Origin: an uncultured Rhodospirillaceae bacterium
GTDB taxonomy: Bacteria; Pseudomonadota; Alphaproteobacteria; SP197
Direction of reading: 5' to 3'
Length of the DNA stretch: 64,000 nt
Assembly (NCBI GenBank): GCA_964530335.1
Contig: CAZGYG010000006.1
Location: forward strand, 2,451-66,450
Under the pieces are notes generated by a model. It was not told where the DNA came from, did not search any database, and worked only from the letters and a program-made list of their open reading frames with translations. The position numbers and the translations under genes were made by a program. Of the stretch, positions 1 to 64,000 are shown one piece after another; within the stretch, counting starts at the first letter, position 1, and each line of letters opens with the position of its first letter.

Positions 1-417
1 GTCGCGCGTGACCACCGCGCCGGCGGCGACGAAGCAATACGGGCCGAGCACCACGCCGCACAGGATGGTGGCGTTGGCGCCCACGGTGGCGCCGCGCCGC
101 ACCAGGGTGGGCCGGATCTCGGCATGCCGGTCGATCCCGGCGCGCGGGTTGGCGACGTTCGTGAACACGGCGGACGGCCCGACGAACACCTCGTCCTCGA
201 GGGTCACGCCGGTGTAGAGGCTGACGTTGTTCTGGATCCGGCAGCGGTCGCCGACCGTCACGTCCGCCCCGACCATGACGTTCTGGCCGAGCACGCAGTC
301 GCGCCCGATCCGGCTGCCCGCGAACACGTGGCAGAAGTGCCAGACCCGGGTGCCCAGGCCGATCGAGCACGGCTGGTCGATGACCGCGCTGGCGTGGATG
401 AACGGGTCCACGGTCAA
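1..417 (-). CDS. Hexapeptide-repeat N-acetyltransferase (WbpD/PglD-like); only the N-terminal part is present because the gene runs off the window start
   Basis: Minus-strand translation gives left-handed beta-helix hexapeptide repeats (...VIDQPCSIGLGTRVWHFCHVFAGSRIGRDCVLGQNVMVGADVTVGDRCRIQNNVSLYTGVTLEDEVFVGPSAVF...). A TTG/GTG start overlaps the stop of the upstream oxidoreductase (GTGA/TTGA). Not in the ORF track because it is partial. Confidence 0.7.
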   Translation of the reverse strand, partial: MTVDPFIHASAVIDQPCSIGLGTRVWHFCHVFAGSRIGRDCVLGQNVMVGADVTVGDRCRIQNNVSLYTGVTLEDEVFVGPSAVFTNVANPRAGIDRHAEIRPTLVRRGATVGANATILCGVVLGPYCFVAAGAVVTRD

Positions 418-1433
418 GCGCCGGCGGCGCGGGCGAGCGGCCGCGGCAGGATGGGCGCGCAAGGATGGGCGCCGGCCATGGCGCGCTCGGCCGCGTCGAG
501 CACGGCAAGCACGCGCACCCCTTCCCAGCCGTCGGTCAAGGCCGGCGCCCGATCGGCGATGCGGGCCAGGAAATGGCGCGCCTGGGCGACCAATGGCTCG
601 ACCGGCTCGAGCGCGATCGGTTCGCTCGCGCCGCGCTCGGCCACGACGCCACCTTCGTCCAGGCGCACGCGGCACGGCTGGATCGTCAGCTTGTCCGGCC
701 ACGGCCGCCCGTCGTCGAACACCGCCATGGCGTCCTCGCCGACCACCGCGAGCCGCTGCTCCTTGAACGGATGCAGCCACGATACGAACACGTAGGCCGA
801 CAGACCGTCGGCGAACTCGAGGGTGGTGCTGGTCACGTCGGCCACGGCGGAGTCGATATGGCGGCTGCCGATGGCCTGGACCCGCACCGGCATGGCGCCG
901 GCGAGCGCCAGGATCATGGAGACGTCGTGGGGCGCGAAGCTCCACAGGATGTTCTCCTCGCGCCGCACCCGCCCGAGGTTGAGCCGCGTGGCGTGGACGT
1001 AGCGCAGCGCCCCGAGCCGCCCCGCCGCCACCAGGCCGGCGAGCTGGGCGAACGCCGGATGGTAACGCAGCACGTGCCCGACCATGAGCACCCGGTCGGT
1101 GGCGAGTTCGGCCAGCGCAACGGCCTGGTCGAGCCCGAGCGCGAGGGGCTTTTCGACCAGCACGTCCTTGCCGGCGGCGAGCGCCCGGCGCACCAGCGCG
1201 CCGTGGCTGGCCGCCGGGGCCGCGATCACGACCGCGGGAATCGTGGCGTCATCGAGAATGGCGTCGAGCGTCCGGGCCGCGACACCGTGGCGCGCGGCGA
1301 TGGTCCGGGCGCGTTCGGGGTCCGGGTCGTGGACCGCGCCGAGCGCGCCCTCGGCCGCCAGCACCCGCGCGTGGTTGGCGCCCCACGGCCCGACCCCGAT
1401 GACCGCGACGGCCGCCGCGGGGCCAGAGCCCAT
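414..1433 (-). CDS. Gfo/Idh/MocA-family NAD-dependent sugar oxidoreductase (WbpB-like UDP-sugar 3-dehydrogenase)
   Basis: 339-aa ORF with an N-terminal Rossmann motif (VIGVGPWGANHARV), a EKP motif (VLVEKPLAL) and a C-terminal Gfo/Idh/MocA alpha/beta domain. Adjacent to the hexapeptide acetyltransferase, as in wbpB-wbpD clusters. Confidence 0.8.
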   Translation of the reverse strand: MGSGPAAAVAVIGVGPWGANHARVLAAEGALGAVHDPDPERARTIAARHGVAARTLDAILDDATIPAVVIAAPAASHGALVRRALAAGKDVLVEKPLALGLDQAVALAELATDRVLMVGHVLRYHPAFAQLAGLVAAGRLGALRYVHATRLNLGRVRREENILWSFAPHDVSMILALAGAMPVRVQAIGSRHIDSAVADVTSTTLEFADGLSAYVFVSWLHPFKEQRLAVVGEDAMAVFDDGRPWPDKLTIQPCRVRLDEGGVVAERGASEPIALEPVEPLVAQARHFLARIADRAPALTDGWEGVRVLAVLDAAERAMAGAHPCAPILPRPLARAAGA

Positions 1434-1437
1434 GATC

Positions 1438-2577
1438 CTAGAGCAGGCGGCGCTGGGGCGAGCGCAGCCAGCGGCGCAAGAGCGGGCTGGTCGCCCGGAG
1501 CACGATCGCCGCGTAGACCGCGGCCACGAGCCCGGCCCAGGCGAGCGTCCACGCCGGCCACGCGAGCGCCAGCACGGCGGGAACCCCGATCAACGCCAGA
1601 TAGCAGACCAGCACCCAGCGCGGCGCCATGCGGCGCAGCAGGAAATGGTGCAAGTGGTGCTTGTCCGGGTCGAACGGCGAGCGGCGCGACGCGACGCGCC
1701 ACACCATGAGCCTGAGGCAATCGATCACGGGCACCAGGAACCACAGCGCCACGACATCGGCGGGCAAGTTGGCGGGCGCCCGGTTGTAGGCGTAGATCGC
1801 GACGATCGCGACCACCATGGTGATGGCGTAGGTGCCCGAATCGCCCAGGAACAGCCGGCCCGAAAGATTGAAGCCGAGCGTGATCGCGAGCGCCGCGGCG
1901 AAGGCGGCGAGCAGCGGCGCGAGTTCGGGCGGACCGTACACGACCAGGAGCAGGCTCCAGATCAGGCAGGCGCCGAGCGCCAGACCGTTGATGCCGTCGG
2001 CCATGTTCATGGCGTTGACCAGCCCGATCAGGCACAGCGCCGTGAACAGCAACGAAAACGGGTAGAGCCCGAGCGGCGAGGAGGCGAAGGTGAAGCGCAG
2101 CCCGGTGACGACGAACTGGTCGGGCGCGATGTTCAGCACCACCAGCGCGATGACCGTGGCCAGCGCGAGCCGGTACTTGGGCTTGATGTCGTGCTGGTCG
2201 TCGACGAGCCCGAGGACGAAGAACGCCGCCGCCGTGACCGCGAGCGCCGGGTAGAGCCGATCGTCCGGGTTGTCGAGCGCGAGCGCGCCGCAATAGACGA
2301 CGAAGGGCGCCACGATCGCCAGGCCGCCGACCAGCGGCGTCGGCCGGGCGTGGCGCTTGCGCCGGCCGTCCGGGTGATCGACGACGCGGAGCACGTTCGC
2401 GATGGTCGGCGCCGAGAGGCACAGCAACAGGGTGAGCCCGCACAGGAAGACGAAATCGACGACGAACCGGGCCCAGATACCGTCCGAGAGTCCCGAAGCG
2501 ATCAGCGTCACGGCAGTGTCATGGCGTCGCCCGCCAGCCCCCCGTCCGGTCGTGCCACAGGGCCCGCCAAAAGACAA
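1438..2577 (-). CDS. Glycosyltransferase family 4 (MraY/WecA/WbpL-like) undecaprenyl-phosphate sugar-1-phosphate transferase
   Basis: Polytopic membrane protein with the GT4 signature VNAMNMADGINGLALG and multiple TM helices. The start codon is uncertain and may be an internal start. Confidence 0.8.
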   Translation of the reverse strand: MSFGGPCGTTGRGAGGRRHDTAVTLIASGLSDGIWARFVVDFVFLCGLTLLLCLSAPTIANVLRVVDHPDGRRKRHARPTPLVGGLAIVAPFVVYCGALALDNPDDRLYPALAVTAAAFFVLGLVDDQHDIKPKYRLALATVIALVVLNIAPDQFVVTGLRFTFASSPLGLYPFSLLFTALCLIGLVNAMNMADGINGLALGACLIWSLLLVVYGPPELAPLLAAFAAALAITLGFNLSGRLFLGDSGTYAITMVVAIVAIYAYNRAPANLPADVVALWFLVPVIDCLRLMVWRVASRRSPFDPDKHHLHHFLLRRMAPRWVLVCYLALIGVPAVLALAWPAWTLAWAGLVAAVYAAIVLRATSPLLRRWLRSPQRRLL

Positions 2578-2602
2578 GTTCGCGGTTGGTCCGCCGCGAC
2601 GG

Positions 2603-3493
2603 TCAAGGCAGCGGCCCGGGCCACGGGTCGTCGCTCAGACCGAGCACCCAATAGCCCAGCAGCCCGACAATTTCGTGGGTGGCGATCTTAATGGCTTCCA
2701 GATTCTCGAGCGGCGCGAAACCGAGCCCGAGGGCCGACGAGCCAAGAGTCCGGTAGTCCACCGGGTAGGGCACGACGTTCCAGCCGACGGCGCGAAAGCA
2801 GCCGACCGCACGCGGCATATGCGCGGCCGAGGTCACCAGCAGCCAGGTCTCGGCCGGCGCGGGCTGGACCAGCGCCTTCGACAACCGCGCATTCTCGGCC
2901 GTATTGCGCGCTTGGTCCTCGAACACGATGCGCTCGAGCGGGCCGCCGAGCTCGGCCACCAGGCGACGGGCGAACACGGCTTCCCCCGGTGCATCGACGA
3001 AGGCCGAGCTCGAGCCGCCGGTGACGACCAGCCGCGCCTGGGGATAGCGGCGGGCGAGGGTCAGAAGCGCCGCCACGCGGTCGGCCGCGTCGTTCAGCTC
3101 CACCGTGCCGTGGGTCACGCTCGCGCCGACGTTCGTGAACCCGCTCAGCACGATGACCCCGTCGGCCCGGTCCGGCAGCGGAGCCATCGGAAACCGCTCC
3201 TCGAGCCGGGCGAGCAACGCCGGTCCCACGGGAACGATCGCCAGGCCGAGGGCGAGCCCGACGGTCGCCGTGACGATCCCTCGCCCGAGCGCGCGTCGCC
3301 CGGTCCACAGCAGCGCGGCGCCCAGCGCCAGGAACGCCAGGCCGATGGTCGCCGGGTCGATGGCGTAGGCGGCAAGCTTGGACAGGACGAACACGGGACC
3401 GGGCTGGCGGAATTCGGCGGCCACGATATCACGGCGCCGGCGGCTCGGCCGGAACGTTGACCTCGACAGGGCCGGGCGGGCTCGGTAAGCCAT
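2603..3493 (-). CDS. DUF218 / YdcF-ElyC-family envelope protein
   Basis: N-terminal TM helices followed by a DUF218-like domain (GVIVLSGF...VVTGGSS...ENTAENAR). Start taken at MAYRARP; the longer 2603..3520 ORF would overlap the divergent flippase start. Confidence 0.6.
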   Translation of the reverse strand: MAYRARPALSRSTFRPSRRRRDIVAAEFRQPGPVFVLSKLAAYAIDPATIGLAFLALGAALLWTGRRALGRGIVTATVGLALGLAIVPVGPALLARLEERFPMAPLPDRADGVIVLSGFTNVGASVTHGTVELNDAADRVAALLTLARRYPQARLVVTGGSSSAFVDAPGEAVFARRLVAELGGPLERIVFEDQARNTAENARLSKALVQPAPAETWLLVTSAAHMPRAVGCFRAVGWNVVPYPVDYRTLGSSALGLGFAPLENLEAIKIATHEIVGLLGYWVLGLSDDPWPGPLP

Positions 3494-3512
3494 GCGCGGT
3501 CGGGAGGCAGCG

Positions 3513-4736
3513 ATGAACAAGCCCGGACGTCCCAGTTACGGCGCGCGCCTGGGCATCGGCGTGATCCACGCGCTGTTCCCGCTCGTCCCCCTCGTTTACC
3601 TGACGCGCGTGCTCAGCCCCGCCGAGCTCGGCTTCATCGGCCTGACGCTCGCCGGCACCATGATCGTCCAGGACCTCATCGCGCTGCGGGCCGAATCCGC
3701 GGTCGGCGGGGCCGAAGGCCCGAACGGGCCGCGTGCCACGCTCGATCGCGGCGTGGTGCTGGGCGTCGCGCTCGGCGGCTTGGCTATCGCGGGCGCCGCG
3801 TGCGCCGTGCTCGCCTTCGCCTTGCCGCGCTTTTCCGCCGTCTTCGCCCTGGCGCCGACGCTGGCGGCGATTCGCTTCATCGGCATGCTCGAATTGGCCG
3901 GGGTCACCGACGAAGGCCGGGCCAACCGGCACGGGGTCATTACCGCCGTGGGCAACCTGACCGGCTTCGCCTTGACCATCGGCTTCATCTCGGCGCTGGA
4001 GCTCAGTTGGGCGGGGCGCATCCTGGCGCTCGTCGTCGCCGAGGGCGGGGTCGTCGCCGTGCGCCTGGCGGTGCTCGCGCGTCTGGGCAAGCCGCACCGG
4101 GTCGCCTGGGATGCGGCGCGCGGCCGGACCCTGATCCACGAAGCAAGGCCCGAGCTGATCACCAGCTTGCTCGCCGTCGCGCTCGATCACGCCTCGCGCC
4201 TGGTCGCGCTGGGCGCGCTCGGCATGGCCCAGGTCGGGTTCCTGGTGGTCGCCTACCGGGTCGGCGCCGCCGTCCCGGCGATCAACAAGTCGCTGGCCTT
4301 CGCGCTCGGTCCCCGGGTCTGGGCCCGGATGGACGCGGGCGACCTGCGGGGCCTGGTGCGGCTGCACCTGGTCTATGGCGGCGCCGTGCTGGCCCTCGCG
4401 CTCGTCGTGGCGGGCGCCTGCCTGATCGCCACGGACGACGTGTTCGGCGCGGCCTTCGCAGTCGCGGCGCCCGCCGCCGCCGCTGTCTCGGTTGGGTACG
4501 GCTTCAAGGGGTTCCAGCGCGTGGCCGGGTTCATGCGCACCCGGCTCGGCATGCCCGCGCCCGACCCGTGGCATCAGGCGCTCGCCGTCGCGCTCGTGGT
4601 CGCGGTGGGTCTCGGGTTAGCGCCGAGCCTGGGCGTCACGGGGCTCGCGTTGGCGACGGCGCTGGGGCTCGCGACGGTGGCCGTGCTTTCGGTCGTGGGC
4701 GCCTACCGGGAATTCCTGGGCCGGCGCGGTCAGTAG
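3513..4736 (+). CDS. Polysaccharide/O-antigen flippase (Wzx/RfbX-like, MOP superfamily)
   Basis: About 12-TM protein with a typical Wzx N-terminus (GARLGIGVIHALFPLVPLVYLTRVLSPAELGFIGL). RBS gggagg lies before the ATG at 3513. Confidence 0.75.
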   Translation: MNKPGRPSYGARLGIGVIHALFPLVPLVYLTRVLSPAELGFIGLTLAGTMIVQDLIALRAESAVGGAEGPNGPRATLDRGVVLGVALGGLAIAGAACAVLAFALPRFSAVFALAPTLAAIRFIGMLELAGVTDEGRANRHGVITAVGNLTGFALTIGFISALELSWAGRILALVVAEGGVVAVRLAVLARLGKPHRVAWDAARGRTLIHEARPELITSLLAVALDHASRLVALGALGMAQVGFLVVAYRVGAAVPAINKSLAFALGPRVWARMDAGDLRGLVRLHLVYGGAVLALALVVAGACLIATDDVFGAAFAVAAPAAAAVSVGYGFKGFQRVAGFMRTRLGMPAPDPWHQALAVALVVAVGLGLAPSLGVTGLALATALGLATVAVLSVVGAYREFLGRRGQ

Positions 4737-5881
4737 GCCAGCGACTTCTGGATCGTGAAGGTCGCGCGGGCCAGGATTTCGGCGATGCGCGGCCCGCTGT
4801 GGCCGTCGCCGTAAAGCCCATCGCGCGGGTAACCGCCGTGGGCGAGCTGGGTTTCGATCGCCTTCTTGATGGCGTGCCGGTCGTAACCGACGTCGATCAC
4901 GTTGCCGGCGCGCTCGCGCCGGTTCTGCCGCGTCCCGATGTTGACCGCCGGCACCCCGAGAAACGCCCCTTCGCGAATCGCGCTCGACGAATTGCCGATC
5001 AGGCACGCCGAGGAGGCGATGACCCGGGCGTAGTCCTCGACCGCGAAGTTGCGGAACAGGTGGATCGGGAACCCCGGGTGCCGCGCGACGAAAAGCCGCA
5101 GCCCCTTCGAGGTGCTGTCCGAGCCGGCGTCCACGTTGGGCCACAGCCAGACCGTCGGCATGGCCAGGGCATGGATCGCCGCCAGCGTCTCCTCGATCTG
5201 GTGGAAGGCATCGCGGTACTCGGTCGTCACCGGATGCTGGAGCACGACGACGAAAGGCTTCGAGGCATCGAGCGAGGCGCCGGCGCCGCCGTGGGCATCG
5301 AAGAAATCCGCCGGCAGCCCGCGCTCGATGCCGACCAGCGGATCGAGCGACGGACATCCCGTGACGTGGACGGTTTCCGGCGCCTCGCCCATGCGGATCA
5401 GCCGCTCGCGCGACAGCTCGGTGGTCGCGAAATGCAGGTGCGCGAGCTTGCTGATGGCGTGGCGCACGCTTTCGTCGATCGAGCCGGTCACCTCGCCGCC
5501 CTGAGTGTGCGCGAGGGGAATGTTCATGTACGAGGCGGCGACCGCCGTGGCGAGCGTCTCGAACCGGTCGGCCACCGTCAGCACCACGTCGGGCTTGAGA
5601 TTCTCGAACTGGGTTGTCAGCTCGATGATGCCGAGCCCGGTCGACTTGGCCATGGTCGCCGGGTTTTCGCCCTCGATGATCGAGTAGACCCTGGCGGCGG
5701 GCTGGAAGCCGTCGCGCTCGATGACCTCGACAGCCGAACCGTAGCGGAACAGCAACGCCGAAGCGCCGACGATGAGCACGAGCTCGAGGTCGGGACGATC
5801 GCGCACCGCGGCCATGACCGACTTGATGCGGCCGTAGTTCGCCCGGCTGGCGACGACGACGCAGATCTTGCGGCGCGCCAT
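4730..5881 (-). CDS. neuC: UDP-N-acetylglucosamine 2-epimerase (hydrolysing), NeuC/LegG-like
   Basis: 383 aa with strong similarity to the NeuC family (ICVVVASRANYGRIKSVM...PDVVLTVADRFETLATAVAASYMNIPLAHTQGGEVTGSIDE...). Immediately upstream of a NeuB-like synthase. Confidence 0.85.
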   Translation of the reverse strand: MARRKICVVVASRANYGRIKSVMAAVRDRPDLELVLIVGASALLFRYGSAVEVIERDGFQPAARVYSIIEGENPATMAKSTGLGIIELTTQFENLKPDVVLTVADRFETLATAVAASYMNIPLAHTQGGEVTGSIDESVRHAISKLAHLHFATTELSRERLIRMGEAPETVHVTGCPSLDPLVGIERGLPADFFDAHGGAGASLDASKPFVVVLQHPVTTEYRDAFHQIEETLAAIHALAMPTVWLWPNVDAGSDSTSKGLRLFVARHPGFPIHLFRNFAVEDYARVIASSACLIGNSSSAIREGAFLGVPAVNIGTRQNRRERAGNVIDVGYDRHAIKKAIETQLAHGGYPRDGLYGDGHSGPRIAEILARATFTIQKSLAY

Positions 5882-5885
5882 GGCC

Positions 5886-6935
5886 TCAGGGTTCCAAGTC
5901 GTCCTGGACGAGCACGCGGTCGGCGGGCACGTCGCGAGCGAGCCGGCGGCCGATGCAAAGGCCGAGCTCGCGGGCCGGGATGCCGTCCGCCGGCTTCTTC
6001 GTCGTCAGCATGGCGGCGTCGAGCACGGTGCCACGCCGCTGCGGCCGCACCAGGGCGACGCTCTTGTTGAACAGGGCGCGCACGTGGGCGAGTTCGGCGT
6101 TCGCCGCGTCCTTGTCGACCGGGTGCGTGTCGATCTCGTGAATGGCGTCGCGCGCCTCGGCCAGCGTGCGCAACTGGTCGAGCGTGAGCGATGACGGCAC
6201 GTCGGGCCCGAACATGGCCTTGTGGAACGTGGCGTGAACCTCGATCACCGCGGCGCCCCGCGCCATGGCGGCGAGCGCCGGATAAACCGTGCCGCTGTGG
6301 TCGGACAGCCCGACCGGGGCGCCAAACCGCCGCATCTGGTCCATGACGTTGAGCCCGACGGCGGCCAGCGGCGTGGGGTAGCGGCTGGTGCACTGGAGCA
6401 CCGCGAAAGCCACGCCCGCGCGGTCGAAGCGCGCGACCGCGGCCGCGATCTCGTCCCAGCCGCTCGCCCCTGTGCTGAGCAGGATCGGCTTGCCCGAGCC
6501 GATCATGGCGTCGAGCAGCGGCGGATTGCTGATCTCGCCCGAGGCGACCTTCCAGGCGCCGATGCCGAGGGCTTGCAGCACTTCGAACGCGGCCATGGAG
6601 AACGGCGACGACAGGAACACGAGCCCGCGCTCCTCGGCGTGGGACTTAAGCCCGGCCCATTGCTCGGGCGTGAACTCCATGCGCTTCCAGTAGTCGTAGC
6701 GAGTGGCGTCCGCGTAGGAGAACTTCACCCGGAAGGGTTCGGCCGGGGTCGATTCGGCGTGCGCGATGTGGGTCTGGAACTTCACCGCGTCGGCGCCCGC
6801 CGCGGCGAAGGCGTCGACGAAGCTGTGGGCGAGCCCGAGCGAGCCGTCGTGGCTCTGCGCCACCTCGGCGATCACGAAGCACTTGGCCCCGGCGCCAACG
6901 GTCCGGCCGGCCACGCTGAAGCGATCGACGGGCAC
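5886..6935 (-). CDS. neuB: N-acetylneuraminate / nonulosonic acid synthase (NeuB/LegI/PseI family)
   Basis: 349 aa with a NeuB TIM-barrel (KCFVIAEVAQSHDGSL...GADAVKFQT...LSTGASGWDEI) and a C-terminal SAF/antifreeze-like domain. Confidence 0.85.
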   Translation of the reverse strand: MPVDRFSVAGRTVGAGAKCFVIAEVAQSHDGSLGLAHSFVDAFAAAGADAVKFQTHIAHAESTPAEPFRVKFSYADATRYDYWKRMEFTPEQWAGLKSHAEERGLVFLSSPFSMAAFEVLQALGIGAWKVASGEISNPPLLDAMIGSGKPILLSTGASGWDEIAAAVARFDRAGVAFAVLQCTSRYPTPLAAVGLNVMDQMRRFGAPVGLSDHSGTVYPALAAMARGAAVIEVHATFHKAMFGPDVPSSLTLDQLRTLAEARDAIHEIDTHPVDKDAANAELAHVRALFNKSVALVRPQRRGTVLDAAMLTTKKPADGIPARELGLCIGRRLARDVPADRVLVQDDLEP

Positions 6936-7010
6936 AATGCCCTCCGCGAACGACTCGGTTCACTCTTGGCCCGCCTTCGCCGATGGGTCAAGGCGCTCGG
7001 CCGCGCTCGA

Positions 7011-7110
7011 CCCCCGCCCGGGCGCGCGGGCGCGCGTCCCATCGCCGAGCCCGTCCTTGCCCCACCCTCTCACGCCGCTGCTCGCCGGCCTCGCCTCCAT
7101 CTCGGTGCGC
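7011..7110 (+). repeat. Diverged direct-repeat copy A of the upstream region and first about 20 codons of the acyl-CoA synthetase gene (a pseudo-start)
   Basis: cccccgcccgggcgcgcgggcgc (23/23 identical) and atcgccgagcccgtccttgccccaccctctcacgccgctgctcgcc (46/46 identical) are shared with 8029-8140. The copy encodes LPHPLTPLLAG... and terminates after 28 codons. Confidence 0.85.
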
Positions 7111-7281
7111 AGGATCGCCTCGCCCGGACGGATGCCGTAGCCCTCCACCGTCGGCGGGGGCGGCGTCGCGGGCCAGGTCATGGTCAAATGGATTTATTGT
7201 TCCTTGACAACAGTTTGCCGACAGTGGACGGAGCCCCCATGTTTGGGCTACAATGTGGCTCAACATAAGGAGTTCCGGCCC

Positions 7282-7539
7282 ATGAGGACCGTTGTTCGTG
7301 CGCGCATCGATGAGCGGGTGAAGAACGATGCCGCCGCCGTGCTGGCGTCCATCGGGCTTACCGTGTCCGACGCCTTCCGTCTCATGATGGTGCGCATCGC
7401 CACCGAGAAGCGGCTGCCTTTCGAGCCGCTGGTGCCTAATGCGGAGACCATCGAGGCCATGCAGGCCGCCCGGCGCGGCGACGTGGTCACCGTCGGCAGC
7501 GTGGACAACCTGCTGGCGGATCTGAATGCGGACGATTAG
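7282..7539 (+). CDS. dinJ: DinJ/RelB-family type II antitoxin
   Basis: 85 aa (MRTVVRARIDERVKNDAAAVLASIGLTVSDAFRLMMVRIATEKRLPFE) with strong similarity to E. coli DinJ. The locus is locally low in GC. Confidence 0.85.
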   Translation: MRTVVRARIDERVKNDAAAVLASIGLTVSDAFRLMMVRIATEKRLPFEPLVPNAETIEAMQAARRGDVVTVGSVDNLLADLNADD

Positions 7540-7807
7540 ACGCACCACCGCCTTCAAGCGCGACTACAAACGTGAGAAGAAGGGTCGGCATCGCCAGACG
7601 CTCGACGACGAGCTGTCGAAGGCGGTAGGGATGCTCGCCGCCGACGAGCCGCTTCCGCAGCGTTATCACGACCATCTCTTGGCCGGGGAATGGAACGATC
7701 ATCGGGATTGCCACATCAAGCCCGATCTGGTGGTGATTTACCGGAAGCCGGGCGACGAGACGCTCGTTCTGGTGCGCCTCGGTTCTCACAGCGAACTTGG
7801 GGTGTGA
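7526..7807 (+). CDS. yafQ: YafQ/RelE-family mRNA interferase toxin
   Basis: 93 aa (…FKRDYKREKKGRHRQ…LPQRYHDHLLAGEWNDHRDCHIKPDLVVIYR) with strong similarity to E. coli YafQ. Overlaps dinJ by 14 nt. Confidence 0.85.
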   Translation: MRTIRRTTAFKRDYKREKKGRHRQTLDDELSKAVGMLAADEPLPQRYHDHLLAGEWNDHRDCHIKPDLVVIYRKPGDETLVLVRLGSHSELGV

Positions 7808-7849
7808 CCGCTGAGGTCCCCTACCTGTAAGCTCCCGCCGCCGGATTGA

Positions 7850-8029
7850 GGACATATCTCCTCTCCGTTCAAGCGCCGGCGCCAATCCCTCGCCGCGGCC
7901 GATCTTGCGGGACATCAGGCTCTCCATCCGCTCGACGAAAACATCGATCAGCACCTCGCCCGCGGGCCCACGCCGGGTCTCGGTGCGGGCCTGGGTGTTG
8001 GGGACGGTGTTGTAGACGGTCGGCCGCAC
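7850..8029 (-). pseudogene. Possible N-terminal remnant (about 60 codons) of an unidentified gene, lying between the relE stop and repeat copy B
   Basis: The minus-strand ORF begins MRPTVYNTVPNTQARTETRRGPAGEVLIDVFVERMESLMSRKIGRGEG and then runs antisense into relE. Only the first about 60 codons lie outside relE. No family recognised. Confidence 0.2.
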
Positions 8030-8140
8030 CCCCGCCCGGGCGCGCGGGCGCTATAGTCCCGCGTCGCATCGCCGAGCCCGTCCTTGCCCCACCCTCTCAC
8101 GCCGCTGCTCGCCCCCGGCTCGATCGCCTTCGTCGGCGCC
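8029..8140 (+). repeat. Direct-repeat copy B: the genuine upstream region and 5' end of the acyl-CoA synthetase gene
   Basis: See 7011-7110. Contains the TTG start at 8084 (MPHPLTPLLAPGSIAFVGASP). Confidence 0.85.
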
Positions 8141-10153
8141 TCGCCGCGCGAGGGTTCGCTCGGCCACACCATGCTGCGCGTGATCCGGCACGGCGGCTAT
8201 CGCGGCACGATTCACCCGGTCAATCCGAACTACGACCGCATCGAGGACCTGCCCTGCCACCCCTCGCTCGCGGCGATCGGCGAACCGGTCGACCTGGCCG
8301 TGCTGGCCGTCGCGAACAGCCGCATCGAGGCCGCGCTCGAGGAGGCGATCGCCGCCGGGGCCCGCGCCGCCACGATCTTCGCCAGCGGTTATTTGGAGAA
8401 CGACGGCGATCCGCCGCTATTGTCCCGGCTGCGCGAGCTCGCCCGGGCGGCAGGCCTGCCGGTGTGCGGCGGCAACGCCATGGGCTTCTACAACCTGGAC
8501 GCCCGGACGCGGGTGTGCGGGTATTTGAACACGGTCGGCCCCGAGCAGGGCGGCATCGCGTTCATCACCCATTCGGGCTCGGTGTTCAGCGCGTTAGCCC
8601 ACAGCGATCCGCGGCTTGCCTACAACCTGGTCGTGTCGTCGGGCCAGGAGATCGCCACCACCGTTGCGGGCTACGTCGATTACGCGCTCGACCAGGAGAC
8701 CACCCGGGTCATCGGGCTTTTCCTCGAGACGGTGCGCGACGCGCCCGGGTTCCTCGCCGCCGCCGCCAGGGCGCTTGAGCGCCAGGTTCCCATCGTAGTG
8801 CTCAAGGTGGGGGTGGCGGCGGAATCCGCGCGCCTCGCGGTCAGCCATTCCGGAGCCATCGCCGGCGACGACGCCGCCTACGAGGCGGCGTTTGACCGCT
8901 ACGGCATCGTCCGAGTCGCCAGCCTGGACGAGCTGGCCGCGACGCTTCTGCTGCTCGGCCAGCCGCGCCGCGCCCGCGCCGGCGGGCTCGCCGCCATGCT
9001 CGATTCGGGCGGCGAGCGCGGCATGTTGATCGACCTGGCCCAGCGCCACGCCGTACCCTTCGCGGCGATCGCGCCCGCGACCCGCGCCCGGCTCGCCGCC
9101 CGGCTCGATTATGGGCTCGAGCCGGTCAACCCGCTCGACGCCTGGGGCACCGGCAACGACTTCGAAGGGGTATTGCGCGACTGCTTCCTGGCGCTGGCCG
9201 AGGACAAGGACACCGCCGCCGCGGTCATCTTCGCCGACATCCGCGATGCGGGATTCCTGTGCGGTCCCTACGAGCGGGTGCTGCGCCACGTCCACGCCAC
9301 GGTCGGCAAGCCGATCGCGCTGGCGCCCAACTTCTCGGGCGTCGCCCACGGCGAGGTGGCGCTGCGGCTTACCCGCGCCGGCATCCCCGTGCTCGACGGC
9401 ACCGAGAACGCGCTGGCCGCGATCGGGCATCTGTTCCGCCTGCGCGATGCCTGGGCGCGCCCCGAGCCGACGCCGCCGCAAGCCGACGCCGCCGCCGTCG
9501 CGCGCTGGAACGCGCGGCTCGGCAACGGCACGCTCGACGAGGCGGAGGCCCTGACCCTGCTCGCCGAGTTCGGGGTGCCGGCGTCGCCGACCGAGGTGAT
9601 CGACAGCCCCGAGGCCGCGCTCGCCGCCGCCGAACGCTTCGGCTTCCCGGTCGCGCTTAAGACCGCGCAACCGGGGATCGCGCACAAGTCGGACGTCGAT
9701 GGCGTGCGGCTGGGATTGGCCGACGGCGAGGCGCTGATCGCCGCCTACGTCGAATTGGCCGCGCGGCTGGGCCGGCGCATGGTCGTGGCGCCCATGGCCG
9801 GGCCGGGCGTCGAGCTCGCGTTTGGATTGGTGACCGACGCGCAGTTCGGCACGCTGGTCATGGTCGGCGCCGGGGGTACGCTGATCGAGGTGCTGCGTGA
9901 TCGCGTGGTCGCCTTGCCGCCGTTCGACCGCGCGACCGCACGGCGGCTGATCGACCGGCTCGCGCTTCGCCACTTGCTGGGGGGTGTGCGCGGCCGGCCG
10001 CCGGCCGATGTCGAGGCGCTGGCCGAGGCGTTCGCGCGGTTCTCGGTGCTGGCGGCCACTCTCGGCCCCCGCGTGGCCGAGATCGACGTCAACCCGGTGA
10101 TCTGCGGGCCACGAGGGCCCCTCGCCGTCGACGCCCTGGTGGTCGCCCGCTAA
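8084..10153 (+). CDS. Acyl-CoA synthetase, NDP/ADP-forming (acetate--CoA ligase [ADP-forming] family; CoA-binding, SCS-like and ATP-grasp domains)
   Basis: 689 aa with an N-terminal CoA-binding domain (IAFVGASPREGSLGHTML), a central ligase-CoA domain and a C-terminal ATP-grasp domain (GFPVALKTAQPGIAHKSDVDGVRLGL). Confidence 0.8.
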   Translation: MPHPLTPLLAPGSIAFVGASPREGSLGHTMLRVIRHGGYRGTIHPVNPNYDRIEDLPCHPSLAAIGEPVDLAVLAVANSRIEAALEEAIAAGARAATIFASGYLENDGDPPLLSRLRELARAAGLPVCGGNAMGFYNLDARTRVCGYLNTVGPEQGGIAFITHSGSVFSALAHSDPRLAYNLVVSSGQEIATTVAGYVDYALDQETTRVIGLFLETVRDAPGFLAAAARALERQVPIVVLKVGVAAESARLAVSHSGAIAGDDAAYEAAFDRYGIVRVASLDELAATLLLLGQPRRARAGGLAAMLDSGGERGMLIDLAQRHAVPFAAIAPATRARLAARLDYGLEPVNPLDAWGTGNDFEGVLRDCFLALAEDKDTAAAVIFADIRDAGFLCGPYERVLRHVHATVGKPIALAPNFSGVAHGEVALRLTRAGIPVLDGTENALAAIGHLFRLRDAWARPEPTPPQADAAAVARWNARLGNGTLDEAEALTLLAEFGVPASPTEVIDSPEAALAAAERFGFPVALKTAQPGIAHKSDVDGVRLGLADGEALIAAYVELAARLGRRMVVAPMAGPGVELAFGLVTDAQFGTLVMVGAGGTLIEVLRDRVVALPPFDRATARRLIDRLALRHLLGGVRGRPPADVEALAEAFARFSVLAATLGPRVAEIDVNPVICGPRGPLAVDALVVAR

Positions 10154-10226
10154 CCACCCGGACGCACGGTGACAGTGCCCCGGGCGGCGGCTACCATCGC
10201 GGCGAAGTACTGCCAGGGTCCGCGCC

Positions 10227-11153
10227 ATGTCCGTTCCCGGCCTGATCGCCAACCCGGTGCCGTGGCCCAACGGCGCCCGGGTCGCCGCGTGCTTCAGCTT
10301 CGACATGGACGGCGAGAGCCTGATGCACATCGCCCACCCGACCGACGCGAACAAGCGCGTCAGCGGGCTTTCCGAGCTGCGCTACGGGCCCACCGTCGGC
10401 GTGCCGCGGCTGCTGAATATCTTCGCGCATTTCGGCATCAAACAGACGTTCTTCGTGCCCGGCTGGTGCGCCGAACGCTACCCGGCGGCGGTCGAGGCGA
10501 TCCTCGATGCCGGCCACGAGATCGGCCACCACGGCTATCTGCACGAGGACCCCAACACGCTCGGCCGGGCGGACGAGCGCTACTGGACCGAGCGCGGGCT
10601 CGCCGCGCTGGTCAAGGCCACGGGGAAGAAGCCGGTCGGCTATCGCGCGCCGTCGTTCGCTTTCTCCGACGCCACCCTCGACATCCTGCTCGACCTCGGT
10701 TTCGCCTACGACGCCTCGCTCATGGGCGACGACGTGCCCTACCTGGTCGGCAACGGCAAAGCCGACCTGGTCGAACTGCCCTCGCCCATGGCCATGGACG
10801 ACTGGCCCCACTACATGCACTCGTTCGATTTCGCCGGCACGGCCAACCAAATCTCCGCGCCCGAGCGCGCGTTCGCCGTGTTCCGTTCCGAGTTCGAGGC
10901 CCAGTGGGAGCACGGCGGGCTGTGGATCGCCGTGTGGCACCCGTTCATCTCGGGCCGCCTGCCGCGCGCCATCGCCATGGCGGCGATGATCGAGGACATG
11001 ATGAAGAAGGGCGGCGTGTGGTTCGCCACGCTGGCCGAGATCGCGGCCCACGTGCGCAAGGTCACGGCGTCGGGCGCATGGAAACCCCGGGTCGAGCGGC
11101 TGCCGTTCTACGATGCCAGCCCAATCCCCGAGCTTAGGCGCGCGGCGGAGTAG
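10227..11153 (+). CDS. Polysaccharide deacetylase family protein (NodB homology domain; PuuE-like)
   Basis: 308 aa with NodB motifs (CFSFDMDGESL; GHEIGHHGYLHE; RAPSFAF). Confidence 0.8.
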   Translation: MSVPGLIANPVPWPNGARVAACFSFDMDGESLMHIAHPTDANKRVSGLSELRYGPTVGVPRLLNIFAHFGIKQTFFVPGWCAERYPAAVEAILDAGHEIGHHGYLHEDPNTLGRADERYWTERGLAALVKATGKKPVGYRAPSFAFSDATLDILLDLGFAYDASLMGDDVPYLVGNGKADLVELPSPMAMDDWPHYMHSFDFAGTANQISAPERAFAVFRSEFEAQWEHGGLWIAVWHPFISGRLPRAIAMAAMIEDMMKKGGVWFATLAEIAAHVRKVTASGAWKPRVERLPFYDASPIPELRRAAE

Positions 11154-11157
11154 GCGC

Positions 11158-12066
11158 TTGATCCAGAACCCGATCCCGTGGCCAGACGGCGCGCGCTGCG
11201 CGGTCTGCTTCAGCTTCGACGTCGACGCCGAGAGCCTGATCCACCTGGGCTACGGCGCCGACGCGGACAACAAGGTGGCGAGCCTTTCCGAGCTCGAATA
11301 CGACGCCGAGATCGCGGTGCCTCGCATCCTGGCGCTGTTCCAGCGCTATGGCCTGAAGCAGACGTTCTTCGTCCCGGCGTGGTGCCTGGAGCGGCACCCG
11401 GCGATGACCGAGCTGATCCTGGAGCACGGCCACGAGATCGCGCACCACGGCTATTTGCACGAGAACCCGAACAAGCTGACGCGCGAGCAGGAGCACTACT
11501 GGCTCAGCCGCTCGATCGCGACGATCGAGCGCATGACCGGACGGCGCCCGCGGGGTTACCGGGCACCGTCGTACGCCTTCTCGCGCCACACCGCCGAGTT
11601 GCTGGTCGAGGAAGGCTTCGCCTACGACGCCTCGCTGATGGGCGACGACATCCCCTATGTGCTCGACTACGCCGGAAAGCGCATCGTCGAGCTGCCGTCG
11701 AGCCGTGCGCTCGACGACTGGACGTATTTCATGCTGAGCCGGGACTTCAACTGGATGCTGCCGATCCATGCGCCGGAGCGGGGCTACGAAGTCTACCGCG
11801 CCGAGTTCGAGGCGGCGTGGCGTTACGGCGGTCTGTGGATCGCGGTGTGGCACCCGTTCGTCAGCGCGCGCCTCGGGCGCATCGACGCCATGGACCACCT
11901 GATCCGCGACATGCATGACCGGGGCGGCGTCTGGTTCGCGCCCATGGAGCGCATCGCGGCGCACGCGCGCGCGGTGATGGAAAGCGGCGCCTGGACGCCG
12001 CGCGTCAGGCCCCTGCCCTACCCGCGCGGGCCGATCCCCGAGTTGTCGGGCGAGGCCGCGGACTGA
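11158..12066 (+). CDS. Polysaccharide deacetylase family protein, tandem paralogue of the preceding gene
   Basis: About 55% identical to the upstream paralogue (CFSFDVDAESL; GHEIAHHGYLHE). TTG start at 11158 is preceded by ggagtagg; the alternative ATG at 11113 would overlap the upstream gene by 41 nt. Confidence 0.75.
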   Translation: MIQNPIPWPDGARCAVCFSFDVDAESLIHLGYGADADNKVASLSELEYDAEIAVPRILALFQRYGLKQTFFVPAWCLERHPAMTELILEHGHEIAHHGYLHENPNKLTREQEHYWLSRSIATIERMTGRRPRGYRAPSYAFSRHTAELLVEEGFAYDASLMGDDIPYVLDYAGKRIVELPSSRALDDWTYFMLSRDFNWMLPIHAPERGYEVYRAEFEAAWRYGGLWIAVWHPFVSARLGRIDAMDHLIRDMHDRGGVWFAPMERIAAHARAVMESGAWTPRVRPLPYPRGPIPELSGEAAD

Positions 12067-13208
12067 TGGAGCCGATCGCCACCATCCCCAACCCGGACCT
12101 CGCGGTCGGCACCGACAACAAGGCCCGCTGGAACCTGCCGGACCACCGGCGGCACGGCTTCCACAACCTGCACACCCTCGCCCGCTACGGCATGAGCTTC
12201 CGCGCCGCGCGGGTGATGACGCTTTCCAAGCGCATGGACATGCGCATCCCCGAGCTGCCCGAGGTGCGGCGGCTGACCTCGCTGCCCTGGTTCTCGGCCA
12301 TGGTGGTGATCCGGGGCCAGCACATCCTCTACGAGCGCTACGCGCCCGACTTCGGCCCCGACCGGCCGCACAACATCCAGTCGATCAACAAGACCGTGCT
12401 GAACCTGGCGGTCGGCCGCCTAGTCGAGGACGGCAAGATCGACGTCGGCCGCAAGGTGAAGGAGTACCTGCCCGAGATCGGTTCGGGCTACGCCGAGGCG
12501 ACCGTCCAGCAGGTCCTCGACATGGACGTGGCCAACGACTACACCGAGGACTTCACCGATCCGAACTCGACGTACTGGACCCACGAGGAGGCCATGGGCT
12601 GGCGCTTGCCGCGCGACCCGGCCCGCGAGGAGACCCAGAAATCCTTCGTCGTCCGCATCCGGAGCGACGACGTGACGAACCGGCTCGACCACATCCAGTA
12701 CAAGGACGCGAACAGCGTGGTGCTGGGGTGGATCGTCGAGCGGGTCGGCGGCCGGCCCTGGCGGGCGATTTTCGCCGACATCGCCGACGCGGCCGGGATC
12801 GAGGGCGTGCTCCACACCACCACCGACCGCGAGGGCTTCCCCACTCTGGAGGGCGGGGTCTGCATCACCGCCCGCGACCTCGCCCGCTACGCCGCGATCT
12901 TCGTCCGCCGGGGCCAGGGTGTCGATGGCCGCGCCGTCGGCAGCGCCCTGTTCATCGAGCGGAGCCTGGCCGCCGGCGTGCGGCTGGCCCCGCCGCGCGA
13001 GCACCTGCGCTACAGCAACCAGCTCAACACCGACGGCCGCTGGATCGGCCACGGCGGCTACGGCGGCCAGTACATGCTGGCGGACCTGACCAGCGGCGTG
13101 ATCGGCGTGTTCTTGAGCGTGGTCGAGGACAAGGACGGCTACCCCCTGCCCTACTACCCCCCGCTCATCGCCATGCTGGCCGAGATCGCACGGCTGGACG
13201 ACGCATGA
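12066..13208 (+). CDS. Beta-lactamase-fold serine hydrolase (class C beta-lactamase-related / 6-aminohexanoate-dimer-hydrolase-like)
   Basis: 380 aa with an S-x-x-K active-site motif (IQSINKTV). Start overlaps the upstream stop (TGATG). Confidence 0.75.
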   Translation: MEPIATIPNPDLAVGTDNKARWNLPDHRRHGFHNLHTLARYGMSFRAARVMTLSKRMDMRIPELPEVRRLTSLPWFSAMVVIRGQHILYERYAPDFGPDRPHNIQSINKTVLNLAVGRLVEDGKIDVGRKVKEYLPEIGSGYAEATVQQVLDMDVANDYTEDFTDPNSTYWTHEEAMGWRLPRDPAREETQKSFVVRIRSDDVTNRLDHIQYKDANSVVLGWIVERVGGRPWRAIFADIADAAGIEGVLHTTTDREGFPTLEGGVCITARDLARYAAIFVRRGQGVDGRAVGSALFIERSLAAGVRLAPPREHLRYSNQLNTDGRWIGHGGYGGQYMLADLTSGVIGVFLSVVEDKDGYPLPYYPPLIAMLAEIARLDDA

Positions 13209-13321
13209 ACGCCGCGGCTCCCTGGGACGCGTCCGATCCGCTCGCAAGCAAGCCTGTGCCGCGCCAGGGCGCCGATCCTTACTTGCGCGACGGGGCGCAT
13301 CTGACGCACACCTCGCCTTAG
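13205..13321 (+). repeat. Diverged duplicate of the 5' end of the HpaB-family gene (a pseudo-start, 38 codons)
   Basis: Encodes MNAAAPWDASDPLASKPVPRQGADPYLRDGAHLTHTSP* (compare MPNELPWKTPDPLVGKPVPRAGADPYLRDGAQY at 13780). About 80% nucleotide identity over about 70 bp. Its ATG overlaps the hydrolase stop (ATGA). Confidence 0.85.
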
Positions 13322-13626
13322 GCGGCCGCCCCCGCGGCCCTTGGCAAGCCCCTGATCTCCTTGCCCACGGCGCGCTCGGCCATCACCAGGTCGAGCTGGG
13401 CTTGCAGGTTCATCCAGAACTGGGGGTTGGTCCCGAACCAATGCCCGAGGCGCAAGGCCGTGTCCGCGGTTATGCCGCGCTTGCCCTGAATCAGTTGCGT
13501 CACTCGGTTGGGCGGTACTCGGAGCCGGCGGGCGAGCTCGGTCGGCGTGATGCCAAGCTCGCCCAACTCGTCCTTGAGCACCACGCCTGGGTGAATTCCT
13601 ACCCTCAACACGGTCTTTCCCTTCAT
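13318..13626 (-). CDS. higA: HigA-family antitoxin (XRE-type HTH; addiction-module antidote protein)
   Basis: MKGKTVLRVGIHPGVVLKDELGELGITPTELARRLRVPPNRVTQLIQGKRGITADTALRLGHWFGTNPQFWMNLQ is the canonical HigA motif set. Start chosen at the internal Met (13626) of the 13318..13686 ORF. Confidence 0.8.
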   Translation of the reverse strand: MKGKTVLRVGIHPGVVLKDELGELGITPTELARRLRVPPNRVTQLIQGKRGITADTALRLGHWFGTNPQFWMNLQAQLDLVMAERAVGKEIRGLPRAAGAAA

Positions 13627-13826
13627 CGGTGATAGTCCACGATCTCGACGTTGACCGGGCCTACGGCGTCGGATCGACATTGCCACTCATCTCCGCAGTT
13701 ATTCCGCTCGCCATACAGATACGATCCGATGCTGCGAGTCTTAAGGCTCGACTCCCGTAACCCACTCCGGACTCTTCCCATGCCCAACGAACTTCCGTGG
13801 AAGACCCCCGACCCTCTGGTCGGCAA
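13623..13826 (-). pseudogene. Degenerate higB (RelE/ParE-fold toxin, PF05015-like) remnant; only the C-terminal about 30 residues are recognisable
   Basis: C-terminus ...LYGERNNCGDEWQCRSDAVGPVNVEIVDYHR* matches the HigB C-terminal consensus (...LKGDR...W.I.F...DVEIVDYH). The N-terminal two thirds are unrecognisable and overlap the hpaB start. Overlaps the higA start (ATGA). Confidence 0.45.
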
Positions 13827-15276
13827 GCCGGTGCCGCGCGCGGGCGCCGACCCTTACTTGCGCGACGGCGCGCAGTACCGGGAATCGCTCCGCGACGGGC
13901 GCACGGTGATCGTGGCCGGGCGCGACGTGGCGGACGTGACGGCGGAACCGGGGCTCAAGCGCGGCATCGATACCCTGGCCGGGCTGTTCGACGCGCAGTT
14001 CGATCCGGTGCACCGCGACGTGACCACGGCGATCGACCCCGAGAGCGGCGAGCGCATCGCCACCGGCTGGCTGGTGCCGCGCACCGTCGACGATCTCAAG
14101 CGCCGCAGCCGGATGATCAAGTTCTCGACCCAGCGCACCTTCGGGGTGTTCGGCCGCCCGCCCGATTACGGCACGGTCAACCCGATCGGCTTCCTGGCCT
14201 TCGCCCACCTGATCGCGAAGGAGGACAGCGAGGCGCGCGCCAAGATCGAACGCTGCGTGCGCGTCGGCCAGCGCCACAACCTGGTCTCGACCGACATCAT
14301 CGTCGACGTCCAGGCCAACCGGAAGCTCACGGGCGCCGAGCTGCCGGGCCGGCTGCGCGTCATCGAGCGGCGCAAGGACGGCGTCGTGCTGTACGGCGCC
14401 AAGGCCGGCAACTCGGTGCTGGCCCAGGGCAACATGGGTTCGCTCGCCACCATCCTGAACCCGACGCTGCCAGACGACTGCGCGATCCTGGCCGCGCTGC
14501 CGGCCAACGCGCCGGGACTCAAGCTCTTGCTGCGCGAGGCCGTGACCCGGGGCGACGAGGATCCCGACGACCATCCGCTCGACGCCCAGGGCGAGGAGGC
14601 CGACGGAATCCTGATCTTCGACCGGGTGTTCGTGCCCGACGAGTACGTGTTCAGCGTCGGCAACCGCAAGGTGCTCGAGTATTACCACCTGATCGGCCAG
14701 CTCGCGTTCTGGAACATCGCGTCGCGCCTCGGCTACCGGGCCGAGATCTTCGCCGGCGCGGTCCAGCTCATCGTCAACGTGCTGGGCACCGACCACGTCC
14801 CCGCCGTGCGCGCCGCCGTGACCGAGGTGATCGGCTACGCCAGCGCGCTGCGCGCCTTCATGGTCGCCGCCGAGGAGAAGGCGAGCCCGACCGAGACCGG
14901 GGTGATGCTGCCGGACCACGCGCTGGTCACCGCCGGGCGGCTGCACTCGATCGTCGAGTACCCGCGCGTCATGCAGGTGCTGCGCGAGCTGTCGGGCCAG
15001 GGGTTGGTCAGCCGCGTGCCGCGCAAGACCTGGGAGCGCGCCGACCTCGGCCCCATGCTCGATGAGTTCCTTCCCGGGTTCGAGACCAGCGCGCGCGACA
15101 AGAACCGGCTGTTCAACCTGATCTGGGACCTGACGTGCAGCGCCCACGCCATGCGCGTCGCCATCTTCGAGAACGTCAACGCGACCCCGGCCTCGACGCT
15201 GCGCGAGGAGCTCTACAAGGTCTACGACCGCTCGGAGGGCATCGCCGTGGTCAAGCGCCTGGCCGGCATGGCTTGA
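13780..15276 (+). CDS. HpaB-family flavin-dependent monooxygenase (4-hydroxyphenylacetate 3-monooxygenase oxygenase-component family)
   Basis: About 498 aa from the ATG at 13780 (MPNELPWKTPDPLVGKPVPRAGADPYLRDG...), with HpaB N- and C-terminal domains. Confidence 0.75.
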   Translation: MPNELPWKTPDPLVGKPVPRAGADPYLRDGAQYRESLRDGRTVIVAGRDVADVTAEPGLKRGIDTLAGLFDAQFDPVHRDVTTAIDPESGERIATGWLVPRTVDDLKRRSRMIKFSTQRTFGVFGRPPDYGTVNPIGFLAFAHLIAKEDSEARAKIERCVRVGQRHNLVSTDIIVDVQANRKLTGAELPGRLRVIERRKDGVVLYGAKAGNSVLAQGNMGSLATILNPTLPDDCAILAALPANAPGLKLLLREAVTRGDEDPDDHPLDAQGEEADGILIFDRVFVPDEYVFSVGNRKVLEYYHLIGQLAFWNIASRLGYRAEIFAGAVQLIVNVLGTDHVPAVRAAVTEVIGYASALRAFMVAAEEKASPTETGVMLPDHALVTAGRLHSIVEYPRVMQVLRELSGQGLVSRVPRKTWERADLGPMLDEFLPGFETSARDKNRLFNLIWDLTCSAHAMRVAIFENVNATPASTLREELYKVYDRSEGIAVVKRLAGMA

Positions 15277-15334
15277 TCCCCCTCGTTCCGGAGCCATAGT
15301 ATCCCGCCGGCGTGCCGATTCGCGAGGGGAAGTC

Positions 15335-17116
15335 ATGGAATCAGGAGGGGAGCGCCGGGTCGAGCGCCGCCTTGCCGCGATCCTGGCCGCCGACGTGGCC
15401 GGCTACAGCCGGCTCATGGGCGTCGACGAGGAGGGCACGCTCGCGCAATTGAAGGGCCATCGGCGCGCCCTCGTCGACCCCAAGATCACGGAACACCGCG
15501 GGCGGATCGTCAAAACCACCGGCGACGGCATGCTGGTGGAGTTCGCCAGCGTGGTCGACGCCGTGCGTTGCGCCGCCGAAATTCAACGCGGCATGGTCGA
15601 GCGCAACGTCGACGTGCCGCCCGATCGGCGCATCGAGTTCCGCGTCGGCATCAACGTCGGCGACATCATCATCGACGGCGACGACATCTTCGGCGACGGC
15701 GTCAACATCGCGGCGCGCCTGGAAACCCTCGCCGCGCCCGGCGAAGTCTGGGTCGGCCGCACGGTTCGGGAGCAGGTGCGCGACAAGCTCGCGTTCGATT
15801 TCGAGGACATGGGCGAGCGCGAGGTCAAGAACATCGCCCGGCCGATCAAGGCCTATCGCATCGTGGCCAAGGAGCCCGTCACCGGCCCGGCCGCGGGTGT
15901 GGCGGACGCACCGTCGCTGCCGGTCAAATCCTCGATCGCCGTCCTGCCCTTCACCAACATGTCGGGCGATCCCGAGCAGGAATACTTCGCCGACGGCATG
16001 GTCGAGGACATCATCACCGCCCTGTCCCGGTTCAACCAGTTGTTCGTGATCGCCCGCAACTCGAGCTTTACCTACAAGGGCCGGGCGGTCGACGTGCGCC
16101 AGGTGGCCAAGGAGCTGGGCGTGCGCTTCGTGCTGGAAGGCAGCGTGCGCAAGGCGGGCAACCGCGTGCGCATCACCGGGCAGTTGATCGATGCCGCGAC
16201 CGGCGCCCATCTCTGGGCGGACCGGTTCGACGGTGGCCTGGAGGACGTCTTCGACCTCCAGGACAAGATCACCGCAAGCGTCGTCGGGGCGATCGAACCG
16301 ACCCTGCGCAAGGTGGAGATCGAACGCGCACGGCGCCGGCCCATCGAGAACCTCGATGCCTACGATCTCTATCTTCGCGCCTTGCCGCACGTCTACGCGT
16401 TTCGCCCAGACGACAATCGCCAGGGCTTCGAGCTGCTCCTGAAGGCGATCGACCTCGATCCCACCTATGCGCCGGCGCTGGCCTATGCCGCCTGGTGCCT
16501 CGAACAGCGCATCGTGCGGGGCTGGCCGCCGATCGGAGAGGACGACACAGGCACGGCGATCGCCCTCGCACGACGGGCGGTCGCCGCCGGTAGTGGCGAT
16601 GCGATGGCCTTGGTCGCCGCCGGGTTTGTCCTGGTGATGGTGGCGCGGGACTATGACACCGGCCTCGACGCCGTGCGCCGCGCGCTCGCGCTCAACCCCG
16701 GCTCCGGGTTCGTCACGTTCGTCTCGAGCGGCGCGCTGCTGTTCAGTGGCAATGCGGACGAGGCGTTGGTCCATATCGAACGGGCCATGGCCCTCAGCCC
16801 CTTGGATCCCGGCTTTTTCATGTACCTGGCCATCGCCGGTCTTGCCCACCTCGCGAACGGCCGCCCCGAGCAGGCCTTGCAACTGGGCAAGAAGTCGGCG
16901 GCCCTTTACCCCGACTGGGACACCGCCTACTGGCTCCTGGTCCCCGCGCATGTCCAACTCGGCAATCTGGGGGAGGCGCAGGCCGCGCTTGCCAGGCTCG
17001 TGGCCCTGACACCCGGAATGACGGTGTCCGGTACCCGCCGGCGTTTTCCGATCAGGAACCAGGAATTCTTGAACATGGTGCTCGACGGTCTCCGCGCGGC
17101 TGGCCTGCCGGAATGA
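15335..17116 (+). CDS. Class III adenylate/guanylate cyclase with a C-terminal TolB-like/TPR regulatory region
   Basis: N-terminal CHD cyclase domain (LAAILAADVAGYSRLMG...IVKTTGDGMLVEF...GINVGDII...GDGVNIAARLE) followed by about 400 aa of TPR-like helical repeats. Confidence 0.85.
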   Translation: MESGGERRVERRLAAILAADVAGYSRLMGVDEEGTLAQLKGHRRALVDPKITEHRGRIVKTTGDGMLVEFASVVDAVRCAAEIQRGMVERNVDVPPDRRIEFRVGINVGDIIIDGDDIFGDGVNIAARLETLAAPGEVWVGRTVREQVRDKLAFDFEDMGEREVKNIARPIKAYRIVAKEPVTGPAAGVADAPSLPVKSSIAVLPFTNMSGDPEQEYFADGMVEDIITALSRFNQLFVIARNSSFTYKGRAVDVRQVAKELGVRFVLEGSVRKAGNRVRITGQLIDAATGAHLWADRFDGGLEDVFDLQDKITASVVGAIEPTLRKVEIERARRRPIENLDAYDLYLRALPHVYAFRPDDNRQGFELLLKAIDLDPTYAPALAYAAWCLEQRIVRGWPPIGEDDTGTAIALARRAVAAGSGDAMALVAAGFVLVMVARDYDTGLDAVRRALALNPGSGFVTFVSSGALLFSGNADEALVHIERAMALSPLDPGFFMYLAIAGLAHLANGRPEQALQLGKKSAALYPDWDTAYWLLVPAHVQLGNLGEAQAALARLVALTPGMTVSGTRRRFPIRNQEFLNMVLDGLRAAGLPE

Positions 17117-17151
17117 TGGGTCCAATGTAGGGTTCTCGATGACGACGACGG

Positions 17152-17265
17152 GTCGCCATCTTCGAGAACGTCAACGCGGCCTCGACGCTGCGCGAGGAGC
17201 TCTACAAGGTCTACGACCGGTCGGAGGGCATCGCCGTGGTCAAGCGCCTGGCAGGCATGGCGTGA
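17152..17265 (+). repeat. Near-identical duplicate of the last about 115 bp of the HpaB-family gene (a pseudo-3' end)
   Basis: gtcgccatcttcgagaacgtcaacgcg...ggcatcgccgtggtcaagcgcctgg...atggc.tga matches 15157-15276 at about 97% identity, apart from a 6-bp in-frame deletion. It is in frame: VAIFENVNAASTLREELYKVYDRSEGIAVVKRLAGMA*. Confidence 0.9.
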
Positions 17266-17272
17266 ACACCCG

Positions 17273-18211
17273 TCAGCCGCGTCGACGGCCCCTGACGGTC
17301 TCGCGGTGGACGATGTAGAGCCCGGCGCCGACGATGAGCGCGAGCCCGATCCAGGTCGCGGGCGCGGGAAGATCGGCGAACACGAGGTACCCGGCCCCGA
17401 CCGCGAACGGCAGGCTCGAGTATTCGAACGGCGCGACCAGGCTGGCCGGGGCCGTGCGATACGCCTCGGCCAGCAGCAGGAAGCCGGCGGCGGAGATCGG
17501 CCCGGTCGCCGCGAGCAGCGCCAGGTCCAGCCACACGGGCAGCGACCAGGCGCGCAGGAGATAGCCGAGGATCGTGCCGCTCTGTTCGAACCGGCCGTCG
17601 CCCATGGCCAGCCCGGCGACGCCGGAAAGGACCAGCAGCAGCACGACCGAGTGGATCGCGAAGCCGGTGGCCGGCACCCGGCCGCCAGCCCGGCGCGTGA
17701 CCAGCATGGAACAGGCGTAGAAGAACGCCGCGCCGAGCGCGAGCACCATGGCCGGATCGACCGCCGTCACGTCCGGGCGCAGCACCACGACGACGCCGGC
17801 GAACCCGACCAGCACGGCCGCCCAGCGGCGCGGCCCCACGCGTTCGTGCAGGAAAGGCACCGACAGCGCGGTGATGAACAGCGGGTTGGCGTAATAGAGC
17901 GTCGAGGTCTCGGCCAGCGGCAACGCCGCGAGCGCCAGGTAGTAGCAGGTGAACGACACGAAGTGCAGAACGGCGCGCACGACCGCGGCGCCATGCAGGC
18001 GAAACGCCGCCGGATCGCCGCGCCACAGCGCGATCGCCAGGATGCACGGCAGGCCGGTGATGCTGCGGATGAACAGCATCTCGTGCAGCGGGTAGCTGCC
18101 CGAGAGCAGCTTGATGATGACGTCCTGGGCGACGAAGACGGAGACGCCGAGCGTCAGGCAGGCGATCCCGCGCAGCGGCGCGTCGGGAGCGTAGACCCTC
18201 GCATCGCTCAT
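17273..18211 (-). CDS. DMT-superfamily (EamA-like) transporter
   Basis: 312 aa with 10 predicted TM helices and two EamA repeats. Confidence 0.75.
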   Translation of the reverse strand: MSDARVYAPDAPLRGIACLTLGVSVFVAQDVIIKLLSGSYPLHEMLFIRSITGLPCILAIALWRGDPAAFRLHGAAVVRAVLHFVSFTCYYLALAALPLAETSTLYYANPLFITALSVPFLHERVGPRRWAAVLVGFAGVVVVLRPDVTAVDPAMVLALGAAFFYACSMLVTRRAGGRVPATGFAIHSVVLLLVLSGVAGLAMGDGRFEQSGTILGYLLRAWSLPVWLDLALLAATGPISAAGFLLLAEAYRTAPASLVAPFEYSSLPFAVGAGYLVFADLPAPATWIGLALIVGAGLYIVHRETVRGRRRG

Positions 18212-18329
18212 CGCGACGCCACGGACGTGCGTGTCATGGTCCGGTCGGCCCCCTCAGCCGGCTGGGTCGCCGGCCGGACGTGTCTAAGGCCGCGGGTGGC
18301 GGGGGCGCAAGCGGCCGCCGGGCCGAAGG

Positions 18330-18509
18330 CTAGAGAACGACCGCGATCTCGCTGACCAGGAACCACATGCCGGCGCAAGCGGCCAGCCAGACCAGCGTTG
18401 CCGTGGCCGGACCCATCCGCAGCGGCGCGACACGGGCGGCGGTTTCGCGCTCGAACCCGATCGGCTCGGCGAAGTCCGGTTCAGTCCCTTCGGTGCGCGA
18501 CGTGGCCAT
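18330..18509 (-). CDS. Hypothetical small membrane protein (about 59 aa, one TM helix)
   Basis: MATSRTEGTEPDFAEPIGFERETAARVAPLRMGPATATLVWLAACAGMWFLVSEIAVVL, taken from the internal Met of a longer minus ORF. No family assigned. Confidence 0.25.
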   Translation of the reverse strand: MATSRTEGTEPDFAEPIGFERETAARVAPLRMGPATATLVWLAACAGMWFLVSEIAVVL

Positions 18510-18756
18510 GGCGGCGTTTCCTTGATTGTCGTGTCGTTCGGCGAGCGAATCCGTTATGCCCGCGCCGGAACTAATGAGCGGTAAATCCGGCGCCACTCGG
18601 GCGACATATCGGCGCAACCGTGGCGCGCCGGTGACAGATCGAGGCTGCCAGCACCGCCGCGAATCTGGAAATGCCGATGCCCTATCGGTTTCATGTCCGG
18701 TGTCTTGCGTCCCGTCGCCATGACAGCAAAGATCACACGGCAACCGGCGGGGGTAA

Positions 18757-20019
18757 GTGATGGCCGACACGAAAAGCCGACTGCTCGACTGGATCGAGGC
18801 CGACCGCGACACGCTGATCGAGTTCTTCGCCGGGTTCGTCCGGGCCAAGACCCCGAACCCGCCGGGCGATACCGGCGAGGCCGTGGCCCATATCCGCCGG
18901 TTTCTCGACGATCGCGCCCTGCCCTACCGGGTGATCGCGCCGGAACCCCGGTTCCCCAACGTCGTCGGCACGTTCGAGGGCTCGGGCTCGGGCTCGGGCG
19001 CGGGCCCGGGCCGCCACCTGGTGCTCAACGGCCACATCGACGTCTTCCCGGTCGGCGACGAGCCGTGGAGCCACGGCCCGTGGTCGGGCGCCATCGCCGA
19101 CGGCAAGGTGTGGGGGCGCGGCGCCTGCGACATGAAGTGCGGCACCTCGGCCTCGATCTTCACCTTCGCTTACCTCTACAGGGTGAAGGACGAGCTCAAG
19201 GGGCGCTTGACGCTCACCTGCGTGTCCGACGAGGAGAACTTCGGGCCGTGGGGCGCGCGCTACCTGATGGAGAACCACCCCGAGGTCCACGGCGACTGCT
19301 GCCTGAACGGCGAGCCGTCGAGCCCGTTTACCATCAGATTCGGTGAGAAATCGCCGATCTGGCTGGCCATCACGGTGACGACGCGCGGCGCCCACGGCGC
19401 CTACACCCACGCCTCGCCCAGCGCGACCAAGATCGCCGCCCGGCTGATCGGCGAGCTCGAGGCCCTGACCGCGATTTCCGTCGAGGCGCCGCACAACGTC
19501 GCCACCGCGCTGACCCAGGCCCGCGAGGCGATCGACAAGGCTCAAGGCGCCGGCGCCGCCGAGATCGTGCAGAAGGTGACCGTCAACATCGGCAAGATCG
19601 AAGGCGGGCTCAAGGTCAACATGATCCCCGGCACCTGCCGCTTCGAGCTCGACGTACGCCTGCCGGTGGGCGCGACCAAGGAGCTGATCATGGCCGAGGT
19701 CGACCGCATCGTCGGCCGTTTCCCCGAGGCCCGCGTCGAGGAGATCAACAGCCAGCCGCCGTCATGGTGCGACCCCTACGGCGACATGGTCGGGATTCTC
19801 CAGGACAACGTCGAGCGCCTGCGCGGGTTCCGGCCGACGCCGATCATCAGCCTGGGCGGCACCGACGCCCGGCTGTGGCGGCTGCGGAACATCCCGGCCT
19901 ACGTCTACGGCCCCATGCCGACCAACATGGGCGCGGCCGACGAGCACGTCGAGATCGACGAGTTCCTGCACGTCGTGCGCACGCACGTCGTCTCGGCCTA
20001 CGACTACTTGACGCGGTAA
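18757..20019 (+). CDS. M20-family metallopeptidase (ArgE/DapE/CPG2-like deacylase)
   Basis: 420 aa with M20 metal-ligand motifs (LNGHIDVFPVGD; GACDMKCG; SDEENFG) and a dimerisation domain. Confidence 0.8.
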   Translation: MMADTKSRLLDWIEADRDTLIEFFAGFVRAKTPNPPGDTGEAVAHIRRFLDDRALPYRVIAPEPRFPNVVGTFEGSGSGSGAGPGRHLVLNGHIDVFPVGDEPWSHGPWSGAIADGKVWGRGACDMKCGTSASIFTFAYLYRVKDELKGRLTLTCVSDEENFGPWGARYLMENHPEVHGDCCLNGEPSSPFTIRFGEKSPIWLAITVTTRGAHGAYTHASPSATKIAARLIGELEALTAISVEAPHNVATALTQAREAIDKAQGAGAAEIVQKVTVNIGKIEGGLKVNMIPGTCRFELDVRLPVGATKELIMAEVDRIVGRFPEARVEEINSQPPSWCDPYGDMVGILQDNVERLRGFRPTPIISLGGTDARLWRLRNIPAYVYGPMPTNMGAADEHVEIDEFLHVVRTHVVSAYDYLTR

Positions 20020-20045
20020 GTTGCGGTAAACCTTCTCCCTGCGGG

Positions 20046-20073
20046 CGCGACGGCGGATGCTCCCGCCGTCGCG
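20046..20073 (+). terminator. GC-rich hairpin after the M20 peptidase gene (putative intrinsic terminator without a clear U-tract)
   Basis: cgcgacggcgg-atgctc-ccgccgtcgcg, a perfect 11-bp stem with a 6-nt loop, 27 nt downstream of the stop codon. Confidence 0.35.
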
Positions 20074-20137
20074 GGTGGCGAGCGGAGCGAGCCGGATGAG
20101 GGACCTTACGCACCGGTCACGAACACAGGGCGCAACC

Positions 20138-21178
20138 ATGCCGCGGGCGTTTCGATTTCCCGGACTTCTCGCCATCGTTACGGTGGGTTTGTTCCTGAGT
20201 TTCGCCGCCGCCGCGGGACCGCTCGATGACGGGGTCGCGGCGTACGAGCAGGGCGACTATGCGACGGCGGTGGAGCTTTGGCGCCCGCTGGCCGAGCAAG
20301 GCGACTCCTGGGCCCAGTTCAACCTCGGCTACATGTACGACAACGGCCTTGGCGTGACGCAGGACGCCGCCGAGGCGGCGCGCTGGTACCGGATGGCGGC
20401 CGACCAGGGGCACGCCGGTGCTCAAACCAGCCTCGGCTACATGTACTACGACGGCCGGGGCGTGGCACAGGACGATGCCGAAGCGGCGCGGCTCTACCGC
20501 CTGGCGGCCGAGCAGGGCGTCGCCTTGGCCCAGAACAACCTCGGTTACATGTACCAGAACGGCTGGGGCGTACCTCAGGACGACACCGAGGCGGTGAACT
20601 GGTACCGCCAGGCGGCCGAGAAGGGTGACGCCGACGCCCAGAACAACCTTGGCATCATGTACGATGCCGGCCGGGGCGTGCCACAGGACGACGCCGAGGC
20701 AGTGAACTGGTACCGCCTGGCGGCCGATCAGGGGCACGCCGGCGCCCAAGGCAATCTCGGCGCCATGTACGCCAACGGCCGGGGCGTGGCGCAGGACGAA
20801 GCCGAAGCGGTGCGGCTTTACCGCCTGGCGGCCGACCAGGGGCACTCCGGCGCCCAGTACAACCTCGGCCTCGCGTACGACAGCGGCCGGGGCGTGGCGC
20901 AGGACTTCGTCGAGGCCGCGCACTGGTACCGCATGGCTGCCGACCGGGGCGACGGCTATGCCCAGGTCAACCTCGGAGTCATGTACCTGAACGGCGAAGG
21001 CGTAGAGCAGGATCTCGTTCAGGCCCATCTCTGGTTCGACCTGGCGGCGGCGGGGTTTGCGCCGGGCGAGGACCAGGATTTCGCGCTGGAGAACCGCGAC
21101 GGGGTCGCGGCCGAGATGAACCCGGATCAGGTGGCGGAGGCGCAGCGGCTGGCGGCCGAGTGGCAACCGCTACCGTGA
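20138..21178 (+). CDS. Sel1-repeat (SLR/TPR-like) protein, secreted; 7 Sel1 repeats
   Basis: N-terminal signal peptide (MPRAFRFPGLLAIVTVGLFLSFAAAAG) followed by 7 x 36-aa Sel1 repeats (...A..WYR.AA.QG.A.AQ.NLG.MY..G.GV.QD...) and a conserved C-terminal tail (...LENRDGVAAEMNPDQVAEAQRLAAEWQPLP). Confidence 0.85.
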   Translation: MPRAFRFPGLLAIVTVGLFLSFAAAAGPLDDGVAAYEQGDYATAVELWRPLAEQGDSWAQFNLGYMYDNGLGVTQDAAEAARWYRMAADQGHAGAQTSLGYMYYDGRGVAQDDAEAARLYRLAAEQGVALAQNNLGYMYQNGWGVPQDDTEAVNWYRQAAEKGDADAQNNLGIMYDAGRGVPQDDAEAVNWYRLAADQGHAGAQGNLGAMYANGRGVAQDEAEAVRLYRLAADQGHSGAQYNLGLAYDSGRGVAQDFVEAAHWYRMAADRGDGYAQVNLGVMYLNGEGVEQDLVQAHLWFDLAAAGFAPGEDQDFALENRDGVAAEMNPDQVAEAQRLAAEWQPLP

Positions 21179-21277
21179 GGGGGGCGGTCGGAGTGCCGTC
21201 GTGGCGCACGAAGATGCGGGCCCGGCTTGGTCGCCTGATGCTGAGAATGAAGGGTGCTCACTAAGGAGGAGGTAACC

Positions 21278-22747
21278 ATGTCGTGGATGCTGCGATTCCC
21301 TAGGCCGGTCGTCGTCGCGGCGGCCCTCCTCCTCGGATTTCCCGCGACCGCGGGACCGCTCGAGGACGGGGTCGCGGCGTATGAGCAGGGCGACTATGCG
21401 ACGGCGGTGGAGCTTTGGCGCCCGCTGGCCGAGCAAGGCGACTCCTGGGCCCAGTTCAACCTCGGCTACATGTACGAGTACGGCCTGGGCGTGACGCAGG
21501 ACTATGCCGAGGCGGCGCGGCTCTACCGCCTGGCGGCCGACCAGGGGAACGACGCGGCTCAAGACAACCTCGGCTACCTGTACGAGAGCGGCCTGGGCGT
21601 GACGCAGGGCCATGCCGAGGCGGCGCGGCTTTATCGCCTGGCGGCCGAGCAAGGGAACGCCAACGCCCAAGACAACCTCGGCTACCTGTACGAGAACGGC
21701 CTGGGAGTGCCACAGGACTATGCCGAGGCGGTGAATTGGTACCGCCAGGCGGCCGAGCAGGGCGACGCCGACGCTCAAGACAGTCTCGGCTACATGTACC
21801 AATACGGCCTCGGCGTGGCGGAGGACGACAACGAAGCGGTGAACTGGTACCGCCTGGCGGCCGAGCAGGGGCTCGCCAATGCCCAGTTCGACCTCGGCTA
21901 CATGTACGAGAGCGGTCTGGGCGTGGCGCAGGACCTTGCCGAGGCGGCGCGGCTTTATCGCCTGGCGGCCGAGCAAGGGGACGCCGACGCCCAGAACAAC
22001 CTCGGAGTCATGTACAGCACCGGCCGGGGCGTGCCGCTGGACGACGTCGAGGCGGTACGGCTCTACCGCCTGGCGGCCGAGCAGGGGGATGCGGGAGCCC
22101 AGAACAATCTTGGCTACATGTACGACAGGGGCGAGGGCGTGCCGGAGGACGACGCCGAGGCGGTGCGGCTCTATAGCCTGGCGGCCGACCAGGGGTACGC
22201 CGAAGCCCAGAATAACCTCGGCCTCATGTACGACTACGGCCGGGGCGTGCCGCTGGACGACGCCGAGGCGGTGAACTGGTACCGCCAGGCGGCCGAGCAG
22301 GGGTTCGCCGAAGCCCAAAACAACCTCGGCTACATGTACGCCCACGGCGAGGGCGTGGCGGAGGACGCCACCGAGGCGGTGCGCTGGTACCGCCTGGCGG
22401 CCGAGCAGGGCGACGCCTGGGCCCAAAACAATCTCGGCTGGATGTACGAAACCGGTGATGGCGTGGCGGAAGACGACGCCGAGGCGGTGCGTTGGTACCG
22501 CCAAGCGGCCGAGCAGGGACACGGCAAGGCCCAGAGCAACCTCGGCTACTTGTACCAGAACGGCGAGGGCACAGAGGTGGACCTCGTTCAGGCCCACCTC
22601 TGGTACGACCTCGCGGCGTCGGGGTTTGCGCCGGGCGAGGACCTGGATTTCGCGCTGGAGAACCGCGACGCGGTCGCGGCCGAGATGACCCCGGATCAGT
22701 TGGCGGAAGCGCAGCGGCTGGCGGCCGAGTGGCAGCCCGTGGAGTGA
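21278..22747 (+). CDS. Sel1-repeat protein, secreted; 11 Sel1 repeats (tandem paralogue)
   Basis: RBS aaggaggagg, signal peptide (MSWMLRFPRPVVVAAALLLGFPATAG), 11 Sel1 repeats, and the same C-terminal tail as the upstream paralogue. Confidence 0.85.
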   Translation: MSWMLRFPRPVVVAAALLLGFPATAGPLEDGVAAYEQGDYATAVELWRPLAEQGDSWAQFNLGYMYEYGLGVTQDYAEAARLYRLAADQGNDAAQDNLGYLYESGLGVTQGHAEAARLYRLAAEQGNANAQDNLGYLYENGLGVPQDYAEAVNWYRQAAEQGDADAQDSLGYMYQYGLGVAEDDNEAVNWYRLAAEQGLANAQFDLGYMYESGLGVAQDLAEAARLYRLAAEQGDADAQNNLGVMYSTGRGVPLDDVEAVRLYRLAAEQGDAGAQNNLGYMYDRGEGVPEDDAEAVRLYSLAADQGYAEAQNNLGLMYDYGRGVPLDDAEAVNWYRQAAEQGFAEAQNNLGYMYAHGEGVAEDATEAVRWYRLAAEQGDAWAQNNLGWMYETGDGVAEDDAEAVRWYRQAAEQGHGKAQSNLGYLYQNGEGTEVDLVQAHLWYDLAASGFAPGEDLDFALENRDAVAAEMTPDQLAEAQRLAAEWQPVE

Positions 22748-22797
22748 ATGAGCGCCGGCCCATCGTGCGCGGCCACCGCCTCGGCGTACGATGATCC

Positions 22798-22869
22798 GAG
22801 GTGCGGCTGAACGCGCCGGTGCCGGGCGCGGCGCTTACCGCGACCGCCGCGCTTACGTGACCGCACCTC
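22798..22869 (+). other. Long imperfect hairpin between Sel1 paralogues 2 and 3
   Basis: gaggtgcgg ... ccgcacctc arms enclose about 55 nt containing internal cgcttac direct repeats. It lies immediately upstream of the signal-peptide-less third paralogue. Confidence 0.4.
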
Positions 22870-22897
22870 AACCGCGATTGTCCAGCAAGGATCGGAC

Positions 22898-24088
22898 TTG
22901 ATCCCTTTCGACCCCTTCAAGGAAGGCCTTGCGGCGTTCAAGCGTGGCGACTATGCGGCGGCGGCGGAGCTGTGGCGTCCGCTGGCCGAGCAGGGTATGG
23001 CCGAAGCCCGGTACTACCTCGCCGTGCTGTACGACAACGGCAAGGGCGTAGCACAAGACGACGCCGAGGCGGTGCGGCTCTACCGCCTGGCGGCCGATCA
23101 GGGGGATGCCGCCGCCCAAACCAACCTCGGTACGATGTACCTCGACGGCCGGGGCGTGCCACGGGACGACGCCGAGGCAGCGCGGCTCTACCGCCTGGCG
23201 GCCGACCAGGGGTTGGCCAAAGCCCAATACAACCTAGGGCTCATGTACTGGAACGGCAGGGGCATGCCAAAGGACGACGCCGAGGCGGCGCGCTGGAGCC
23301 GCCTGGCGTCCGACCGGGGGATGGCCGAAGCGCAGTACAACCTAGGGCTCATGTACCGCAACGGCTGGGGCGTGCCGCGCGACGACGCCGAGGCGGCGCG
23401 CTTGTTCCGCCTGGCGGCCGACCAGGGGGACGCCGAAGCCCAGTACAACCTCGGGCTCATGTACCGGAACGGCAAGGGCGTGCCACGGGACGACGCCGAG
23501 GCGGCGCGCTGGTTCCGCCTGGCGGCCGACCAGGGGATGGCCCAAGCCCAGTTCAAACTCGGCTTCATGTACGACAACGGCAGGGGCGTGCCACGGGACG
23601 ACGCCGAGGCGGTGCGGCTCTACCGCCTGGCGGCCGAGCAGGGGTACGCCGGTGCCCAGTACAACCTCGGGCTCATGTATGACAACGGCGAGGGCGTGCC
23701 AATGGACGACGCCGAGGCGGTGCGGCTCTACCGCCTTGCGGCCGAACAGGGGATGGCCCAAGCCCAGTTCAACCTCGGGCTCATGTACCGCAACGGCGAG
23801 GGCGTGCCAATGGACGACGCCGAGGCGGCGCGCTGGTTCCGCCTTGCGGCCAATCAGGGGATGGCCGAAGCCCAGTTCAACCTCGCCGTCAGGTACCAGA
23901 ACGGCGAAGGCGTAGAGCAGGATCTCGTCCAGGCCCATCTCTGGTTCGACCTGGCGGCGTCGGAGTTCCCGCCGGGCGAGGACCAGGATCTCGCGCTGGA
24001 GAACCGCAACGCGGTCGCGGCCGAGATGACCCCGGATCAGGTGGCGGAGGCGCAGCGGCTGACGGCCGAGTGGCAGCCCGTGCCGTGA
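22898..24088 (+). CDS. Sel1-repeat protein; 9 repeats, no signal peptide, TTG start (tandem paralogue, possibly 5'-truncated)
   Basis: Begins LIPFDPFKEGLAAFKRGDYAAAAELWRPLAEQG, exactly where the mature domain of paralogues 1 and 2 begins. The in-frame stop at 22808 leaves no room for a signal peptide. Carries the same C-terminal tail. Confidence 0.7.
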   Translation: MIPFDPFKEGLAAFKRGDYAAAAELWRPLAEQGMAEARYYLAVLYDNGKGVAQDDAEAVRLYRLAADQGDAAAQTNLGTMYLDGRGVPRDDAEAARLYRLAADQGLAKAQYNLGLMYWNGRGMPKDDAEAARWSRLASDRGMAEAQYNLGLMYRNGWGVPRDDAEAARLFRLAADQGDAEAQYNLGLMYRNGKGVPRDDAEAARWFRLAADQGMAQAQFKLGFMYDNGRGVPRDDAEAVRLYRLAAEQGYAGAQYNLGLMYDNGEGVPMDDAEAVRLYRLAAEQGMAQAQFNLGLMYRNGEGVPMDDAEAARWFRLAANQGMAEAQFNLAVRYQNGEGVEQDLVQAHLWFDLAASEFPPGEDQDLALENRNAVAAEMTPDQVAEAQRLTAEWQPVP

Positions 24089-24214
24089 AGGGCACGGTTG
24101 ACGAGCTCCCGCCCTTCGTGCGGCGCCGCGTGCTGTCCGCGTGCGATTGCCTGAGGGCAGAGGAAGTTGACGTTTACTCCTGCCGACAACGAACCCGTCA
24201 TGGCGAGGAGGGCG

Positions 24215-24395
24215 ACCTTCCTTCGCCCGCCGAAGCGGGCTTCGCGAAGGCGGGAGCCCGACGACGCCATCCAGGGCAAGCGCACGAGCGGTCGCCCTGG
24301 ATCGCTCCCGCCTTCGCGAAGCCCGCCTTCACGCACCATAGCGGCGGCTTCACGCTTCGGCGGGCGAAGGAAGGTCGCCTTCGGCTCGCGAAGAC
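24215..24395 (+). repeat. Composite palindromic (MITE/REP-like) element, family 1
   Basis: Nested inverted repeats gcccgccgaagcgggcttcgcgaaggcgggagc / gctcccgccttcgcgaagcccgcc / cgcttcggcgggcgaagg. A related copy (cgcccgccttcgc...cttcggcgggc...gggcgaagga) lies at 45790-45875. Confidence 0.6.
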
Positions 24396-24465
24396 GGTTC
24401 GAAATTTGCGGGCGGGTCAAGGTCAACGATCGCTTGTATGACGAGAGGCTGAACGCGAGGGGCCC

Positions 24466-26094
24466 ATGGCGACCGTCGCCGACACCATCCTGGTCAACGG
24501 CAAGGTCGTCACCATGGACGGCGAGCGCCGCGTCGCCCAGGGCGTCGCGCTCTGGCGGGACCGCATCCTGGCGGTCGGCGACGACGCCGACATCCGTGCG
24601 CTGGCTGGGCCGCGCACCGAGGTGATCGATCTGGCCGGTCGCACGGTCATTCCCGGCATCGTCGATTCCCACTGTCATCCGGACAGCCACGCCGCGCATA
24701 AGGTCAAGTGGCACGATATCGGCTGGCCGACGGTTCGCTCGGTCGCGGGCGTGCTGGGCTTGGTCGAGCGGGCGACGGCCAAGCTCGCGCCCGGTCAATG
24801 GTTCCTGGGCTTCGGCTACGACGACCGGAAGTGCGGCGGCTACCCGACGCGGGACCAGATCGACGCCGTGGGCCACGGCCGCCCAGTCTGGCTCTACCGC
24901 ACCGACGGGCACATCGCCGTGGTCAATTCGGCCGTGCTCGCCTTCGCCGGCATCGGCGAGGACGCGCCGGACCCGCCGCACGGCCGCTACGACCGCGATG
25001 CGGCCGGGCGGATGACCGGGCTGCTGCGCGAGATGGCGGCGTGGGACATCGACCTGGCGATCAACAAGCGCACCACGACGGTCGAGGAGTACGAGCGTGG
25101 GCTGCCGCTGGTGTTCGAGGACTATCTGCGCCACGGCGTGACCTCGCTGCACAACTCGCTGACCCAGGGGCGGGCGGTCATCGCCTACCAGCGCCTGCGC
25201 GAACAGCGCCGGCTGCCCATGCGCATCGGCATCATCCTCGACGGGCGCGACGAGGACCTGGTCGCGAGCCACCTGGCGGCGGGGGTGCGCACCGGGTTCG
25301 GCGACGAATGGATCCGCGTCATCGGCGTCGAGTGGTGCCCGGACTGCTCGACCAGCGGGCGCACGGCGGCCTACTACGAGCCCTACGTCGGCGAACCCGT
25401 GCCCGGCGAACCGGTGCCCAACTACGGCATGTTGCTCTACGACAAGGAGGAACTGGCGCCCAAGGTCGCGCGCGCCCACGCGGCGGGACTCAGGGTGTGC
25501 GTCGAAGGGCTCGGCGACCGCGGCATCGACTTCGCCCTCGACGTCATCGAGGCGGCGCTGAAGGCCCACCCGCGCGCGGATCACCGCAGCCGGATCGAGC
25601 ACTGCTGCTACGTGACCCCGCCCCTGCTCGAGCGGATCAAGGCGCTGGGCTGCGTCGATTCCTCGGCTACCGGATTCATGTGGTCGCTGGGCGACGCCTA
25701 CGTCGCGGCGCGCGGCAGCCAGGCCATGCACTGGATGTTCCCCCATCGCGCGCTGATCGACGCGGGCGTGCCGGCGCCGGGGCACTCCGACGCGCCGGTG
25801 TGCGGCACCAACCCGTGGCCGATCCTCCAGGCCCTGGTCACGCGCAAGACCGATTCCGGCGCCTCGTTCGGACCCAGTCAGGCGATCACGCTCGAGGAGG
25901 CGCTGGCCGCCTACACCACGCTGGGCGCCTGGGCCGGGTTCGAGGAAGACCTCAAGGGCTCGATCGAGCCGGGCAAGCTTGCCGACCTGGCGGTGCTGGC
26001 GACCGATCCGTTCCGCGCCAGCCCGGAGACCATCAAGGACACGGCCGTCGCCATGACCTTCGTCGGCGGCAAGCTCGGGTGGGCGGCAAGCTAG
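24466..26094 (+). CDS. Amidohydrolase-family metal-dependent hydrolase (amidohydrolase 3 / AmhX-like)
   Basis: 542 aa with an N-terminal beta-sandwich (ILVNGKVVTMDG), a metal-binding HxH motif (GIVDSHCHPDSH) and a C-terminal TIM-barrel including HSDAPV. Confidence 0.75.
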   Translation: MATVADTILVNGKVVTMDGERRVAQGVALWRDRILAVGDDADIRALAGPRTEVIDLAGRTVIPGIVDSHCHPDSHAAHKVKWHDIGWPTVRSVAGVLGLVERATAKLAPGQWFLGFGYDDRKCGGYPTRDQIDAVGHGRPVWLYRTDGHIAVVNSAVLAFAGIGEDAPDPPHGRYDRDAAGRMTGLLREMAAWDIDLAINKRTTTVEEYERGLPLVFEDYLRHGVTSLHNSLTQGRAVIAYQRLREQRRLPMRIGIILDGRDEDLVASHLAAGVRTGFGDEWIRVIGVEWCPDCSTSGRTAAYYEPYVGEPVPGEPVPNYGMLLYDKEELAPKVARAHAAGLRVCVEGLGDRGIDFALDVIEAALKAHPRADHRSRIEHCCYVTPPLLERIKALGCVDSSATGFMWSLGDAYVAARGSQAMHWMFPHRALIDAGVPAPGHSDAPVCGTNPWPILQALVTRKTDSGASFGPSQAITLEEALAAYTTLGAWAGFEEDLKGSIEPGKLADLAVLATDPFRASPETIKDTAVAMTFVGGKLGWAAS

Positions 26095-26102
26095 GCTAGC
26101 GC

Positions 26103-26987
26103 TCAGCTCGCGAGGCGCTGCTCGGCGGCCGCGTTCTTGACCGCGCGCTGAAGTTTCTCGAAGGCGCGGACCTCAATCTGGCGCACGCGCTCGCGGCTGA
26201 TGCCGTAGTGCTGGCTCAACTCCTCCAGGGTCTTGGGCTCCTCGGTGAGCCGTCGTTCGACAAGGATGTGGCGTTCGCGCGCATTGAGCTTGGCCAGCCC
26301 ATGGTCGAGCAGGACCCGGCGCTGACCGAGTTCCTCGGCTTCGCCGATCGCGGTTTCCTGGTTCGCGGTCTCGTCCACCAGCCAGTCCAGCCACTCGCCT
26401 TCGCCGCCGGCCTGGAGCGGGGCGTTGAGTGAATGGTCGGGGCCGGCAAGCCGCCGGTTCATCTGGATCACGTCGTCCTCGGGCACGTCCAGGCGCTCGG
26501 CGATCGTCCTGACCGTCTCGGGTTTCAGGTCGCCGTCGTCGATCGCCTGGAGCTGGGCCTTGAGCCGGCGCAGGTTGAAGAACAGCTTTTTCTGCGCCGC
26601 CGTGGTGCCGATCTTCACCAGCGACCACGAGTGCAGGATGTATTCCTGGATCGACGCGCGGATCCACCACATGGCGTAGGTCGCCAGGCGGAACCCGCGC
26701 TCGGGCTCGAACCGCTTGACCGCCTGCATCAGGCCGACGTTGCCCTCGGAGATCAGCTCGGAAATCGGCAGGCCGTAGCCGCGATAGCCCATGGCGATCT
26801 TGGCGACCAGGCGCAGATGGCTGGTGACCAGGCGATGGGCGGCGTCGATGTCGCCGTGCTCGCGCCAGCTCTTGGCCAGCATGTACTCCTCCTGCAACTC
26901 CAGCATGGGGAAGCGGCGGACATCCTGGAGGTAGCGCCTGAGGCCCGCGTCGGAGGCGAGCGCCGGCAAAGAAGTTCGTTCGACCAT
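26103..26987 (-). CDS. rpoH: RNA polymerase sigma-32 factor RpoH
   Basis: 294 aa with sigma-70 regions 2-4 plus the RpoH box (QKKLFFNLRRLK). Convergent with the amidohydrolase, with only an 8-bp gap. Confidence 0.9.
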   Translation of the reverse strand: MVERTSLPALASDAGLRRYLQDVRRFPMLELQEEYMLAKSWREHGDIDAAHRLVTSHLRLVAKIAMGYRGYGLPISELISEGNVGLMQAVKRFEPERGFRLATYAMWWIRASIQEYILHSWSLVKIGTTAAQKKLFFNLRRLKAQLQAIDDGDLKPETVRTIAERLDVPEDDVIQMNRRLAGPDHSLNAPLQAGGEGEWLDWLVDETANQETAIGEAEELGQRRVLLDHGLAKLNARERHILVERRLTEEPKTLEELSQHYGISRERVRQIEVRAFEKLQRAVKNAAAEQRLAS

Positions 26988-27103
26988 GGTTAGGTTGTCT
27001 CGGCGCGGAAGCGCCGCTGTTGTCTGAAGTTGTTGGAGCGTGGCGGGAGTCTAGCGAACAACACGCGAACAGTCAATACCCGACTTGGGAAGTCAACTAT
27101 TTG

Positions 27104-28078
<975 letters not shown>

Positions 28079-28132
28079 GGTCAGCCGCCCGCCATCGTCG
28101 TCGGTGCCGGGCTGAAGATTCTGGTCATCGTC

Positions 28133-28396
28133 ATGGCCGTCCTGATCGTCGCGGGCATCGCCGTGCTCGCGGTCACCGTCGTCCAGCGCGGCGGCGAGGC
28201 GGATTTCGGCATCGGCGGGGACTATGCCACGGCGACGGTGCCGCTGCCCGAGGGAAGCCGGGTTCTGGATCTGGCAGGCGACGGCAACGCGCTGACGCTG
28301 CTGGTCGAGGCCGCCGACGGCGCCCAAAGCCTGGTCACGGTCGATCGCCGCAGTGGCCAGGTGCTCGGCACCCTGAGCCTGGGGAAAAGGCCGTGA
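28133..28396 (+). CDS. Hypothetical small membrane-anchored protein (about 87 aa)
   Basis: MAVLIVAGIAVLAVTVVQRGGEADFGIGGDYATATVPLPEGSRVLDLAGDGNALTLLVEAADGAQSLVTVDRRSGQVLGTLSLGKRP. Its stop overlaps the GTG start of the downstream gene (GTGA), suggesting translational coupling. Start uncertain. Confidence 0.35.
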   Translation: MAVLIVAGIAVLAVTVVQRGGEADFGIGGDYATATVPLPEGSRVLDLAGDGNALTLLVEAADGAQSLVTVDRRSGQVLGTLSLGKRP

Positions 28397-29379
28397 CCGA
28401 GCTTCCGGTTCTCGATGTCCCGGCGATCGAGGCGGCGCGCGCCCGGCTCGCCCCGTACATCGTCGAGACCCCGACGGTGCGCTGGACCAGCCCCGAGGTC
28501 GGCCGCAGGCTCGGGCCCGAGAGCGACGTCCGGCTCAAGCTCGAGCTCCTCCAGGTGACCGGCACGTTCAAGCCCCGCGGCGCGCTCACGGTGATGCTCG
28601 ACATGGCGCCCGACGCGCTCGGGCGTGGGGTCGTCGCGGTCAGCGCCGGCAACCATGCCATCGCCACGGCCTACGCGGCCAGCGTGCTGGGCACGACGGC
28701 GAAGGTCGTGATGATGAAATCGGCGAGCCCGGTGCGGATTTCCAGGGCCAAGGGCTACGGCGCCGAGGTCATCCTGGCCGAGGACGTGCACGCCGCCTTC
28801 GCCGAGGTCGAGCGCATCGCCGAGGCCGAAGGCCGCACGTTCGTCCATCCCTACGAGGGCCCGCTGACGGCGCTCGGCAATGCGACGCTCGGGCTCGAGG
28901 TCGCGCGGCAGGCGCCGGACCTCGACGCGGTGATCGTGCCGGTGGGCGGCGGCGGGCTGGCCGCCGGCGTGGCCGCCGCGATCAAGGCGGCGAGCCCGGG
29001 GACCGCGGTCTACGGCGTCGAGCCCGAAGGTGCCGCGAGCATGCGACTCAGCCTGGACGCCGGCCGGCCCATGGCGATCGACAAGGTGACGACCATCGCC
29101 GACAGCCTGGGCGCGCCGCGCGCCATGCCGATGAGCTTCGAGCTGTGCCGGCGTTTTCTCGACGACGTCGTGCTGGTCGACGACGACGCGCTGCGCCGCG
29201 CCATGGCGCTGCTGTTCGACGAGGCCAAGCTGGCGGTCGAGCCCGCGGGCGCGGCGGCGACGGCGGCGCTGTTCGGGCCGCTCCGGGCGCGGCTCGCCGG
29301 GCAAAGAGTCGTCGTCATCGTGTGCGGCTCGAACATCGACCTGGCGACCTGGCAGCGCCACGTCGGCCAGGCAGCTTGA
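28393..29379 (+). CDS. PLP-dependent threonine/serine dehydratase-family enzyme (fold type II)
   Basis: 328 aa with the Lys-PLP motif TGTFKPRGA, a glycine loop (GGGGLAAGVAAA) and a C-terminal regulatory-less form. Confidence 0.75.
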   Translation: MTELPVLDVPAIEAARARLAPYIVETPTVRWTSPEVGRRLGPESDVRLKLELLQVTGTFKPRGALTVMLDMAPDALGRGVVAVSAGNHAIATAYAASVLGTTAKVVMMKSASPVRISRAKGYGAEVILAEDVHAAFAEVERIAEAEGRTFVHPYEGPLTALGNATLGLEVARQAPDLDAVIVPVGGGGLAAGVAAAIKAASPGTAVYGVEPEGAASMRLSLDAGRPMAIDKVTTIADSLGAPRAMPMSFELCRRFLDDVVLVDDDALRRAMALLFDEAKLAVEPAGAAATAALFGPLRARLAGQRVVVIVCGSNIDLATWQRHVGQAA

Positions 29380-30434
29380 CCCGGGAAACGCCCTTGGATT
29401 TCCGCAGCGACAACACCGCGGGCGTGCTGCCCGAGATCATGGCGGCGCTCGCCGCCGCCAACGTGGGCACCGACGCCTCCTATGGCGAGGATGCCGTGAG
29501 CGCGGGTCTGGAGGCCCGCGCGTCCGAACTGTTCGAGCGCAAGGTCCGGGTCTTCCCGGTGGCGACCGGTTCGGCCGCCAACGCGCTCGCGCTTTCGGCG
29601 CTCACCCCGCCGTGGGGCATGGTTTACTGCCACCGGCTGGCCCATGCGGACGTCGACGAGGCCAATGGGCCCGAGTTCTTCAGCGGCGGCGCCAAGCTGC
29701 GCCCGCTCGACGGCGCCGACGGACGGATTGCCGCCGCCGATCTCGACGCGGCCCTGGCCCACGCGCCGTTCGGCGTCGTCCACCATCCGCAACCGTCGGC
29801 GGTGACCATCACCCAGATCACCGAACTCGGCACCGCGTACCGGCCCGCCGAGATCGCGGGCATAGCCGAGGTCGCGCGCCGCCACGGGTTGCGGCTGCAC
29901 ATGGATGGCGCGCGCTTCGCCAACGCCGTCGCGTTCCTCGGCTGCCGCCCGGCGGAGATGACCTGGCGAGCCGGCGTTGATGTGTTGTCGCTCGGGGCAA
30001 CCAAAGGTGGCGCCATGGCCGCCGAGGCTATCGTCCTGTTCGACGATCGGCTGGCGACCGAGCTCGCGTTCCGGCGCAAGCGCGCCGGGCAACTGTTCAG
30101 CAAGATGCGGTTCGTCGCCGCCCAGATCGACGCCTTCCTGACCGACGACCTGTGGCTGCGCGCCGCGCGCCATGCCAACGCGCGCGCGGCGGAGCTCGGG
30201 CGCGGGCTGGCCCAGGTGCCGGGGCTCGAGCCTTTCGCGCCGGTCGAGGGCAACATGGTGTTCGCGCGTTTATCCGAGGCGGTGTTGAAGGGGCTGGAGG
30301 CGGACGGGTTCCGGTTCTTCGCCGGCGAGGCCGGACGGCCCGACGTTGTGCGCTTCGTCTGCTCGTTCGCGACCAAGCCGCAGGACGTGGCGCGGCTGAT
30401 CCAAGCCGCGCGGCGCCACGCGCCCGGTCAGTAG
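29376..30434 (+). CDS. ltaE: Low-specificity L-threonine aldolase
   Basis: LDFRSDNTAGVLPEIMAA...LSLGATKGGAMAAEAIVLFD matches the LtaE/beta-eliminating-lyase family. TTG start overlaps the upstream stop (TTGA). Confidence 0.75.
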   Translation: MTRETPLDFRSDNTAGVLPEIMAALAAANVGTDASYGEDAVSAGLEARASELFERKVRVFPVATGSAANALALSALTPPWGMVYCHRLAHADVDEANGPEFFSGGAKLRPLDGADGRIAAADLDAALAHAPFGVVHHPQPSAVTITQITELGTAYRPAEIAGIAEVARRHGLRLHMDGARFANAVAFLGCRPAEMTWRAGVDVLSLGATKGGAMAAEAIVLFDDRLATELAFRRKRAGQLFSKMRFVAAQIDAFLTDDLWLRAARHANARAAELGRGLAQVPGLEPFAPVEGNMVFARLSEAVLKGLEADGFRFFAGEAGRPDVVRFVCSFATKPQDVARLIQAARRHAPGQ

Positions 30435-31824
30435 ACCGTGGTGGCGCAGAACAGGCCGCGCGCGACCAGCGCGGCGCAGATTTGCAGGGCCTGGGTCGCG
30501 TCGGTCATCGGCCCGGCCGAGACCTCGAAGTAGACCCCGCGATCGCCGTGGTCGACCGCGGCGATGTGCGCCTCGAACCCGCCCAGAAGGTCCGAATTCG
30601 CGGCCAAGAGCTGTTCCCAGCCCTGCTGCGCCTGCTCCGGCGTGCGGAACGACGCCACGTGAATCCCGATGCCGCCCTGGTCGATCGTCGCGGACTCCGG
30701 CACCAGGGGAAGCGGAACATCCGGCTCGGCCGACGCAACTTCGGTCGTGCCGGCGCCGTCGAGGCTCGGCGCGGCGACAGGCGCTTCGGCCGGCGTGGCT
30801 TCGGCCGGCGCGGCTGTCGCTGGCCGTTCGGGCTTGAGGGCTGGCAACGGCGGAGCCGCAACCGGCTTCGCTGGCGGCGCGGGATCGGCGGCCGCGAACG
30901 CGACCGAACCCGCGAGTTCGCCCCGGGCGTCGGCCTCGGCCAGCCCGCCGGCCTGCACCAGGGCCGCAAGCGCGGCTTCGTCGAGCGGCGGAAGGGAAAC
31001 GAGCCGCGGCCCATCCAGCGGCAAGAGCGCGTCGAGGATCGCGAGCCGTTCGCGCCGCCACTGTTCCTCGGTCGCGGCGCCGCGCGTGCGCTGCTGGTCG
31101 AGCTGGACGAAGCGGTCGAGCACGTCCTGGACCGCGGGCGACGGTTGCGCCAGCACCGCGCTGGGTGGCGGAGCGGAGCGCACGAGCCAGGCGCCGAGGC
31201 TGGTGGCGCGGCGCTGCTGGTGCTCGGCCACGTCGATGTAGCCGGCGTCCAGCAGCGCGTCGAGCACGGCCAGCCGGCCGGCAAGGGAATCGCTCGGATC
31301 GACCGGCGGCGGCGCGGCCGGGCTCATCGCCGCCAGTCTTTGCGCGGCCAAGTCTGCCAACTTGACCCAGGCGGGAAGCCCGCGCTCGGCAGGCGCCGCG
31401 CCGGTGCGCGCGCCGGCGATCGCCGGAACGGGCGAAGTCATGGCCGCGGTCGTGCGCCGCAGTTCGGCGACATCGAGCGCGCGGCGATAGAGCGCGGCGG
31501 CGTGTCCCGGCCGCGCCTGCTGCTCGCGGATCAGCCCGAGCAGGACGAGCGCCTCGACGCTGTCGGGGTTCGCGGCGAGCGCCGCCTCGAAGGCGAGCGC
31601 GGCCGCCGCGATGTCGCCGGCGTCGAGCGCGGCGCGGCCCTCGTCGAGAAACCTGCGCTCGGGGGCCTCGACCGGCGCCATGTCGGCGAACAGTTCGCCG
31701 AGATCGAGCGCCAAGCCGAGCGACGCCAGCCACGCCGGCAATCCGGCGGCGGCGGGCGCCTGGAGCAGGGCGAGCGACAAGACGCCGAGCACAAGCGCGC
31801 GCGCGAAGGCCGTGAATCGCGACA
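30428..31824 (-). CDS. Secreted SPOR-domain protein with TPR-like N-terminal region and a proline/alanine-rich linker
   Basis: Signal peptide (MSRFTAFARALVLGVLSLALLQAPAAAG) and a C-terminal SPOR domain (GIGIHVASFRTPEQAQQGWEQLLAAN...GVYFEVSAGPMTDATQALQICAALVARGLFCATT). Start at the internal Met of the 30428..31966 ORF. Confidence 0.7.
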
Positions 31825-31927
31825 TGGCCCGATGGTGAGCGAACGTGCTTAAGGTTCGGTGAAGGATCGCGGGCCCGCCGCGCCGTTGACCGCCGTGGCC
31901 CCGTCGTCTAAGTAGGTCGTGGACCGC

Positions 31928-32003
31928 GTCCCCATCGTCTAGCGGCCCAGGACGCTGGCCTCTCACGCCGGAAACAGGGGTTCGATTCCCCTTGGGGACG
32001 CCA
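31928..32003 (+). tRNA. tRNA-Glu (anticodon CTC)
   Basis: 76-nt cloverleaf GTCCCCATCGTCTAGCGGCCCAGGACGCTGGCCTCTCACGCCGGAAACAGGGGTTCGATTCCCCTTGGGGACGCCA with a 7-bp acceptor stem, anticodon loop C-T-CTC-A-C, T-loop GTTCGATTC and 3' CCA. Closely resembles canonical bacterial tRNA-Glu. Confidence 0.85.
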
Positions 32004-32012
32004 CGTTCAACG

Positions 32013-32819
32013 TCAGCGACCCTTGAAGCGGGGCGGTCGCTTCGCGGCGAAAGCCTCGGGGCCTTCCCTGGCGTCCTCGGAGCGCAGCGCCCGATCGTAG
32101 AGCGCGAACCGACCCCGGCGCATGGCGTCGAAGATGGCGATCGGATGGCTCCCCTCGCTCTCGGTCACGATCTGCTTGATCGCTTGAACGGCCAGCGGAC
32201 CGCCCTGGCAGATGCTGGCCGCCTGTTCGCGCGCCCGCGTCATCACGTCCGCCGCGGGGACGACCGCGTTGACCAGCCCGAAATGCAGCGCCTCGGCGGC
32301 CGTGAGGCGCCGGCCCGTCAGCAGCATCTCAAGCGCGATGTTGCGCGGCAGGCGGCTGGCGAGCCGCTGCACCCCGCCCGCGTCGGGAAGCAGCCCCACC
32401 TTCACTTCCGGCACGGCGAACGTGGCGTGGTCGGCGGCGATGACGATGTCCGAGGCCAGCGCGATCTCGCAGCCGCCGCCGAACGCCATGCCGTTGACCG
32501 CCGCGATGACCGGCTTGTAAAGGCCCGGCAGCTCGGTGATGCCGCCGAAGCCGCCGACGCCGAACGGGCCGCCGGGACGCAGGTCGGCGAAGCTCTCGGG
32601 ATCGGCGTCAGACTTGAGATCGAAGCCGGCCGAGAAGAACCTGTCGCCCGCGCCGGTGACGATGCCGACCAGAAGCCGCTCGTCGTCGCGCAGGCGCGCG
32701 AAGGCTTCGCCGAGCGCGCGGCTGGTCGCCGCGTCGATGGCGTTGGCCTTGGGCCGGTCGATCGTGATCTCGATGACCTTGCCGTCGATCTTCGTCGCGA
32801 CCCCGGACACGGCGCTCAC
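32013..32819 (-). CDS. Enoyl-CoA hydratase/isomerase (crotonase family)
   Basis: GTG start (VSAVSGVATKIDGKVIEITIDRPKANAID...) overlaps the upstream ACAD stop (GTGA). Crotonase fold motifs present (GGGCEIALASDIVIAA; oxyanion FSAGFDLK). The ORF track's 504-aa ORF is a read-through into out-of-frame sequence. Confidence 0.8.
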   Translation of the reverse strand: MSAVSGVATKIDGKVIEITIDRPKANAIDAATSRALGEAFARLRDDERLLVGIVTGAGDRFFSAGFDLKSDADPESFADLRPGGPFGVGGFGGITELPGLYKPVIAAVNGMAFGGGCEIALASDIVIAADHATFAVPEVKVGLLPDAGGVQRLASRLPRNIALEMLLTGRRLTAAEALHFGLVNAVVPAADVMTRAREQAASICQGGPLAVQAIKQIVTESEGSHPIAIFDAMRRGRFALYDRALRSEDAREGPEAFAAKRPPRFKGR

Positions 32820-33979
32820 CCGGCGTCGAGGATGAAGGGCAGGCCCTGCTTCTCGAGGTAGCGGCCGATCAGCATCTTCTGGATCTGGTTCGTACCGTCG
32901 AAGATCTCGAACGCCTTGACGTCGCGCATCATCCGTTCGAGCGGATACGCCTTGCTGAGCCCGTTGCCGCCCAGCACCTGAACCGCGTCGGTGGTGATGC
33001 GCATGGCCGCCTCGGTCGCCACCAGTTTCGCCATGGCCGCGTAGGTGCTGGCGCGCCGGGTATGGTCGTTCGCCAGCAGGTCCATGGCGGATTCCCACAG
33101 GCTGCGCGCCGCGGCCAGCCGCGCGGTCATCTCCGCCAGCAGGAACTGCAGGCCCTGGTGCTGAATGATCGGCTTGCCGAACTGCACGCGCTCGCCGGCG
33201 TAGGCGACCGCCAGCCTGAGCGCCCCCGTGGCGACCCCGATGGCCATGGCGGCGCAGTTGAGCCGCGCCTCGTCCAGGGTGATCATCGCGACCTTGAAGC
33301 CCTCGCCCTCCTCGCCCAGCCGGTTGCCCAAGGGCACCGGGGCGTCGTCGAAGAACAATGGGGTCGTGGGGCTGCCGCGCAGGCCCAGAAGGTCCTCGTC
33401 GGGTCCCCACGTGAAGCCTGGCGTATCGCGCGGGACCAGGAAGGCGGAGATCCCCTTGTGGCCCGCGTCGCGATCCGTCTTGGCGAAGACCACGAACACC
33501 TCGGCGACGGCGCCATTGGTGCACCACGCCTTACGGCCGTTGAGGACATAGTGGTCGCCGCGTCGCTCGGCGAAGGTCGTGATGCTCGCCGCGTCGGACC
33601 CTGCGGCCGGCTCGGACAGGCTGAAGGCCGGGACGATCTCGCCGGAAGCGATCCGCGGCAGGTATGCGCGCTTGAGGTCCTCGGAGGCGGCCTGCACGAT
33701 CGGCGTGGTCGCGTCGCCGCAGTTGGAATAGATCAGCGAGAACGTCGCGCTGTCGCGGGCCAGGCGTTCGGCGATCAGGAGCGGCGTGACCACGTCCAGC
33801 CCGCTGCCGCCGAAGTCTTCGGGTATCCACAAGCCGAACAGGCCCAGCTTTCCCGCTTCGGCGTAGAGGTCGCGCGGAAAGGCGCCGGTGCGGTCGATCT
33901 CGGCGGCGCGCGGCGCGACCTTGTCGCGCGCGAACCGGTCGACCGTCGCGAGGATTTGGCGCTGTTGCTCCCTGTCCAT
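32816..33979 (-). CDS. Acyl-CoA dehydrogenase
   Basis: 387 aa with ACAD N-terminal, middle and C-terminal domains (AFSLSEPAAGSDA; catalytic region YAGERVQFGKPI...IFDGTNQIQ). Confidence 0.85.
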   Translation of the reverse strand: MDREQQRQILATVDRFARDKVAPRAAEIDRTGAFPRDLYAEAGKLGLFGLWIPEDFGGSGLDVVTPLLIAERLARDSATFSLIYSNCGDATTPIVQAASEDLKRAYLPRIASGEIVPAFSLSEPAAGSDAASITTFAERRGDHYVLNGRKAWCTNGAVAEVFVVFAKTDRDAGHKGISAFLVPRDTPGFTWGPDEDLLGLRGSPTTPLFFDDAPVPLGNRLGEEGEGFKVAMITLDEARLNCAAMAIGVATGALRLAVAYAGERVQFGKPIIQHQGLQFLLAEMTARLAAARSLWESAMDLLANDHTRRASTYAAMAKLVATEAAMRITTDAVQVLGGNGLSKAYPLERMMRDVKAFEIFDGTNQIQKMLIGRYLEKQGLPFILDAG

Positions 33980-33991
33980 GACGACACCCGC

Positions 33992-34741
33992 CTAGATCAT
34001 CACCAGCCCGCCGCTGACGCTGATGGTCTGGCCGGTGATGTAGTCGGCGTCGCGCGACAGCAGGAAGCTCACGGCGCCGGCCTGGTCTTCCGGCTGGGCC
34101 ACCCGGCGGAACGGGATCAGGCGGACCATGCGCCGGATCAGCTCCGGGTCCTCCTCGATCTCCGCCTTCAAAAGCGGGGTCTCGGTCGGCCCGGGGGAGA
34201 CGCAGTTGACGTTGATGTTGTGGCGCGCGTGCTCGCGGGCGAGGCTCTTGGCGAAGGCGATGATGCCGCCCTTCATGGCCGAATAGACGACCTCGCCGCT
34301 GGTGCCGACGCGCCCCGCGTCCGACGCGAAGTGCACGATCTTGCCGCGCTTGCGTTCCACCATCCCCTTCAGCACGGCGTGGGTCACGTAGAGGACCGAT
34401 TCGAAGTTGATCGCGATCACCTTGCGCCAATAGGCCGAGTCCTCGTCGACGAAGCGCGACGTGCCGACCCAGCCGATGACGTTGACCAGCGCCTCGATGG
34501 GTCCCACGTCCCGTTCGACGCGCGCGACCGTCTCGCGCGCGGCCCGCTCGTCCGTTTGATCGCAGGGCCACGAGGTCAGCCGATCGGCGCCCTTGGTGAC
34601 CTTCCCGCGCAACTCCGCCAAGCCGGCCTGGTTGATGTCCATGACCGCGACCTTGAAGCCATCGGCGAGCAAGCGGCCGACCACCGCCTGACCGATGCCG
34701 CCGGCGCCACCCGTGACCAACGCAACCTTGGACTCCGCCAT
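33992..34741 (-). CDS. SDR-family oxidoreductase (FabG-like)
   Basis: TGGAGGIG glycine motif, NVIG, and the catalytic Y-x-x-x-K (YSAMKGG). Confidence 0.8.
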   Translation of the reverse strand: MAESKVALVTGGAGGIGQAVVGRLLADGFKVAVMDINQAGLAELRGKVTKGADRLTSWPCDQTDERAARETVARVERDVGPIEALVNVIGWVGTSRFVDEDSAYWRKVIAINFESVLYVTHAVLKGMVERKRGKIVHFASDAGRVGTSGEVVYSAMKGGIIAFAKSLAREHARHNINVNCVSPGPTETPLLKAEIEEDPELIRRMVRLIPFRRVAQPEDQAGAVSFLLSRDADYITGQTISVSGGLVMI

Positions 34742-34752
34742 TCCACCCTCCC

Positions 34753-35595
34753 TCACAGCCCGAACACGCGGGCGGCGTTTTCGTAAAGAAACTTTTCCAT
34801 GGATCGCGGCTTGAATCCCAGCGCCGCGATCTGGTCGAGCGCCTCCTTGTGCCCGATCAGCGGATAGTCCGTGCCGAACATAACCTTGTCCTGCCCGAAC
34901 GAGTTGATGAACTTGACCAGCTCCGGCTTCCAGTATTTCGGGGCGTGCGCGGACGTTCCCAGAAACACATTGGCGTGGCGGCGGGCGATGGCGATCGCCT
35001 CCTCGGTCCACGGCCACCCGGTATGGGTACAGACGATGGCCAGGTCCGGAAAATAGAGCGCGACCTCGTCGAGGTAGACCGGGCGCCCGGGTTCGATCGG
35101 CATCAAGTCGAGGGTCGTACCCATCGAGATGACGACCGGGACGCCGAGCTCCTGGGCCTTGGCATAGTACGGAAAGTAGTGCGCGTGGCTGGGCGGGACG
35201 CGATAGCCGTGGGGGTGGATGTGCAGCCCCTTGAAGCCGTGCTCGCGCACCGCTACCTCGAGCGCCTGGACGCCCTTCATGCGCTCGTAGATGTTGACGC
35301 CGAACAGGCCGAAGACCCGGCCCGGCGCCTGGCGCTGGAGCGCCACCACCTCCGCCACGGTCGTGTTTTCGAGCAGGCGCTGCTGCTGGATCGACCAGGT
35401 CTTGACCGCGCAGATCAGCAGCTTCTCGACCCCCAGATCGTCCATCCGCCGCATGAACTCGGGCGTCTCGTAGCCGACGAAGTTCCCGACCCGGCCGACC
35501 TGCTCCCAGCGGCTGTGCTCCTCCTCGTTCTCGAGGTAGTTCTTGCGGATGCCGGCCGGCGAGAAGTCGTTGCACAGAATATCGATGACCTTCAT
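34753..35595 (-). CDS. Amidohydrolase-2 family TIM-barrel metal-dependent hydrolase/decarboxylase (ACMSD-like)
   Basis: 280 aa (MKVIDILCNDFSP...GLHIHPHGY...VCTHTGWPW...FGTDYP) with amidohydrolase_2 motifs. Confidence 0.75.
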   Translation of the reverse strand: MKVIDILCNDFSPAGIRKNYLENEEEHSRWEQVGRVGNFVGYETPEFMRRMDDLGVEKLLICAVKTWSIQQQRLLENTTVAEVVALQRQAPGRVFGLFGVNIYERMKGVQALEVAVREHGFKGLHIHPHGYRVPPSHAHYFPYYAKAQELGVPVVISMGTTLDLMPIEPGRPVYLDEVALYFPDLAIVCTHTGWPWTEEAIAIARRHANVFLGTSAHAPKYWKPELVKFINSFGQDKVMFGTDYPLIGHKEALDQIAALGFKPRSMEKFLYENAARVFGL

Positions 35596-35603
35596 CGCGC
35601 CCC

Positions 35604-36350
35604 TCAAAGACCGCGGTTGACGCCGCCGTCGACCAGCAGGTTCTGGCCGGTGATCGAGCCCGCGTCGGCGGACAGCAGGAAGGCGACGGTCGCCGCCAGC
35701 TCCGCCATGGTCACCGCGCGCTCCATGGGAATCGTCCGTCGTACCGCGTCGCTCAGCGGCCAGTTCTCGACGAATCCCGGCAGAAGGTTGTTCATGCGGA
35801 TGCCGTCGCGGGCGTAGCGGTCCGCGTACAGCTTCGTGTACGAGGCGAGCGCCATGCGCAGCGTCCCGGAAACCGGGAAGATGAGCCGCGGCTCGGGCGC
35901 GACGAACGTCGAAACGTTGACGATCGACCCGCCGCGCTGCTCCCGAAGGACCGGGGTCACGGCGCGGGCCATGCGGACGACGTTGAGGAAGTAAAGCTCG
36001 ACCCCGAACAGCCACGCCTCGTCGGGAATGTCCACGAGCGACCGCTCGAGGTCGGGGTCGTAGGCCGGTCCCGAGACGTGCAGGCTCTGGTTGTCGCGGC
36101 CGGTGTTGTTGACCACGCCGTCGACGCGCCCGTAGGTCGCGAGCGCGAGCCGGACCACGGCCTCGAGGTCGTCGGGCTCGGTGACCGAGCCCTGCATGCC
36201 GACCCCGCCGAGCTCGCGGGCAAGCTCGACCACGGTCGCGGAACGAGCCATGAGCACCACACGATGGTCGCGCTCGGCCAAACCGTTCGCGAGCGCCGCG
36301 CCGATCCCCCGGCTTGCCGCCGTGACGATGGTCACGGGTCCTTCCGCCAT
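35604..36350 (-). CDS. SDR-family oxidoreductase
   Basis: 248 aa with TAASRGIG and the catalytic Y-x-x-x-K (YTKLYAD). Confidence 0.75.
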   Translation of the reverse strand: MAEGPVTIVTAASRGIGAALANGLAERDHRVVLMARSATVVELARELGGVGMQGSVTEPDDLEAVVRLALATYGRVDGVVNNTGRDNQSLHVSGPAYDPDLERSLVDIPDEAWLFGVELYFLNVVRMARAVTPVLREQRGGSIVNVSTFVAPEPRLIFPVSGTLRMALASYTKLYADRYARDGIRMNNLLPGFVENWPLSDAVRRTIPMERAVTMAELAATVAFLLSADAGSITGQNLLVDGGVNRGL

Positions 36351-36353
36351 CGC

Positions 36354-37700
36354 CTAGCGCGCGTGCGCGCGCTGGTCGAGCCAGCGCCGGGCCTTGTACT
36401 CGCTGCGCGCCAGATCGCCCGGCGCCAGCACATCGACCAGGAAGCGGATGCCCACCTTGCGCTGCACGGCTTCGGCGAGGTGCCGCTCGTAGCCGCCGAT
36501 CTCGTCCCGCGCCAAGGACCGCTTGGGCATGACCCGAAGCGTCGCCACGTCGGCATGACGGTCGTCGGACGTGAGCACGACTTGATACTCATCCACGATC
36601 GCGTCGGCGAACACGACATCGTCGATGGCCTGGGGCCAGATGTTGACGCCCTTGACCTTCTTCATGTCATCGAGCCGGCTGATCGAGGCGACCTCGACGC
36701 CGGACAAGGGCCGCCCGCAGGCGCACGAAGCGTGGGACCGAAAGATACCGCGGTCGCGGGTGCGGCAGCGCACCAGCGGCGTGTCGGTGTGATAGAGGCT
36801 GGTGATGACGATTTCGCCGGCCTCGCCATCCTCGACATGGCGGCCCGTCTCGGGATCGATCACCTCGGTCAAGACCATGGAATCGATGTTGTGCAGCATC
36901 CCGGGCCGCGCCGCCGTGCCGATGCCATGCTCGCAACTGAACATGTGGTCGTTGCCCGACTGGGTCGAGCCGTAGCGATCATAGACCTTGGCGCCGAAGG
37001 CCTGCTCCAGGCGCTCGAGCCACGGATAGCCCGAGCCTTCCGCGCCCGTCAGCAGCACCTCGATCCCGAGCGACGATGGGTCAGTCGGGCAAACCGCCGC
37101 GAGGTGCCCGAAGTAGGACGTCGTGCCGAACAAGGCGCGCGGGCGATAGCGCTCGATCAGCTCGATCTTCTTGCGGACATCGTAATTGCCGACCGGGAAC
37201 ACCGTGAGGCCCGACGCCACCGCGCCCTGAAACTCGCAGCGGCCTCCGGCCATCATGGTGACCGGCAGGGTCAGGAACACGCCATCCCCCCGCTTCAGTC
37301 CCGACCAGCGGACATGAAACCCGTAGATGTGGCCGGTCTGCTCGAATTCCGCCGCGGTCTGGACGTGCACCTCGACGCCCTGTCCGGTCGTCCCGCTCGT
37401 GTTCGCGATGACGAGCGGGCAACCGAGGCCCAGGGCATGGCTGTGCCGCAACCCAAAGGGCGGGGCCTTCTCCTGGTCGGCGATGAAGTCCTTCTTCTCG
37501 ACGGTCGGAACGCGCTGGCGGAAATCGGCGACGGACGCGACGAGATCGGGCGTCACCTTCGCCTTCCGCCACGCCTCGCGGTAAAACTCGTTCTCGTGCC
37601 AGGTCTTGCGCAGAAGCTGCATGAGCCGCCGCGCCTGAAGCGCGAGCAACGCATCCCGAGTCAGTCCCTCGACGCTCGGATCGTGGATGCGCCGTTCCAT
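36354..37700 (-). CDS. Phenylacetate-CoA ligase-family adenylate-forming enzyme (PaaK / coenzyme F390 synthetase-like)
   Basis: About 448 aa from MERRIHDP; the family's adenylation motif is TSGTTGQ. Confidence 0.7.
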   Translation of the reverse strand: MERRIHDPSVEGLTRDALLALQARRLMQLLRKTWHENEFYREAWRKAKVTPDLVASVADFRQRVPTVEKKDFIADQEKAPPFGLRHSHALGLGCPLVIANTSGTTGQGVEVHVQTAAEFEQTGHIYGFHVRWSGLKRGDGVFLTLPVTMMAGGRCEFQGAVASGLTVFPVGNYDVRKKIELIERYRPRALFGTTSYFGHLAAVCPTDPSSLGIEVLLTGAEGSGYPWLERLEQAFGAKVYDRYGSTQSGNDHMFSCEHGIGTAARPGMLHNIDSMVLTEVIDPETGRHVEDGEAGEIVITSLYHTDTPLVRCRTRDRGIFRSHASCACGRPLSGVEVASISRLDDMKKVKGVNIWPQAIDDVVFADAIVDEYQVVLTSDDRHADVATLRVMPKRSLARDEIGGYERHLAEAVQRKVGIRFLVDVLAPGDLARSEYKARRWLDQRAHAR

Positions 37701-37828
37701 GCCCGCGCCGATTCCCTGCCCCTGGACGACGTCGTTACTAATGCAGAAACCTTCCGCGCTGGCAATCGGGTCGGTAGATTGTCGACGGGACCGGCGGCGC
37801 AGCACGGAATCGGGAAGCGCGAGGGGCG

Positions 37829-39006
37829 CGATGATCGAATCGGGAGGCACCGGGTTTCTGACGGGCACCCGGGTTCTGGACCTGACGCAGTTCACGCCCG
37901 GGCCCTACGCGACGCTTCTGCTGTCGGACTTCGGCGCGACGGTCCTGAAGGTCGAGCCTCCGGCCGGCGATCCGCAGCGCACCGACGGGCCGGCCGACAG
38001 CGATGGGTTGTCGGTCTGGTACAAGCTGATCAACCGCAACAAGGACGTGGTGCGGCTCGATCTCAAGTCGGCCGAGGGCAAGGACGTCTTCGCGCGCCTG
38101 TTGCAACGCGCCGACGTCCTGGTCGAATCCTATCGACCCGATGTGCTGTCGCGCCTGGGGTTTCCGCGGGACCGCATCACGGCGCTCAATCCCGGCCTGA
38201 TTCACTGCGCGCTCTCCGGATGGGGGCAGACCGGCCCCTACCGCCTGCGCCCGGGCCATGACCTGAACTACATCGCCTTCGGTGGCGGGCTCGTTGCGTC
38301 GGGCACGGCGGAAGCCCCGGTCATCAGCCACCTCACGGTCGCCGACTGGGCCGGAGGATTGCTCGCGGCGACGACGATCCTGGCGGCCCTCGCCGGTCGG
38401 CGGCGGAGCGGTGGTGGCTGCTTCCTCGACGTGAGCCTGGCCGAGGCCGTGATGTCCTGGCTGAGTTTCGATCTGACCGGCGAGCTGCGGCCCGGGTTCG
38501 AATCGCGTCGCGCGGCAAGCACGTACAACGGTGGACTCGCCTGCTATCAGATTTATCGCACGGCCGATGACCGGTTCGTCACGCTCGGCATCATCGAGGC
38601 GAAGTTCTGGCGCAACTTCTGCGCGGCCGTTGGGCAACCCTCGTGGGTCGAGCGTCAGGCCGAGCCCGTGCCGCAGCATGCCCTGATCGCCGAGGTCGCC
38701 GCGCTATTTGGTACCCGCACGCTCGATCAATGGAACGCGCTGCTCGATCCGATCGAGACCTGCTACCACCCGGTGCTCGAGTTTTCCGAGCTCATGCGGC
38801 ATCCGCACGTACAGGCCCGGCGCATGGTCGAAACGTCCGATGGCCAGGACCCGACCGCCGAGGTCCTCTTGCCGCTGTGGCTCGACGGGCGCCCACCGCC
38901 CGGCCGCCGGCCGCTTCGCGAGCTGAGCCTCGCCGAGGTGCGGCGCGACTGGCGCCTCGAGTCCCAGCCTGCCACCGACCCGGTCGCGCAACCGACCCCG
39001 AAGTGA
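37829..39006 (+). CDS. CoA-transferase family III (CaiB/BaiF-like)
   Basis: LTGTRVLDLTQFTPGPYATLLLSDFGATVLKVE is the canonical CaiB N-terminus; conserved Asp region present. Start at the internal ATG of the 37687 ORF. Confidence 0.8.
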
Positions 39007-39066
39007 CATGATGGCCCGGCCGGGGCGTCGCGCACGCCCCGGGTGAACCCAACATGGGAGTAAGCC

Positions 39067-39357
39067 ATGGCCACGTACATCGCCCTGATGAACTGGACCG
39101 ACCAAGGCATCAAGACCGTCAAGGAATCGCCCAAGCGTTCCGAACTGGCGCGGGCCGTCGCCAAGAAGCTCGGCTGCGAGCTCACGAAGTTCTACATGAC
39201 GATCGGAAGCTACGACATGGTGGCCTTCATCAAGGCGCCCGACGCCGAGACGGCAGCGAAGTTCCTCCTGAGCATCGGCGGCGCGGGCAACGTGCGCACA
39301 ACGACGCTCAGGGCGTTCTCGGAGGACAGCTACAAGCGCATCGTCGGCAGCCTGTAG
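39067..39357 (+). CDS. GYD-domain protein
   Basis: 96 aa (MATYIALMNWTDQGIKTVKESPKR...GSYDMVAFIKAPD) matching the GYD family. Confidence 0.7.
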   Translation: MATYIALMNWTDQGIKTVKESPKRSELARAVAKKLGCELTKFYMTIGSYDMVAFIKAPDAETAAKFLLSIGGAGNVRTTTLRAFSEDSYKRIVGSL

Positions 39358-39367
39358 CGGCAAACGC

Positions 39368-39838
39368 ATGGACGGCGACCGGCAGCTCCTGGTCGTCGCC
39401 CACGCGCCGTCGGCCAACACCCGCCGGCTGATCGAGGCGGTCGAGGACGGCATCCGGTCGGCCGAGGCGGCGAGCGTGCGCTGGCGGGTCATGCGCCCGT
39501 TCGACGCCGGGCCCGACGACGTGCGCGGCGCCCGCGCGATCATCCTGGGGACGACCGAGAACCTCGGCTACATGAGCGGGGCGCTCAAGGACTTCTTCGA
39601 CCGCGTCTATTACCCGTGCCTCGAGCACACCCAGGGACTGCCCTACGCGCTCGTCATCCGCGCCGGGCACGACGGCACCGGCACGCGGCGCGGCGTCGAG
39701 ACCATCGTGACGGGCTTGCGCTGGCGCGCGGTGCAGGAGCCCGTGGTCCTGAGGGGCCCGTGGCAGGAGGCGTTCCTCGAGCCCTGCCGGGAGCTCGGCG
39801 CCGCGATGGCCGCCGGGCTCGACGCCGGGGTGTTCTGA
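39368..39838 (+). CDS. Flavodoxin-like fold protein (NAD(P)H-dependent FMN reductase / flavodoxin family)
   Basis: 156 aa; LLVVAHAPSANTRRL...AIILGTTENLGYMSGALKDFFDR fits a flavodoxin-like fold. Confidence 0.55.
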   Translation: MDGDRQLLVVAHAPSANTRRLIEAVEDGIRSAEAASVRWRVMRPFDAGPDDVRGARAIILGTTENLGYMSGALKDFFDRVYYPCLEHTQGLPYALVIRAGHDGTGTRRGVETIVTGLRWRAVQEPVVLRGPWQEAFLEPCRELGAAMAAGLDAGVF

Positions 39839-39911
39839 AACCCCCTCGCCCTTGGCACGGGCGATCGATTATGGTGCTCGCCCGCGCCACCCGGAAGGAA
39901 CGATTGCCGCC

Positions 39912-41216
39912 ATGAACCAGCGTTACGACGCCATCGTCATCGGGGCCGGCGTGATCGGCGCCTGTGTCGCCTTCGAGCTGGCCAAGAAGGGCTGGAAGAC
40001 GCTCAGCGTCGACAAGAACGCGAGCGCGGGCTACGGCTCGACCTCGGCCAGTTGCGCGATCATCCGCACCTACTATTCGGTCTACGAGACCTGCGCGATT
40101 TCGTACGAGGGCTGGTTCTACTGGAAGGATTGGCCCGGCTACCTGGGCGTCGCCGACCCGCGCGGCATGGCGGTCTATCACGACACCGGCTGCCTGGTGG
40201 TCAAGACCGGGCACAACAAGGGGCTCGGCCACATCGCGGAAATCATGGACCGCATCGGCTGCCCCTACCAACACCTGACGCCCGACGAGATGAAGGCGCG
40301 CCTGCCGATCATCGACCTGCACGAGTTCGGCCCGGCCAAGCGCCCCGAGGACCCGGGGTTCGGCGAGCCGAGCGGCGGGCTGCTGGCGGGCGGCGTGTTC
40401 TTTCCGCGCGGCGGCTACGTGTCGGACCCGGCGCTCAGCGCCCAGAACGCGGAATGCGCGGCCAAGTCCAAGGGCGCCGAGTTCCGCTACCGCGCCGAGG
40501 TCGTCGCGGTGCGCCGGGCGAAGGGCCGCGTCGCCGGCGTGACGCTGGCAGACGGAGCCGAGATCGACGCCCCCGTGGTCGTCAACGTCGCGGGACCGCA
40601 CTCGGCCAAGATCAACCAGATGGCCGGCGTGTTCGACGCCATGAAGATGAAGACCCGGGCGCTGCGCCACGAGGTCGCCCACGTGCCCTCGCCCCAGGGC
40701 TTCGATTTCGAGGCGCGCGGCATGGTCTACTCCGACAGCGACATCGCGACCTACTGCCGGCCCGAGCTCGGCAACCACATCCTGATCGGGTCCGAGGACC
40801 CGGCGTGCGACAAGCGCGAATGGGTCGACCCGGACGATTTCAACCGCGAGTTCACCGAGCAGTGGCGCGTGCAGGCGCTGCGCCTGGCCCAACGCTTCCC
40901 CGAGCTGCCCATCCCCTCGCGCATGAAGGGCGTGGTCGACCTCTACGACGTGACCGAGGACTGGATCCCGATCTACGACCGCACCGACCTGGACGGCTTC
41001 TACGTCGCCATCGGCACCAGCGGCAACCAGTTCAAGAACGCGCCGGTCGCCGGCAAGATGATGACGCGGCTGATCGAGGCGTGCGAGGCCGGCCACGATC
41101 ACGACCGCGACCCGGTCGTGTTCCACCTCGACCACATCGGCCACGACGTCACGGTCGGGTTCTTCTCGCGCAACCGCGAGGTCAATCCCAACTCGAGCTT
41201 CTCGGTGCTCGGCTGA
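39912..41216 (+). CDS. FAD-dependent oxidoreductase (DAO family; sarcosine-oxidase-beta / amino-acid-oxidase-like)
   Basis: N-terminal GxGxxG (YDAIVIGAGVIGACVAFELAKKG) and DAO-domain length (434 aa). Confidence 0.75.
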   Translation: MNQRYDAIVIGAGVIGACVAFELAKKGWKTLSVDKNASAGYGSTSASCAIIRTYYSVYETCAISYEGWFYWKDWPGYLGVADPRGMAVYHDTGCLVVKTGHNKGLGHIAEIMDRIGCPYQHLTPDEMKARLPIIDLHEFGPAKRPEDPGFGEPSGGLLAGGVFFPRGGYVSDPALSAQNAECAAKSKGAEFRYRAEVVAVRRAKGRVAGVTLADGAEIDAPVVVNVAGPHSAKINQMAGVFDAMKMKTRALRHEVAHVPSPQGFDFEARGMVYSDSDIATYCRPELGNHILIGSEDPACDKREWVDPDDFNREFTEQWRVQALRLAQRFPELPIPSRMKGVVDLYDVTEDWIPIYDRTDLDGFYVAIGTSGNQFKNAPVAGKMMTRLIEACEAGHDHDRDPVVFHLDHIGHDVTVGFFSRNREVNPNSSFSVLG

Positions 41217-41469
41217 ACCTCCTAATGCGCATTCCGATCGCGTGGAAGCGTGCTCCGTCCACCCCCTTCGACGCCGCCTGCGGCGTCGCTCAGGACAGGC
41301 TTCAAGACGCGGCCCTGCGGGCGTGGCGGCGGTTGCTCCCGCCCCCACACCTCAGGGCGAACGGGCAAGAGAAACAGACGTTCGTGGTGAGGAGGCGCGA
41401 AGCGCCGTCTCGAACCACGGACTGCGTCACGCACCCCGGTGATCCCATGGGATCGAAACCTGCTGTACA

Positions 41470-41530
41470 ACGGGGGACCCACGCATGAAGAGCCACGCCC
41501 GCGTCGTCGTGATCGGCGGCGGTGGTCGGA
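41470..41530 (+). repeat. Pseudo-start: diverged copy of the RBS and first about 15 codons of the dimethylglycine-dehydrogenase-like gene
   Basis: cgggggacccacgcATGAAGAGCCACGCCCGCGTCGTCGTGATCGGCGGCGGTG versus agggggcccacgcATGAAGTCCCACGCCCGCGTGGTCGTGATCGGCGGCGGTG at 42033-42085, about 90% identical. Confidence 0.85.
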
Positions 41531-41582
41531 AAGCTACGGTACCGGGGGTGCGGCTTGCGGGGAAGCGGAGGAGCGACGCCAC

Positions 41583-41822
41583 ATGAGCGAAGACGACAGC
41601 AGCGAGCCTACCGCCGCTGAGCAAGGAGCTTTCTCCAGGGTCCACGATGTCGTCGACGAGATGGTGGGTCGGGAGGGCCACCCCGCGGTTGAGGTGGGTC
41701 GAGGGATCCTCACCGCCGCGGTCGTCTGTCTAAGGAAGGCCCTCCCCGACGAAGAGGTCGCGAAACTGCTCTATGGCTTGGCGGACGGGTGGGCCACGTC
41801 GCGGTTCGAGCGAGAGCGATGA
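41583..41822 (+). CDS. Hypothetical small acidic protein (79 aa; possibly DUF2267-like)
   Basis: RBS ggaggag lies 9 nt upstream. MSEDDSSEPTAAEQGAFSRVHDVVDEMVGREGHPAVEVGRGILTAAVVCLRKALPDEEVAKLLYGLADGW... shows weak resemblance to DUF2267 helices. Confidence 0.35.
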   Translation: MSEDDSSEPTAAEQGAFSRVHDVVDEMVGREGHPAVEVGRGILTAAVVCLRKALPDEEVAKLLYGLADGWATSRFERER

Positions 41823-41835
41823 CCCTCCGTTGCGG

Positions 41836-41871
41836 CGATGGCGGCCGGGCTCGACGCCGCAGTGTTCTGAG
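41836..41871 (+). repeat. Pseudo-3' end: copy of the last about 36 bp (including the stop) of the flavodoxin-like gene at 39803-39838
   Basis: gcgatggcggccgggctcgacgccgcagtgttctga versus gcgatggccgccgggctcgacgccggggtgttctga, 33/36 identical. Confidence 0.75.
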
Positions 41872-41911
41872 TATCCGAGCGAGAATAGCGGGACCATTAA
41901 CGTGTTCAGCC

Positions 41912-41998
41912 GTCATGACCGGGCGAAGTCCCGGTCATCCACGCCGTTGGACCAGAGAAGACGTGGATGCCCGGCACGAGGCCGGGCATGACGGTTCC
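41912..41998 (+). repeat. REP-like tandem hairpins (family 2)
   Basis: atgaccgggcgaagtcccggtcat followed by gtggatgcccggcacgaggccgggcatgacggttcc. The second hairpin recurs at 46147-46182 as gtggatgcccggctcaaggccgggcatgacgattcc. Confidence 0.65.
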
Positions 41999-42045
41999 GG
42001 GTTTGCATCCGTCGGTGTCGCACCAATAGTAAAGGGGGCCCACGC

Positions 42046-44463
42046 ATGAAGTCCCACGCCCGCGTGGTCGTGATCGGCGGCGGTGTCGTTGGCTGCTCGG
42101 TGCTCTACCACCTGACCAAGCTCGGCTGGAGCGACGTCATGCTGGTCGAGCGCTCCGAGCTCACGTCCGGCTCGACCTGGCACGCGGCGGGCGGGTTTCA
42201 CACGCTGAACGCCGACACCAACATGGCGGCGCTGCAGGGCTACACCATCCGGCTCTATCGCGAGCTCGAGAAGATCTCCGGCCAGTCGTGCGGCCTGCAC
42301 CACGTCGGCGGCGTGACGCTGGCGACCACGCGCGACCGCTTCGACTACCTCAAGGCCGAGCGCGCCAAGCACCGCTACATGGGGCTCGAAACCGAGATCA
42401 TCGGGCCGGACGAGGTCAAGAAGTTCTCGCCGATCACCAACATCGAGGGCGTGCTCGGCGCCTTGTACGACCCGCTCGACGGGCATTTGGACCCGGCGGG
42501 CACGACCCAGGCCTACGCCAAGGCCGCGCGCATGGGCGGCGCCGAGATCGTGCTGCGCAACCCGGTGGTCGAGACCAACCCGCGCGCCGACGGCGGCTGG
42601 GACGTGGTGACGCGGGACGGCACGATCCAGGCCGAGCACGTGGTCAACGCCGGCGGCCTGTGGGCGCGCGAGGTCGGCCGTTTGGCCGGCGTCTACTTCC
42701 CCGTCCATCCCATGGAGCACCAGTACCTGGTGACCGAGGCGACGCCCGAGGTCTACGAGCGCGACCACGAGCTGCCCCACGTTCTGGACCCGGAGGGGGA
42801 GAGCTACCTGCGCCAGGAAGGCCAGGGCCTTGTGATCGGCTTCTACGAGCAGGGTTGCGAGTTCTGGTCGGTCGACGGCACGCCCGCCGGCTTCGGCCAC
42901 GAGCTGCTGGAGAACAAGCCGGACCGCATCGGCGACGCGGTCGAGTTCGCGTTCCGCCGCTACCCGGTGCTCCAGCGCGCCGGCATCAAGCGCACGATCA
43001 ACGGCCCGTTCACGTTCTCGCCGGACGGCAACCCGCTGGTCGGGCCGGTGCCGGGCTTGCGCAACTACTGGTCGGCGTGCGCGGTCATGGCCGGGTTCAG
43101 CCAGGGCGGCGGCGTCGGGCTCAGCCTCGCCGAGTGGATGATCGAGGGCGAGCCGTCGCGCGACGTGTTCGCCGCCGACGTCGCCCGCTTCGGGCCGTGG
43201 ATCACGCCGGGCTACACCCGCGCCAAGGTGCGCGAGACCTACCAGCGCCGGTTCTCGGTGTCGTACCCGAACGAGGAGCTGCCGGCGGCGCGCCCGTTCC
43301 GCACCACGCCGGCCTACGCCCTGTGGCAGGGCCGGCGCGCGGTGTTCGGCGCCGCCTACGGCATGGAGGCGGTCAACTACTTCGCGCCCGAGGGCGAGGC
43401 GTTGTTCGAGACGCCGAGCTTCCGCCGCTCCAACGCCTTCGCCGCGACCGGAGCGGAATGCCGTGCCGTGCGCGAGGGCGTCGGCCTCAACGAGATCCAC
43501 AACTTCGGCAAGTACCTGGTGACCGGGAAGGACGCGCGCGCCTGGCTCGACCGCATCATGGCCGGGCGCCTGCCGGCGATTGGACGGCTGAGCCTGACGC
43601 CCATGCTGAGCCCGAAGGGCCGGATCATCGGCGACTTCACCGTCTCCGGGATCGCCGAGACGACGTTCCAGCTCACCGCCTCGTTCGGCGCCCAGGCGTT
43701 CCACACGCGCTGGTTCGAACGGCACCTGCCCGCGGGCGACGTGGCGGTCGAGAACGTGTCGACCCGGCGCCTCGGCTTCCAGATCGCCGGGCCGAAGGCG
43801 CGCGATCTGCTGGCCCGGGTCGCGCGCGCCGACGTGTCCAACGCGGCGTTCCCGTTCATGGCCGTGCGCGAGCTCGAGATCGGCGTGTGCCGGGCGCTGG
43901 TCCAGCGCGTGTCCTACACCGGCGACCTCGGTTACGAGATCTACGTGCCGGCCGAGGATCAGGTCGCGCTTTACGGGATCCTGACCGCCGCGGGCGCCGA
44001 CCTGGGGCTCAAAGCGTTCGGCATGCGCGCGATGATGAGCCTGAGGCTCGAGAAGTCGTTCGGTTCGTGGCTGCGCGAATACAAGCCCGAATACATGCCG
44101 GCCGAGACCGGGCTCGACCGCTTCGTCGCCTACAACAAGCCGGTCGATTTCATCGGCAAGGCCGCGGCGATGAAGGAAAAGTCGGCCGGGCCCAGCCGCC
44201 GGCTGGCGACCTTCGTGGTCGATGCCAAGGACGCCGACGTGGCGGGCTACGAGCCGATCTGGCACCAGGGCAAGGTGGTCGGCTTCGTCACCTCGGGCGG
44301 CTACGCGCACTACGTCGGAAAATCGGTCGCGCTCGGCTTCCTGCCCGTGGAGCTCGTCGCCGAGGGTCAGAACGTCGAGATCGAGATCCTGGGCGAGCTG
44401 CGCCCGGCGCGCATGATCACCCGGCCGTTGTTCGACCCCGACGCCAAGCGCCTGCGCGGCTGA
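42046..44463 (+). CDS. Dimethylglycine/sarcosine dehydrogenase-family enzyme (FAD DAO domain plus GcvT-like folate-binding domain)
   Basis: 805 aa with an N-terminal dinucleotide-binding site (VVVIGGGVVGCSVLYHL), a histidine probably covalently linked to FAD (SGSTWHAAGG) and a C-terminal aminomethyltransferase fold. Confidence 0.85.
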   Translation: MKSHARVVVIGGGVVGCSVLYHLTKLGWSDVMLVERSELTSGSTWHAAGGFHTLNADTNMAALQGYTIRLYRELEKISGQSCGLHHVGGVTLATTRDRFDYLKAERAKHRYMGLETEIIGPDEVKKFSPITNIEGVLGALYDPLDGHLDPAGTTQAYAKAARMGGAEIVLRNPVVETNPRADGGWDVVTRDGTIQAEHVVNAGGLWAREVGRLAGVYFPVHPMEHQYLVTEATPEVYERDHELPHVLDPEGESYLRQEGQGLVIGFYEQGCEFWSVDGTPAGFGHELLENKPDRIGDAVEFAFRRYPVLQRAGIKRTINGPFTFSPDGNPLVGPVPGLRNYWSACAVMAGFSQGGGVGLSLAEWMIEGEPSRDVFAADVARFGPWITPGYTRAKVRETYQRRFSVSYPNEELPAARPFRTTPAYALWQGRRAVFGAAYGMEAVNYFAPEGEALFETPSFRRSNAFAATGAECRAVREGVGLNEIHNFGKYLVTGKDARAWLDRIMAGRLPAIGRLSLTPMLSPKGRIIGDFTVSGIAETTFQLTASFGAQAFHTRWFERHLPAGDVAVENVSTRRLGFQIAGPKARDLLARVARADVSNAAFPFMAVRELEIGVCRALVQRVSYTGDLGYEIYVPAEDQVALYGILTAAGADLGLKAFGMRAMMSLRLEKSFGSWLREYKPEYMPAETGLDRFVAYNKPVDFIGKAAAMKEKSAGPSRRLATFVVDAKDADVAGYEPIWHQGKVVGFVTSGGYAHYVGKSVALGFLPVELVAEGQNVEIEILGELRPARMITRPLFDPDAKRLRG

Positions 44464-44475
44464 GGCGCCGGCCGG

Positions 44476-45651
44476 TCAAGCGCGCGCCGCCAGCAGGCGC
44501 TCGACGTGGCGGGCGATCATGGCTTCCTCGTCGGTGCGGATCACGTAGGCGGCGACCGCCGAGCCCGGCGCGGAGATCACGGTATCCGAGGCTTCGTTCG
44601 CGCGTAGGTCGAGCGCGAGGCCGAGGAAATTCAACCCCTGGGCGACGCGGCCGCGCAAGCCAGCCGCGTTCTCGCCGATGCCGCCGGAAAAGACCACGCC
44701 GTCGAGGCCGCCGAGCTCGGCCGCCAGCGCGCCGCATTCGCGCACGATGCGGTGGACGAAATAGTCGAGCGCGCGCGAGGCCTCGGGCGTGCCGGCGGCT
44801 TCGAGAACCCGCACGTCGTGGCCGAGGCCCGACAGCCCCTTGAGCCCGGATTCCCGGTTGAGCAGGTCGCCGAGGGCCTTCGCATCGAGCCCGTCGTGCT
44901 CGATCAGGTAGAGCAGGACGCCGGGGTCGATCTGGCCGCAGCGGGTGCCCATGGGCAGCCCATCGAGCGGCGAGAACCCCATGGTCGTGGCCACGGCCCG
45001 GCCCGCGCGCATGGCGCAGAGCGACGCTCCGTTGCCGAGGTGCGCCGCGATCACCCGCCCGGCCGCGACTGTGGGCGCCACGCGCCCAAGCTCGGCCGCC
45101 AGGTACTCGTAGGAGAGCCCGTGGAAGCCGTAGCGCCGAATCCCCCGGTCGTAGTAGGAGCGGGGAAGCGCGTAGGTGTCGGCGACCCACGGCTGGGTGC
45201 GGTGGAACGCGGTGTCGAAGCAGCCGATCTGCGGCGCGTCGGGGAACGCGGCTCGTGCCGCCGCCACGCCGGCAAGATTGTGCGGCTGGTGCAGCGGCGC
45301 GAGCGATTCGAGGCGATGGAGCGTCGCGATTGTGCCGTCGTCGAGGACGACGGGCGCCGCGAACGTCGCGCCGCCGTGGACGATCCGGTGGCCGACGGCG
45401 GCAATGCCCTGATCCGGGAAATGCCGGGACAAGAGGGCGATGACCACGCCGAGCGCCGCCCGGTGGTCGGCGATGGCGGCACCCCAGGCGCCGTCGTGGA
45501 GCGCCCGCTTGCCGGCCCGGAACTGGATCCGGATCGTGGCGCCGAGCCCTTCGACCTGGCCGCGAGCGAGCTCGGTCGGCCCGCCCCGGGCGTAGAGCGC
45601 GAACTTGACCGACGACGAGCCGGCGTTGAGCGTCAGGATCGAAGCCGTCAT
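44476..45651 (-). CDS. ackA: Acetate kinase
   Basis: 391 aa (ILTLNAGSSSVKFALY...HRIVHGG...GFHGLSY...HLGNGAS...VFSGGIGEN), matching acetate/propionate kinase family signatures. Confidence 0.85.
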   Translation of the reverse strand: MTASILTLNAGSSSVKFALYARGGPTELARGQVEGLGATIRIQFRAGKRALHDGAWGAAIADHRAALGVVIALLSRHFPDQGIAAVGHRIVHGGATFAAPVVLDDGTIATLHRLESLAPLHQPHNLAGVAAARAAFPDAPQIGCFDTAFHRTQPWVADTYALPRSYYDRGIRRYGFHGLSYEYLAAELGRVAPTVAAGRVIAAHLGNGASLCAMRAGRAVATTMGFSPLDGLPMGTRCGQIDPGVLLYLIEHDGLDAKALGDLLNRESGLKGLSGLGHDVRVLEAAGTPEASRALDYFVHRIVRECGALAAELGGLDGVVFSGGIGENAAGLRGRVAQGLNFLGLALDLRANEASDTVISAPGSAVAAYVIRTDEEAMIARHVERLLAARA

Positions 45652-45789
45652 GGGCAGGGCTTTAGCAGGGGGCCGGGCGACCTGCTAGGGCGCAATCTGC
45701 ACAACGTGATCCATGAAGGCGCCATGGCCGGGCGTGTCCCACGGCTGTCCGGTTCGCCGCCGAAAGTTCTGGCGCGCGATCCTTGGAAA

Positions 45790-45875
45790 ACCTCTCCTGG
45801 GGGAGAGGTCGCCCGCCTTCGCCAAGGCTTCGGCGGGCTTGCCCTCCGAAGCCCAAAGGGCGAAGGAGGGTGAGG
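45790..45875 (+). repeat. Palindromic element related to family 1, plus a cctctcctgggggagagg hairpin
   Basis: cgcccgccttcgccaaggcttcggcgggcttgccctccgaagcccaaagggcgaagga shares arms with 24215-24395. A further hairpin, ccaccttctccccccgggagaaggtttc, lies at about 45975-46005. Confidence 0.5.
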
Positions 45876-46146
45876 GGCGGCGGCGACGCTGCGCGCCGAG
45901 GCAGGTTTGGGCACCCTCTGTCCGTCGCCACCGTAACCAACATGGGCTGCCCCTCATCCGGCTCGCTGCGCTCGCCACCTTCTCCCCCCGGGAGAAGGTT
46001 TCATGCGGCGACCGTGTCCTCTCCAGCGGTAGCCCCTGGAGTGTCGCAGCGGTCCGGGCGTTTCCGCCAATTGGATGGGCGCTCAACCGGACAGCCGTGG
46101 GCTTGACCCGGCCATCCACATCTTTGAATCACTTACGTTTCAAGGC

Positions 46147-46182
46147 GTGGATGCCCGGCTCAAGGCCGGGCATGACGATTCC
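46147..46182 (+). repeat. REP-like hairpin, family 2 copy
   Basis: gtggatgcccggctcaaggccgggcatgacgattcc; see 41963-41998. Confidence 0.65.
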
Positions 46183-46236
46183 CTTTGAATGGTATTCGCC
46201 CTACCTTGGGCCGGTTCAATCGCGGGGAGACCGAAC

Positions 46237-47049
46237 ATGAGGTTGCAGGGCAAGCGCGCGCTCGTCACCGGCGGCAATTCGGGGATCGGGCGGGGCATCG
46301 TCCATCGTTTCGTGGCCGAAGGCGCGCGGGTGGCGTTCTGCGGCCGCGACCAGGCCAAGGGCGATAAGGTGCTGGCCGAAGTGAAGGGCTTGGGCGGCGA
46401 CGGCGCGTTCTACGCCCTGGACCTCGCGCGCGAGGCGGCGGTCAAGGACATGGTGGCCAAGGCCGCCGAGCGCCTGGGCGGGCTCGACATCGTCATCAAC
46501 AACGCGGGCGCGGGCAGCCGGCGCGGCGGCGTGCTGGACGACGACACGCCCGGCGCGCGCTGGGACAAGCTGCGCGGGTCCAACATCGACGCCGCGTTCT
46601 TCGTCGCCGCCTACGCCATGCCGTGGCTGGCCAAGTCGGGCAAGGGCGCGATCGTCAACATCTCGTCCACCGCGACGATCCACGGCAACTGGGGGCTCTA
46701 CTGCGTGGCCAAGGCGGCGGTCGAAGGGTTGACCCGTTCGCTCGCGGCGGAAGGCGCGCCGTTCGGCGTGCGCGCCAACGGCGTCAGCCCGGGCTGGATC
46801 GCCACCGATCAGGACAAGGACGAGCCCGCCTCGGGGCACGCGGGCGGCTGGCAGATGAAGCCCTCGCTGTTCGACCGCATGGGCACGCCGGGGGAGATCG
46901 CGGCGGCGGTGCTGTTCCTGGCCTCCGACGAAGCCTCGTTCGTGACCGGGCAGACGTTGATCGTCGACGGCGGCATGGCGATCACCGACTACCCGTCGCT
47001 GGCATTGCTCGACAAGGTCGGGCACCGACTGTTCGCCGGCACGGTGTGA
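46237..47049 (+). CDS. SDR-family oxidoreductase
   Basis: RBS ggggaga. ALVTGGNSGIGRG, NNAG, and Y-x-x-x-K (YCVAKAA). Confidence 0.8.
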   Translation: MRLQGKRALVTGGNSGIGRGIVHRFVAEGARVAFCGRDQAKGDKVLAEVKGLGGDGAFYALDLAREAAVKDMVAKAAERLGGLDIVINNAGAGSRRGGVLDDDTPGARWDKLRGSNIDAAFFVAAYAMPWLAKSGKGAIVNISSTATIHGNWGLYCVAKAAVEGLTRSLAAEGAPFGVRANGVSPGWIATDQDKDEPASGHAGGWQMKPSLFDRMGTPGEIAAAVLFLASDEASFVTGQTLIVDGGMAITDYPSLALLDKVGHRLFAGTV

Positions 47050-47079
47050 GCGGGGAGCCGGCCGCGATTAGCAGGCTGC

Positions 47080-47215
47080 GGAAAAACCCCCATCATCGTC
47101 ATCGCGAGCCGCCGTAGGCGGCGTGGCGATCCAGGGCAATGGCGGAATTCCGCGCGATTCTGGATTGCCGCGTCGGCCTTCGGCCTCCTCGCAATGACAC
47201 CATCGGGGGTTTTTC
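47080..47215. terminator. About 135-bp palindromic element acting as a probable bidirectional intrinsic terminator between convergent genes
   Basis: Outer arms ggaaaaacccccatcatcgtcatcgcgag / ctcgcaatgacaccatcgggggtttttc enclose inner hairpins (gccgccgtaggcggc; ggccttcggcc). G/C stems are followed by T5 on the plus strand and by its complement A5/T5 on the minus strand. Confidence 0.55.
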
Positions 47216-47224
47216 AGCACCCTG

Positions 47225-48312
47225 TTACCCGAGCAAACGCGCCTTGGGCAGAGTCGCGCCGGCGATCGCCTCGGCCTTGGCGGCGAGGCTCGCGACCCTC
47301 TGGCCGAACGAGCCGAAGCGGGCGTCGGCGGTCTCGCCACGCAGCCAGCGGATGTAGATCTGCTGCAGGATGACCGCGGTGCGGAAGGTGGCGAAGCACC
47401 AGTACCAATCGACGCGCGCGCCGTCGAAGCCGGTGCGCGCCAGGTAGCGCTCGACCGCCGCCCGCCGGGTCGGGAAGCCGGGCCGGTCGGAGGGCATCGC
47501 GGTGGCGGTGCCCCAGCCTTCCGGGTCGTCGCCTTCGTTCCAGTAGTTGAGCAGGGTGCCTAGGTCGGCCAGCGGATCGCCCTGGGTGCACATGTCCCAG
47601 TCGAGCACGGCGGTGGCGACCCCCGGGTCGTCGGTGGCGACGAGCACGTTGTCGAGCTTGAAGTCGTTGTGGACCAGGGCGTGGACGGCGCCGGCCGGCC
47701 GCTCGGCGCGGAGCCAGGCGATCAGCGCCCCGAGATTGGGCGCGGCGTCGTCCTTTGCCGCCTGCCAGCGCCGTTCCCAGCCTTCGAGCTGGCGTTCGAT
47801 GAAGCCCTGGGGACGACCCAGGTCGGCCAAGTCAACGTCCGCCGGGGGCACCTTGTGCAGGTCGGCCAGGATGTCGACGATCATCGCGCCGACGCGGGCG
47901 CAGGTTTCGGGGTCGGCGAGCAGGCGGTCGGCGTTGGCCTCGCGCACGACGACGCCGTGCCTTCGTTCCATGACGTGGAACTCGGCGCCGATGATCGTTC
48001 GGTCGGCGCAATGAACGAAGCTGCGCGGCGCCAGGGGGTAGGCGCGCCACAACCGGGCCAGCACGCGGTGCTCGCGCGCCATGTCGTGGGCCGAGGGCGC
48101 GATGGTGCCGTGGGGCGGGCGGCGCAGCACGAACTCGCGCCCGCCGAAGCGCAGGAGATAGGTGAGATTGGCGTGGCCGCCGCCGAACTGGCGCACCGCG
48201 AGCGGCCCCTCGGCGCCCTCAAGATGGGCGCGCAGCCAGGGTTCGAGGCGCGTGAGGTCGAGCCGCTCGTCGGGCCGGACGTCGATGGTCTCGGGATCGT
48301 CAGCCGTCGCCA
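47225..48312 (-). CDS. Phosphotransferase-family protein (APH/ChoK-like kinase fold; ACAD10/11 N-terminal-domain homologue)
   Basis: About 362 aa from [12 protein letters not shown] with the Brenner motif [11 protein letters not shown] and a DWDM motif. Start overlaps the end of the downstream ACAD by 13 nt. Confidence 0.75.
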
Positions 48313-49523
48313 TGGCGCCAGCCGCGCCCGCTGTTGCGCGCGAGCTCGAGCCGGGCGATGGCGCGCAAGTGCACCTCGTCCGGGCCATCGACGATGCGCG
48401 TGACGCGCGCCTGGACCCAGGCGTGGGCGAGGCCGAAGTCGGGGCTGACCCCGGCGGCGCCGTGAGCCTGGATCGCCCGGTCGATGACCGCCTGGGCCAT
48501 GCGCGGCGCGGCCACCTTGATCGCCGCGATCTCGCGCCGCGCCTCCTTGTTGCCGACCGCGTCCATGCGTTCGGCGGCGTGCAGCACGAGCAACCGCGCC
48601 TGGTCGATCTCGATGCGGCTGAGCGCGATGTCGGCCTGGATCGTGCCCTGCTCGGCCAGCGGCTTGCCGAACGCGACGCGCTGCTTGACCCGCTGGCACA
48701 TGGCGGCGAGCGCGCGTTCGGCGGTGCCGATCAGGCGCATGCAGTGGTGGATGCGCCCCGGCCCGAGGCGGCCTTGCGCGATCTCGAAGCCGCGGCCCTC
48801 GCCGAGCAGCAGGTTGGTTGCCGGCACGCGAACGTTGTCGAACGCGATCTCCATGTGGCCGTGGGGCGCGTGGTCGTAGCCGAACACGCCGAGCGGCCGC
48901 ACGATCCGCACCCCCGGGGTATCGACCGGCACCAGGATCATGGCGTGGCGCTGGTGCTTCGGCGCGTCCGGGTTGGTCACGCCCATGACGATCAGGATCT
49001 GGCAGTGCGGGTGGCCGGCGCCCGAGCTCCACCACTTGCGGCCGTTGACGACGTAACTGTCGCCGTCGCGCGCGATGCTGGCGCGGATGTTGGTGGCGTC
49101 CGACGAGGCGACGTCCGGTTCGGTCATCGAGAACGCGGAACGGATCGTGCCGTCGAGCAGCGGCGTGAGCCAGCGTGCCTTTTGCGCCGCGTCGCCGTAG
49201 CGCGCCAGCACTTCCATGTTGCCGGTGTCGGGGGCGGAGCAGTTGAAGGCCTCGGGGCCGATCGGGCTCTGGCCCATGATCTCGCACAGCGGCGCGTAGT
49301 CGCGGTTCGAAAGCCCGGCGCCGTATTCGGACTCGGGCAGGAACAGGTTCCACAGCCCGGCCGCCTTGGCCCTGGCCTTGAGCGCCTCCATGACCGGCGG
49401 CTGGGTCCAGCGGCCCCGTTCGTCGAGCTCGCGCTCGAACACCGCCTCGGCCGGGAACACGTGCGCATCCATGAACGCGCCGAGGCGTTCGGCCAGGTCC
49501 GCCGGGTCGGGTCGTTCGGTCAT
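48300..49523 (-). CDS. Acyl-CoA dehydrogenase (ACAD10/ACAD11-like)
   Basis: 407 aa with ACAD domains ([14 protein letters not shown]; [14 protein letters not shown]; catalytic region ...[11 protein letters not shown]). Confidence 0.85.
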
Positions 49524-49530
49524 CGCGTCC

Positions 49531-51591
49531 TCAAAGGGCTGCTAGCTTGACGTTCTCGCGCTTGAAGGGCGTCGTGTCGGGCATCGGGGCGCCGAGCTCG
49601 CGCGCGAAGCGATGGCCCTGCCACACGGCCGCGGCGATGATGCCGGGCCCGTAGCAATCGCCGATGCGCGCGACCCGCCTGATGCCGGCCGCCTTCAGGC
49701 GCGACGGCTTCTTGATGAGCGCGTGGTAGAGCGCGTCGTCCGGGGCCTGGGCCGTGACCATGACGACCGAGCGGCACGCCCGGCGCGTCACGCGGCCGGT
49801 GTAGACGCAGGCGAGCTCGACCGCGTCGGGTGCGACGGCGGCGAGCGAATGCCCGGCGACGATCTCGACGCCCAGCTCGATCAGCCGCTTCTGGATGCGT
49901 CCCTGCTCGAGGGTGTAGGCGGTCCAGGCCGCGACCGTCGCCTGCGTCGTGACGTAGACGACGGCGCGCCCCGCGGCCACCAGCGCCTCGGCCATCACCG
50001 AGCCCATGTAGTAGTGGTCGTCGTCGTAGACCACGACCGGGCCCTCGGGCGCCCGCCCCGCCATCACGTCGTCGGGCGTGGCGACGTTGGCGCCGTCGCT
50101 GCCCGGGATCGGGAAGCCGGTCGTGCGGCCGGTGCCGTCCTTGCGCCAGGTCGCGCCGGTGGCGATGGCGACGAGGGACGCGCCGGATTGCAGCACGTCC
50201 TCGGCGGCCATGCGGCTGCCCGGGTAGACTTCGACGTTGGTCATCTTGTTGATCTGGCCCACCCGCCAGTCGCGCACCCGGCCCCAGGTCGCGAGCCCCG
50301 GCAGCCGGCATTCGCGCGCCACCCGGCCGCCGAGCTCGCGTTCCGCCTCGGCCAAAGTCACCTTGTAGCCGCGCTGGCCGAGCCCGCGCGCCGCCTCGAG
50401 CCCGGCCGGGCCGGCGCCGACCACGAGCACGGTGTCATCGGTGTCCTTGGGAGGCATGCGTTCGGGGTGCCAGCCGCGCCGCCATTCCTCGCCCATGGTC
50501 GGGTTCTGGGTGCAGCGCATGGGCGCGTAGAACGAATCCCACGCGACGCAGATGTTGCAGCCGATGCACTCGCGGATGTCGTCGATGCGGCCTTCCTCGA
50601 TCTTCCTGGGCAGGAACGGGTCGGCGATCGAGGGCCGCGCGGCGCCGATCATGTCCATGACGCCGTTGCGGATCAGGCTGACCATGCGGTCGGGCGAGGT
50701 GTAGCGCCCGACCCCGACCACGGGCTTGGTGGTCAGCTTCTTGACGAAGTCGATGTAGGGTTCCTGGAACCCTTCGTCGGCGAAGCGGGCGGAGATCGAA
50801 TCGTTCTCCCACGCCGCGCAGTTGACGTCCCACAGGTCGGGAAGCTCGGCCAGCATGGCGACGACGTCGTGGCCCTCGGCGCCGACCGTGACGCCGCCTT
50901 CGCCGAGCAGTTCCTCGACCGCGAAGCGCACGACGACGCCGCAGGTGTCGCCGACCGCCGCCTTGGTGTCCTCGATCACCTCGCGCAACAGCCGGGCGCG
51001 GTTTTCGAGCCGGCCGCCGTACTCGTCGGTGCGGTGGTTGTGCCGGCGGGCGAGGAAGTGCATGGGCAGCGACAGGTCGTGGCCGGCGTAGACCACGACG
51101 ATGTCGAAGCCGGCGGCGCGCGCATTCAGCGCCGCCTTGCGGTGCCAGCGGCGGTAGTTGCGGATGTCGGTCTTGTCGGCGGTGCGGGCGTGGACCGGGT
51201 TGATGTAGTGGATCGGCTTGCCGGTGGGCGCGAAGGGTACTTCGCGGCTTTCCACGTTCGAGGCGTAGTAGCCCATGTGGACCAGCTCGATGCCCGCGAG
51301 CCCGCCGTGCTGGTGGACCTGATCGGCCATGCGCGCGAGGGTCGGGATGTCCTTGCGGTCCCACAGGCGTATCTCGCGGGTCGTCGCGCCGGAATGGTGG
51401 ATGTCGCACTGCTCGGTGCATACCACCGCCCAGCCGCCCTCGGCCTTGACGCCGCGCATGACCGCCATGGGCGTGGGGTAGTGGCGGCCCATGCCGTTAC
51501 AGTGCGGCACTTGGTAAAAGCGGTTCCTGGCGGTCACCGGGCCGATGCGCACCGGCTCGAACAACACGTCGTAGCGGGGATCGCGGGCCAT
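49531..51591 (-). CDS. NADH:flavin oxidoreductase / 2,4-dienoyl-CoA reductase-like Fe-S flavoprotein (OYE-like TIM barrel plus 4Fe-4S plus FAD/NAD(P) domain)
   Basis: 686 aa from [31 protein letters not shown] (OYE N-terminus), with Cys cluster [26 protein letters not shown] and a C-terminal GAGPAG Rossmann domain. The ORF track's 982-aa ORF is a read-through into the thiolase gene. Confidence 0.8.
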
Positions 51592-52772
51592 CAACGCACC
51601 TCGAACAGACCGGCCATGCCCATGCCGCCGCCGATGCACATGGTGACGACGACGCGCTTCGCGCCGCGCCGGCGGCCCTCGATCAGGGCGTGCCCGGTCA
51701 TGCGCGCCCCCGACATGCCGTACGGATGCCCGATGGCGATCGCCCCGCCATCGACGTTGAGCACGTCGGCGGAGATGCCCAGGCGATCGCGGCAGTAAAC
51801 GACCTGCACGGCGAACGCCTCGTTGAGCTCCCACAGGTCGATGTCGTCGATGCCAAGCCCGTGGCGTTCGAGCAGGCGTGGCACCGCGAACACCGGGCCT
51901 ATGCCCATTTCGTCGGGCTCGAGCCCGGCGACCGCCATGCCGCGGTAGACGCCGAGCGGCTCGAGCCCGCGCTTTTCGGCGAGCTTGGCGTCCATCACGA
52001 CGCACGCCGAGGCGCCGTCGGACAATTGCGAGGCGTTGCCCGCCGTGATCGTGTAACCGGGCCCGCGCACGGGTTCGAGCTTGGCCAGGCCCTCGGGCGT
52101 GGTGTCGGGCCGGTTGCCCTCGTCCTTGCCGAGCGTGACCTCCTCGAGGCGCGTGGTCCCGCTCGCCTTGTCGGCGACCTCCTTGACCGTCGGCAGGGGC
52201 ACGATCTCGGCGTCGAACCGCCTGGCCTGTTGCGCCGCCGCGGTCCGCCGCTGGCTTTCGAGCGCGTAGGCGTCCTGCGCCTCGCGCCCGACGCCGTAGC
52301 GCTTGGCGACGATTTCGGCCGTGTCGATCATCGGCATATGCAGGTTGGGCGCGTGCAGGGCGAGCCACGGTTCCTCGCGGTGCGTCGCGTTGGTGGCCGG
52401 CTGGACCAGGCTGATCTGCTCGATACCGCCGGCCACCATGATCGGCACGCCATCGACGATGACCCGGTGCGCCGCGCACGAAATGGCCTGAAGCCCCGAG
52501 GAGCAGTAGCGGTTGATCGTGGTGCCCGAGGTCGTCACCGGCAGCCCGGCGCGCAGCGCCGCCTGGCGGGCGTGGTTGAACCCGGTCGCCCCTTCGGGCA
52601 GGCCGCAGCCGACGATGACGTCCTCGACCTCGGCGGGCTCGACGCCGGCGCGCGCGACCGCGTGTTGGATGGCGTGGCCCATCAGCGTCGCGCCGTGGGT
52701 GCGGTTGAACGCGCCCCGGAACGCCTTGCCGATCGGCGTGCGCGCGGTCGAGACGATGACGGCTTCAGGCAT
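51591..52772 (-). CDS. Acetyl-CoA C-acyltransferase (thiolase II family)
   Basis: 393 aa with the active-site Cys ([12 protein letters not shown]), NEAFA, and a C-terminal CIGGGMG. Confidence 0.85.
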
Positions 52773-54876
52773 CGGCGCCCTCCCCCTTGTTGTCCAGGTC
52801 GGCGAAGCGCCGGCCCTCGGCCACGAGCCGGGCGAGCAGCGGCGCCGGCTGCCAGTAATCGTGGCTCTTGCCGAACCGCTCGATCGCCGCCAGCACCTTG
52901 GGCAACCCGACCGTGTCGGCCCAGAACATCGGCCCGCCGCGCCACGCCGGAAAGGCGTAGCCGTTGATCCAGACGATGTCGATGTCGCCGGCGCGCAGCG
53001 CGATGCCCTCGTCCAGGATGCGCGCGCCTTCGTTGACCAGCGGATAGAGACAACGTTCGACGATCTCGTCGCCGGAGACGTCGCGGCGCTGGATGCCCCG
53101 CTCCTTCGCCGCCTGGGCGATGACCTGGTCCACGAACGGATCGGGGATCGGCGTGCGGTCGCCCTTTTCGTAACGGTAGTAGCCGGCACCGGTCTTCTGG
53201 CCAAACCGGCCCGCCTCGCACAGGCGATCGGCGACCGGCGAGGAGCGTTTCGATGGGTCGCGCTTGTCGGCGTTCGCCTTGCGCTTGCGCCAGCCGACGT
53301 CGAGCCCGGCCAGATCGCCGACCGCGAACGGCCCCATGGGGAAGCCGAAGCCGGTGATCGCCGCGTCGACGTGCGTGGGCGAGGCGCCCTCCTCCAGGAG
53401 AAACGCGGCCTCGCGGAAATAGCCTTCGAGCATGCGGTTGCCGATGAAGCCGTGGCACACCCCGGCGACCACGGGAACCTTGCGCATGCGCCGGCCGAGC
53501 TCGATCACCGTGGCCAGCGTCGTCGGGCTCGCGGTCCTGGCGCGCACGATCTCGAGCAGGCGCATGACGTTGGCTGGGCTGAAGAAGTGGGTGCCGAGCA
53601 CGTCGCCGGCGCGGCCCGGCACGGTCGCCGCGATATCGTCGACGTTGAGGTACGAGGTGTTGGTGGCCAGGATCGCGCCGGGCTTGCACGTGGCGTCGAG
53701 ACGTTGAAACACGTCGAGCTTGATCGGCATGTCCTCGAACACCGCTTCGATCACCATGTCCGCGTCGGCGAAGGCCGCGAGGTCGGAGACCGGCTGGATC
53801 AGGGCGAGCGCCTTGTCCGCCGCGTCCTTGGCCAGCGAACCGCGCGCCACCGACCCGGCGTAGTTCTTGCCGATGGTCGCCATGCCGCGGGCGAGCGCCG
53901 CCGGGTCGCTGTCGAACAGCTTCACCGGGATGCCCGCGTTGGCGAAGTTCATGGCGATGCCGGCGCCCATGGTGCCCGAGCCCGCGACGGCGGCCCTGGC
54001 GATCGGCTTGCGCGCCGTGTCCTTGGCGACGCCGGGCACCTTGCCCACCGCGCGTTCGGCGAAGAAGACGTGGCGCAGCGCGCGGGATTCGTCCGACGCC
54101 ATGCACGCCTCGAACAGCTCGCGCTCGCGCTTGACGCCATCGTCGAACGGCCGGTCGACGGCGGCCTCGACGCATTCGATGCACGCGAACGGCGCGCGCT
54201 GGCCGCGTGCGCGTTTGGCCACGCGCTCGCGCATGGCGGCGATCGCGTCGGGAGCGGCGGCCGCCTGGCGGTCGCGCGCGCGCGGGTGCGGCCCGCCGGC
54301 CTTGACCCGCGCCTCGGCGAAGGCGACCGCGCCCGCTTGGAAATCGCCATCGATCACCGCGTCGATGGCGCCCATGGCGTGGGCCTTCGCCGCCGGCACC
54401 GGGTTGCCCTCGACGATGACCGGCAGCGCCGCCGCGACCCCGACCAGGCGGGGCCAGCGCTGGGTGCCGCCGGCGCCTGGCGGGAACCCCAGCTTGACCT
54501 CCGGCTGGCCGACCGCGGCGTCGGGACTGGCCACCCGGTAGTGGCAGCCGAGCGCGATCTCCATGCCGCCGCCGAGACAACTGCCCCGGAGGGCGGCGAC
54601 GACGGGCTTGGGGCTGGCCTCGAACGCGACGATCACGTCGCGCAGCGTCGGTTCGCCCTTGGGCCACGGCTTGCCGAACATGCGGATGTCGGCGCCGGCG
54701 ATGGTGCCCGCCCCGCCGCCCCGGAACACGATGGCCTTCACGCGACCGTCGGCAAGCGCCTCGTTCAGCCGGGCGATGATCGCCCCGGGCACGCCAGGGC
54801 TCATGGCGTTGACCGGCGGGTTGTCCACCGTGACGACCGCGACGGTCCCCTCGCGCGTCAGACTCGCGCCCGCCAT
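52765..54876 (-). CDS. Multifunctional fatty-acid oxidation protein (enoyl-CoA hydratase plus 3-hydroxyacyl-CoA dehydrogenase; FadB/FadJ-like)
   Basis: About 703 aa from [24 protein letters not shown] (crotonase domain) plus a 3HCDH NAD-binding domain ([24 protein letters not shown]) and C-terminal 3HCDH repeats. Confidence 0.85.
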
Positions 54877-54925
54877 GCCCGCTGCCTCCCCCCTGCCGGT
54901 TCCATGAGTACCCCGGCGGCAAGCC

Positions 54926-55669
54926 CTAGCCAAGCGGGCCGGCGAGGTCGAGCGCCGCCCCGTCGCGCAGGATCGCCTCGGCGGCCTCGGTGTAGCGCCC
55001 GTCGGCCCGGTGCAGGACCAGGCCGGGCGCGAGCACGAGCGGCGCGCGCCGCCCGGGGCGGGCGCGCACCAGCACCCGCTTCGCCGCCGCGCCGTCGCGC
55101 GGCCACAGCGGAAACACCACGATCGACCCTGCCCGCCCCGCGAGCGCGGCGAGCACGTCGTCGAGCCGATCGGCGCGCTGGATCGCCGTGAGCGTGCCCC
55201 CGGGCCGCACCAGCGCGAGACAATGCTCGACCCAGCGCGCGAGCCCGACATCGGGATGCTCGACGGTGGCCGCGGACCGACGGGTTCGCGCGGCACGCTG
55301 GGGCGGCAGGTACGGCGGGTTGGTCAGCACGTGATCAACCGAGCCCGGGCCGAGGGCGGCGGGCCAGCGGCCGCCGACGACCCCGACCTTGAACCGCACC
55401 CGGTCGACCGCGCCGTTGCGCCGGGCGTTGGCGCGCGCCATGCGCGCCAGCGCGGCGTCGCGATCGACGCCGACGACGCGAACGCCGGGCACGCGCCGGG
55501 CGAGGCAGAGCGCCGCCGCGCCGACGCCGCAGCCGATGTCGAGGGCGAGTTCGCCCGCGCGCGCCGGCACCGCCGCGGCGAGCAGCACCGTATCCGTCGT
55601 GGCGGCGAGCGCGCCATCGGGCTCGGTGATCGCGACCCGGCCGCCGAGCAATGTGTAACCGCGCGTCAC
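54926..55669 (-). CDS. Class I SAM-dependent methyltransferase with NPPY motif (tRNA m6A / TrmN6-YfiC-like)
   Basis: 247 aa with SAM-binding LDIGCGVGAAAL and amino-methyltransferase motif LTNPPY. Confidence 0.7.
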   Translation of the reverse strand: MTRGYTLLGGRVAITEPDGALAATTDTVLLAAAVPARAGELALDIGCGVGAAALCLARRVPGVRVVGVDRDAALARMARANARRNGAVDRVRFKVGVVGGRWPAALGPGSVDHVLTNPPYLPPQRAARTRRSAATVEHPDVGLARWVEHCLALVRPGGTLTAIQRADRLDDVLAALAGRAGSIVVFPLWPRDGAAAKRVLVRARPGRRAPLVLAPGLVLHRADGRYTEAAEAILRDGAALDLAGPLG

Positions 55670-55884
55670 GGGGCGCCGTCGAGCTCGCCGGCTGCGTCGA
55701 GCACGCGCCGGGCGGCGGCCGCGTCGGAGTCACCGACGACGAGCCGGCGCGGCAGCGCGCCGATGCTGCCCTCGAGGTTGCTGGTGTGACCGTCGAGCAC
55801 CGTGGCTTCGATCCCGGCGTCCTTGAGGAGCGCGATCAGCCACGACAGCCGGACGAGATCGTTGGTGCGCAGGAGTTCGATCAT
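55666..55884 (-). CDS. DUF2007-domain protein
   Basis: 72 aa (MIELLRTNDLVRLSWLIALLKDAGIEATVLDGHTS...) fits the DUF2007 / putative signal-transducing small-protein pattern. Overlaps the downstream MTase start by 4 nt. Confidence 0.6.
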   Translation of the reverse strand: MIELLRTNDLVRLSWLIALLKDAGIEATVLDGHTSNLEGSIGALPRRLVVGDSDAAAARRVLDAAGELDGAP

Positions 55885-55985
55885 GGCGCCGACAGGAAAC
55901 CGGCGCGGCCTTGTGGACGCAAGTCCCTCTGTTATGCTGGCGTCGCCGTGGGGGCCGCATACGTCGGCACGGAAGGGGGTCCAGC

Positions 55986-57011
55986 GTGTCCGTGATCGAG
56001 ACCGCCGAGGACGGGCGCACGCGAGCCGCGACGGCCGCGACGCTCGACCGGCTTCACGCCCTGGTGGCGGAGGACCTGCAGGCGGTCAACCGCGTCATCC
56101 TCGAGCGCATGCACAGCCCGGTCGCCCTGATCCCGCAGCTCGCCGGGCACATCATCGCCGCCGGCGGCAAGCGCGTGCGCCCGATGCTGACCCTGCTGTC
56201 CGCGCGGCTGTGCGGCTATCGCGGGCGCCGGCACGTCGCGCTGGCGGCGTGCGTCGAGTTCATCCATACCGCGACGCTGCTGCACGACGACGTGGTCGAC
56301 GAAAGCGATCTTCGACGCGGCAGCGCCACCGCCAACGCGCTGTGGGGCAACAAGGCGAGCGTGCTGGTCGGCGATTTCCTGTTCAGCCGCTCGTTCCTGC
56401 TCATGGTCGAGGACGGTTCGCTCAAGGTGCTCGGCATCCTGGCCGACGCGGCGGCGGTGATCGCCGAGGGCGAGGTGTTGCAGCTCACCACCGCCAACGA
56501 CGTGACCACCGACGAGGACGCGTACATGGCGGTGATCAGCGCCAAGACCGCCAAGCTGTTCGCCGCGGCGTGCCGGCTGGGCGCCGTGGTCGCCGACCGC
56601 CCGGCGGCCGAGGAACAGGCGTTGCAGAGCTACGGCCAGAACCTGGGCACCGCGTTCCAGCTCGTCGACGACGCGCTCGATTACTCGGCGCGCGAGGCCG
56701 AGCTCGGCAAGCGCATCGGCGACGACTTCCGCGACGGCAAGATCACGCTGCCCGTGGTCCTGGCGTACCGGCGCGGCAGCGAGGCCGAGCGGCGGTTCTG
56801 GCGCCGCACGCTCGAGGACCGCGAGATCGACGACGCCGACCTGGCCGAGGCGATCCGCCTGTTGGAAGGGCATGGCACCACGGCCGACACCATCGACCGG
56901 GCGCGGCATTTCGCCAAGGTGGCCAAGGACGCGCTGGCCCTGTTCGAGGACGGCGTGGAAAAGGGCGCATTGCTCGACCTGCTCGATTTCGTCGTCGAGC
57001 GGGCGCACTGA
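55986..57011 (+). CDS. ispB: Polyprenyl (octaprenyl/decaprenyl) diphosphate synthase
   Basis: FARM motif LLHDDVVDESDLRRG, second Asp-rich motif FQLVDDALDY, about 340 aa, GTG start. Confidence 0.8.
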   Translation: MSVIETAEDGRTRAATAATLDRLHALVAEDLQAVNRVILERMHSPVALIPQLAGHIIAAGGKRVRPMLTLLSARLCGYRGRRHVALAACVEFIHTATLLHDDVVDESDLRRGSATANALWGNKASVLVGDFLFSRSFLLMVEDGSLKVLGILADAAAVIAEGEVLQLTTANDVTTDEDAYMAVISAKTAKLFAAACRLGAVVADRPAAEEQALQSYGQNLGTAFQLVDDALDYSAREAELGKRIGDDFRDGKITLPVVLAYRRGSEAERRFWRRTLEDREIDDADLAEAIRLLEGHGTTADTIDRARHFAKVAKDALALFEDGVEKGALLDLLDFVVERAH

Positions 57012-57019
57012 GAAGCGCT

Positions 57020-57745
57020 ATGGCCGCGGCCAAGACAAAGGGGTGCGCCATCGTCGTCGGCGTCGGCGGTGGGCTGGGCGCCGCGCTCGTCCGCCGTTTC
57101 GCCGCCGAGGGCCTGGCGGTCGTTGCCTCGGCGCGCAGTGGCGATACCATCGAAGCCTTGGCCCGGGCGGCCAAGAAGGCGGGCCAGAGCGTGCACGCGG
57201 TCAAGGCGGATGCGACCGACGAGGCCGACGTGCGCCGCCTGTTCGAGGCGGCCGAGGCGAAGTGCGGCGTGCCCGAGCTGGTCGTCTATAACGCCGGCGC
57301 GTTCCGGCCGAAGTCGATCCTGGAGACCACCGTCGAGGACGTGGAGACGTGCTTTCGCACCGGCGCCCTGGGCGGCTTCCTGGTCGGGCGCGAGGCGGCC
57401 CGGCGCATGGTCGAACACGGCGCGGGCACGATCGTCTTCACCGGCGCGACGGCTTCGCTGCGCGGCAGCGCGCGCTTCTTCAACCTGGCGGTCGGCAAGT
57501 TCGCGCTGCGCGCGCTGGCCCAGAGCATGGCGCGCGAGCTTGGGCCTAAGGGCGTGCATGTCGCCCACGTCATCATCGACGGCCAGATCGCCGGCCCCTA
57601 CTACGCGAAGCTCAAGGCCGAGCGCGGCCCCGACGCCCTGCTCGAACCCGACGCGCTCGCCGACATCTATTGGGGGCTGCACCGCCAGCACCGCAGCGCC
57701 TGGACGCTCGAACTCGACGCGCGCCCGTGGGTCGAGAAGTTCTAG
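57020..57745 (+). CDS. SDR-family oxidoreductase (short, about 241 aa)
   Basis: AIVVGVGGGLGAAL Rossmann motif, NAGA. Confidence 0.65.
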   Translation: MAAAKTKGCAIVVGVGGGLGAALVRRFAAEGLAVVASARSGDTIEALARAAKKAGQSVHAVKADATDEADVRRLFEAAEAKCGVPELVVYNAGAFRPKSILETTVEDVETCFRTGALGGFLVGREAARRMVEHGAGTIVFTGATASLRGSARFFNLAVGKFALRALAQSMARELGPKGVHVAHVIIDGQIAGPYYAKLKAERGPDALLEPDALADIYWGLHRQHRSAWTLELDARPWVEKF

Positions 57746-57766
57746 GCGGGCGCCAACACTTCTCGC

Positions 57767-58009
57767 TTGACTACGGCAATTGGATACGGCACGATATGCC
57801 GTATGAATGATACGCAGAAGGTTACGGCTCACCTCCCGATGGAGTTGCTGCGGCGCGCGCAGGCGGTGACCCATACGGGGATCACGGAAACCTTGCGCCG
57901 CGCGCTTGACATGCTCGTGGAGGGGCAGGCGGCCGACGAACTTCGTGCGTTGCGCGGCAAAGTCCACCTCAAGATCGACCTGCGCGAGTTGCGCAAGGAC
58001 AGGCGTTGA
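57767..58009 (+). CDS. vapB: VapB-type type II antitoxin (start may be the ATG at 57803, giving 68 aa)
   Basis: Small basic/acidic protein MNDTQKVTAHLPMELLRRAQAVTHTGITETLRRALDMLVEG... Its stop overlaps the PIN toxin start (TTGA). Confidence 0.7.
   Translation: MTTAIGYGTICRMNDTQKVTAHLPMELLRRAQAVTHTGITETLRRALDMLVEGQAADELRALRGKVHLKIDLRELRKDRR
57784..57804 (+). promoter_or_regulatory. Palindromic operator-like site overlapping the vapB start codon
   Basis: atacggca-cgata-tgccgtat, perfect 8-bp inverted arms with a 5-nt spacer. The ATG of MNDTQK... lies in the right arm. TTGACT at 57766-57771 is a possible -35. Confidence 0.5.
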
Positions 58010-58392
58010 TCGCCGTCGACACCAGCACGTTGATCGCGTTTCTGGCGGGCGAGCCCGGCGACGACGTGGAGGCGCTTGATCGAGCACTCGCTGACCGTGA
58101 AGCGCGGCTGCCTCCGGTCGTCGTTACCGAAGTCTTGAGTCCCCCGGACGTGACGACTCAGATGGTTGATCTGCTGCGCCGGCTGCCCAAGCTCGCGGTG
58201 ATCGATGGATTCTGGGAACGTTCCGGGCGAACGCGAAGCAAGCTGCTAAGCCATGGGATGAGGGCCGCCATCGCCGACACGTTGATATGTCAGTCCTGCC
58301 TCGACCACGACCTGCCGCTTCTCACCCGCGATGACGACTTCAAATCCTTCGCGCGGCATTGCGGACTGAAACTCGCCGACGGCAGCCCATAA
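58006..58392 (+). CDS. vapC: VapC PIN-domain ribonuclease toxin
   Basis: 128 aa with PIN acidic residues (MIAVDTS...; ...VVTEVL...; ...TRDDDF...). Confidence 0.8.
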   Translation: MIAVDTSTLIAFLAGEPGDDVEALDRALADREARLPPVVVTEVLSPPDVTTQMVDLLRRLPKLAVIDGFWERSGRTRSKLLSHGMRAAIADTLICQSCLDHDLPLLTRDDDFKSFARHCGLKLADGSP

Positions 58393-58417
58393 TCGGACAC
58401 CGACAACGAGGCACCGG

Positions 58418-58723
58418 TCAGTGGCCCTCGGCCTTAGCCTGGGCGGCGGCGAAGGTTGCCTTGGCCTCGGCGCTCGCTTCCTTCTGGTGCTTGGCCTGCC
58501 AGTCCTTGTAGGGCATGCCGTAGATGGTCTCGCGCGCGCCATCGTAGTTGATCGCCTGGCCGCGCTCCTGGGCGGCGGCGGCGTACCACTTGGCCAGGCA
58601 GTTGCGGCAGAACCCGGCCAGGTTCATCACGTCGATGTTCTGCACGTCGGTGCGCTGGCGGAAGTGATCGACCATGCGGCGGAACACCGCCGCCTCGATC
58701 TCGGTGCGGGTCTTGTCGTCCAT
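58418..58723 (-). CDS. DUF1244-domain protein
   Basis: 101 aa (MDDKTRTEIEAAVFRRMVDHFRQRTDVQNIDVMNLAGFCRNCLAKWY), matching the conserved DUF1244 CxxC region. Confidence 0.65.
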   Translation of the reverse strand: MDDKTRTEIEAAVFRRMVDHFRQRTDVQNIDVMNLAGFCRNCLAKWYAAAAQERGQAINYDGARETIYGMPYKDWQAKHQKEASAEAKATFAAAQAKAEGH

Positions 58724-58815
58724 GGCGGGCCTCCTTAGTTACGGCTCATGTGGGGGTGCGGCGGCCCCCTTCCTAGCCCTATGCTGCCGCCGAACGCCCA
58801 TTCCCGCCAGAGCGC

Positions 58816-60669
58816 ATGTACCGACCCAACCGCCGCCCGCCGCCCGACCCGACGACGCCGCTCACGCGGGACTGGAGCTCGTTCCGCACGCTCGGCACGC
58901 TCGCGCCGCACCTATGGCCCAAGGGCAACCCCGGCATCAAGGCCCGGGTCGTGCTCGCGCTCGCCCTGCTGCTCGGGGCGAAGCTGGCCAACGTCTACGT
59001 GCCCATCCTCTACAAGCACGCGGTCGATGCGCTGGGCGCGCAGGGCGTACTCGTGGTGCCGCTCGGGCTGATCGTCGGCTACGGCTTGATCCGTTCGCTG
59101 GCGCTCGCCTTCGCCGAGCTGCGCGACGTGGTGTTCGCCCGGGTTGGCCAGCGGGCGATCCGGGCGACGGCGCTGGCCACGTTCCGCCACCTGCACGCGC
59201 TTTCGCTCGGCTTCCACCTGGACCGCCAGACCGGCGGGCTCAACCGCGCCATCGAGCGCGGCGTCAAGGGCATCGAGTACCTGCTGTCGTTCATGGTGTT
59301 CAGCATCGTGCCGACGCTGGTCGAGATCGCCATGGTGTGCGGCCTGCTGTGGTACCTGTTCGGCGCCCGCTTCGCCGCGGCGACCTTCGTCACCATCGGG
59401 GTCTACGTCGGCTACACGATCGCTATCACCGAATGGCGCACCAAGTTCCGCCGCGCCATGAACCTGATGGACGGCGAGGCCAACACCAAGGCGATCGACA
59501 GCCTGCTCAACTACGAGACGGTCAAGTACTTCGGCAACGAGGAGCTCGAGGCCGGGCGCTACGACCACGCGCTCGCCGCCTACGAATCCGCCGCGATCAA
59601 GAGCAAGGCGAGCCTGTCGTTGCTCAACGTCGGCCAGAGCGCGATCATCGCCGCCGGGCTGATCCTGATCATGACCATGGCGGCCAAAGGCATCGTCGCG
59701 GGCCGCTTCACGCTCGGCGACTTCGTGCTGGTCAACGTCTACCTGATCCAGCTCTACATGCCGCTCAACATGATGGGCATGGCCTACCGCGAGGTGAAGC
59801 AGTCGCTGATCGACATGGAGCAAATGTTCCGCCTGGGCGAGATCGCGCCCGAGATCGTGGACCGGCCGGACGCCCGGCCGCTGGCGCCCGGCCCCGGGGC
59901 GATCGAGTTCGACGCCGTGAGCTTCGGCTACGCCGGCCGCCGGCGCTTGCTCGACGGCGTGTCGTTCCATGTGCCCGGCGGCGGCAAGGTCGCCATCGTC
60001 GGCCCGAGCGGCGCGGGCAAGTCGACGATCGCGCGGCTGGTGTTCCGCTTCTACGACGTGGACGGCGGCGCGATCCGTATCGACGGCCAGGACATACGCG
60101 ACGCGACCCAGGCCTCGGTGCGCGCGACCATCGGCATCGTCCCCCAGGACACCGTGCTGTTCAACGACACGATCGGCTACAACATCGCGTATGGCCGCCC
60201 GGGCGCCGACGCGGCCGCGATCGAGCGGGCGGCGCGGCTCGCCCGGGTCCACGACTTCGTCAAGGCGCTGCCCGAGGGCTACGCGACCCGGGTCGGCGAA
60301 CGCGGGCTCAAGCTTTCGGGCGGCGAGAAGCAGCGCGTCGCCATCGCGCGCACGATCCTCAAGGATCCGCGCATCCTGGTGTTCGACGAGGCGACCTCGG
60401 CGCTCGACACCCGCACCGAACGCGAAATCCAGCGGAGCCTCGACGAGGTGTCGCGCGAGCGCACGACCCTGGTCATCGCGCACCGGCTGTCGACCGTGAT
60501 CGACGCCGACGAGATTCTGGTGCTCGACGGCGGCCGCATCGTCGAGCGCGGGCGCCACGCCGAGCTCCTGGCCCGCGATGGGCTCTACGCCACCATGTGG
60601 CGCCGCCAGCAGGAGGCGGAGGTGCGCGCCGGGACGGAACCGGAAAGGGCGCTGACCGGCACCGATTAG
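58816..60669 (+). CDS. ABC transporter permease/ATPase fusion, ABCB/ATM1-type exporter
   Basis: 617 aa with a 6-TM domain followed by an NBD with Walker A (GPSGAGKST), signature LSGGEKQR and Walker B ([12 protein letters not shown]). Confidence 0.85.
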
Positions 60670-60738
60670 CCTGTCGTTGCCTAAGGCTACGGCCTGGCCC
60701 ATTGTGGCGCTCGCATCGCGCAGCGCGGAGTCCCGCCC

Positions 60739-61695
60739 TTGCCCAGGCCTCAGCATTACGGCGTCCAGCGCGTCGCGATCGTCGGCGGCGGCGTCATTGG
60801 CAGCGGCTGGGCCGCGTACTTCCTCGGCCGCGGGCTCGACGTCATCGCCACGGACCCGCACCCGGACGGCGAGGCGCGGATTCGCGCCGCGGTCGCCAAC
60901 GCCTGGCCGGCGCTCGAGCGCATGGGCCTGGCACCCAGCGCGGATGCGCGCCGGTTGAGCTACGCCAAGACGGTCGCGGAAGCCGTGGCGAGCGCCGATT
61001 TCATCCAGGAAAGCGCGCCGGAGAACGAGGACCTCAAGACCAAGTTGATGGTCGATATCGACGCCGCGGCGCCACCCGATGTCGTCATCGCCTCGTCGAC
61101 CTCGGGTCTCCTGCCCAGCCGGTTCCAGCGCCTGGCGAAGCAGCCGGAGCGCATCCTGGTCGGCCATCCGTTCAACCCGGTTTATCTGCTGCCGCTGGTC
61201 GAGGTGGTCGGCGGCGCCCAGACCAGCGAGGACGCCAAGGACTGGGCGGTGGCGTTCTACAACGCCATCGGCAAGCGCGCGCTCAAGTGCCGCATGGAGG
61301 TGCCGGGCTTCATCTCGGACCGGCTGCAGGAGGCGTTGTGGCGCGAGGCCTTGCACCTGGTCAACGACGGCATCGGCACGACCGCCGAGGTCGACGACGC
61401 CATCCGCTTCGGCCCCGGCCTTCGCTGGGCGTTCATGGGCTCGTTCCTAACCTATCACCTGGCCGGGGGCGACGCCGGCATGGCCCACTTCATCGAGCAG
61501 TTCGGGCCCGCGCTCGAGCTGCCGTGGACCAACCACAAGGGACCGGCCATGTCGCGCGATCTCGTGGAACGACTCGTGATCGGCACCCGCGATCAGGCCG
61601 CCGGTCTCACGGTCAAGGAGCTCGAACGCAAGCGCGACGACGTGCTGATCGGCATCATGGAGTTGCTGCGCGAGCGCTGGTATACGAAGACGTAA
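60739..61695 (+). CDS. lcdH: L-carnitine dehydrogenase (3-hydroxyacyl-CoA dehydrogenase family)
   Basis: 318 aa with an NAD motif ([14 protein letters not shown]), 3HCDH N- and C-terminal domains and the carnitine-DH-typical C-terminus. Adjacent to a BKACE-family gene. Confidence 0.75.
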
Positions 61696-61717
61696 ATCGA
61701 CACGGGGAGGACGAGCC

Positions 61718-62605
61718 ATGAACACCGAAGTCGTCGTGAGCTGCGCGCTGACCGGCGCCGGCGACACCACCGGCAAGAGCCCGCTGGTGCCGATCACGCC
61801 CAAGCAGATCGCCGAGGCTGGCATCGACGCCGCCAAGGCGGGCGCCTCGATCGTCCACTGCCACGTGCGCGAGCCCGACGGCAAGCCGGCGCGCAAGCCC
61901 AAGTATTACAAGGAAGTGTGCGACCGCATCCGGGATTCGGGCGTCGACGTCATCATCAACCTGACGTGCGGCATGGGCGGCGAGCTCACGCTCGACAAGG
62001 ACGACCCCATGAAGTTCGACCCCAAGGGCACCGACATCGCCTCGGCCGACGAGCGGATCGAGCACCTGGAACTGTGCATGCCCGAGGTCGCGACGCTCGA
62101 CTGCGGCACCATGAACTTCGGCGACAGCGACGGCATGGCGATCTTCACGCCCAGCGTGCTGCGCCGCATGGCCAAGCGCATGAAGGAACTTGGCGTCAAG
62201 CCCGAGATGGAAGTGTTCGAGCTCGGCCAGTTGTGGTTCGCCAAGCAGCTCGTGGCCGAAGGCCTGATCGCGGGCACGCCGATGTTCCAGTTCTGCCTGG
62301 GCATCCCGTGGGGCGCGCCAGCCGACACCACGACCATGAAGGCGATGCGGGATTCGCTGCCGCCGGGCGCCTACTGGGCCGGGTTCGGCATCTCGCGCAT
62401 GCAGATGCCGATCGTCGCCCAGGCCGTGCTGCTGGGCGGCAACGTGCGCGTCGGGCTCGAGGATAACCTGTACCTCGAACGCGGCAAGCTGGCGACCAAC
62501 GCCCAACTCGTCGAGAAGGCCGTGCGCATCATCGAGCTGCTGGGCGCGCGGGCCGTGACGCCCAAGGAGGCGCGCGGCAAGCTGGGCATCAAGCCAATGA
62601 ATTAG
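61718..62605 (+). CDS. BKACE-family (DUF849) beta-keto acid cleavage enzyme; probable 3-dehydrocarnitine cleavage enzyme
   Basis: 295 aa TIM-barrel ([13 protein letters not shown]...[11 protein letters not shown]...) with family-typical Zn ligands. Genomic pairing with lcdH. Confidence 0.75.
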
Positions 62606-62632
62606 GCCGGCCCCGCCGTCTGGCTTCCGGCG

Positions 62633-63088
62633 GTGATCCGCGTCGAACGCATCCTCGGCTTCGCCGCCGACCCGGCGGTGGCCGAGCGCCTGCACGCGTT
62701 GGGCCACGCGGGCCGGATCGAAACCCTGGTGCTCGAACGCAAGGACACGTTGCGCCACCGGCTGCGCGCGAGGACCGACCGGGGCACCGAGCTCGCCATC
62801 GCGCTCGCCCGCGACCAGCGCCTGGCCGACGGCGCCGTGCTCGTGCTCGACGAGGCGCGGGCGGTGGTGGTGCGCATGGCCGACGAAACCTGGCTGCGGC
62901 TACGCCCGCGCGACGCCGCGGCGGCGCTCGAGCTCGGCTACCACGCCGGCAACCTGCACTGGCGCGTGCGCTTCGAGGGCGCGGTGATGGCCGTGGCCCT
63001 GGAAGGCCCGGAGGCCGCGTACCTCGACCGCGTGGCGCCGGCGCTCGCCGACGGCCGCGTCGCGCGCGTTCCCGATGACCGACGCTGA
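62633..63088 (+). CDS. ureE: Urease accessory protein UreE (no His-rich tail)
   Basis: 151 aa; LGYHAGNLHWRVRFEG corresponds to the UreE GNRH region. Confidence 0.7.
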   Translation: MIRVERILGFAADPAVAERLHALGHAGRIETLVLERKDTLRHRLRARTDRGTELAIALARDQRLADGAVLVLDEARAVVVRMADETWLRLRPRDAAAALELGYHAGNLHWRVRFEGAVMAVALEGPEAAYLDRVAPALADGRVARVPDDRR

Positions 63089-63755
63089 CAGCCTGCTGGC
63101 GCTGCTCCAGCACGCCGACAGCTTCTTTCCGGCCGGCGGGTTCGCGTTCTCGTGGGGCCTCGAGACGCTGGCCGCCGAGGGCCACGTGCGGGGCGCCGAG
63201 GGGGTCGCGCGCTTCGCCGCCGAGCAGATCGAGCGGCGCTGGGCGACCACCGACCGGCCGGCGCTCGTGCTGGCCCACCGCGCCGCCGGCGACCTCGACC
63301 GGGTCGCGGAGCTCGACGCGACCCTCGAAGCGGCGGCGCTGGCACGCGAGCTGCGTGAAGGTTCGCGCCGCGCCGGCCGCGCGCTCCTCGGCAGCCACGC
63401 GCGGCTCGGCACACCCGGCGCCGCCGCGTACCGCGCGCGCATCCGCGCCGGTGCCGCGTTCGGTCACGGCGCCGTCGTCCAGGGCCTGGTGTGGCGCGCG
63501 GCGGGAATCGGCGAGACCGCCGCCGTCCTCGCCTCCGGCCACCAGTTGGTCGTGGGCTGCGCCAGCGCCGCCTTGCGTCTCGGCATCATCAGCCACATCG
63601 ACGCGCAGAGGATCGTGACCGGGTCGCGGCCGCTCATCGCCCGCCTCGCCCGCTTGCCCGTGGCGCCGACCTTCGCCCCCACGGCCTTCGCCCCCGCCGC
63701 CGATATCGCCATGATGCGTCACGAGCGCCAGTTCACCCGCTTGTTCGCCAACTGA
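63075..63755 (+). CDS. ureF: Urease accessory protein UreF
   Basis: 226 aa; LLALLQHADSFFPAGGFAFSWGLETL is the canonical UreF N-terminus. Confidence 0.8.
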   Translation: MTDADSLLALLQHADSFFPAGGFAFSWGLETLAAEGHVRGAEGVARFAAEQIERRWATTDRPALVLAHRAAGDLDRVAELDATLEAAALARELREGSRRAGRALLGSHARLGTPGAAAYRARIRAGAAFGHGAVVQGLVWRAAGIGETAAVLASGHQLVVGCASAALRLGIISHIDAQRIVTGSRPLIARLARLPVAPTFAPTAFAPAADIAMMRHERQFTRLFAN

Positions 63756-63779
63756 CGCGTCACGCCCGCGGAGACCGCC

Positions 63780-64000
63780 ATGCTGCTGACCCCGACCGAG
63801 ATGGAGCGCCTGGTCATCTTCACCGCCGCCGAGCTGGCGCGCCGGCGCAAGGCGCGTGGGCTCCGCCTCAACCATCCGGAGGCGGTCGCCTACATCGCCG
63901 ACGAACTCCTGGAGGCGGCGCGCGACGGCCGCTCCCTGGCCGAGGTCAAGGGCTGGGGCGCGACGCTGCTGACCACCGACGACGTGCTGCCGGGGGTGGC
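63780..64000 (+). CDS. ureA: Urease subunit gamma (UreA), 3'-truncated by the window end
   Basis: [56 protein letters not shown] matches UreA. Confidence 0.8.

Follow-up and report, generated by a model that had tools for sequence, protein, structure and literature searches.

A predicted nucleotidyl cyclase gene between two allele-like copies of an hpaB 3' end in an uncultured Rhodospirillaceae bacterium

The window analysed here, a stretch of 64,000 nucleotides from an uncultured Rhodospirillaceae bacterium, contains an intact hpaB-family gene and, convergent with it, an EamA-family transporter gene. Between the two lie a predicted nucleotidyl cyclase gene and a second, truncated copy of the hpaB 3' end. 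The features of the locus, in window coordinates, are as follows.

13205-13299, plus strand: hpaB relic comprising the first 31 codons, its ATG overlapping the stop of a beta-lactamase-like gene (identity to 13780-13874)
13318-13686, minus strand: higA-like gene, inserted after the 5' hpaB relic
13780-15276, plus strand: intact hpaB-family monooxygenase gene, 498 aa (PF11794, PF03241, orthologues)
15157-15276, plus strand: copy A, the hpaB 3' end of 39 codons and TGA, contiguous with the cyclase
15277-15334, plus strand: left junction and the upstream region kept with the cyclase (compared with the upstream regions in L007, L008, L009, L039 and L041)
15335-17116, plus strand: putative acquired cargo, coding for a predicted class III nucleotidyl cyclase of 593 aa with TPRs in its C-terminal part (PF00211 and TPR families)
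17117-17151, plus strand: right end of the insert, with spacer, ribosome-binding site and the first 13 nt of a next gene (comparison with L008)
17149-17156, no strand: putative illegitimate junction between the insert end and resident hpaB codon 459 (three-way alignment of window junction, L008 and hpaB target)
17152-17265, plus strand: copy B, an hpaB 3' end stranded on the EamA side as an untranslatable relic
17273-18211, minus strand: native gene of the neighbourhood, coding for an EamA-family transporter and convergent with hpaB (PF00892, conserved gene order)

As judged from its domains, the target gene product is an HpaB-family flavin-dependent monooxygenase in which both the N-terminal and the C-terminal HpaB domain are present (PF11794, E = 9e-55, 186.6 bits; PF03241, E = 3e-37, 128 bits), and orthologues with 88-91% identity occur in L004, L005, L006 and L038. 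The cargo is a predicted class III nucleotidyl cyclase (PF00211, E = 7e-12, 45.7 bits against a cut-off of 21.9), whose catalytic residues were inspected by eye; its GC3 is 0.87, compared with 0.93-0.97 in the neighbouring genes. Upstream of the cyclase, the left junction retains a conserved -10-like motif, CATAGTAT, at 15295-15302 and the ribosome-binding site GAGGGG at 15324-15329, 6 nt upstream of the ATG, while a region farther upstream that is conserved in the cyclase orthologues is missing at the window's hpaB/cyclase boundary. A promoter and terminator scan of 15100-17400 yielded nothing beyond shuffled expectation and no consensus promoter or terminator. A candidate third, older hpaB 3' relic beside the small ORF next to EamA (18200-18345) gave alignment scores inside the shuffled range.

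In alignment, copies A and B share 111 of 114 bases, the only gap being 6 bp long and in frame, and a self-blastn of the window pairs 15154-15282 with 17149-17271 at E = 3e-45, far beyond chance. Positions 15182-15187 of copy A are absent from copy B, which removes a Thr-Pro, and the three substitutions lie at 15231 (C/G), 15264 (C/A) and 15273 (T/G). Alignment and blastn thus bear out the first-pass annotation, which had described the hpaB 3' end as repeated at 17152-17265 with a 6-bp in-frame deletion and three substitutions; its placing of the cyclase, with its own ribosome-binding site, between the copies also holds. It had copy B ending 8 bp before the EamA stop; with the last base of the copy B TGA at 17265 and the EamA stop codon at 17273-17275, the gap is 7 nt. 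Copy A completes hpaB and abuts the cyclase, whereas the truncated copy B begins at codon 459 and is contiguous with the resident EamA flank; its hpaB frame has no start codon and is closed by a TGA at 17140. The string specific to copy B is GTCAACGCGGCCTCGACGCTG...CGGTCGGAGG.

The same arrangement was found in an independent metagenome contig (L001, JGI sample 3300010391, 3241 bp), which differs from the window by 9 SNPs (99.7% identity), reaches from the 3' part of hpaB through the cyclase and copy B into EamA, and carries identical differences between copies A and B. The repeat is therefore not an assembly artefact, an outcome that the first-pass annotation had named as fatal to its reading. 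Two further contigs, from Logan assemblies of other runs, match the window at 100% and terminate within copy B at 17223, as expected of a k-mer assembler that reaches a repeat.

Comparison with relatives supports the view that the cyclase represents additional DNA where hpaB meets EamA. In L004 and L006, hpaB directly abuts a small membrane ORF with no cyclase, and L012/L013 have EamA, the small ORF and M20, again without it; this order is conserved in L012/L013 and in L038, where a higBA toxin-antitoxin (TA) module, flanked by a duplicated EamA 3' end, sits between hpaB and EamA in place of the cyclase. The nearest cyclase homologues (79-85% aa identity) occupy five other genomic contexts; in one of these (L009/L010), a homologue with 80% identity lies between the copies of a 150-bp repeat derived from the 3' end of an unrelated hydrolase gene. 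A true empty site of the same strain was not recovered by hpaB protein look-up, genome scan or metagenome scan with EamA: the exact look-up returned no contig, the genome scan found only two relatives, both at 88%, and the metagenome scan found none closer than 70%. Separately, the distribution of SNPs between L001 and the window, and between L009 and L010, hints that strains may recently have exchanged the cargo segment, but we place no reliance on it, as these SNPs lie near contig ends.

The right end of the insert could be traced to a particular gene. Its last 13 nt, ATGACGACGACGG, with an ATG at 17139, correspond to the start of the gene found next downstream of the cyclase in L008, and AGGGTTCTCGATGACGACGA matches L008 at 20 of 20 positions, where a 198-aa ORF begins (7793-8389). 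The junction reads ...GACGACGACGG followed directly by GTCGCC..., the join falling between the two. Here the parents overlap only by short, imperfect similarity (CGG/CGC, then GTCGCC). An illegitimate join of this kind would be expected to show 3-10 bp of microhomology; the comparison with L008, itself no closer to the true source than 81% aa, gives 2-3 exact nt plus an imperfect GGTGCGCC versus GCGTCGCC. One repeat edge thus coincides with the hpaB stop, where gene order diverges among strains, and the other lies 13 nt into the neighbouring gene; an edge at a gene end together with a random break in a neighbour gene is the geometry expected if homology stops at the gene boundary. The term cassette, used for the insert at first, does not fit a segment whose right end is the first 13 nt of a neighbour gene and which has no terminal repeats, shared ends or nearby recombinase.

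Counting the hpaB/cyclase event, seven similar events are resolved in the window and its relatives, with comparable structures in four other assemblies (L005, L009, L010 and L038) and the structure of event E1 confirmed by L042. All seven repeats are gene termini, 52-192 bp long and drawn from 5' as well as 3' gene ends, and all exceed the RecA threshold of roughly 30 bp (quoted in PMC2884548). Three of the seven have a repeat edge that coincides exactly with a start or stop codon; two junctions have been hit twice each, in different strains, and most of the inserts have a G+C content below that of their flanks. No common core was found among the seven repeats, and the seven inserts have neither terminal inverted repeats (the score is at the level of shuffled controls) nor shared end motifs. 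Between 4.7 and 28.3 kb of the window, about 10 kb around the insert, there is no recombinase gene. A transposon, insertion sequence or MITE was accordingly rejected, there being no terminal inverted repeat, no transposase and a repeat of 114-120 bp where a target duplication would measure 2-14 bp. An integron gene cassette, which would carry an attC site at its 3' end and depend on an intI/attI platform, is likewise disfavoured: here that end consists of the beginning of a neighbour gene, no inverted-repeat structure is common to the insert ends and no intI lies nearby.

The 5' end of hpaB has left a relic as well. Positions 13205-13299 are 79-90% identical to 13780-13874, and the empty state is seen in L004, where the beta-lactamase-like gene and hpaB overlap. 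This relic retains every residue on which the orthologues agree, departing from the intact gene only where they themselves vary, and it therefore diverged while still within a working gene. Upstream of the higA-like gene, the sole support for a higB remnant is an 8-residue C-terminal match (E = 0.003), with no Pfam hit. Against a single 3.85-kb fragment with higA, hpaB and the cyclase that replaced the middle of a resident hpaB stands the unequal divergence of the two repeats, with 11/32 third positions changed in the 5' one and 4/41 in the 3' one (Fisher P ~0.015, our own estimate); we therefore disfavour it.

The differences between copies A and B bear on how the repeat arose. All three substitutions fall at third positions and are synonymous, and the single indel, of 6 bp, keeps the frame; the same pattern recurs in two other young events, E7 in L038 (3/3 changes synonymous and an in-frame 6-bp indel) and E4 at 41473/42034 of the window (2/2 synonymous, including a Ser AGC/TCC switch). 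On this basis, copies A and B look like two alleles rather than the products of an in-situ duplication. If a gene end had been duplicated in situ and its relic had decayed neutrally, the combined probability of the patterns in E3, E4 and E7 would be ~1e-3, or ~1e-4 with the two indels; for the hpaB/cyclase event alone, the codon argument on three substitutions is weak (P ~0.07, or 0.02 with the in-frame indel). The older events E5 and E6 show a mixture of synonymous and non-synonymous changes. At the three variable sites copy A has the state of the closest relative, L038, relative to which all three substitutions and the deletion look derived in copy B, and the Thr-Pro deleted from copy B is conserved in the orthologues examined. 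This derived state and the loss of a conserved Thr-Pro also fit partial decay of a relic. Both window copies end in a derived TGA, where all four relatives have TAG, and the two parents must therefore have been very close. Where the first-pass annotation had left a choice between duplication and replacement of the gene end, the allele-like differences make replacement the better fit and speak against duplication. If the copies are alleles, their identity gauges the divergence of donor and recipient, not the age of the event, so that the proposed ranking of this event as more recent than the TA insertions is undecidable.

We lean towards an explanation in which DNA of a close relative, bearing hpaB and then the cyclase, would have integrated through hpaB homology and one illegitimate join, by homology-facilitated illegitimate recombination or by a single crossover. 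The donor, either a very close relative or a paralogous locus, would have had the cyclase directly after hpaB and the 198-aa gene after that; in the recipient, hpaB and EamA would have faced each other tail to tail with 7 bp between them. On one side, the exchange would have relied on sequence homology inside hpaB, while on the other the incoming end, broken 13 nt into the post-cyclase gene, would have been joined illegitimately to resident hpaB codon 459. This could have occurred by homology-facilitated illegitimate recombination of a linear fragment, or by end-to-end circularization of a ~2-kb fragment and a single RecA crossover within the ~120 bp of hpaB homology. The functional hpaB would then finish in the imported allele (copy A), with the cyclase next to it, and copy B, the final 38 codons of the resident allele, would be stranded as an untranslated relic by EamA; the cyclase may be expressed from the retained -10-like motif and ribosome-binding site, by read-through from hpaB, or both. 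Because the hpaB/cyclase boundary lacks the upstream region conserved in orthologues, the donor arrangement itself would need an earlier illegitimate event. That arrangement (hpaB, cyclase, complete downstream gene) is absent from the six cyclase and five hpaB contexts retrieved, which, given such sparse sampling, is weak evidence.

It is unlikely, though well worth weighing, that a free fragment, the cyclase with truncated flanks, was instead joined into a break between hpaB and EamA, by end joining or replicative template switching, with ~120 bp of target copied on both sides and copy B decaying afterwards. Both insert ends resemble random breakpoints (the upstream cut on the left, 13 nt of the next gene on the right), so that one event with two illegitimate joins would suffice and no donor arrangement would be needed. 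The copies are also each other's nearest relatives, with the derived TGA in both, every change maps to copy B, and the lower G+C of most inserts is in keeping with such a capture. End-joining uptake of heterologous DNA at breaks is known in another alphaproteobacterium, Sinorhizobium meliloti (PMC6379672), where capture by Ku/LigD likewise involves arbitrary fragments and needs neither recombinase nor homology. However, a text search of that paper gives no mention of duplications, and allele-like repeat differences are not predicted by such capture. The synonymous-only differences and in-frame indels of E3, E4 and E7 are improbable for a neutral relic, the repeat edges lying exactly at start or stop codons in three events are not predicted, and literature searches gave no bacterial process that yields target duplications of 50-190 bp; they likewise gave no direct precedent for long target duplications, repeat-flanked TA insertions or templated insertions with flanking duplications in bacteria.

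Rather improbable, in our estimate, is a larger duplication that was later trimmed: two substantial or complete hpaB copies around the cyclase, arising for example by a single crossover over long homology or by segmental duplication, followed by a deletion that began at codon 5 of the 198-aa gene and reached codon 458 of the second hpaB. Single crossovers are known to produce duplications of up to 950 bp (PMC3240628), the deletion joint would give the same right junction, and the allele-like differences would be explained equally well. This scheme nevertheless requires an extra event, and the relics of all seven events are short, with no long-second-copy intermediate in the window or its relatives. 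Similarly doubtful is an undescribed, lineage-specific process that inserts arbitrary gene-sized fragments (TA modules, signalling genes) at gene boundaries and duplicates 50-190 bp of target; it could operate through widely staggered breaks or through template switching from ORF ends.

Islands integrated by tyrosine integrases at the 3' ends of tRNA or protein genes leave an intact gene, then the cargo, then the displaced 3' end as a direct repeat downstream. It is because the locus shares this geometry that a site-specific element, with a replacement gene end (attL/attR) and an integrase since lost, deserves mention, but we hold it to be very improbable: there is no integrase or other recombinase within ~10 kb, the seven repeat pairs share no core and derive from 5' gene ends as well as 3' ones, the cargo consists of one gene or one TA pair with truncated flanks, and the insert, 1.9 kb long, ends inside a neighbour gene. 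That strain variants were stitched in tandem during assembly is scarcely credible, even though the window is a metagenome-derived contig and short-read contigs break within copy B, since the junction must be present in reads for any assembler to build it, L001 has the same structure in another assembly with its 9 SNPs in the flanks, comparable structures recur in the other assemblies, and L042 confirms that of E1.

If, as we prefer, integration was anchored in hpaB homology and completed by one illegitimate join, the locus is on balance probably a natural example of a known process. [quoted passage not shown] By contrast with the laboratory cases, in which ~1 kb of the recipient is usually deleted, the join here lies within the region homologous to the anchor, so that the recipient gene end is kept as a relic; the microhomology here is also short and imperfect. 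In E. coli, DNA with one homologous segment gives mostly single-crossover products that duplicate 109-950 bp of the homologous locus (lacZ), together with rarer cases of homology-facilitated illegitimate recombination (PMC3240628). Such Campbell-type integration, by a circularized fragment with a short homologous segment, likewise places the cargo between direct repeats of that segment, in a size range shared with our events (52-192 bp); it was observed with engineered plasmids in conjugation, whereas here it would be read from natural sequence, in which it is indistinguishable from homology-facilitated illegitimate recombination. The variable segments of E. coli, S. aureus and S. pyogenes (PMC2884548) are also of gene size or smaller, strain-variable, located at hot spots and ascribed mainly to illegitimate recombination, but their repeats are mostly <30 bp and were read as deletion substrates, unlike the gene termini of 52-192 bp described here.

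The entry of single accessory genes and orphan TA modules without integrase or transposase is poorly documented in natural populations. The locus and its relatives provide seven sequence-resolved examples, in one of which the junction is defined to a few bases, and the leftover gene ends record both parental alleles. On our reading, the relics also point to repeated entry at two boundaries, hpaB/EamA and NeuB/acyl-CoA-synthetase. If this reading is true, such relics would be a searchable signature of homology-anchored illegitimate integration, and could be used to measure the share of bacterial gene gain that it accounts for.

The last 39 codons of hpaB and its TGA (15157-15276, copy A) occur a second time at 17152-17265 (copy B), confirming the repeat described in the first-pass annotation (blastn of the window against itself, E = 3e-45). 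The genes concerned are as follows.

13780-15276: hpaB, both HpaB domains present
15335-17116: class III cyclase gene with TPR repeats, 593 aa (PF00211), between copies A and B
17273-18211: EamA gene (PF00892), convergent with hpaB

In a codon-aware comparison, 111 of 114 bases are identical across the two copies, with one 6-bp gap (15182-15187 missing in copy B, with loss of Thr-Pro); the three substitutions (15231, 15264 and 15273) all lie at codon position 3 and are all synonymous. The stop codons of copy B and EamA are separated by 7 nt. A 59-aa chimeric ORF at 17139-17318 begins at the ATG of a truncated neighbour gene, passes through copy B out of the hpaB frame and continues into the 3' end of EamA; it is probably meaningless. 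An assembly artefact is unlikely, as contig L001 (JGI sample 3300010391; 3,241 bp, 99.7% identity to the window) independently carries the same structure (hpaB 3' part, cyclase, copy B and EamA) with the same differences between copies; none of its nine SNPs relative to the window falls within 15131-17760. Two Logan contigs assembled from other sequencing runs match the window exactly and end in copy B at 17223, the point at which a k-mer assembler is expected to fail on the repeat.

Relatives without the cyclase at hpaB were found. L006 and L004, the latter a genome bin from Lake Baikal, carry hpaB orthologues (88-90% amino acid identity) whose stop is abutted by a convergent small membrane ORF, followed by an M20 peptidase gene; both cyclase and EamA are absent at this locus. 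In L012 and L013 (EamA, 70% amino acid identity) the order is two deacetylase genes, EamA, small ORF, M20 and an amidohydrolase gene, so the grouping of EamA, the small ORF and M20 is native. In the closest relative, L038 (hpaB DNA 91% identical), hpaB and EamA face each other with a higB-higA module in place of the cyclase, flanked by direct repeats of the EamA 3' end (86-100 bp, 97.7% identical). The window must once have had hpaB facing EamA in this way, and the cargo acquired at this single junction thus differs between the two strains, with a gene end duplicated each time. In L038 the hpaB stop region is also duplicated in tandem over 19 bp (1650-1700; CCGGAATGGC[T/G]TAGGTT twice), and upstream of hpaB a beta-lactamase-like gene is reduced to ~50 nt from its 5' end (100-170), indicating deletion of that gene in this strain; window positions 13745-13779 are similar to L038 sequence upstream of hpaB. 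Further along the window (20057-24088), three tandem genes with ~27 Sel1 repeats (108-bp period) separate the M20 peptidase gene from the amidohydrolase gene; L004 and L012 have these two genes side by side.

The window contains three further inserts bounded by repeated gene ends.

6991-7086 and 8014-8113: repeats around relB-yafQ (7180-7807), confirmed by contig L042
13205-13299 and 13780-13874 (hpaB 5' end): repeats around a higA insert
41473-41524 and 42034-42085: repeats around a 79-aa ORF, which has no Pfam match

The relB-yafQ repeats (~100 bp, 84% identical) cover the start of an acyl-CoA-synthetase-like gene (8084), namely its upstream region and its first 10 codons; the two copies agree at all 30 coding bases, and the 70 non-coding bases carry 3 substitutions and 14 gapped positions. 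Contig L005 carries a different insert at this intergenic site; L005 has a 192-bp repeat pair around an insert ending in a truncated IS256-type transposase fragment. At the higA insert (13205-13779), the first 31 hpaB codons are kept as a relic, a leftover gene end; its start codon and the stop of the beta-lactamase-like gene overlap as ATGA. Next come a higA-like HTH gene on the minus strand (13318-13686) and possibly a remnant of the higB C-terminus (..NVEIVDYH). At the third insert, the 5' end of an 805-aa dehydrogenase gene (42046), RBS plus 13 codons, recurs 561 bp upstream at 92% identity. Only one 45-bp case occurred in ~170 kb of other contigs with similar G+C. The window also holds short dispersed intergenic repeats of about 30-40 bp that share around 90% identity, at 41900-41998, 46142-46182, 39800-39838, 41832-41870, 41313-41343, 45951-45979 and 20037-20102; some form hairpins, for example ATGCCCGGCACGAGGCCGGGCAT, and a family of REP-like elements is a possible interpretation.

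The relic of a repeat formed in place is expected to decay neutrally, and the relics here depart from that expectation. At the cyclase, all substitutions are synonymous and all indels multiples of three; in L038, three of three substitutions are synonymous, accompanied by an in-frame indel; and at 41.5 kb both coding substitutions are synonymous, one being a Ser AGC/TCC switch. Under in-situ duplication, with synonymous changes in the constrained copy allowed for, the chance of this pattern in three events is ~1e-3, or ~1e-4 with the two indels (for the cyclase event alone, 0.07, or 0.02 with its indel). The hpaB 5' relic (79-90% identical to hpaB) retains every orthologue-conserved residue and differs only where orthologues vary; judged from its sequence, it behaves as a divergent allele, not a decayed copy. 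Together with the coding identity of the relB-yafQ repeats, these patterns make the relics resemble the ends of once-working genes, and it looks as if one repeat copy was resident and the other arrived with the cargo. Of the two options in the first-pass annotation, replacement of the gene end on insertion was thus nearly right, the copies differing as alleles would; duplication in place fits less well. If the copies are alleles, their identity gives no age ranking against the toxin-antitoxin inserts. Both window copies end in TGA, in contrast to TAG in four of four relatives, and the parents were therefore very close. Polarized against L038, all copy A/B changes fall in copy B, and its missing Thr-Pro is conserved in the orthologues examined, which makes some decay of copy B after the event likely.

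Capture of a fragment in situ with a long target duplication would suffice as a single event, and end-joining capture of DNA is known in Sinorhizobium (PMC6379672), but this leaves both the codon pattern and the repeat edges at codon boundaries unexplained; we give it about one chance in a handful. A larger duplication, trimmed later, seems more doubtful still. The simplest process giving this outcome is, with somewhat better than even confidence, homology-anchored integration: incoming DNA carrying hpaB and then the cyclase would pair through its hpaB with the resident gene and become established through a homologous exchange on one side and an illegitimate join on the other. Alternatively, the fragment could circularize and enter by a single crossover within its ~120 bp of homology. 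Both routes predict the edges observed: one falls at the end of homology, the hpaB stop codon, beyond which strains differ in gene order, and the other at an arbitrary break. When DNA carrying a single homologous segment integrated in E. coli, most products were single crossovers duplicating 109-950 bp of the locus, homology-facilitated illegitimate events being rarer (PMC3240628). The donor arrangement, hpaB then cyclase, was not found among the contigs retrieved; the boundary of hpaB and the cyclase, for its part, resembles the joint of an earlier illegitimate event.

The 35 nt 3' of the cyclase stop (17117-17151) match contig L008, where a 198-aa ORF comes after a cyclase homologue (81% amino acid identity). 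The window retains the ribosome-binding region and first 13 nt of this ORF (20/20 identical to L008 over AGGGTTCTCGATGACGACGA), then switches abruptly to hpaB codon 459. At the left end, the 58-nt spacer holds an RBS and a -10-like motif, the motif being conserved upstream of all cyclase homologues, and lacks the conserved region found further upstream in them. Both ends therefore mark the insert as a fragment of another locus, and the 'cassette' of the first-pass annotation is not borne out: the insert lacks defined ends and terminal inverted repeats. An integrase-borne island is likewise unlikely, there being no recombinase gene between 4.7 and 28.3 kb of the window and no common core across seven repeat pairs.

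The six closest cyclase homologues (79-85% amino acid identity) lie in six different contexts; the one in contig L009 and its strain variant L010 lies between copies of a 150-bp repeat (85-89% identical) that corresponds to the 3' end of an unrelated hydrolase gene. L009 also has 74-bp inverted repeats around an RraA-like gene (1471-1542 and 2544-2617), L010 a 17-bp tandem duplication across the cyclase stop (2045-2061), and contig L007 a tandem array of 72-bp period after its cyclase (8164-8544). Between L009 and L010, 10 of 11 SNPs fall within the relic of L009 or its right flank; both here and between L001 and the window (14668-17904), SNPs avoid the cargo and cluster in flanks or relic. 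This hints at recent exchange of the cargo segment between strains, with the caveat that several of these SNPs are close to contig ends.

The cyclase event exemplifies, in a natural sequence, a class of recombination that is already known, and its recurrence in the lineage of the window makes it more interesting.

What the first reader, a model, noticed from the sequence alone, without database searches (positions are those of the whole stretch)
41217..42095. Mosaic spacer upstream of the dimethylglycine-dehydrogenase-like gene: pseudo-start of dmgdh, a small ORF, a pseudo-3' end of the flavodoxin gene, then REP hairpins
At 41472-41525 there is a second copy (about 90% identical) of the dmgdh RBS and first 15 codons, agggggaCCcacgcATGAAGAGCCACGCCCGCGTCGTCGTGATCGGCGGCGGTG. 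It is followed by a 79-aa ORF with its own good RBS, and then by a 36-bp copy (33/36 identical) of the 3' end and stop of the flavodoxin-like gene that sits 2 kb upstream (39803-39838). Two REP-like hairpins follow, and then the real dmgdh start at 42046. Two different gene termini have been copied next to a small cargo ORF, the same signature as the three other loci in this window. A 14-bp perfect palindrome, gatcccatgggatc (41443-41456), lies just before the pseudo-start.
Basis: seen in the sequence. Interest (0 to 1): 0.6.

Follow-up and report, generated by a model that had tools for sequence, protein, structure and literature searches.

The report
Insertion scar displacing a gene's start
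About 800 bases of extra DNA sit between two metabolic genes that are 13-25 bases apart in the relatives that share this gene order; part of it is an insert carrying one small mobile-element-type gene and a spare copy of the downstream gene's start, a known kind of recombination scar that recurs at three other places in this window.

Summary
41473-41524 repeats the RBS and first 13 codons of the dmgdh-like gene (42034-42085; 48/52, E 2e-14). 41832-41870 repeats the last 12 codons and stop of the flavodoxin-like gene (39800-39838; 35/39). Between them lies a 79-aa ORF (41583-41822), and a REPIN-like hairpin (41908-41996) follows. Two other metagenome assemblies carry the same structure. Relatives with the same flav-ox-dmgdh-ackA order have only 13-25 nt between ox and dmgdh, against 829 nt here, so the extra DNA is lineage-specific.

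ORF79 is not DUF2267. It belongs to a rare, unannotated family of about 75-80 aa. The predicted fold is a three-helix bundle. Some homologues lie beside integrase, resolvase or conjugation genes.

The repeat copies differ almost only synonymously: 11 synonymous against 2 non-synonymous codon differences over three loci. This suggests each copy evolved inside a working gene, so they are homologous ends from different lineages brought together by recombination.

Three other loci show the same anatomy. Their cargo is relB-yafQ, a higB remnant with higA, and a cyclase gene.

Best reading: a homology-guided insertion with duplication ("terminal displacement"), later trimmed and colonised by REP elements. 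This is a known kind of event and of moderate interest.

The parts
39368..39838 (+). flavodoxin-like (FMN_red-type) gene. Its last 39 nt (39800-39838, 'a1') are the functional copy of the duplicated 3' end.
   Evidence: GC3 0.99. Weak FMN_red match. The orthologue in L092-L094 is called FMN_red in the same synteny. Repeat shown.
39912..41216 (+). DAO-family FAD oxidoreductase ('ox'), 434 aa. It is native and sits directly upstream of dmgdh in relatives.
   Evidence: Pfam DAO, E 1e-47. Homologues are 434 aa. ox-dmgdh adjacency in L006, L011, L012, L018, L026, L029, L055 and L092-L095.
41217..41472 (.). Left spacer (sp1) with REP-like structured repeats. A hairpin lies at 41380-41422. A 31-nt stretch (41313-41343) recurs at 20037-20067. 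An unremarkable 14-nt palindrome lies at 41441-41454.
   Evidence: Fold z -4.1 for 41370-41425. Repeat pair. Palindrome count 7 against 11.5 expected.
41473..41524 (+). Displaced copy ('b1') of the dmgdh ribosome-binding site and first 13 codons. It ends at a recombination or deletion junction (41524|41525).
   Evidence: 48/52 identity to 42034-42085, E 1.8e-14. All coding differences are synonymous. 11/12 identity upstream of the ATG, against 4-7/12 to orthologues.
41485..41586 (+). 33-codon reading frame opened by the displaced dmgdh start. Its TGA overlaps the ATG of ORF79 (ATGA), so translational coupling is possible. This is inference.
   Evidence: Read directly from the sequence.
41583..41822 (+). 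ORF79, the cargo gene. It belongs to an unannotated family of about 75-80 aa with a predicted three-helix bundle. GC3 is 0.77, below that of host genes.
   Evidence: 24 full-length homologues by exhaustive HMMER, E down to 8e-14. 44 by profile search. Alignments A1 and A3. AF2 pLDDT 89. No Pfam, NCBIfam, PHROG or PADLOC family. GC3.
41832..41870 (+). Copy ('a2') of the last 12 codons and stop of the flavodoxin-like gene. It begins 9 nt after the ORF79 stop, in the same frame. Its left edge (41831|41832) is a junction in mid-coding sequence.
   Evidence: 35/39 identity to 39800-39838. No flav similarity further upstream.
41908..41996 (.). REPIN-like element: two inverted REP units forming one long hairpin.
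   Evidence: MFE -51.4 kcal/mol, z -3.25. A copy of one unit lies at 46149-46176 / 46142-46182. The only Rfam matches are weak hairpin-type hits on both strands, far below threshold.
42034..42085 (+). Functional copy ('b2') of the dmgdh ribosome-binding site and first 13 codons.
42046..44463 (+). dimethylglycine-dehydrogenase-like gene (DAO + FAO_M + GCV_T + GCV_T_C), 805 aa, intact.
   Evidence: Pfam. GC3 0.96. Orthologues are 805 aa.

Best explanation
The spacer is a scar of horizontal DNA acquisition by homology-guided insertion with duplication, which I call 'terminal displacement'.

The ancestor had flav-ox-dmgdh-ackA with ox and dmgdh almost abutting. DNA from a related bacterium, or from a mobile element that had passed through one, carried three things: ORF79, a short stretch of chromosomal sequence (flav 3' end, spacer, dmgdh start), and therefore its own ribosome-binding site and first codons of dmgdh. 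It recombined with the resident dmgdh 5' region.

Two routes fit. One is a single crossover of a circular molecule. The other is one homologous anchor plus one illegitimate join. Either way the imported start is now fused to the gene and in use, and the resident start is stranded upstream as a dead stub.

Later deletions trimmed the insert to the 307-nt ORF79 segment and shortened the left duplicate to 52 nt. REP/REPIN elements of this genome colonised both halves of the spacer.

What is shown: the extra DNA is lineage-specific, the duplicates exist, the cargo is a real gene, the copies differ synonymously, and the pattern recurs.

What is inferred: the enzymology (RecA-type rather than site-specific), the order of events, the origin of the flav 3' fragment, and the translational coupling of ORF79 to the displaced start.
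For: - Empty site. L092, L093 and L094 (ox 82% identical) share the flav-ox-dmgdh-ackA-SDR order and have 25 nt between ox and dmgdh. L095 (80%) has 13 nt. More distant relatives have about 5-200 nt. The window has 829 nt.
- Duplicates are far beyond chance and are reproduced in two independent assemblies.
- The copies look like diverged working genes. b1 and b2 encode the identical MKSHARVVVIGGG through AGC/TCC (Ser) and GTC/GTG. a1 and a2 show 2 synonymous and 1 non-synonymous codon differences. Adding loci B and C gives 11 synonymous against 2 non-synonymous, plus an in-frame 2-codon indel. Binomial p is 1e-5 to 3e-4. I estimate about 0.005 by hand even if only one copy decayed neutrally.
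- At locus B the displaced start still overlaps the upstream gene's stop (ATGA), the new start stands free, and protein-level similarity runs beyond the DNA repeat.
- The cargo is foreign-like. ORF79 has GC3 0.77, matching relB 0.77, yafQ 0.76 and higA 0.78. Host genes have 0.84-0.99.
- ORF79 homologues sit next to integrase, resolvase, TraG and ParA genes in L087 and L090.
- Four different target genes share no repeat motif that I could see by eye, and the cargos have no shared end motifs, terminal inverted repeats or recombinase gene. This points to a general homology-driven process.
- L002 shows five clustered synonymous differences at 42150-42168. This suggests recombination with diverged alleles at this gene's 5' end in the population.
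- Single-crossover integration that duplicates 109-950 bp of the homologous locus has been demonstrated experimentally (PMC3240628).
- HFIR-like displacement has been proposed for T6SS and Rhs arrays (PMC5361080).
Against: - No donor or intermediate was found. ORF79 has no relative closer than 52% identity. The two metagenome scans returned nothing.
- 52 nt at 92% identity is too short for efficient RecA recombination, so a later trimming deletion must be assumed.
- The flav 3' fragment needs either a donor in which flav abuts dmgdh or an earlier capture event. Neither was observed.
- For locus D alone the synonymous excess is weak: 4 against 1.
- b1 and b2 share 11/12 nt of non-coding sequence upstream of the ATG. 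This would also fit a local duplication.
- A site-specific origin with a lost integrase cannot be excluded.
Confidence: 0.5

Rival explanations
1. Decayed site-specific integrative element (CIME-like remnant). An element with a tyrosine or serine recombinase integrated into the 5' end of dmgdh. Its attP carried a replacement start, so the 52-nt repeats are attL and attR. The integrase and most of the cargo were later deleted, leaving ORF79.
For: - The anatomy (imperfect direct repeats covering a gene end, with function restored by the element's copy) is that of integrative elements. This is established knowledge.
- ORF79 homologues lie in an island with Phage_integrase and Resolvase genes in Labrenzia (L087), and immediately after a Resolvase gene on a conjugative-plasmid-like contig (L090).
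- Short imperfect repeats suit a recombinase better than they suit RecA.
Against: - There is no recombinase gene or remnant in the 829 nt.
- The four loci in 64 kb have four different targets and repeat sequences with no common core that I could see by eye in the aligned repeats. The cargo ends share no motif.
- Cargos at loci A and B end in what look by eye like truncated genes, as expected for arbitrary junctions.
- The model does not explain the flav 3' fragment.
Confidence: 0.2
2. Local tandem duplication. The segment from the flav 3' end to dmgdh codon 13 (a-ox-spacer-b, about 2.2 kb) duplicated in place, creating a b|a junction. ORF79 then landed at that junction. The second ox copy was deleted and REPs moved in.
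For: - One event yields both duplicates in the observed order, a1...b1-a2...b2.
- b1 and b2 share 11/12 nt upstream of the ATG, whereas orthologues share only 4-7/12.
Against: - It needs three further events.
- The ox2 deletion would have to start exactly after the a2 stop codon. No similarity remains between the sequence after a2 and after a1, or between sp2 and sp1, in the window self-comparison or by eye.
- A dead copy should accumulate mostly non-synonymous changes, but the differences are synonymous, including an AGC/TCC serine switch.
- Loci A and B cannot be explained this way. Their cargo is foreign, and the displaced and new starts at B have different contexts.
Confidence: 0.15
3. Chance similarity or a metagenome mis-assembly that joined strain variants.
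For: - The window appears to be metagenome-derived.
- Two of the repeat pairs are both exactly 52 nt long.
Against: - E-values are 1.8e-14 and 6e-7.
- The repeats are imperfect, so they are not k-mer overlaps.
- The same structure was assembled independently from two other metagenomes with no substitutions in the spacer.
- ORF79 is a conserved gene.
Confidence: 0.02

Closest known systems
Insertion with duplication by single crossover of a circular molecule, and homology-facilitated illegitimate recombination (HFIR)
   Same: Foreign DNA enters next to a homologous anchor. Single crossover leaves the insert flanked by direct copies of the homologous segment; 109-950 bp duplications of lacZ were seen experimentally (PMC3240628). 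No dedicated recombinase or element ends are needed, which matches the lack of shared motifs here.
   Different: Classical HFIR yields an insertion plus a deletion, not a duplication. Here the retained duplicate is only 52 nt at 92% identity, so a later trimming step has to be assumed. This is a natural, fixed example in a metabolic operon, not a laboratory event.
C-terminal displacement in Rhs/CDI loci, and effector-immunity displacement in Vibrio T6SS clusters
   Same: A newly acquired module carrying its own copy of a gene end takes over, and the old end is pushed aside and left as an orphan fragment. An HFIR-like mechanism has been proposed (PMC5361080). Locus C in this window (a displaced 3' end after a cyclase gene) is the same geometry.
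   Different: Those systems diversify toxin tips under strong selection and displace 3' ends. Here the targets are ordinary metabolic genes. At three of the four loci (A, B, D) a 5' end with its ribosome-binding site is displaced. The cargo is TA modules or a small orphan gene, not toxin or immunity tips.
Integrative elements that insert into gene ends and restore them; CIMEs (att-flanked remnants without integrase)
   Same: Imperfect direct repeats span a gene terminus. The element supplies the working terminus. A small att-flanked remnant lacks a recombinase. ORF79 relatives occur in integrase- or resolvase-bearing islands and plasmids.
   Different: No integrase is present. The other loci in the window share no common core that I could see by eye. 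At least some cargo junctions appear by eye to cut through genes. Membership is not established.
REP/REPIN/BIME-type intergenic palindromic repeats
   Same: 41908-41996 is a pair of inverted REP units forming a long hairpin. One unit recurs in another intergenic region at 46149-46176.
   Different: These explain part of the spacer growth but not the gene-end copies or ORF79. The copy number seen in one 64-kb window is small. No RAYT gene was looked for.

Membership tests
   hmmscan against Pfam-A at E up to 1 returns only a sub-threshold SnoaL hit (E 0.17) and no DUF2267. NCBIfam, PHROGs and PADLOC also give nothing consistent.
Real protein-coding gene (ORF79) | Homologues of matching length with aligned start and stop; codon-position GC pattern | tested here: met
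   There are 24 and 44 homologues. Most are 73-82 aa and 34-52% identical over the full length. Q14, F17, G41, A45, A46, Y64, A67 and D68 are nearly invariant. GC at codon positions 1/2/3 is 0.73/0.47/0.77. AF2 gives a three-helix bundle with pLDDT 89.
Site-specific integrative element (ICE/IME/CIME) | Direct repeats (attL/attR) flanking the insert at a gene end | tested here: met
   52-nt imperfect direct repeats at 41473-41524 and 42034-42085.
Site-specific integrative element (ICE/IME/CIME) | Integrase or recombinase gene in the element, or a recognisable remnant | tested here: not met
   No such ORF or frame lies between 41217 and 42045. The only real gene is ORF79.
Site-specific integrative element (ICE/IME/CIME) | The same att core and element found at the same target in other genomes, or an excised circle | not testable with these tools
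   No closer ORF79 relative exists in the protein collections. The metagenome scans returned nothing. No read data are available.
Transposon / IS / MITE | Terminal inverted repeats, a short exact target-site duplication, and a transposase | tested here: not met
   No inverted-repeat or shared end motif exceeds shuffled controls (z at most 2.0). The flanking repeat is 52 nt and imperfect. There is no transposase ORF.
Integron gene cassette | attC-type recombination site at the cassette boundary; nearby intI | tested here: inconclusive
   The four cargos share no boundary motif, and there is no Rfam hit in the spacer. An attC-specific model and a whole-genome intI search were not run.
Diversity-generating retroelement (template and variable repeat) | Mismatches confined to template adenines; variable repeat at a gene's 3' end; reverse transcriptase nearby | tested here: not met
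   The mismatches are A/G, AG/TC and C/G. They lie at a 5' end that includes the ribosome-binding site. There is no RT ORF.
Terminal displacement / insertion with duplication by homology-guided recombination | A displaced gene end homologous to the working end, with foreign cargo between them | tested here: met
   Cargo GC3 is 0.77 against 0.84-0.99 for host genes.
Terminal displacement / insertion with duplication by homology-guided recombination | Relatives with the same synteny lack the insert | tested here: met
   L092-L094 have 25 nt and L095 has 13 nt between ox and dmgdh.
Terminal displacement / insertion with duplication by homology-guided recombination | The copies diverged as functional coding sequence (an excess of synonymous differences) | tested here: met
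   11 synonymous against 2 non-synonymous codon differences over loci B, C and D (both the a and b pairs), p 1e-5 to 3e-4. Locus D alone gives 4 against 1, which is weak.
Terminal displacement / insertion with duplication by homology-guided recombination | An identifiable donor arrangement, and microhomology at the illegitimate junction | not testable with these tools
   No donor sequence was found.
REP/REPIN | A stable imperfect palindrome, in inverted pairs, dispersed in intergenic regions | tested here: met
   Hairpin z -3.25. A second copy lies at 46149-46176 in the ackA-SDR spacer. Only one window was sampled.
Type II toxin-antitoxin module (for ORF79) | A two-gene operon with a recognisable toxin or antitoxin family | tested here: not met
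   ORF79 stands alone and matches no TA family. Its neighbours differ between contexts.

The most novel reading that the evidence does not exclude
This lineage might host a dedicated, recombinase-independent way of moving small selfish cassettes (TA pairs, ORF79-type genes). The cassettes would travel welded to a spare copy of a neighbouring gene's start or end. They would insert by swapping that terminus, so the host gene stays functional and the cassette borrows the displaced translation start. Here that would be the 33-codon leader ending in an ATGA overlap with ORF79. Under this reading the four loci in 64 kb are the visible output of a systematic 'terminus-swapping' process rather than unrelated accidents.
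Probability: 0.07. Interest if true: 0.75.

Novelty: new member of a known kind. Interest (0 to 1): 0.35.

Why it matters
This is a clean natural example of how accessory DNA gets wedged into a tight operon without killing the downstream gene: the incoming DNA brings its own start for that gene. Four such scars in 64 kb, with synonymous-only differences between the copies, suggest that additive recombination with diverged relatives leaves short orphan gene ends. Those orphan ends could be used as a genome-wide marker of past acquisitions. They also mislead gene callers: JGI called a 120-aa ORF over the dead start. In addition, the work defines a rare, unannotated family of roughly 75-80-aa three-helix proteins that is partly linked to mobile elements.

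Tried and rejected
- ORF79 as a decayed flav paralogue: the only similarity is the 13-codon tail.
- ORF79 relatives on sequenced plasmids or phages: none by tblastn.
The single-protein scan and an exact 27-mer of the ox 3' end both returned nothing, even though L092 contains that 27-mer. That collection evidently does not hold those samples.
- A conserved partner gene for ORF79: neighbours differ between contexts. The 265-aa neighbour in L084 and L097 is a single lineage (92% identical) and has no family.
- Shared end motifs or terminal inverted repeats among the four cargos: none.
- A promoter or intrinsic terminator in the spacer: none by consensus scan.
- An RNA family in the spacer: only sub-threshold hairpin-type hits.
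- DGR reading: rejected on the mismatch pattern.
- The palindrome as a functional site: rejected as no more frequent than chance.


Full report
**What is there**

The window is 70% G+C. Real genes are easily recognised by GC3 of 0.84-0.99.

Around the finding the genes run in this order:
- GYD-domain gene, 39067-39357
- flavodoxin/FMN_red-like gene, 39368-39838
- DAO-family oxidoreductase 'ox', 39912-41216, 434 aa
- an 829-nt spacer
- dimethylglycine-dehydrogenase-like gene, 42046-44463 (DAO + FAO_M + GCV_T + GCV_T_C)
- acetate kinase on the other strand

- 41473-41524 repeats 42034-42085 at 48/52 without gaps. It covers 12 nt upstream of the ATG and 13 codons. Self-blastn gives E 1.8e-14.
- 41832-41870 repeats the last 12 codons and stop of the flavodoxin-like gene (39800-39838) at 35/39. 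The 36-nt core has E 6e-7.
- Between them is a 79-codon ORF, 41583-41822, with a GGAGGAG ribosome-binding site.
- 41908-41996 folds into one long hairpin made of two inverted REP units (-51.4 kcal/mol, z -3.25). One unit recurs at 46149-46176.
- The left half of the spacer holds another strong hairpin at 41380-41422 (z -4.1).

The 14-nt palindrome is real but sits at 41441-41454. It is no more than chance gives: 7 in the window against 11.5 in shuffles.

Contigs from two other JGI metagenomes carry the same structure at 99.8-99.9% identity, with at most one indel in the spacer. Mis-assembly is therefore excluded.

**The spacer is lineage-specific inserted DNA**

The closest usable relatives are L092, L093 and L094, with ox 82% identical. 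They have the same order, FMN_red-ox-dmgdh-ackA-SDR, and only 25 nt between ox and dmgdh. L095 (80%) has 13 nt.

More distant genomes with ox next to dmgdh (Kiloniella, Sneathiella and several MAGs) have about 5-200 nt.

The ancestral state is therefore a tight ox-dmgdh pair. The window lineage gained about 800 nt.

The closest relative of all (ox 86%) has a 233-aa unannotated ORF after ox. Its DNA could not be fetched.

**The small ORF is a real gene, but not DUF2267**

Pfam, NCBIfam, PHROGs and PADLOC give nothing consistent. The word-indexed search found only the protein itself.

The exhaustive HMMER search found 24 homologues, most of them 74-81 aa. They align over the full length at 34-52% identity, with E down to 8e-14. 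A profile search raised this to 44.

Starts and ends align, and several positions are nearly invariant. AlphaFold with this alignment gives a confident three-helix bundle (pLDDT 89). It has no significant PDB match.

The contexts I could retrieve are mixed.
- In Labrenzia sp. EL_208 the gene lies in an island with a tyrosine integrase and a resolvase, next to dus (L087/L088).
- On a plasmid-like contig it directly follows a resolvase gene, with TraG/TrwB and ParA-type genes nearby (L090).
- In L084 and L097 it sits among unannotated genes. In L089 and L098 it is in ordinary chromosomal settings.

Only the small gene itself is shared between these contexts.

In the window its GC3 is 0.77, well below host genes. 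I conclude it is a genuine gene of foreign, partly mobile-element-associated origin. Its function is unknown.

**The same signature elsewhere in the window**

Self-comparison shows three more imperfect direct-repeat pairs that include a gene end.

- **Locus A** (6991-7086 and 8014-8113). The repeats cover the upstream region and what I read as the first roughly 10 codons of a CoA-ligase-like gene. The cargo is a complete RelB/DinJ antitoxin plus YafQ/RelE toxin pair.
- **Locus B** (13248-13299 and 13823-13874, 52 nt). The repeats cover the 5' end of an HpaB-like monooxygenase gene. The cargo is a HigA antitoxin (TIGR02607, above cut-off) and what looks like a truncated higB. The left copy is clearly the original start. 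Its ATG overlaps the stop of the upstream gene (ATGA). The right copy is a free-standing new start. Protein similarity extends beyond the DNA repeat: MNAAAPWDASDPLASKPVPRQGADPYLRDGA against MPNELPWKTPDPLVGKPVPRAGADPYLRDGA.
- **Locus C** (15154-15282 and 17149-17271). The last 40 codons of the same HpaB-like gene are repeated after a 593-aa cyclase-TPR gene.

The TA cargo genes have GC3 of 0.76-0.78, the same as ORF79. The four cargos share no end motifs or terminal inverted repeats. The four repeat sequences show no common core that I could see by eye.

**The copies look imported, not copied in place**

I compared the two copies codon by codon.
- dmgdh start: AGC/TCC (Ser/Ser) and GTC/GTG. Both copies encode MKSHARVVVIGGG.
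- flav end: 2 synonymous and 1 non-synonymous.
- Locus B: 3 synonymous and 1 non-synonymous.
- Locus C: 4 synonymous and 0 non-synonymous, plus an in-frame 6-nt indel.

The total is 11 synonymous against 2 non-synonymous. If about 25-35% of random changes are synonymous, p is 1e-5 to 3e-4. Allowing that one copy stayed under selection (expected fraction about 0.46), my hand calculation gives about 0.005.

Most of the divergence therefore arose while each copy was part of a working gene. The pairs are homologous ends from different lineages that recombination brought together.

For locus D alone the signal is weak (4 against 1). Two further observations bear on this locus.
- The two dmgdh-start copies share 11/12 nt of non-coding sequence before the ATG. 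Orthologues share 4-7/12. Any donor was therefore a close relative.
- L002 differs from the window by five synonymous changes clustered at 42150-42168 in otherwise identical sequence. This is a small recombination tract at this gene's 5' end.

**How it most likely happened**

The topology is: resident start, then cargo, then imported start fused to the gene. A single crossover between the chromosome and a circular molecule carrying a piece of the gene produces exactly this.

In E. coli conjugation experiments, such events duplicated 109-950 bp of the homologous locus and were commoner than true homology-facilitated illegitimate recombination (PMC3240628). A homologous anchor in the gene body plus an illegitimate join inside the resident 5' end gives the same picture.

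Related 'displacement' of gene ends by incoming modules has been described for Rhs loci and Vibrio T6SS effector-immunity arrays, with an HFIR-like mechanism proposed (PMC5361080).

52 nt at 92% identity is too little for efficient RecA recombination. I therefore infer that the original duplicate was longer. A later deletion would have removed its distal part together with most of the insert. This would also explain why at least some junctions at loci A and B appear by eye to cut through genes. TA genes resist loss, which would explain why they are what remains.

The flav 3' fragment sits 9 nt after the ORF79 stop, with a mid-coding left edge. The simplest account is that it is part of the imported piece: flav end, spacer, dmgdh start, taken from a genome or element where these were adjacent. 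I could not find such a donor.

REP/REPIN elements then colonised the spacer. The ackA-SDR spacer shows the same growth, 537 nt here against 93 nt in L092.

One functional detail is inferred from the sequence only. The displaced start opens a 33-codon frame, 41485-41586, whose TGA overlaps the ORF79 ATG. ORF79 may therefore be translated by coupling to the old dmgdh ribosome-binding site. The consensus scans found no promoter or intrinsic terminator in the spacer. Read-through from ox to dmgdh remains plausible.

**Rivals**

- **Decayed site-specific element (CIME-like).** It fits the attL/attR-like repeats and the integrase and resolvase neighbours of ORF79 relatives. But there is no recombinase remnant, and it would need four unrelated target sites in 64 kb. 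It also leaves the flav fragment unexplained. I give it 0.2.
- **Local tandem duplication** of the flav-end-to-dmgdh-start segment. It neatly gives both duplicates in the right order. But it needs an insertion exactly at the junction and a deletion of the second ox copy starting right after a stop codon. It also contradicts the synonymous pattern. I give it 0.15.
- **Chance or mis-assembly.** Excluded, about 0.02.

**Comparison and verdict**

This works like insertion with duplication, or terminal displacement. Both are known.

Membership of any defined mobile-element family (IS/MITE, integron cassette, ICE/IME, DGR) is not supported. For most of them a defining feature was tested and not met. 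The integron test was inconclusive.

It is a new instance of a known kind of event. Three points are modestly interesting:
- 5' ends with their ribosome-binding sites are displaced in ordinary metabolic genes.
- The scar recurs four times in 64 kb with selfish cargo.
- The cargo here defines an unannotated small-protein family.

Interest 0.35.

Noticed in passing
window 6991-8113: Locus A. A complete RelB/DinJ-YafQ/RelE toxin-antitoxin pair (7282-7539, 7526-7807; GC3 about 0.77) lies between about 96-100-nt imperfect direct repeats. The repeats cover the upstream region and what I read as the first roughly 10 codons of the CoA-ligase-like gene at 8084. By eye, the insert ends appear to carry truncated reading frames on the minus strand.
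   Followed up: partly
window 13205-13874: Locus B. The original start of the HpaB-like gene (ATG 13205, overlapping the upstream stop) is stranded after 32 codons. The insert holds a HigA antitoxin (13321-13626, minus strand) and a remnant that looks like a truncated higB. A new start lies at ATG 13780.
   Followed up: partly
window 15154-17271: Locus C. The last 40 codons of the HpaB-like gene are repeated, with a 2-codon in-frame deletion and only synonymous differences, after a 593-aa adenylate/guanylate-cyclase-TPR gene (15335-17116, GC3 0.87). Loci B and C bracket the same gene, so one imported segment (13300-17148) could account for both.
   Followed up: partly
window 20057-24088: Three consecutive genes (373, 497 and 396 aa) are built from 108-nt (36-aa) Sel1 repeats. 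They form a roughly 4-kb array of more than 25 repeat units at 60-87% identity.
   Followed up: partly
window 42150-42168 compared with L002: Five third-codon-position differences are clustered within 19 nt of dmgdh in an otherwise nearly identical contig from another metagenome. This looks like a short recombination or gene-conversion tract from a diverged allele.
   Followed up: no
window 57767-58392: An 80-aa ORF overlaps by 4 nt with a 128-aa PIN-domain gene (VapBC-like). GC3 is 0.75-0.78, like the other cargo genes. The self-comparison found no flanking repeat.
   Followed up: partly
contig of P0060 (ENA ERZ27301951; no DNA available): In the closest relative (ox 86% identical), a 233-aa ORF without Pfam hits lies between ox and the next gene. 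The ox-dmgdh junction may be a recurrent insertion point.
   Followed up: no
L084 982-1779 and L097 1710-2507: The two closest ORF79 homologues with usable contigs are each followed, 12 nt later, by a 265-aa gene. The two are 92% identical to each other and match no Pfam or PADLOC family. By eye the sequence has a nucleotidyl-cyclase-like motif (RGSFSYGQLYH...GEAMVDAYRLE).
   Followed up: partly
window 45652-46188: The ackA-SDR spacer is 537 nt here against 93 nt in L092. It holds REP copies related to those in the dmgdh spacer and at 20037-20102. This genome's intergenic regions are generally inflated by REP-type repeats.
   Followed up: partly
window 10227-12066: Two adjacent polysaccharide-deacetylase genes are tandem paralogues at about 80-93% DNA identity in blocks.
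   Followed up: no
L001 1309-1671 (window about 41225-41586): The JGI gene call includes a 120-aa 'gene' over the REP-rich spacer and the dead dmgdh start, ending in the ATGA overlap with ORF79. It is an example of a displaced start misleading a gene caller. L001 also has one extra A at window position 41456.
   Followed up: partly
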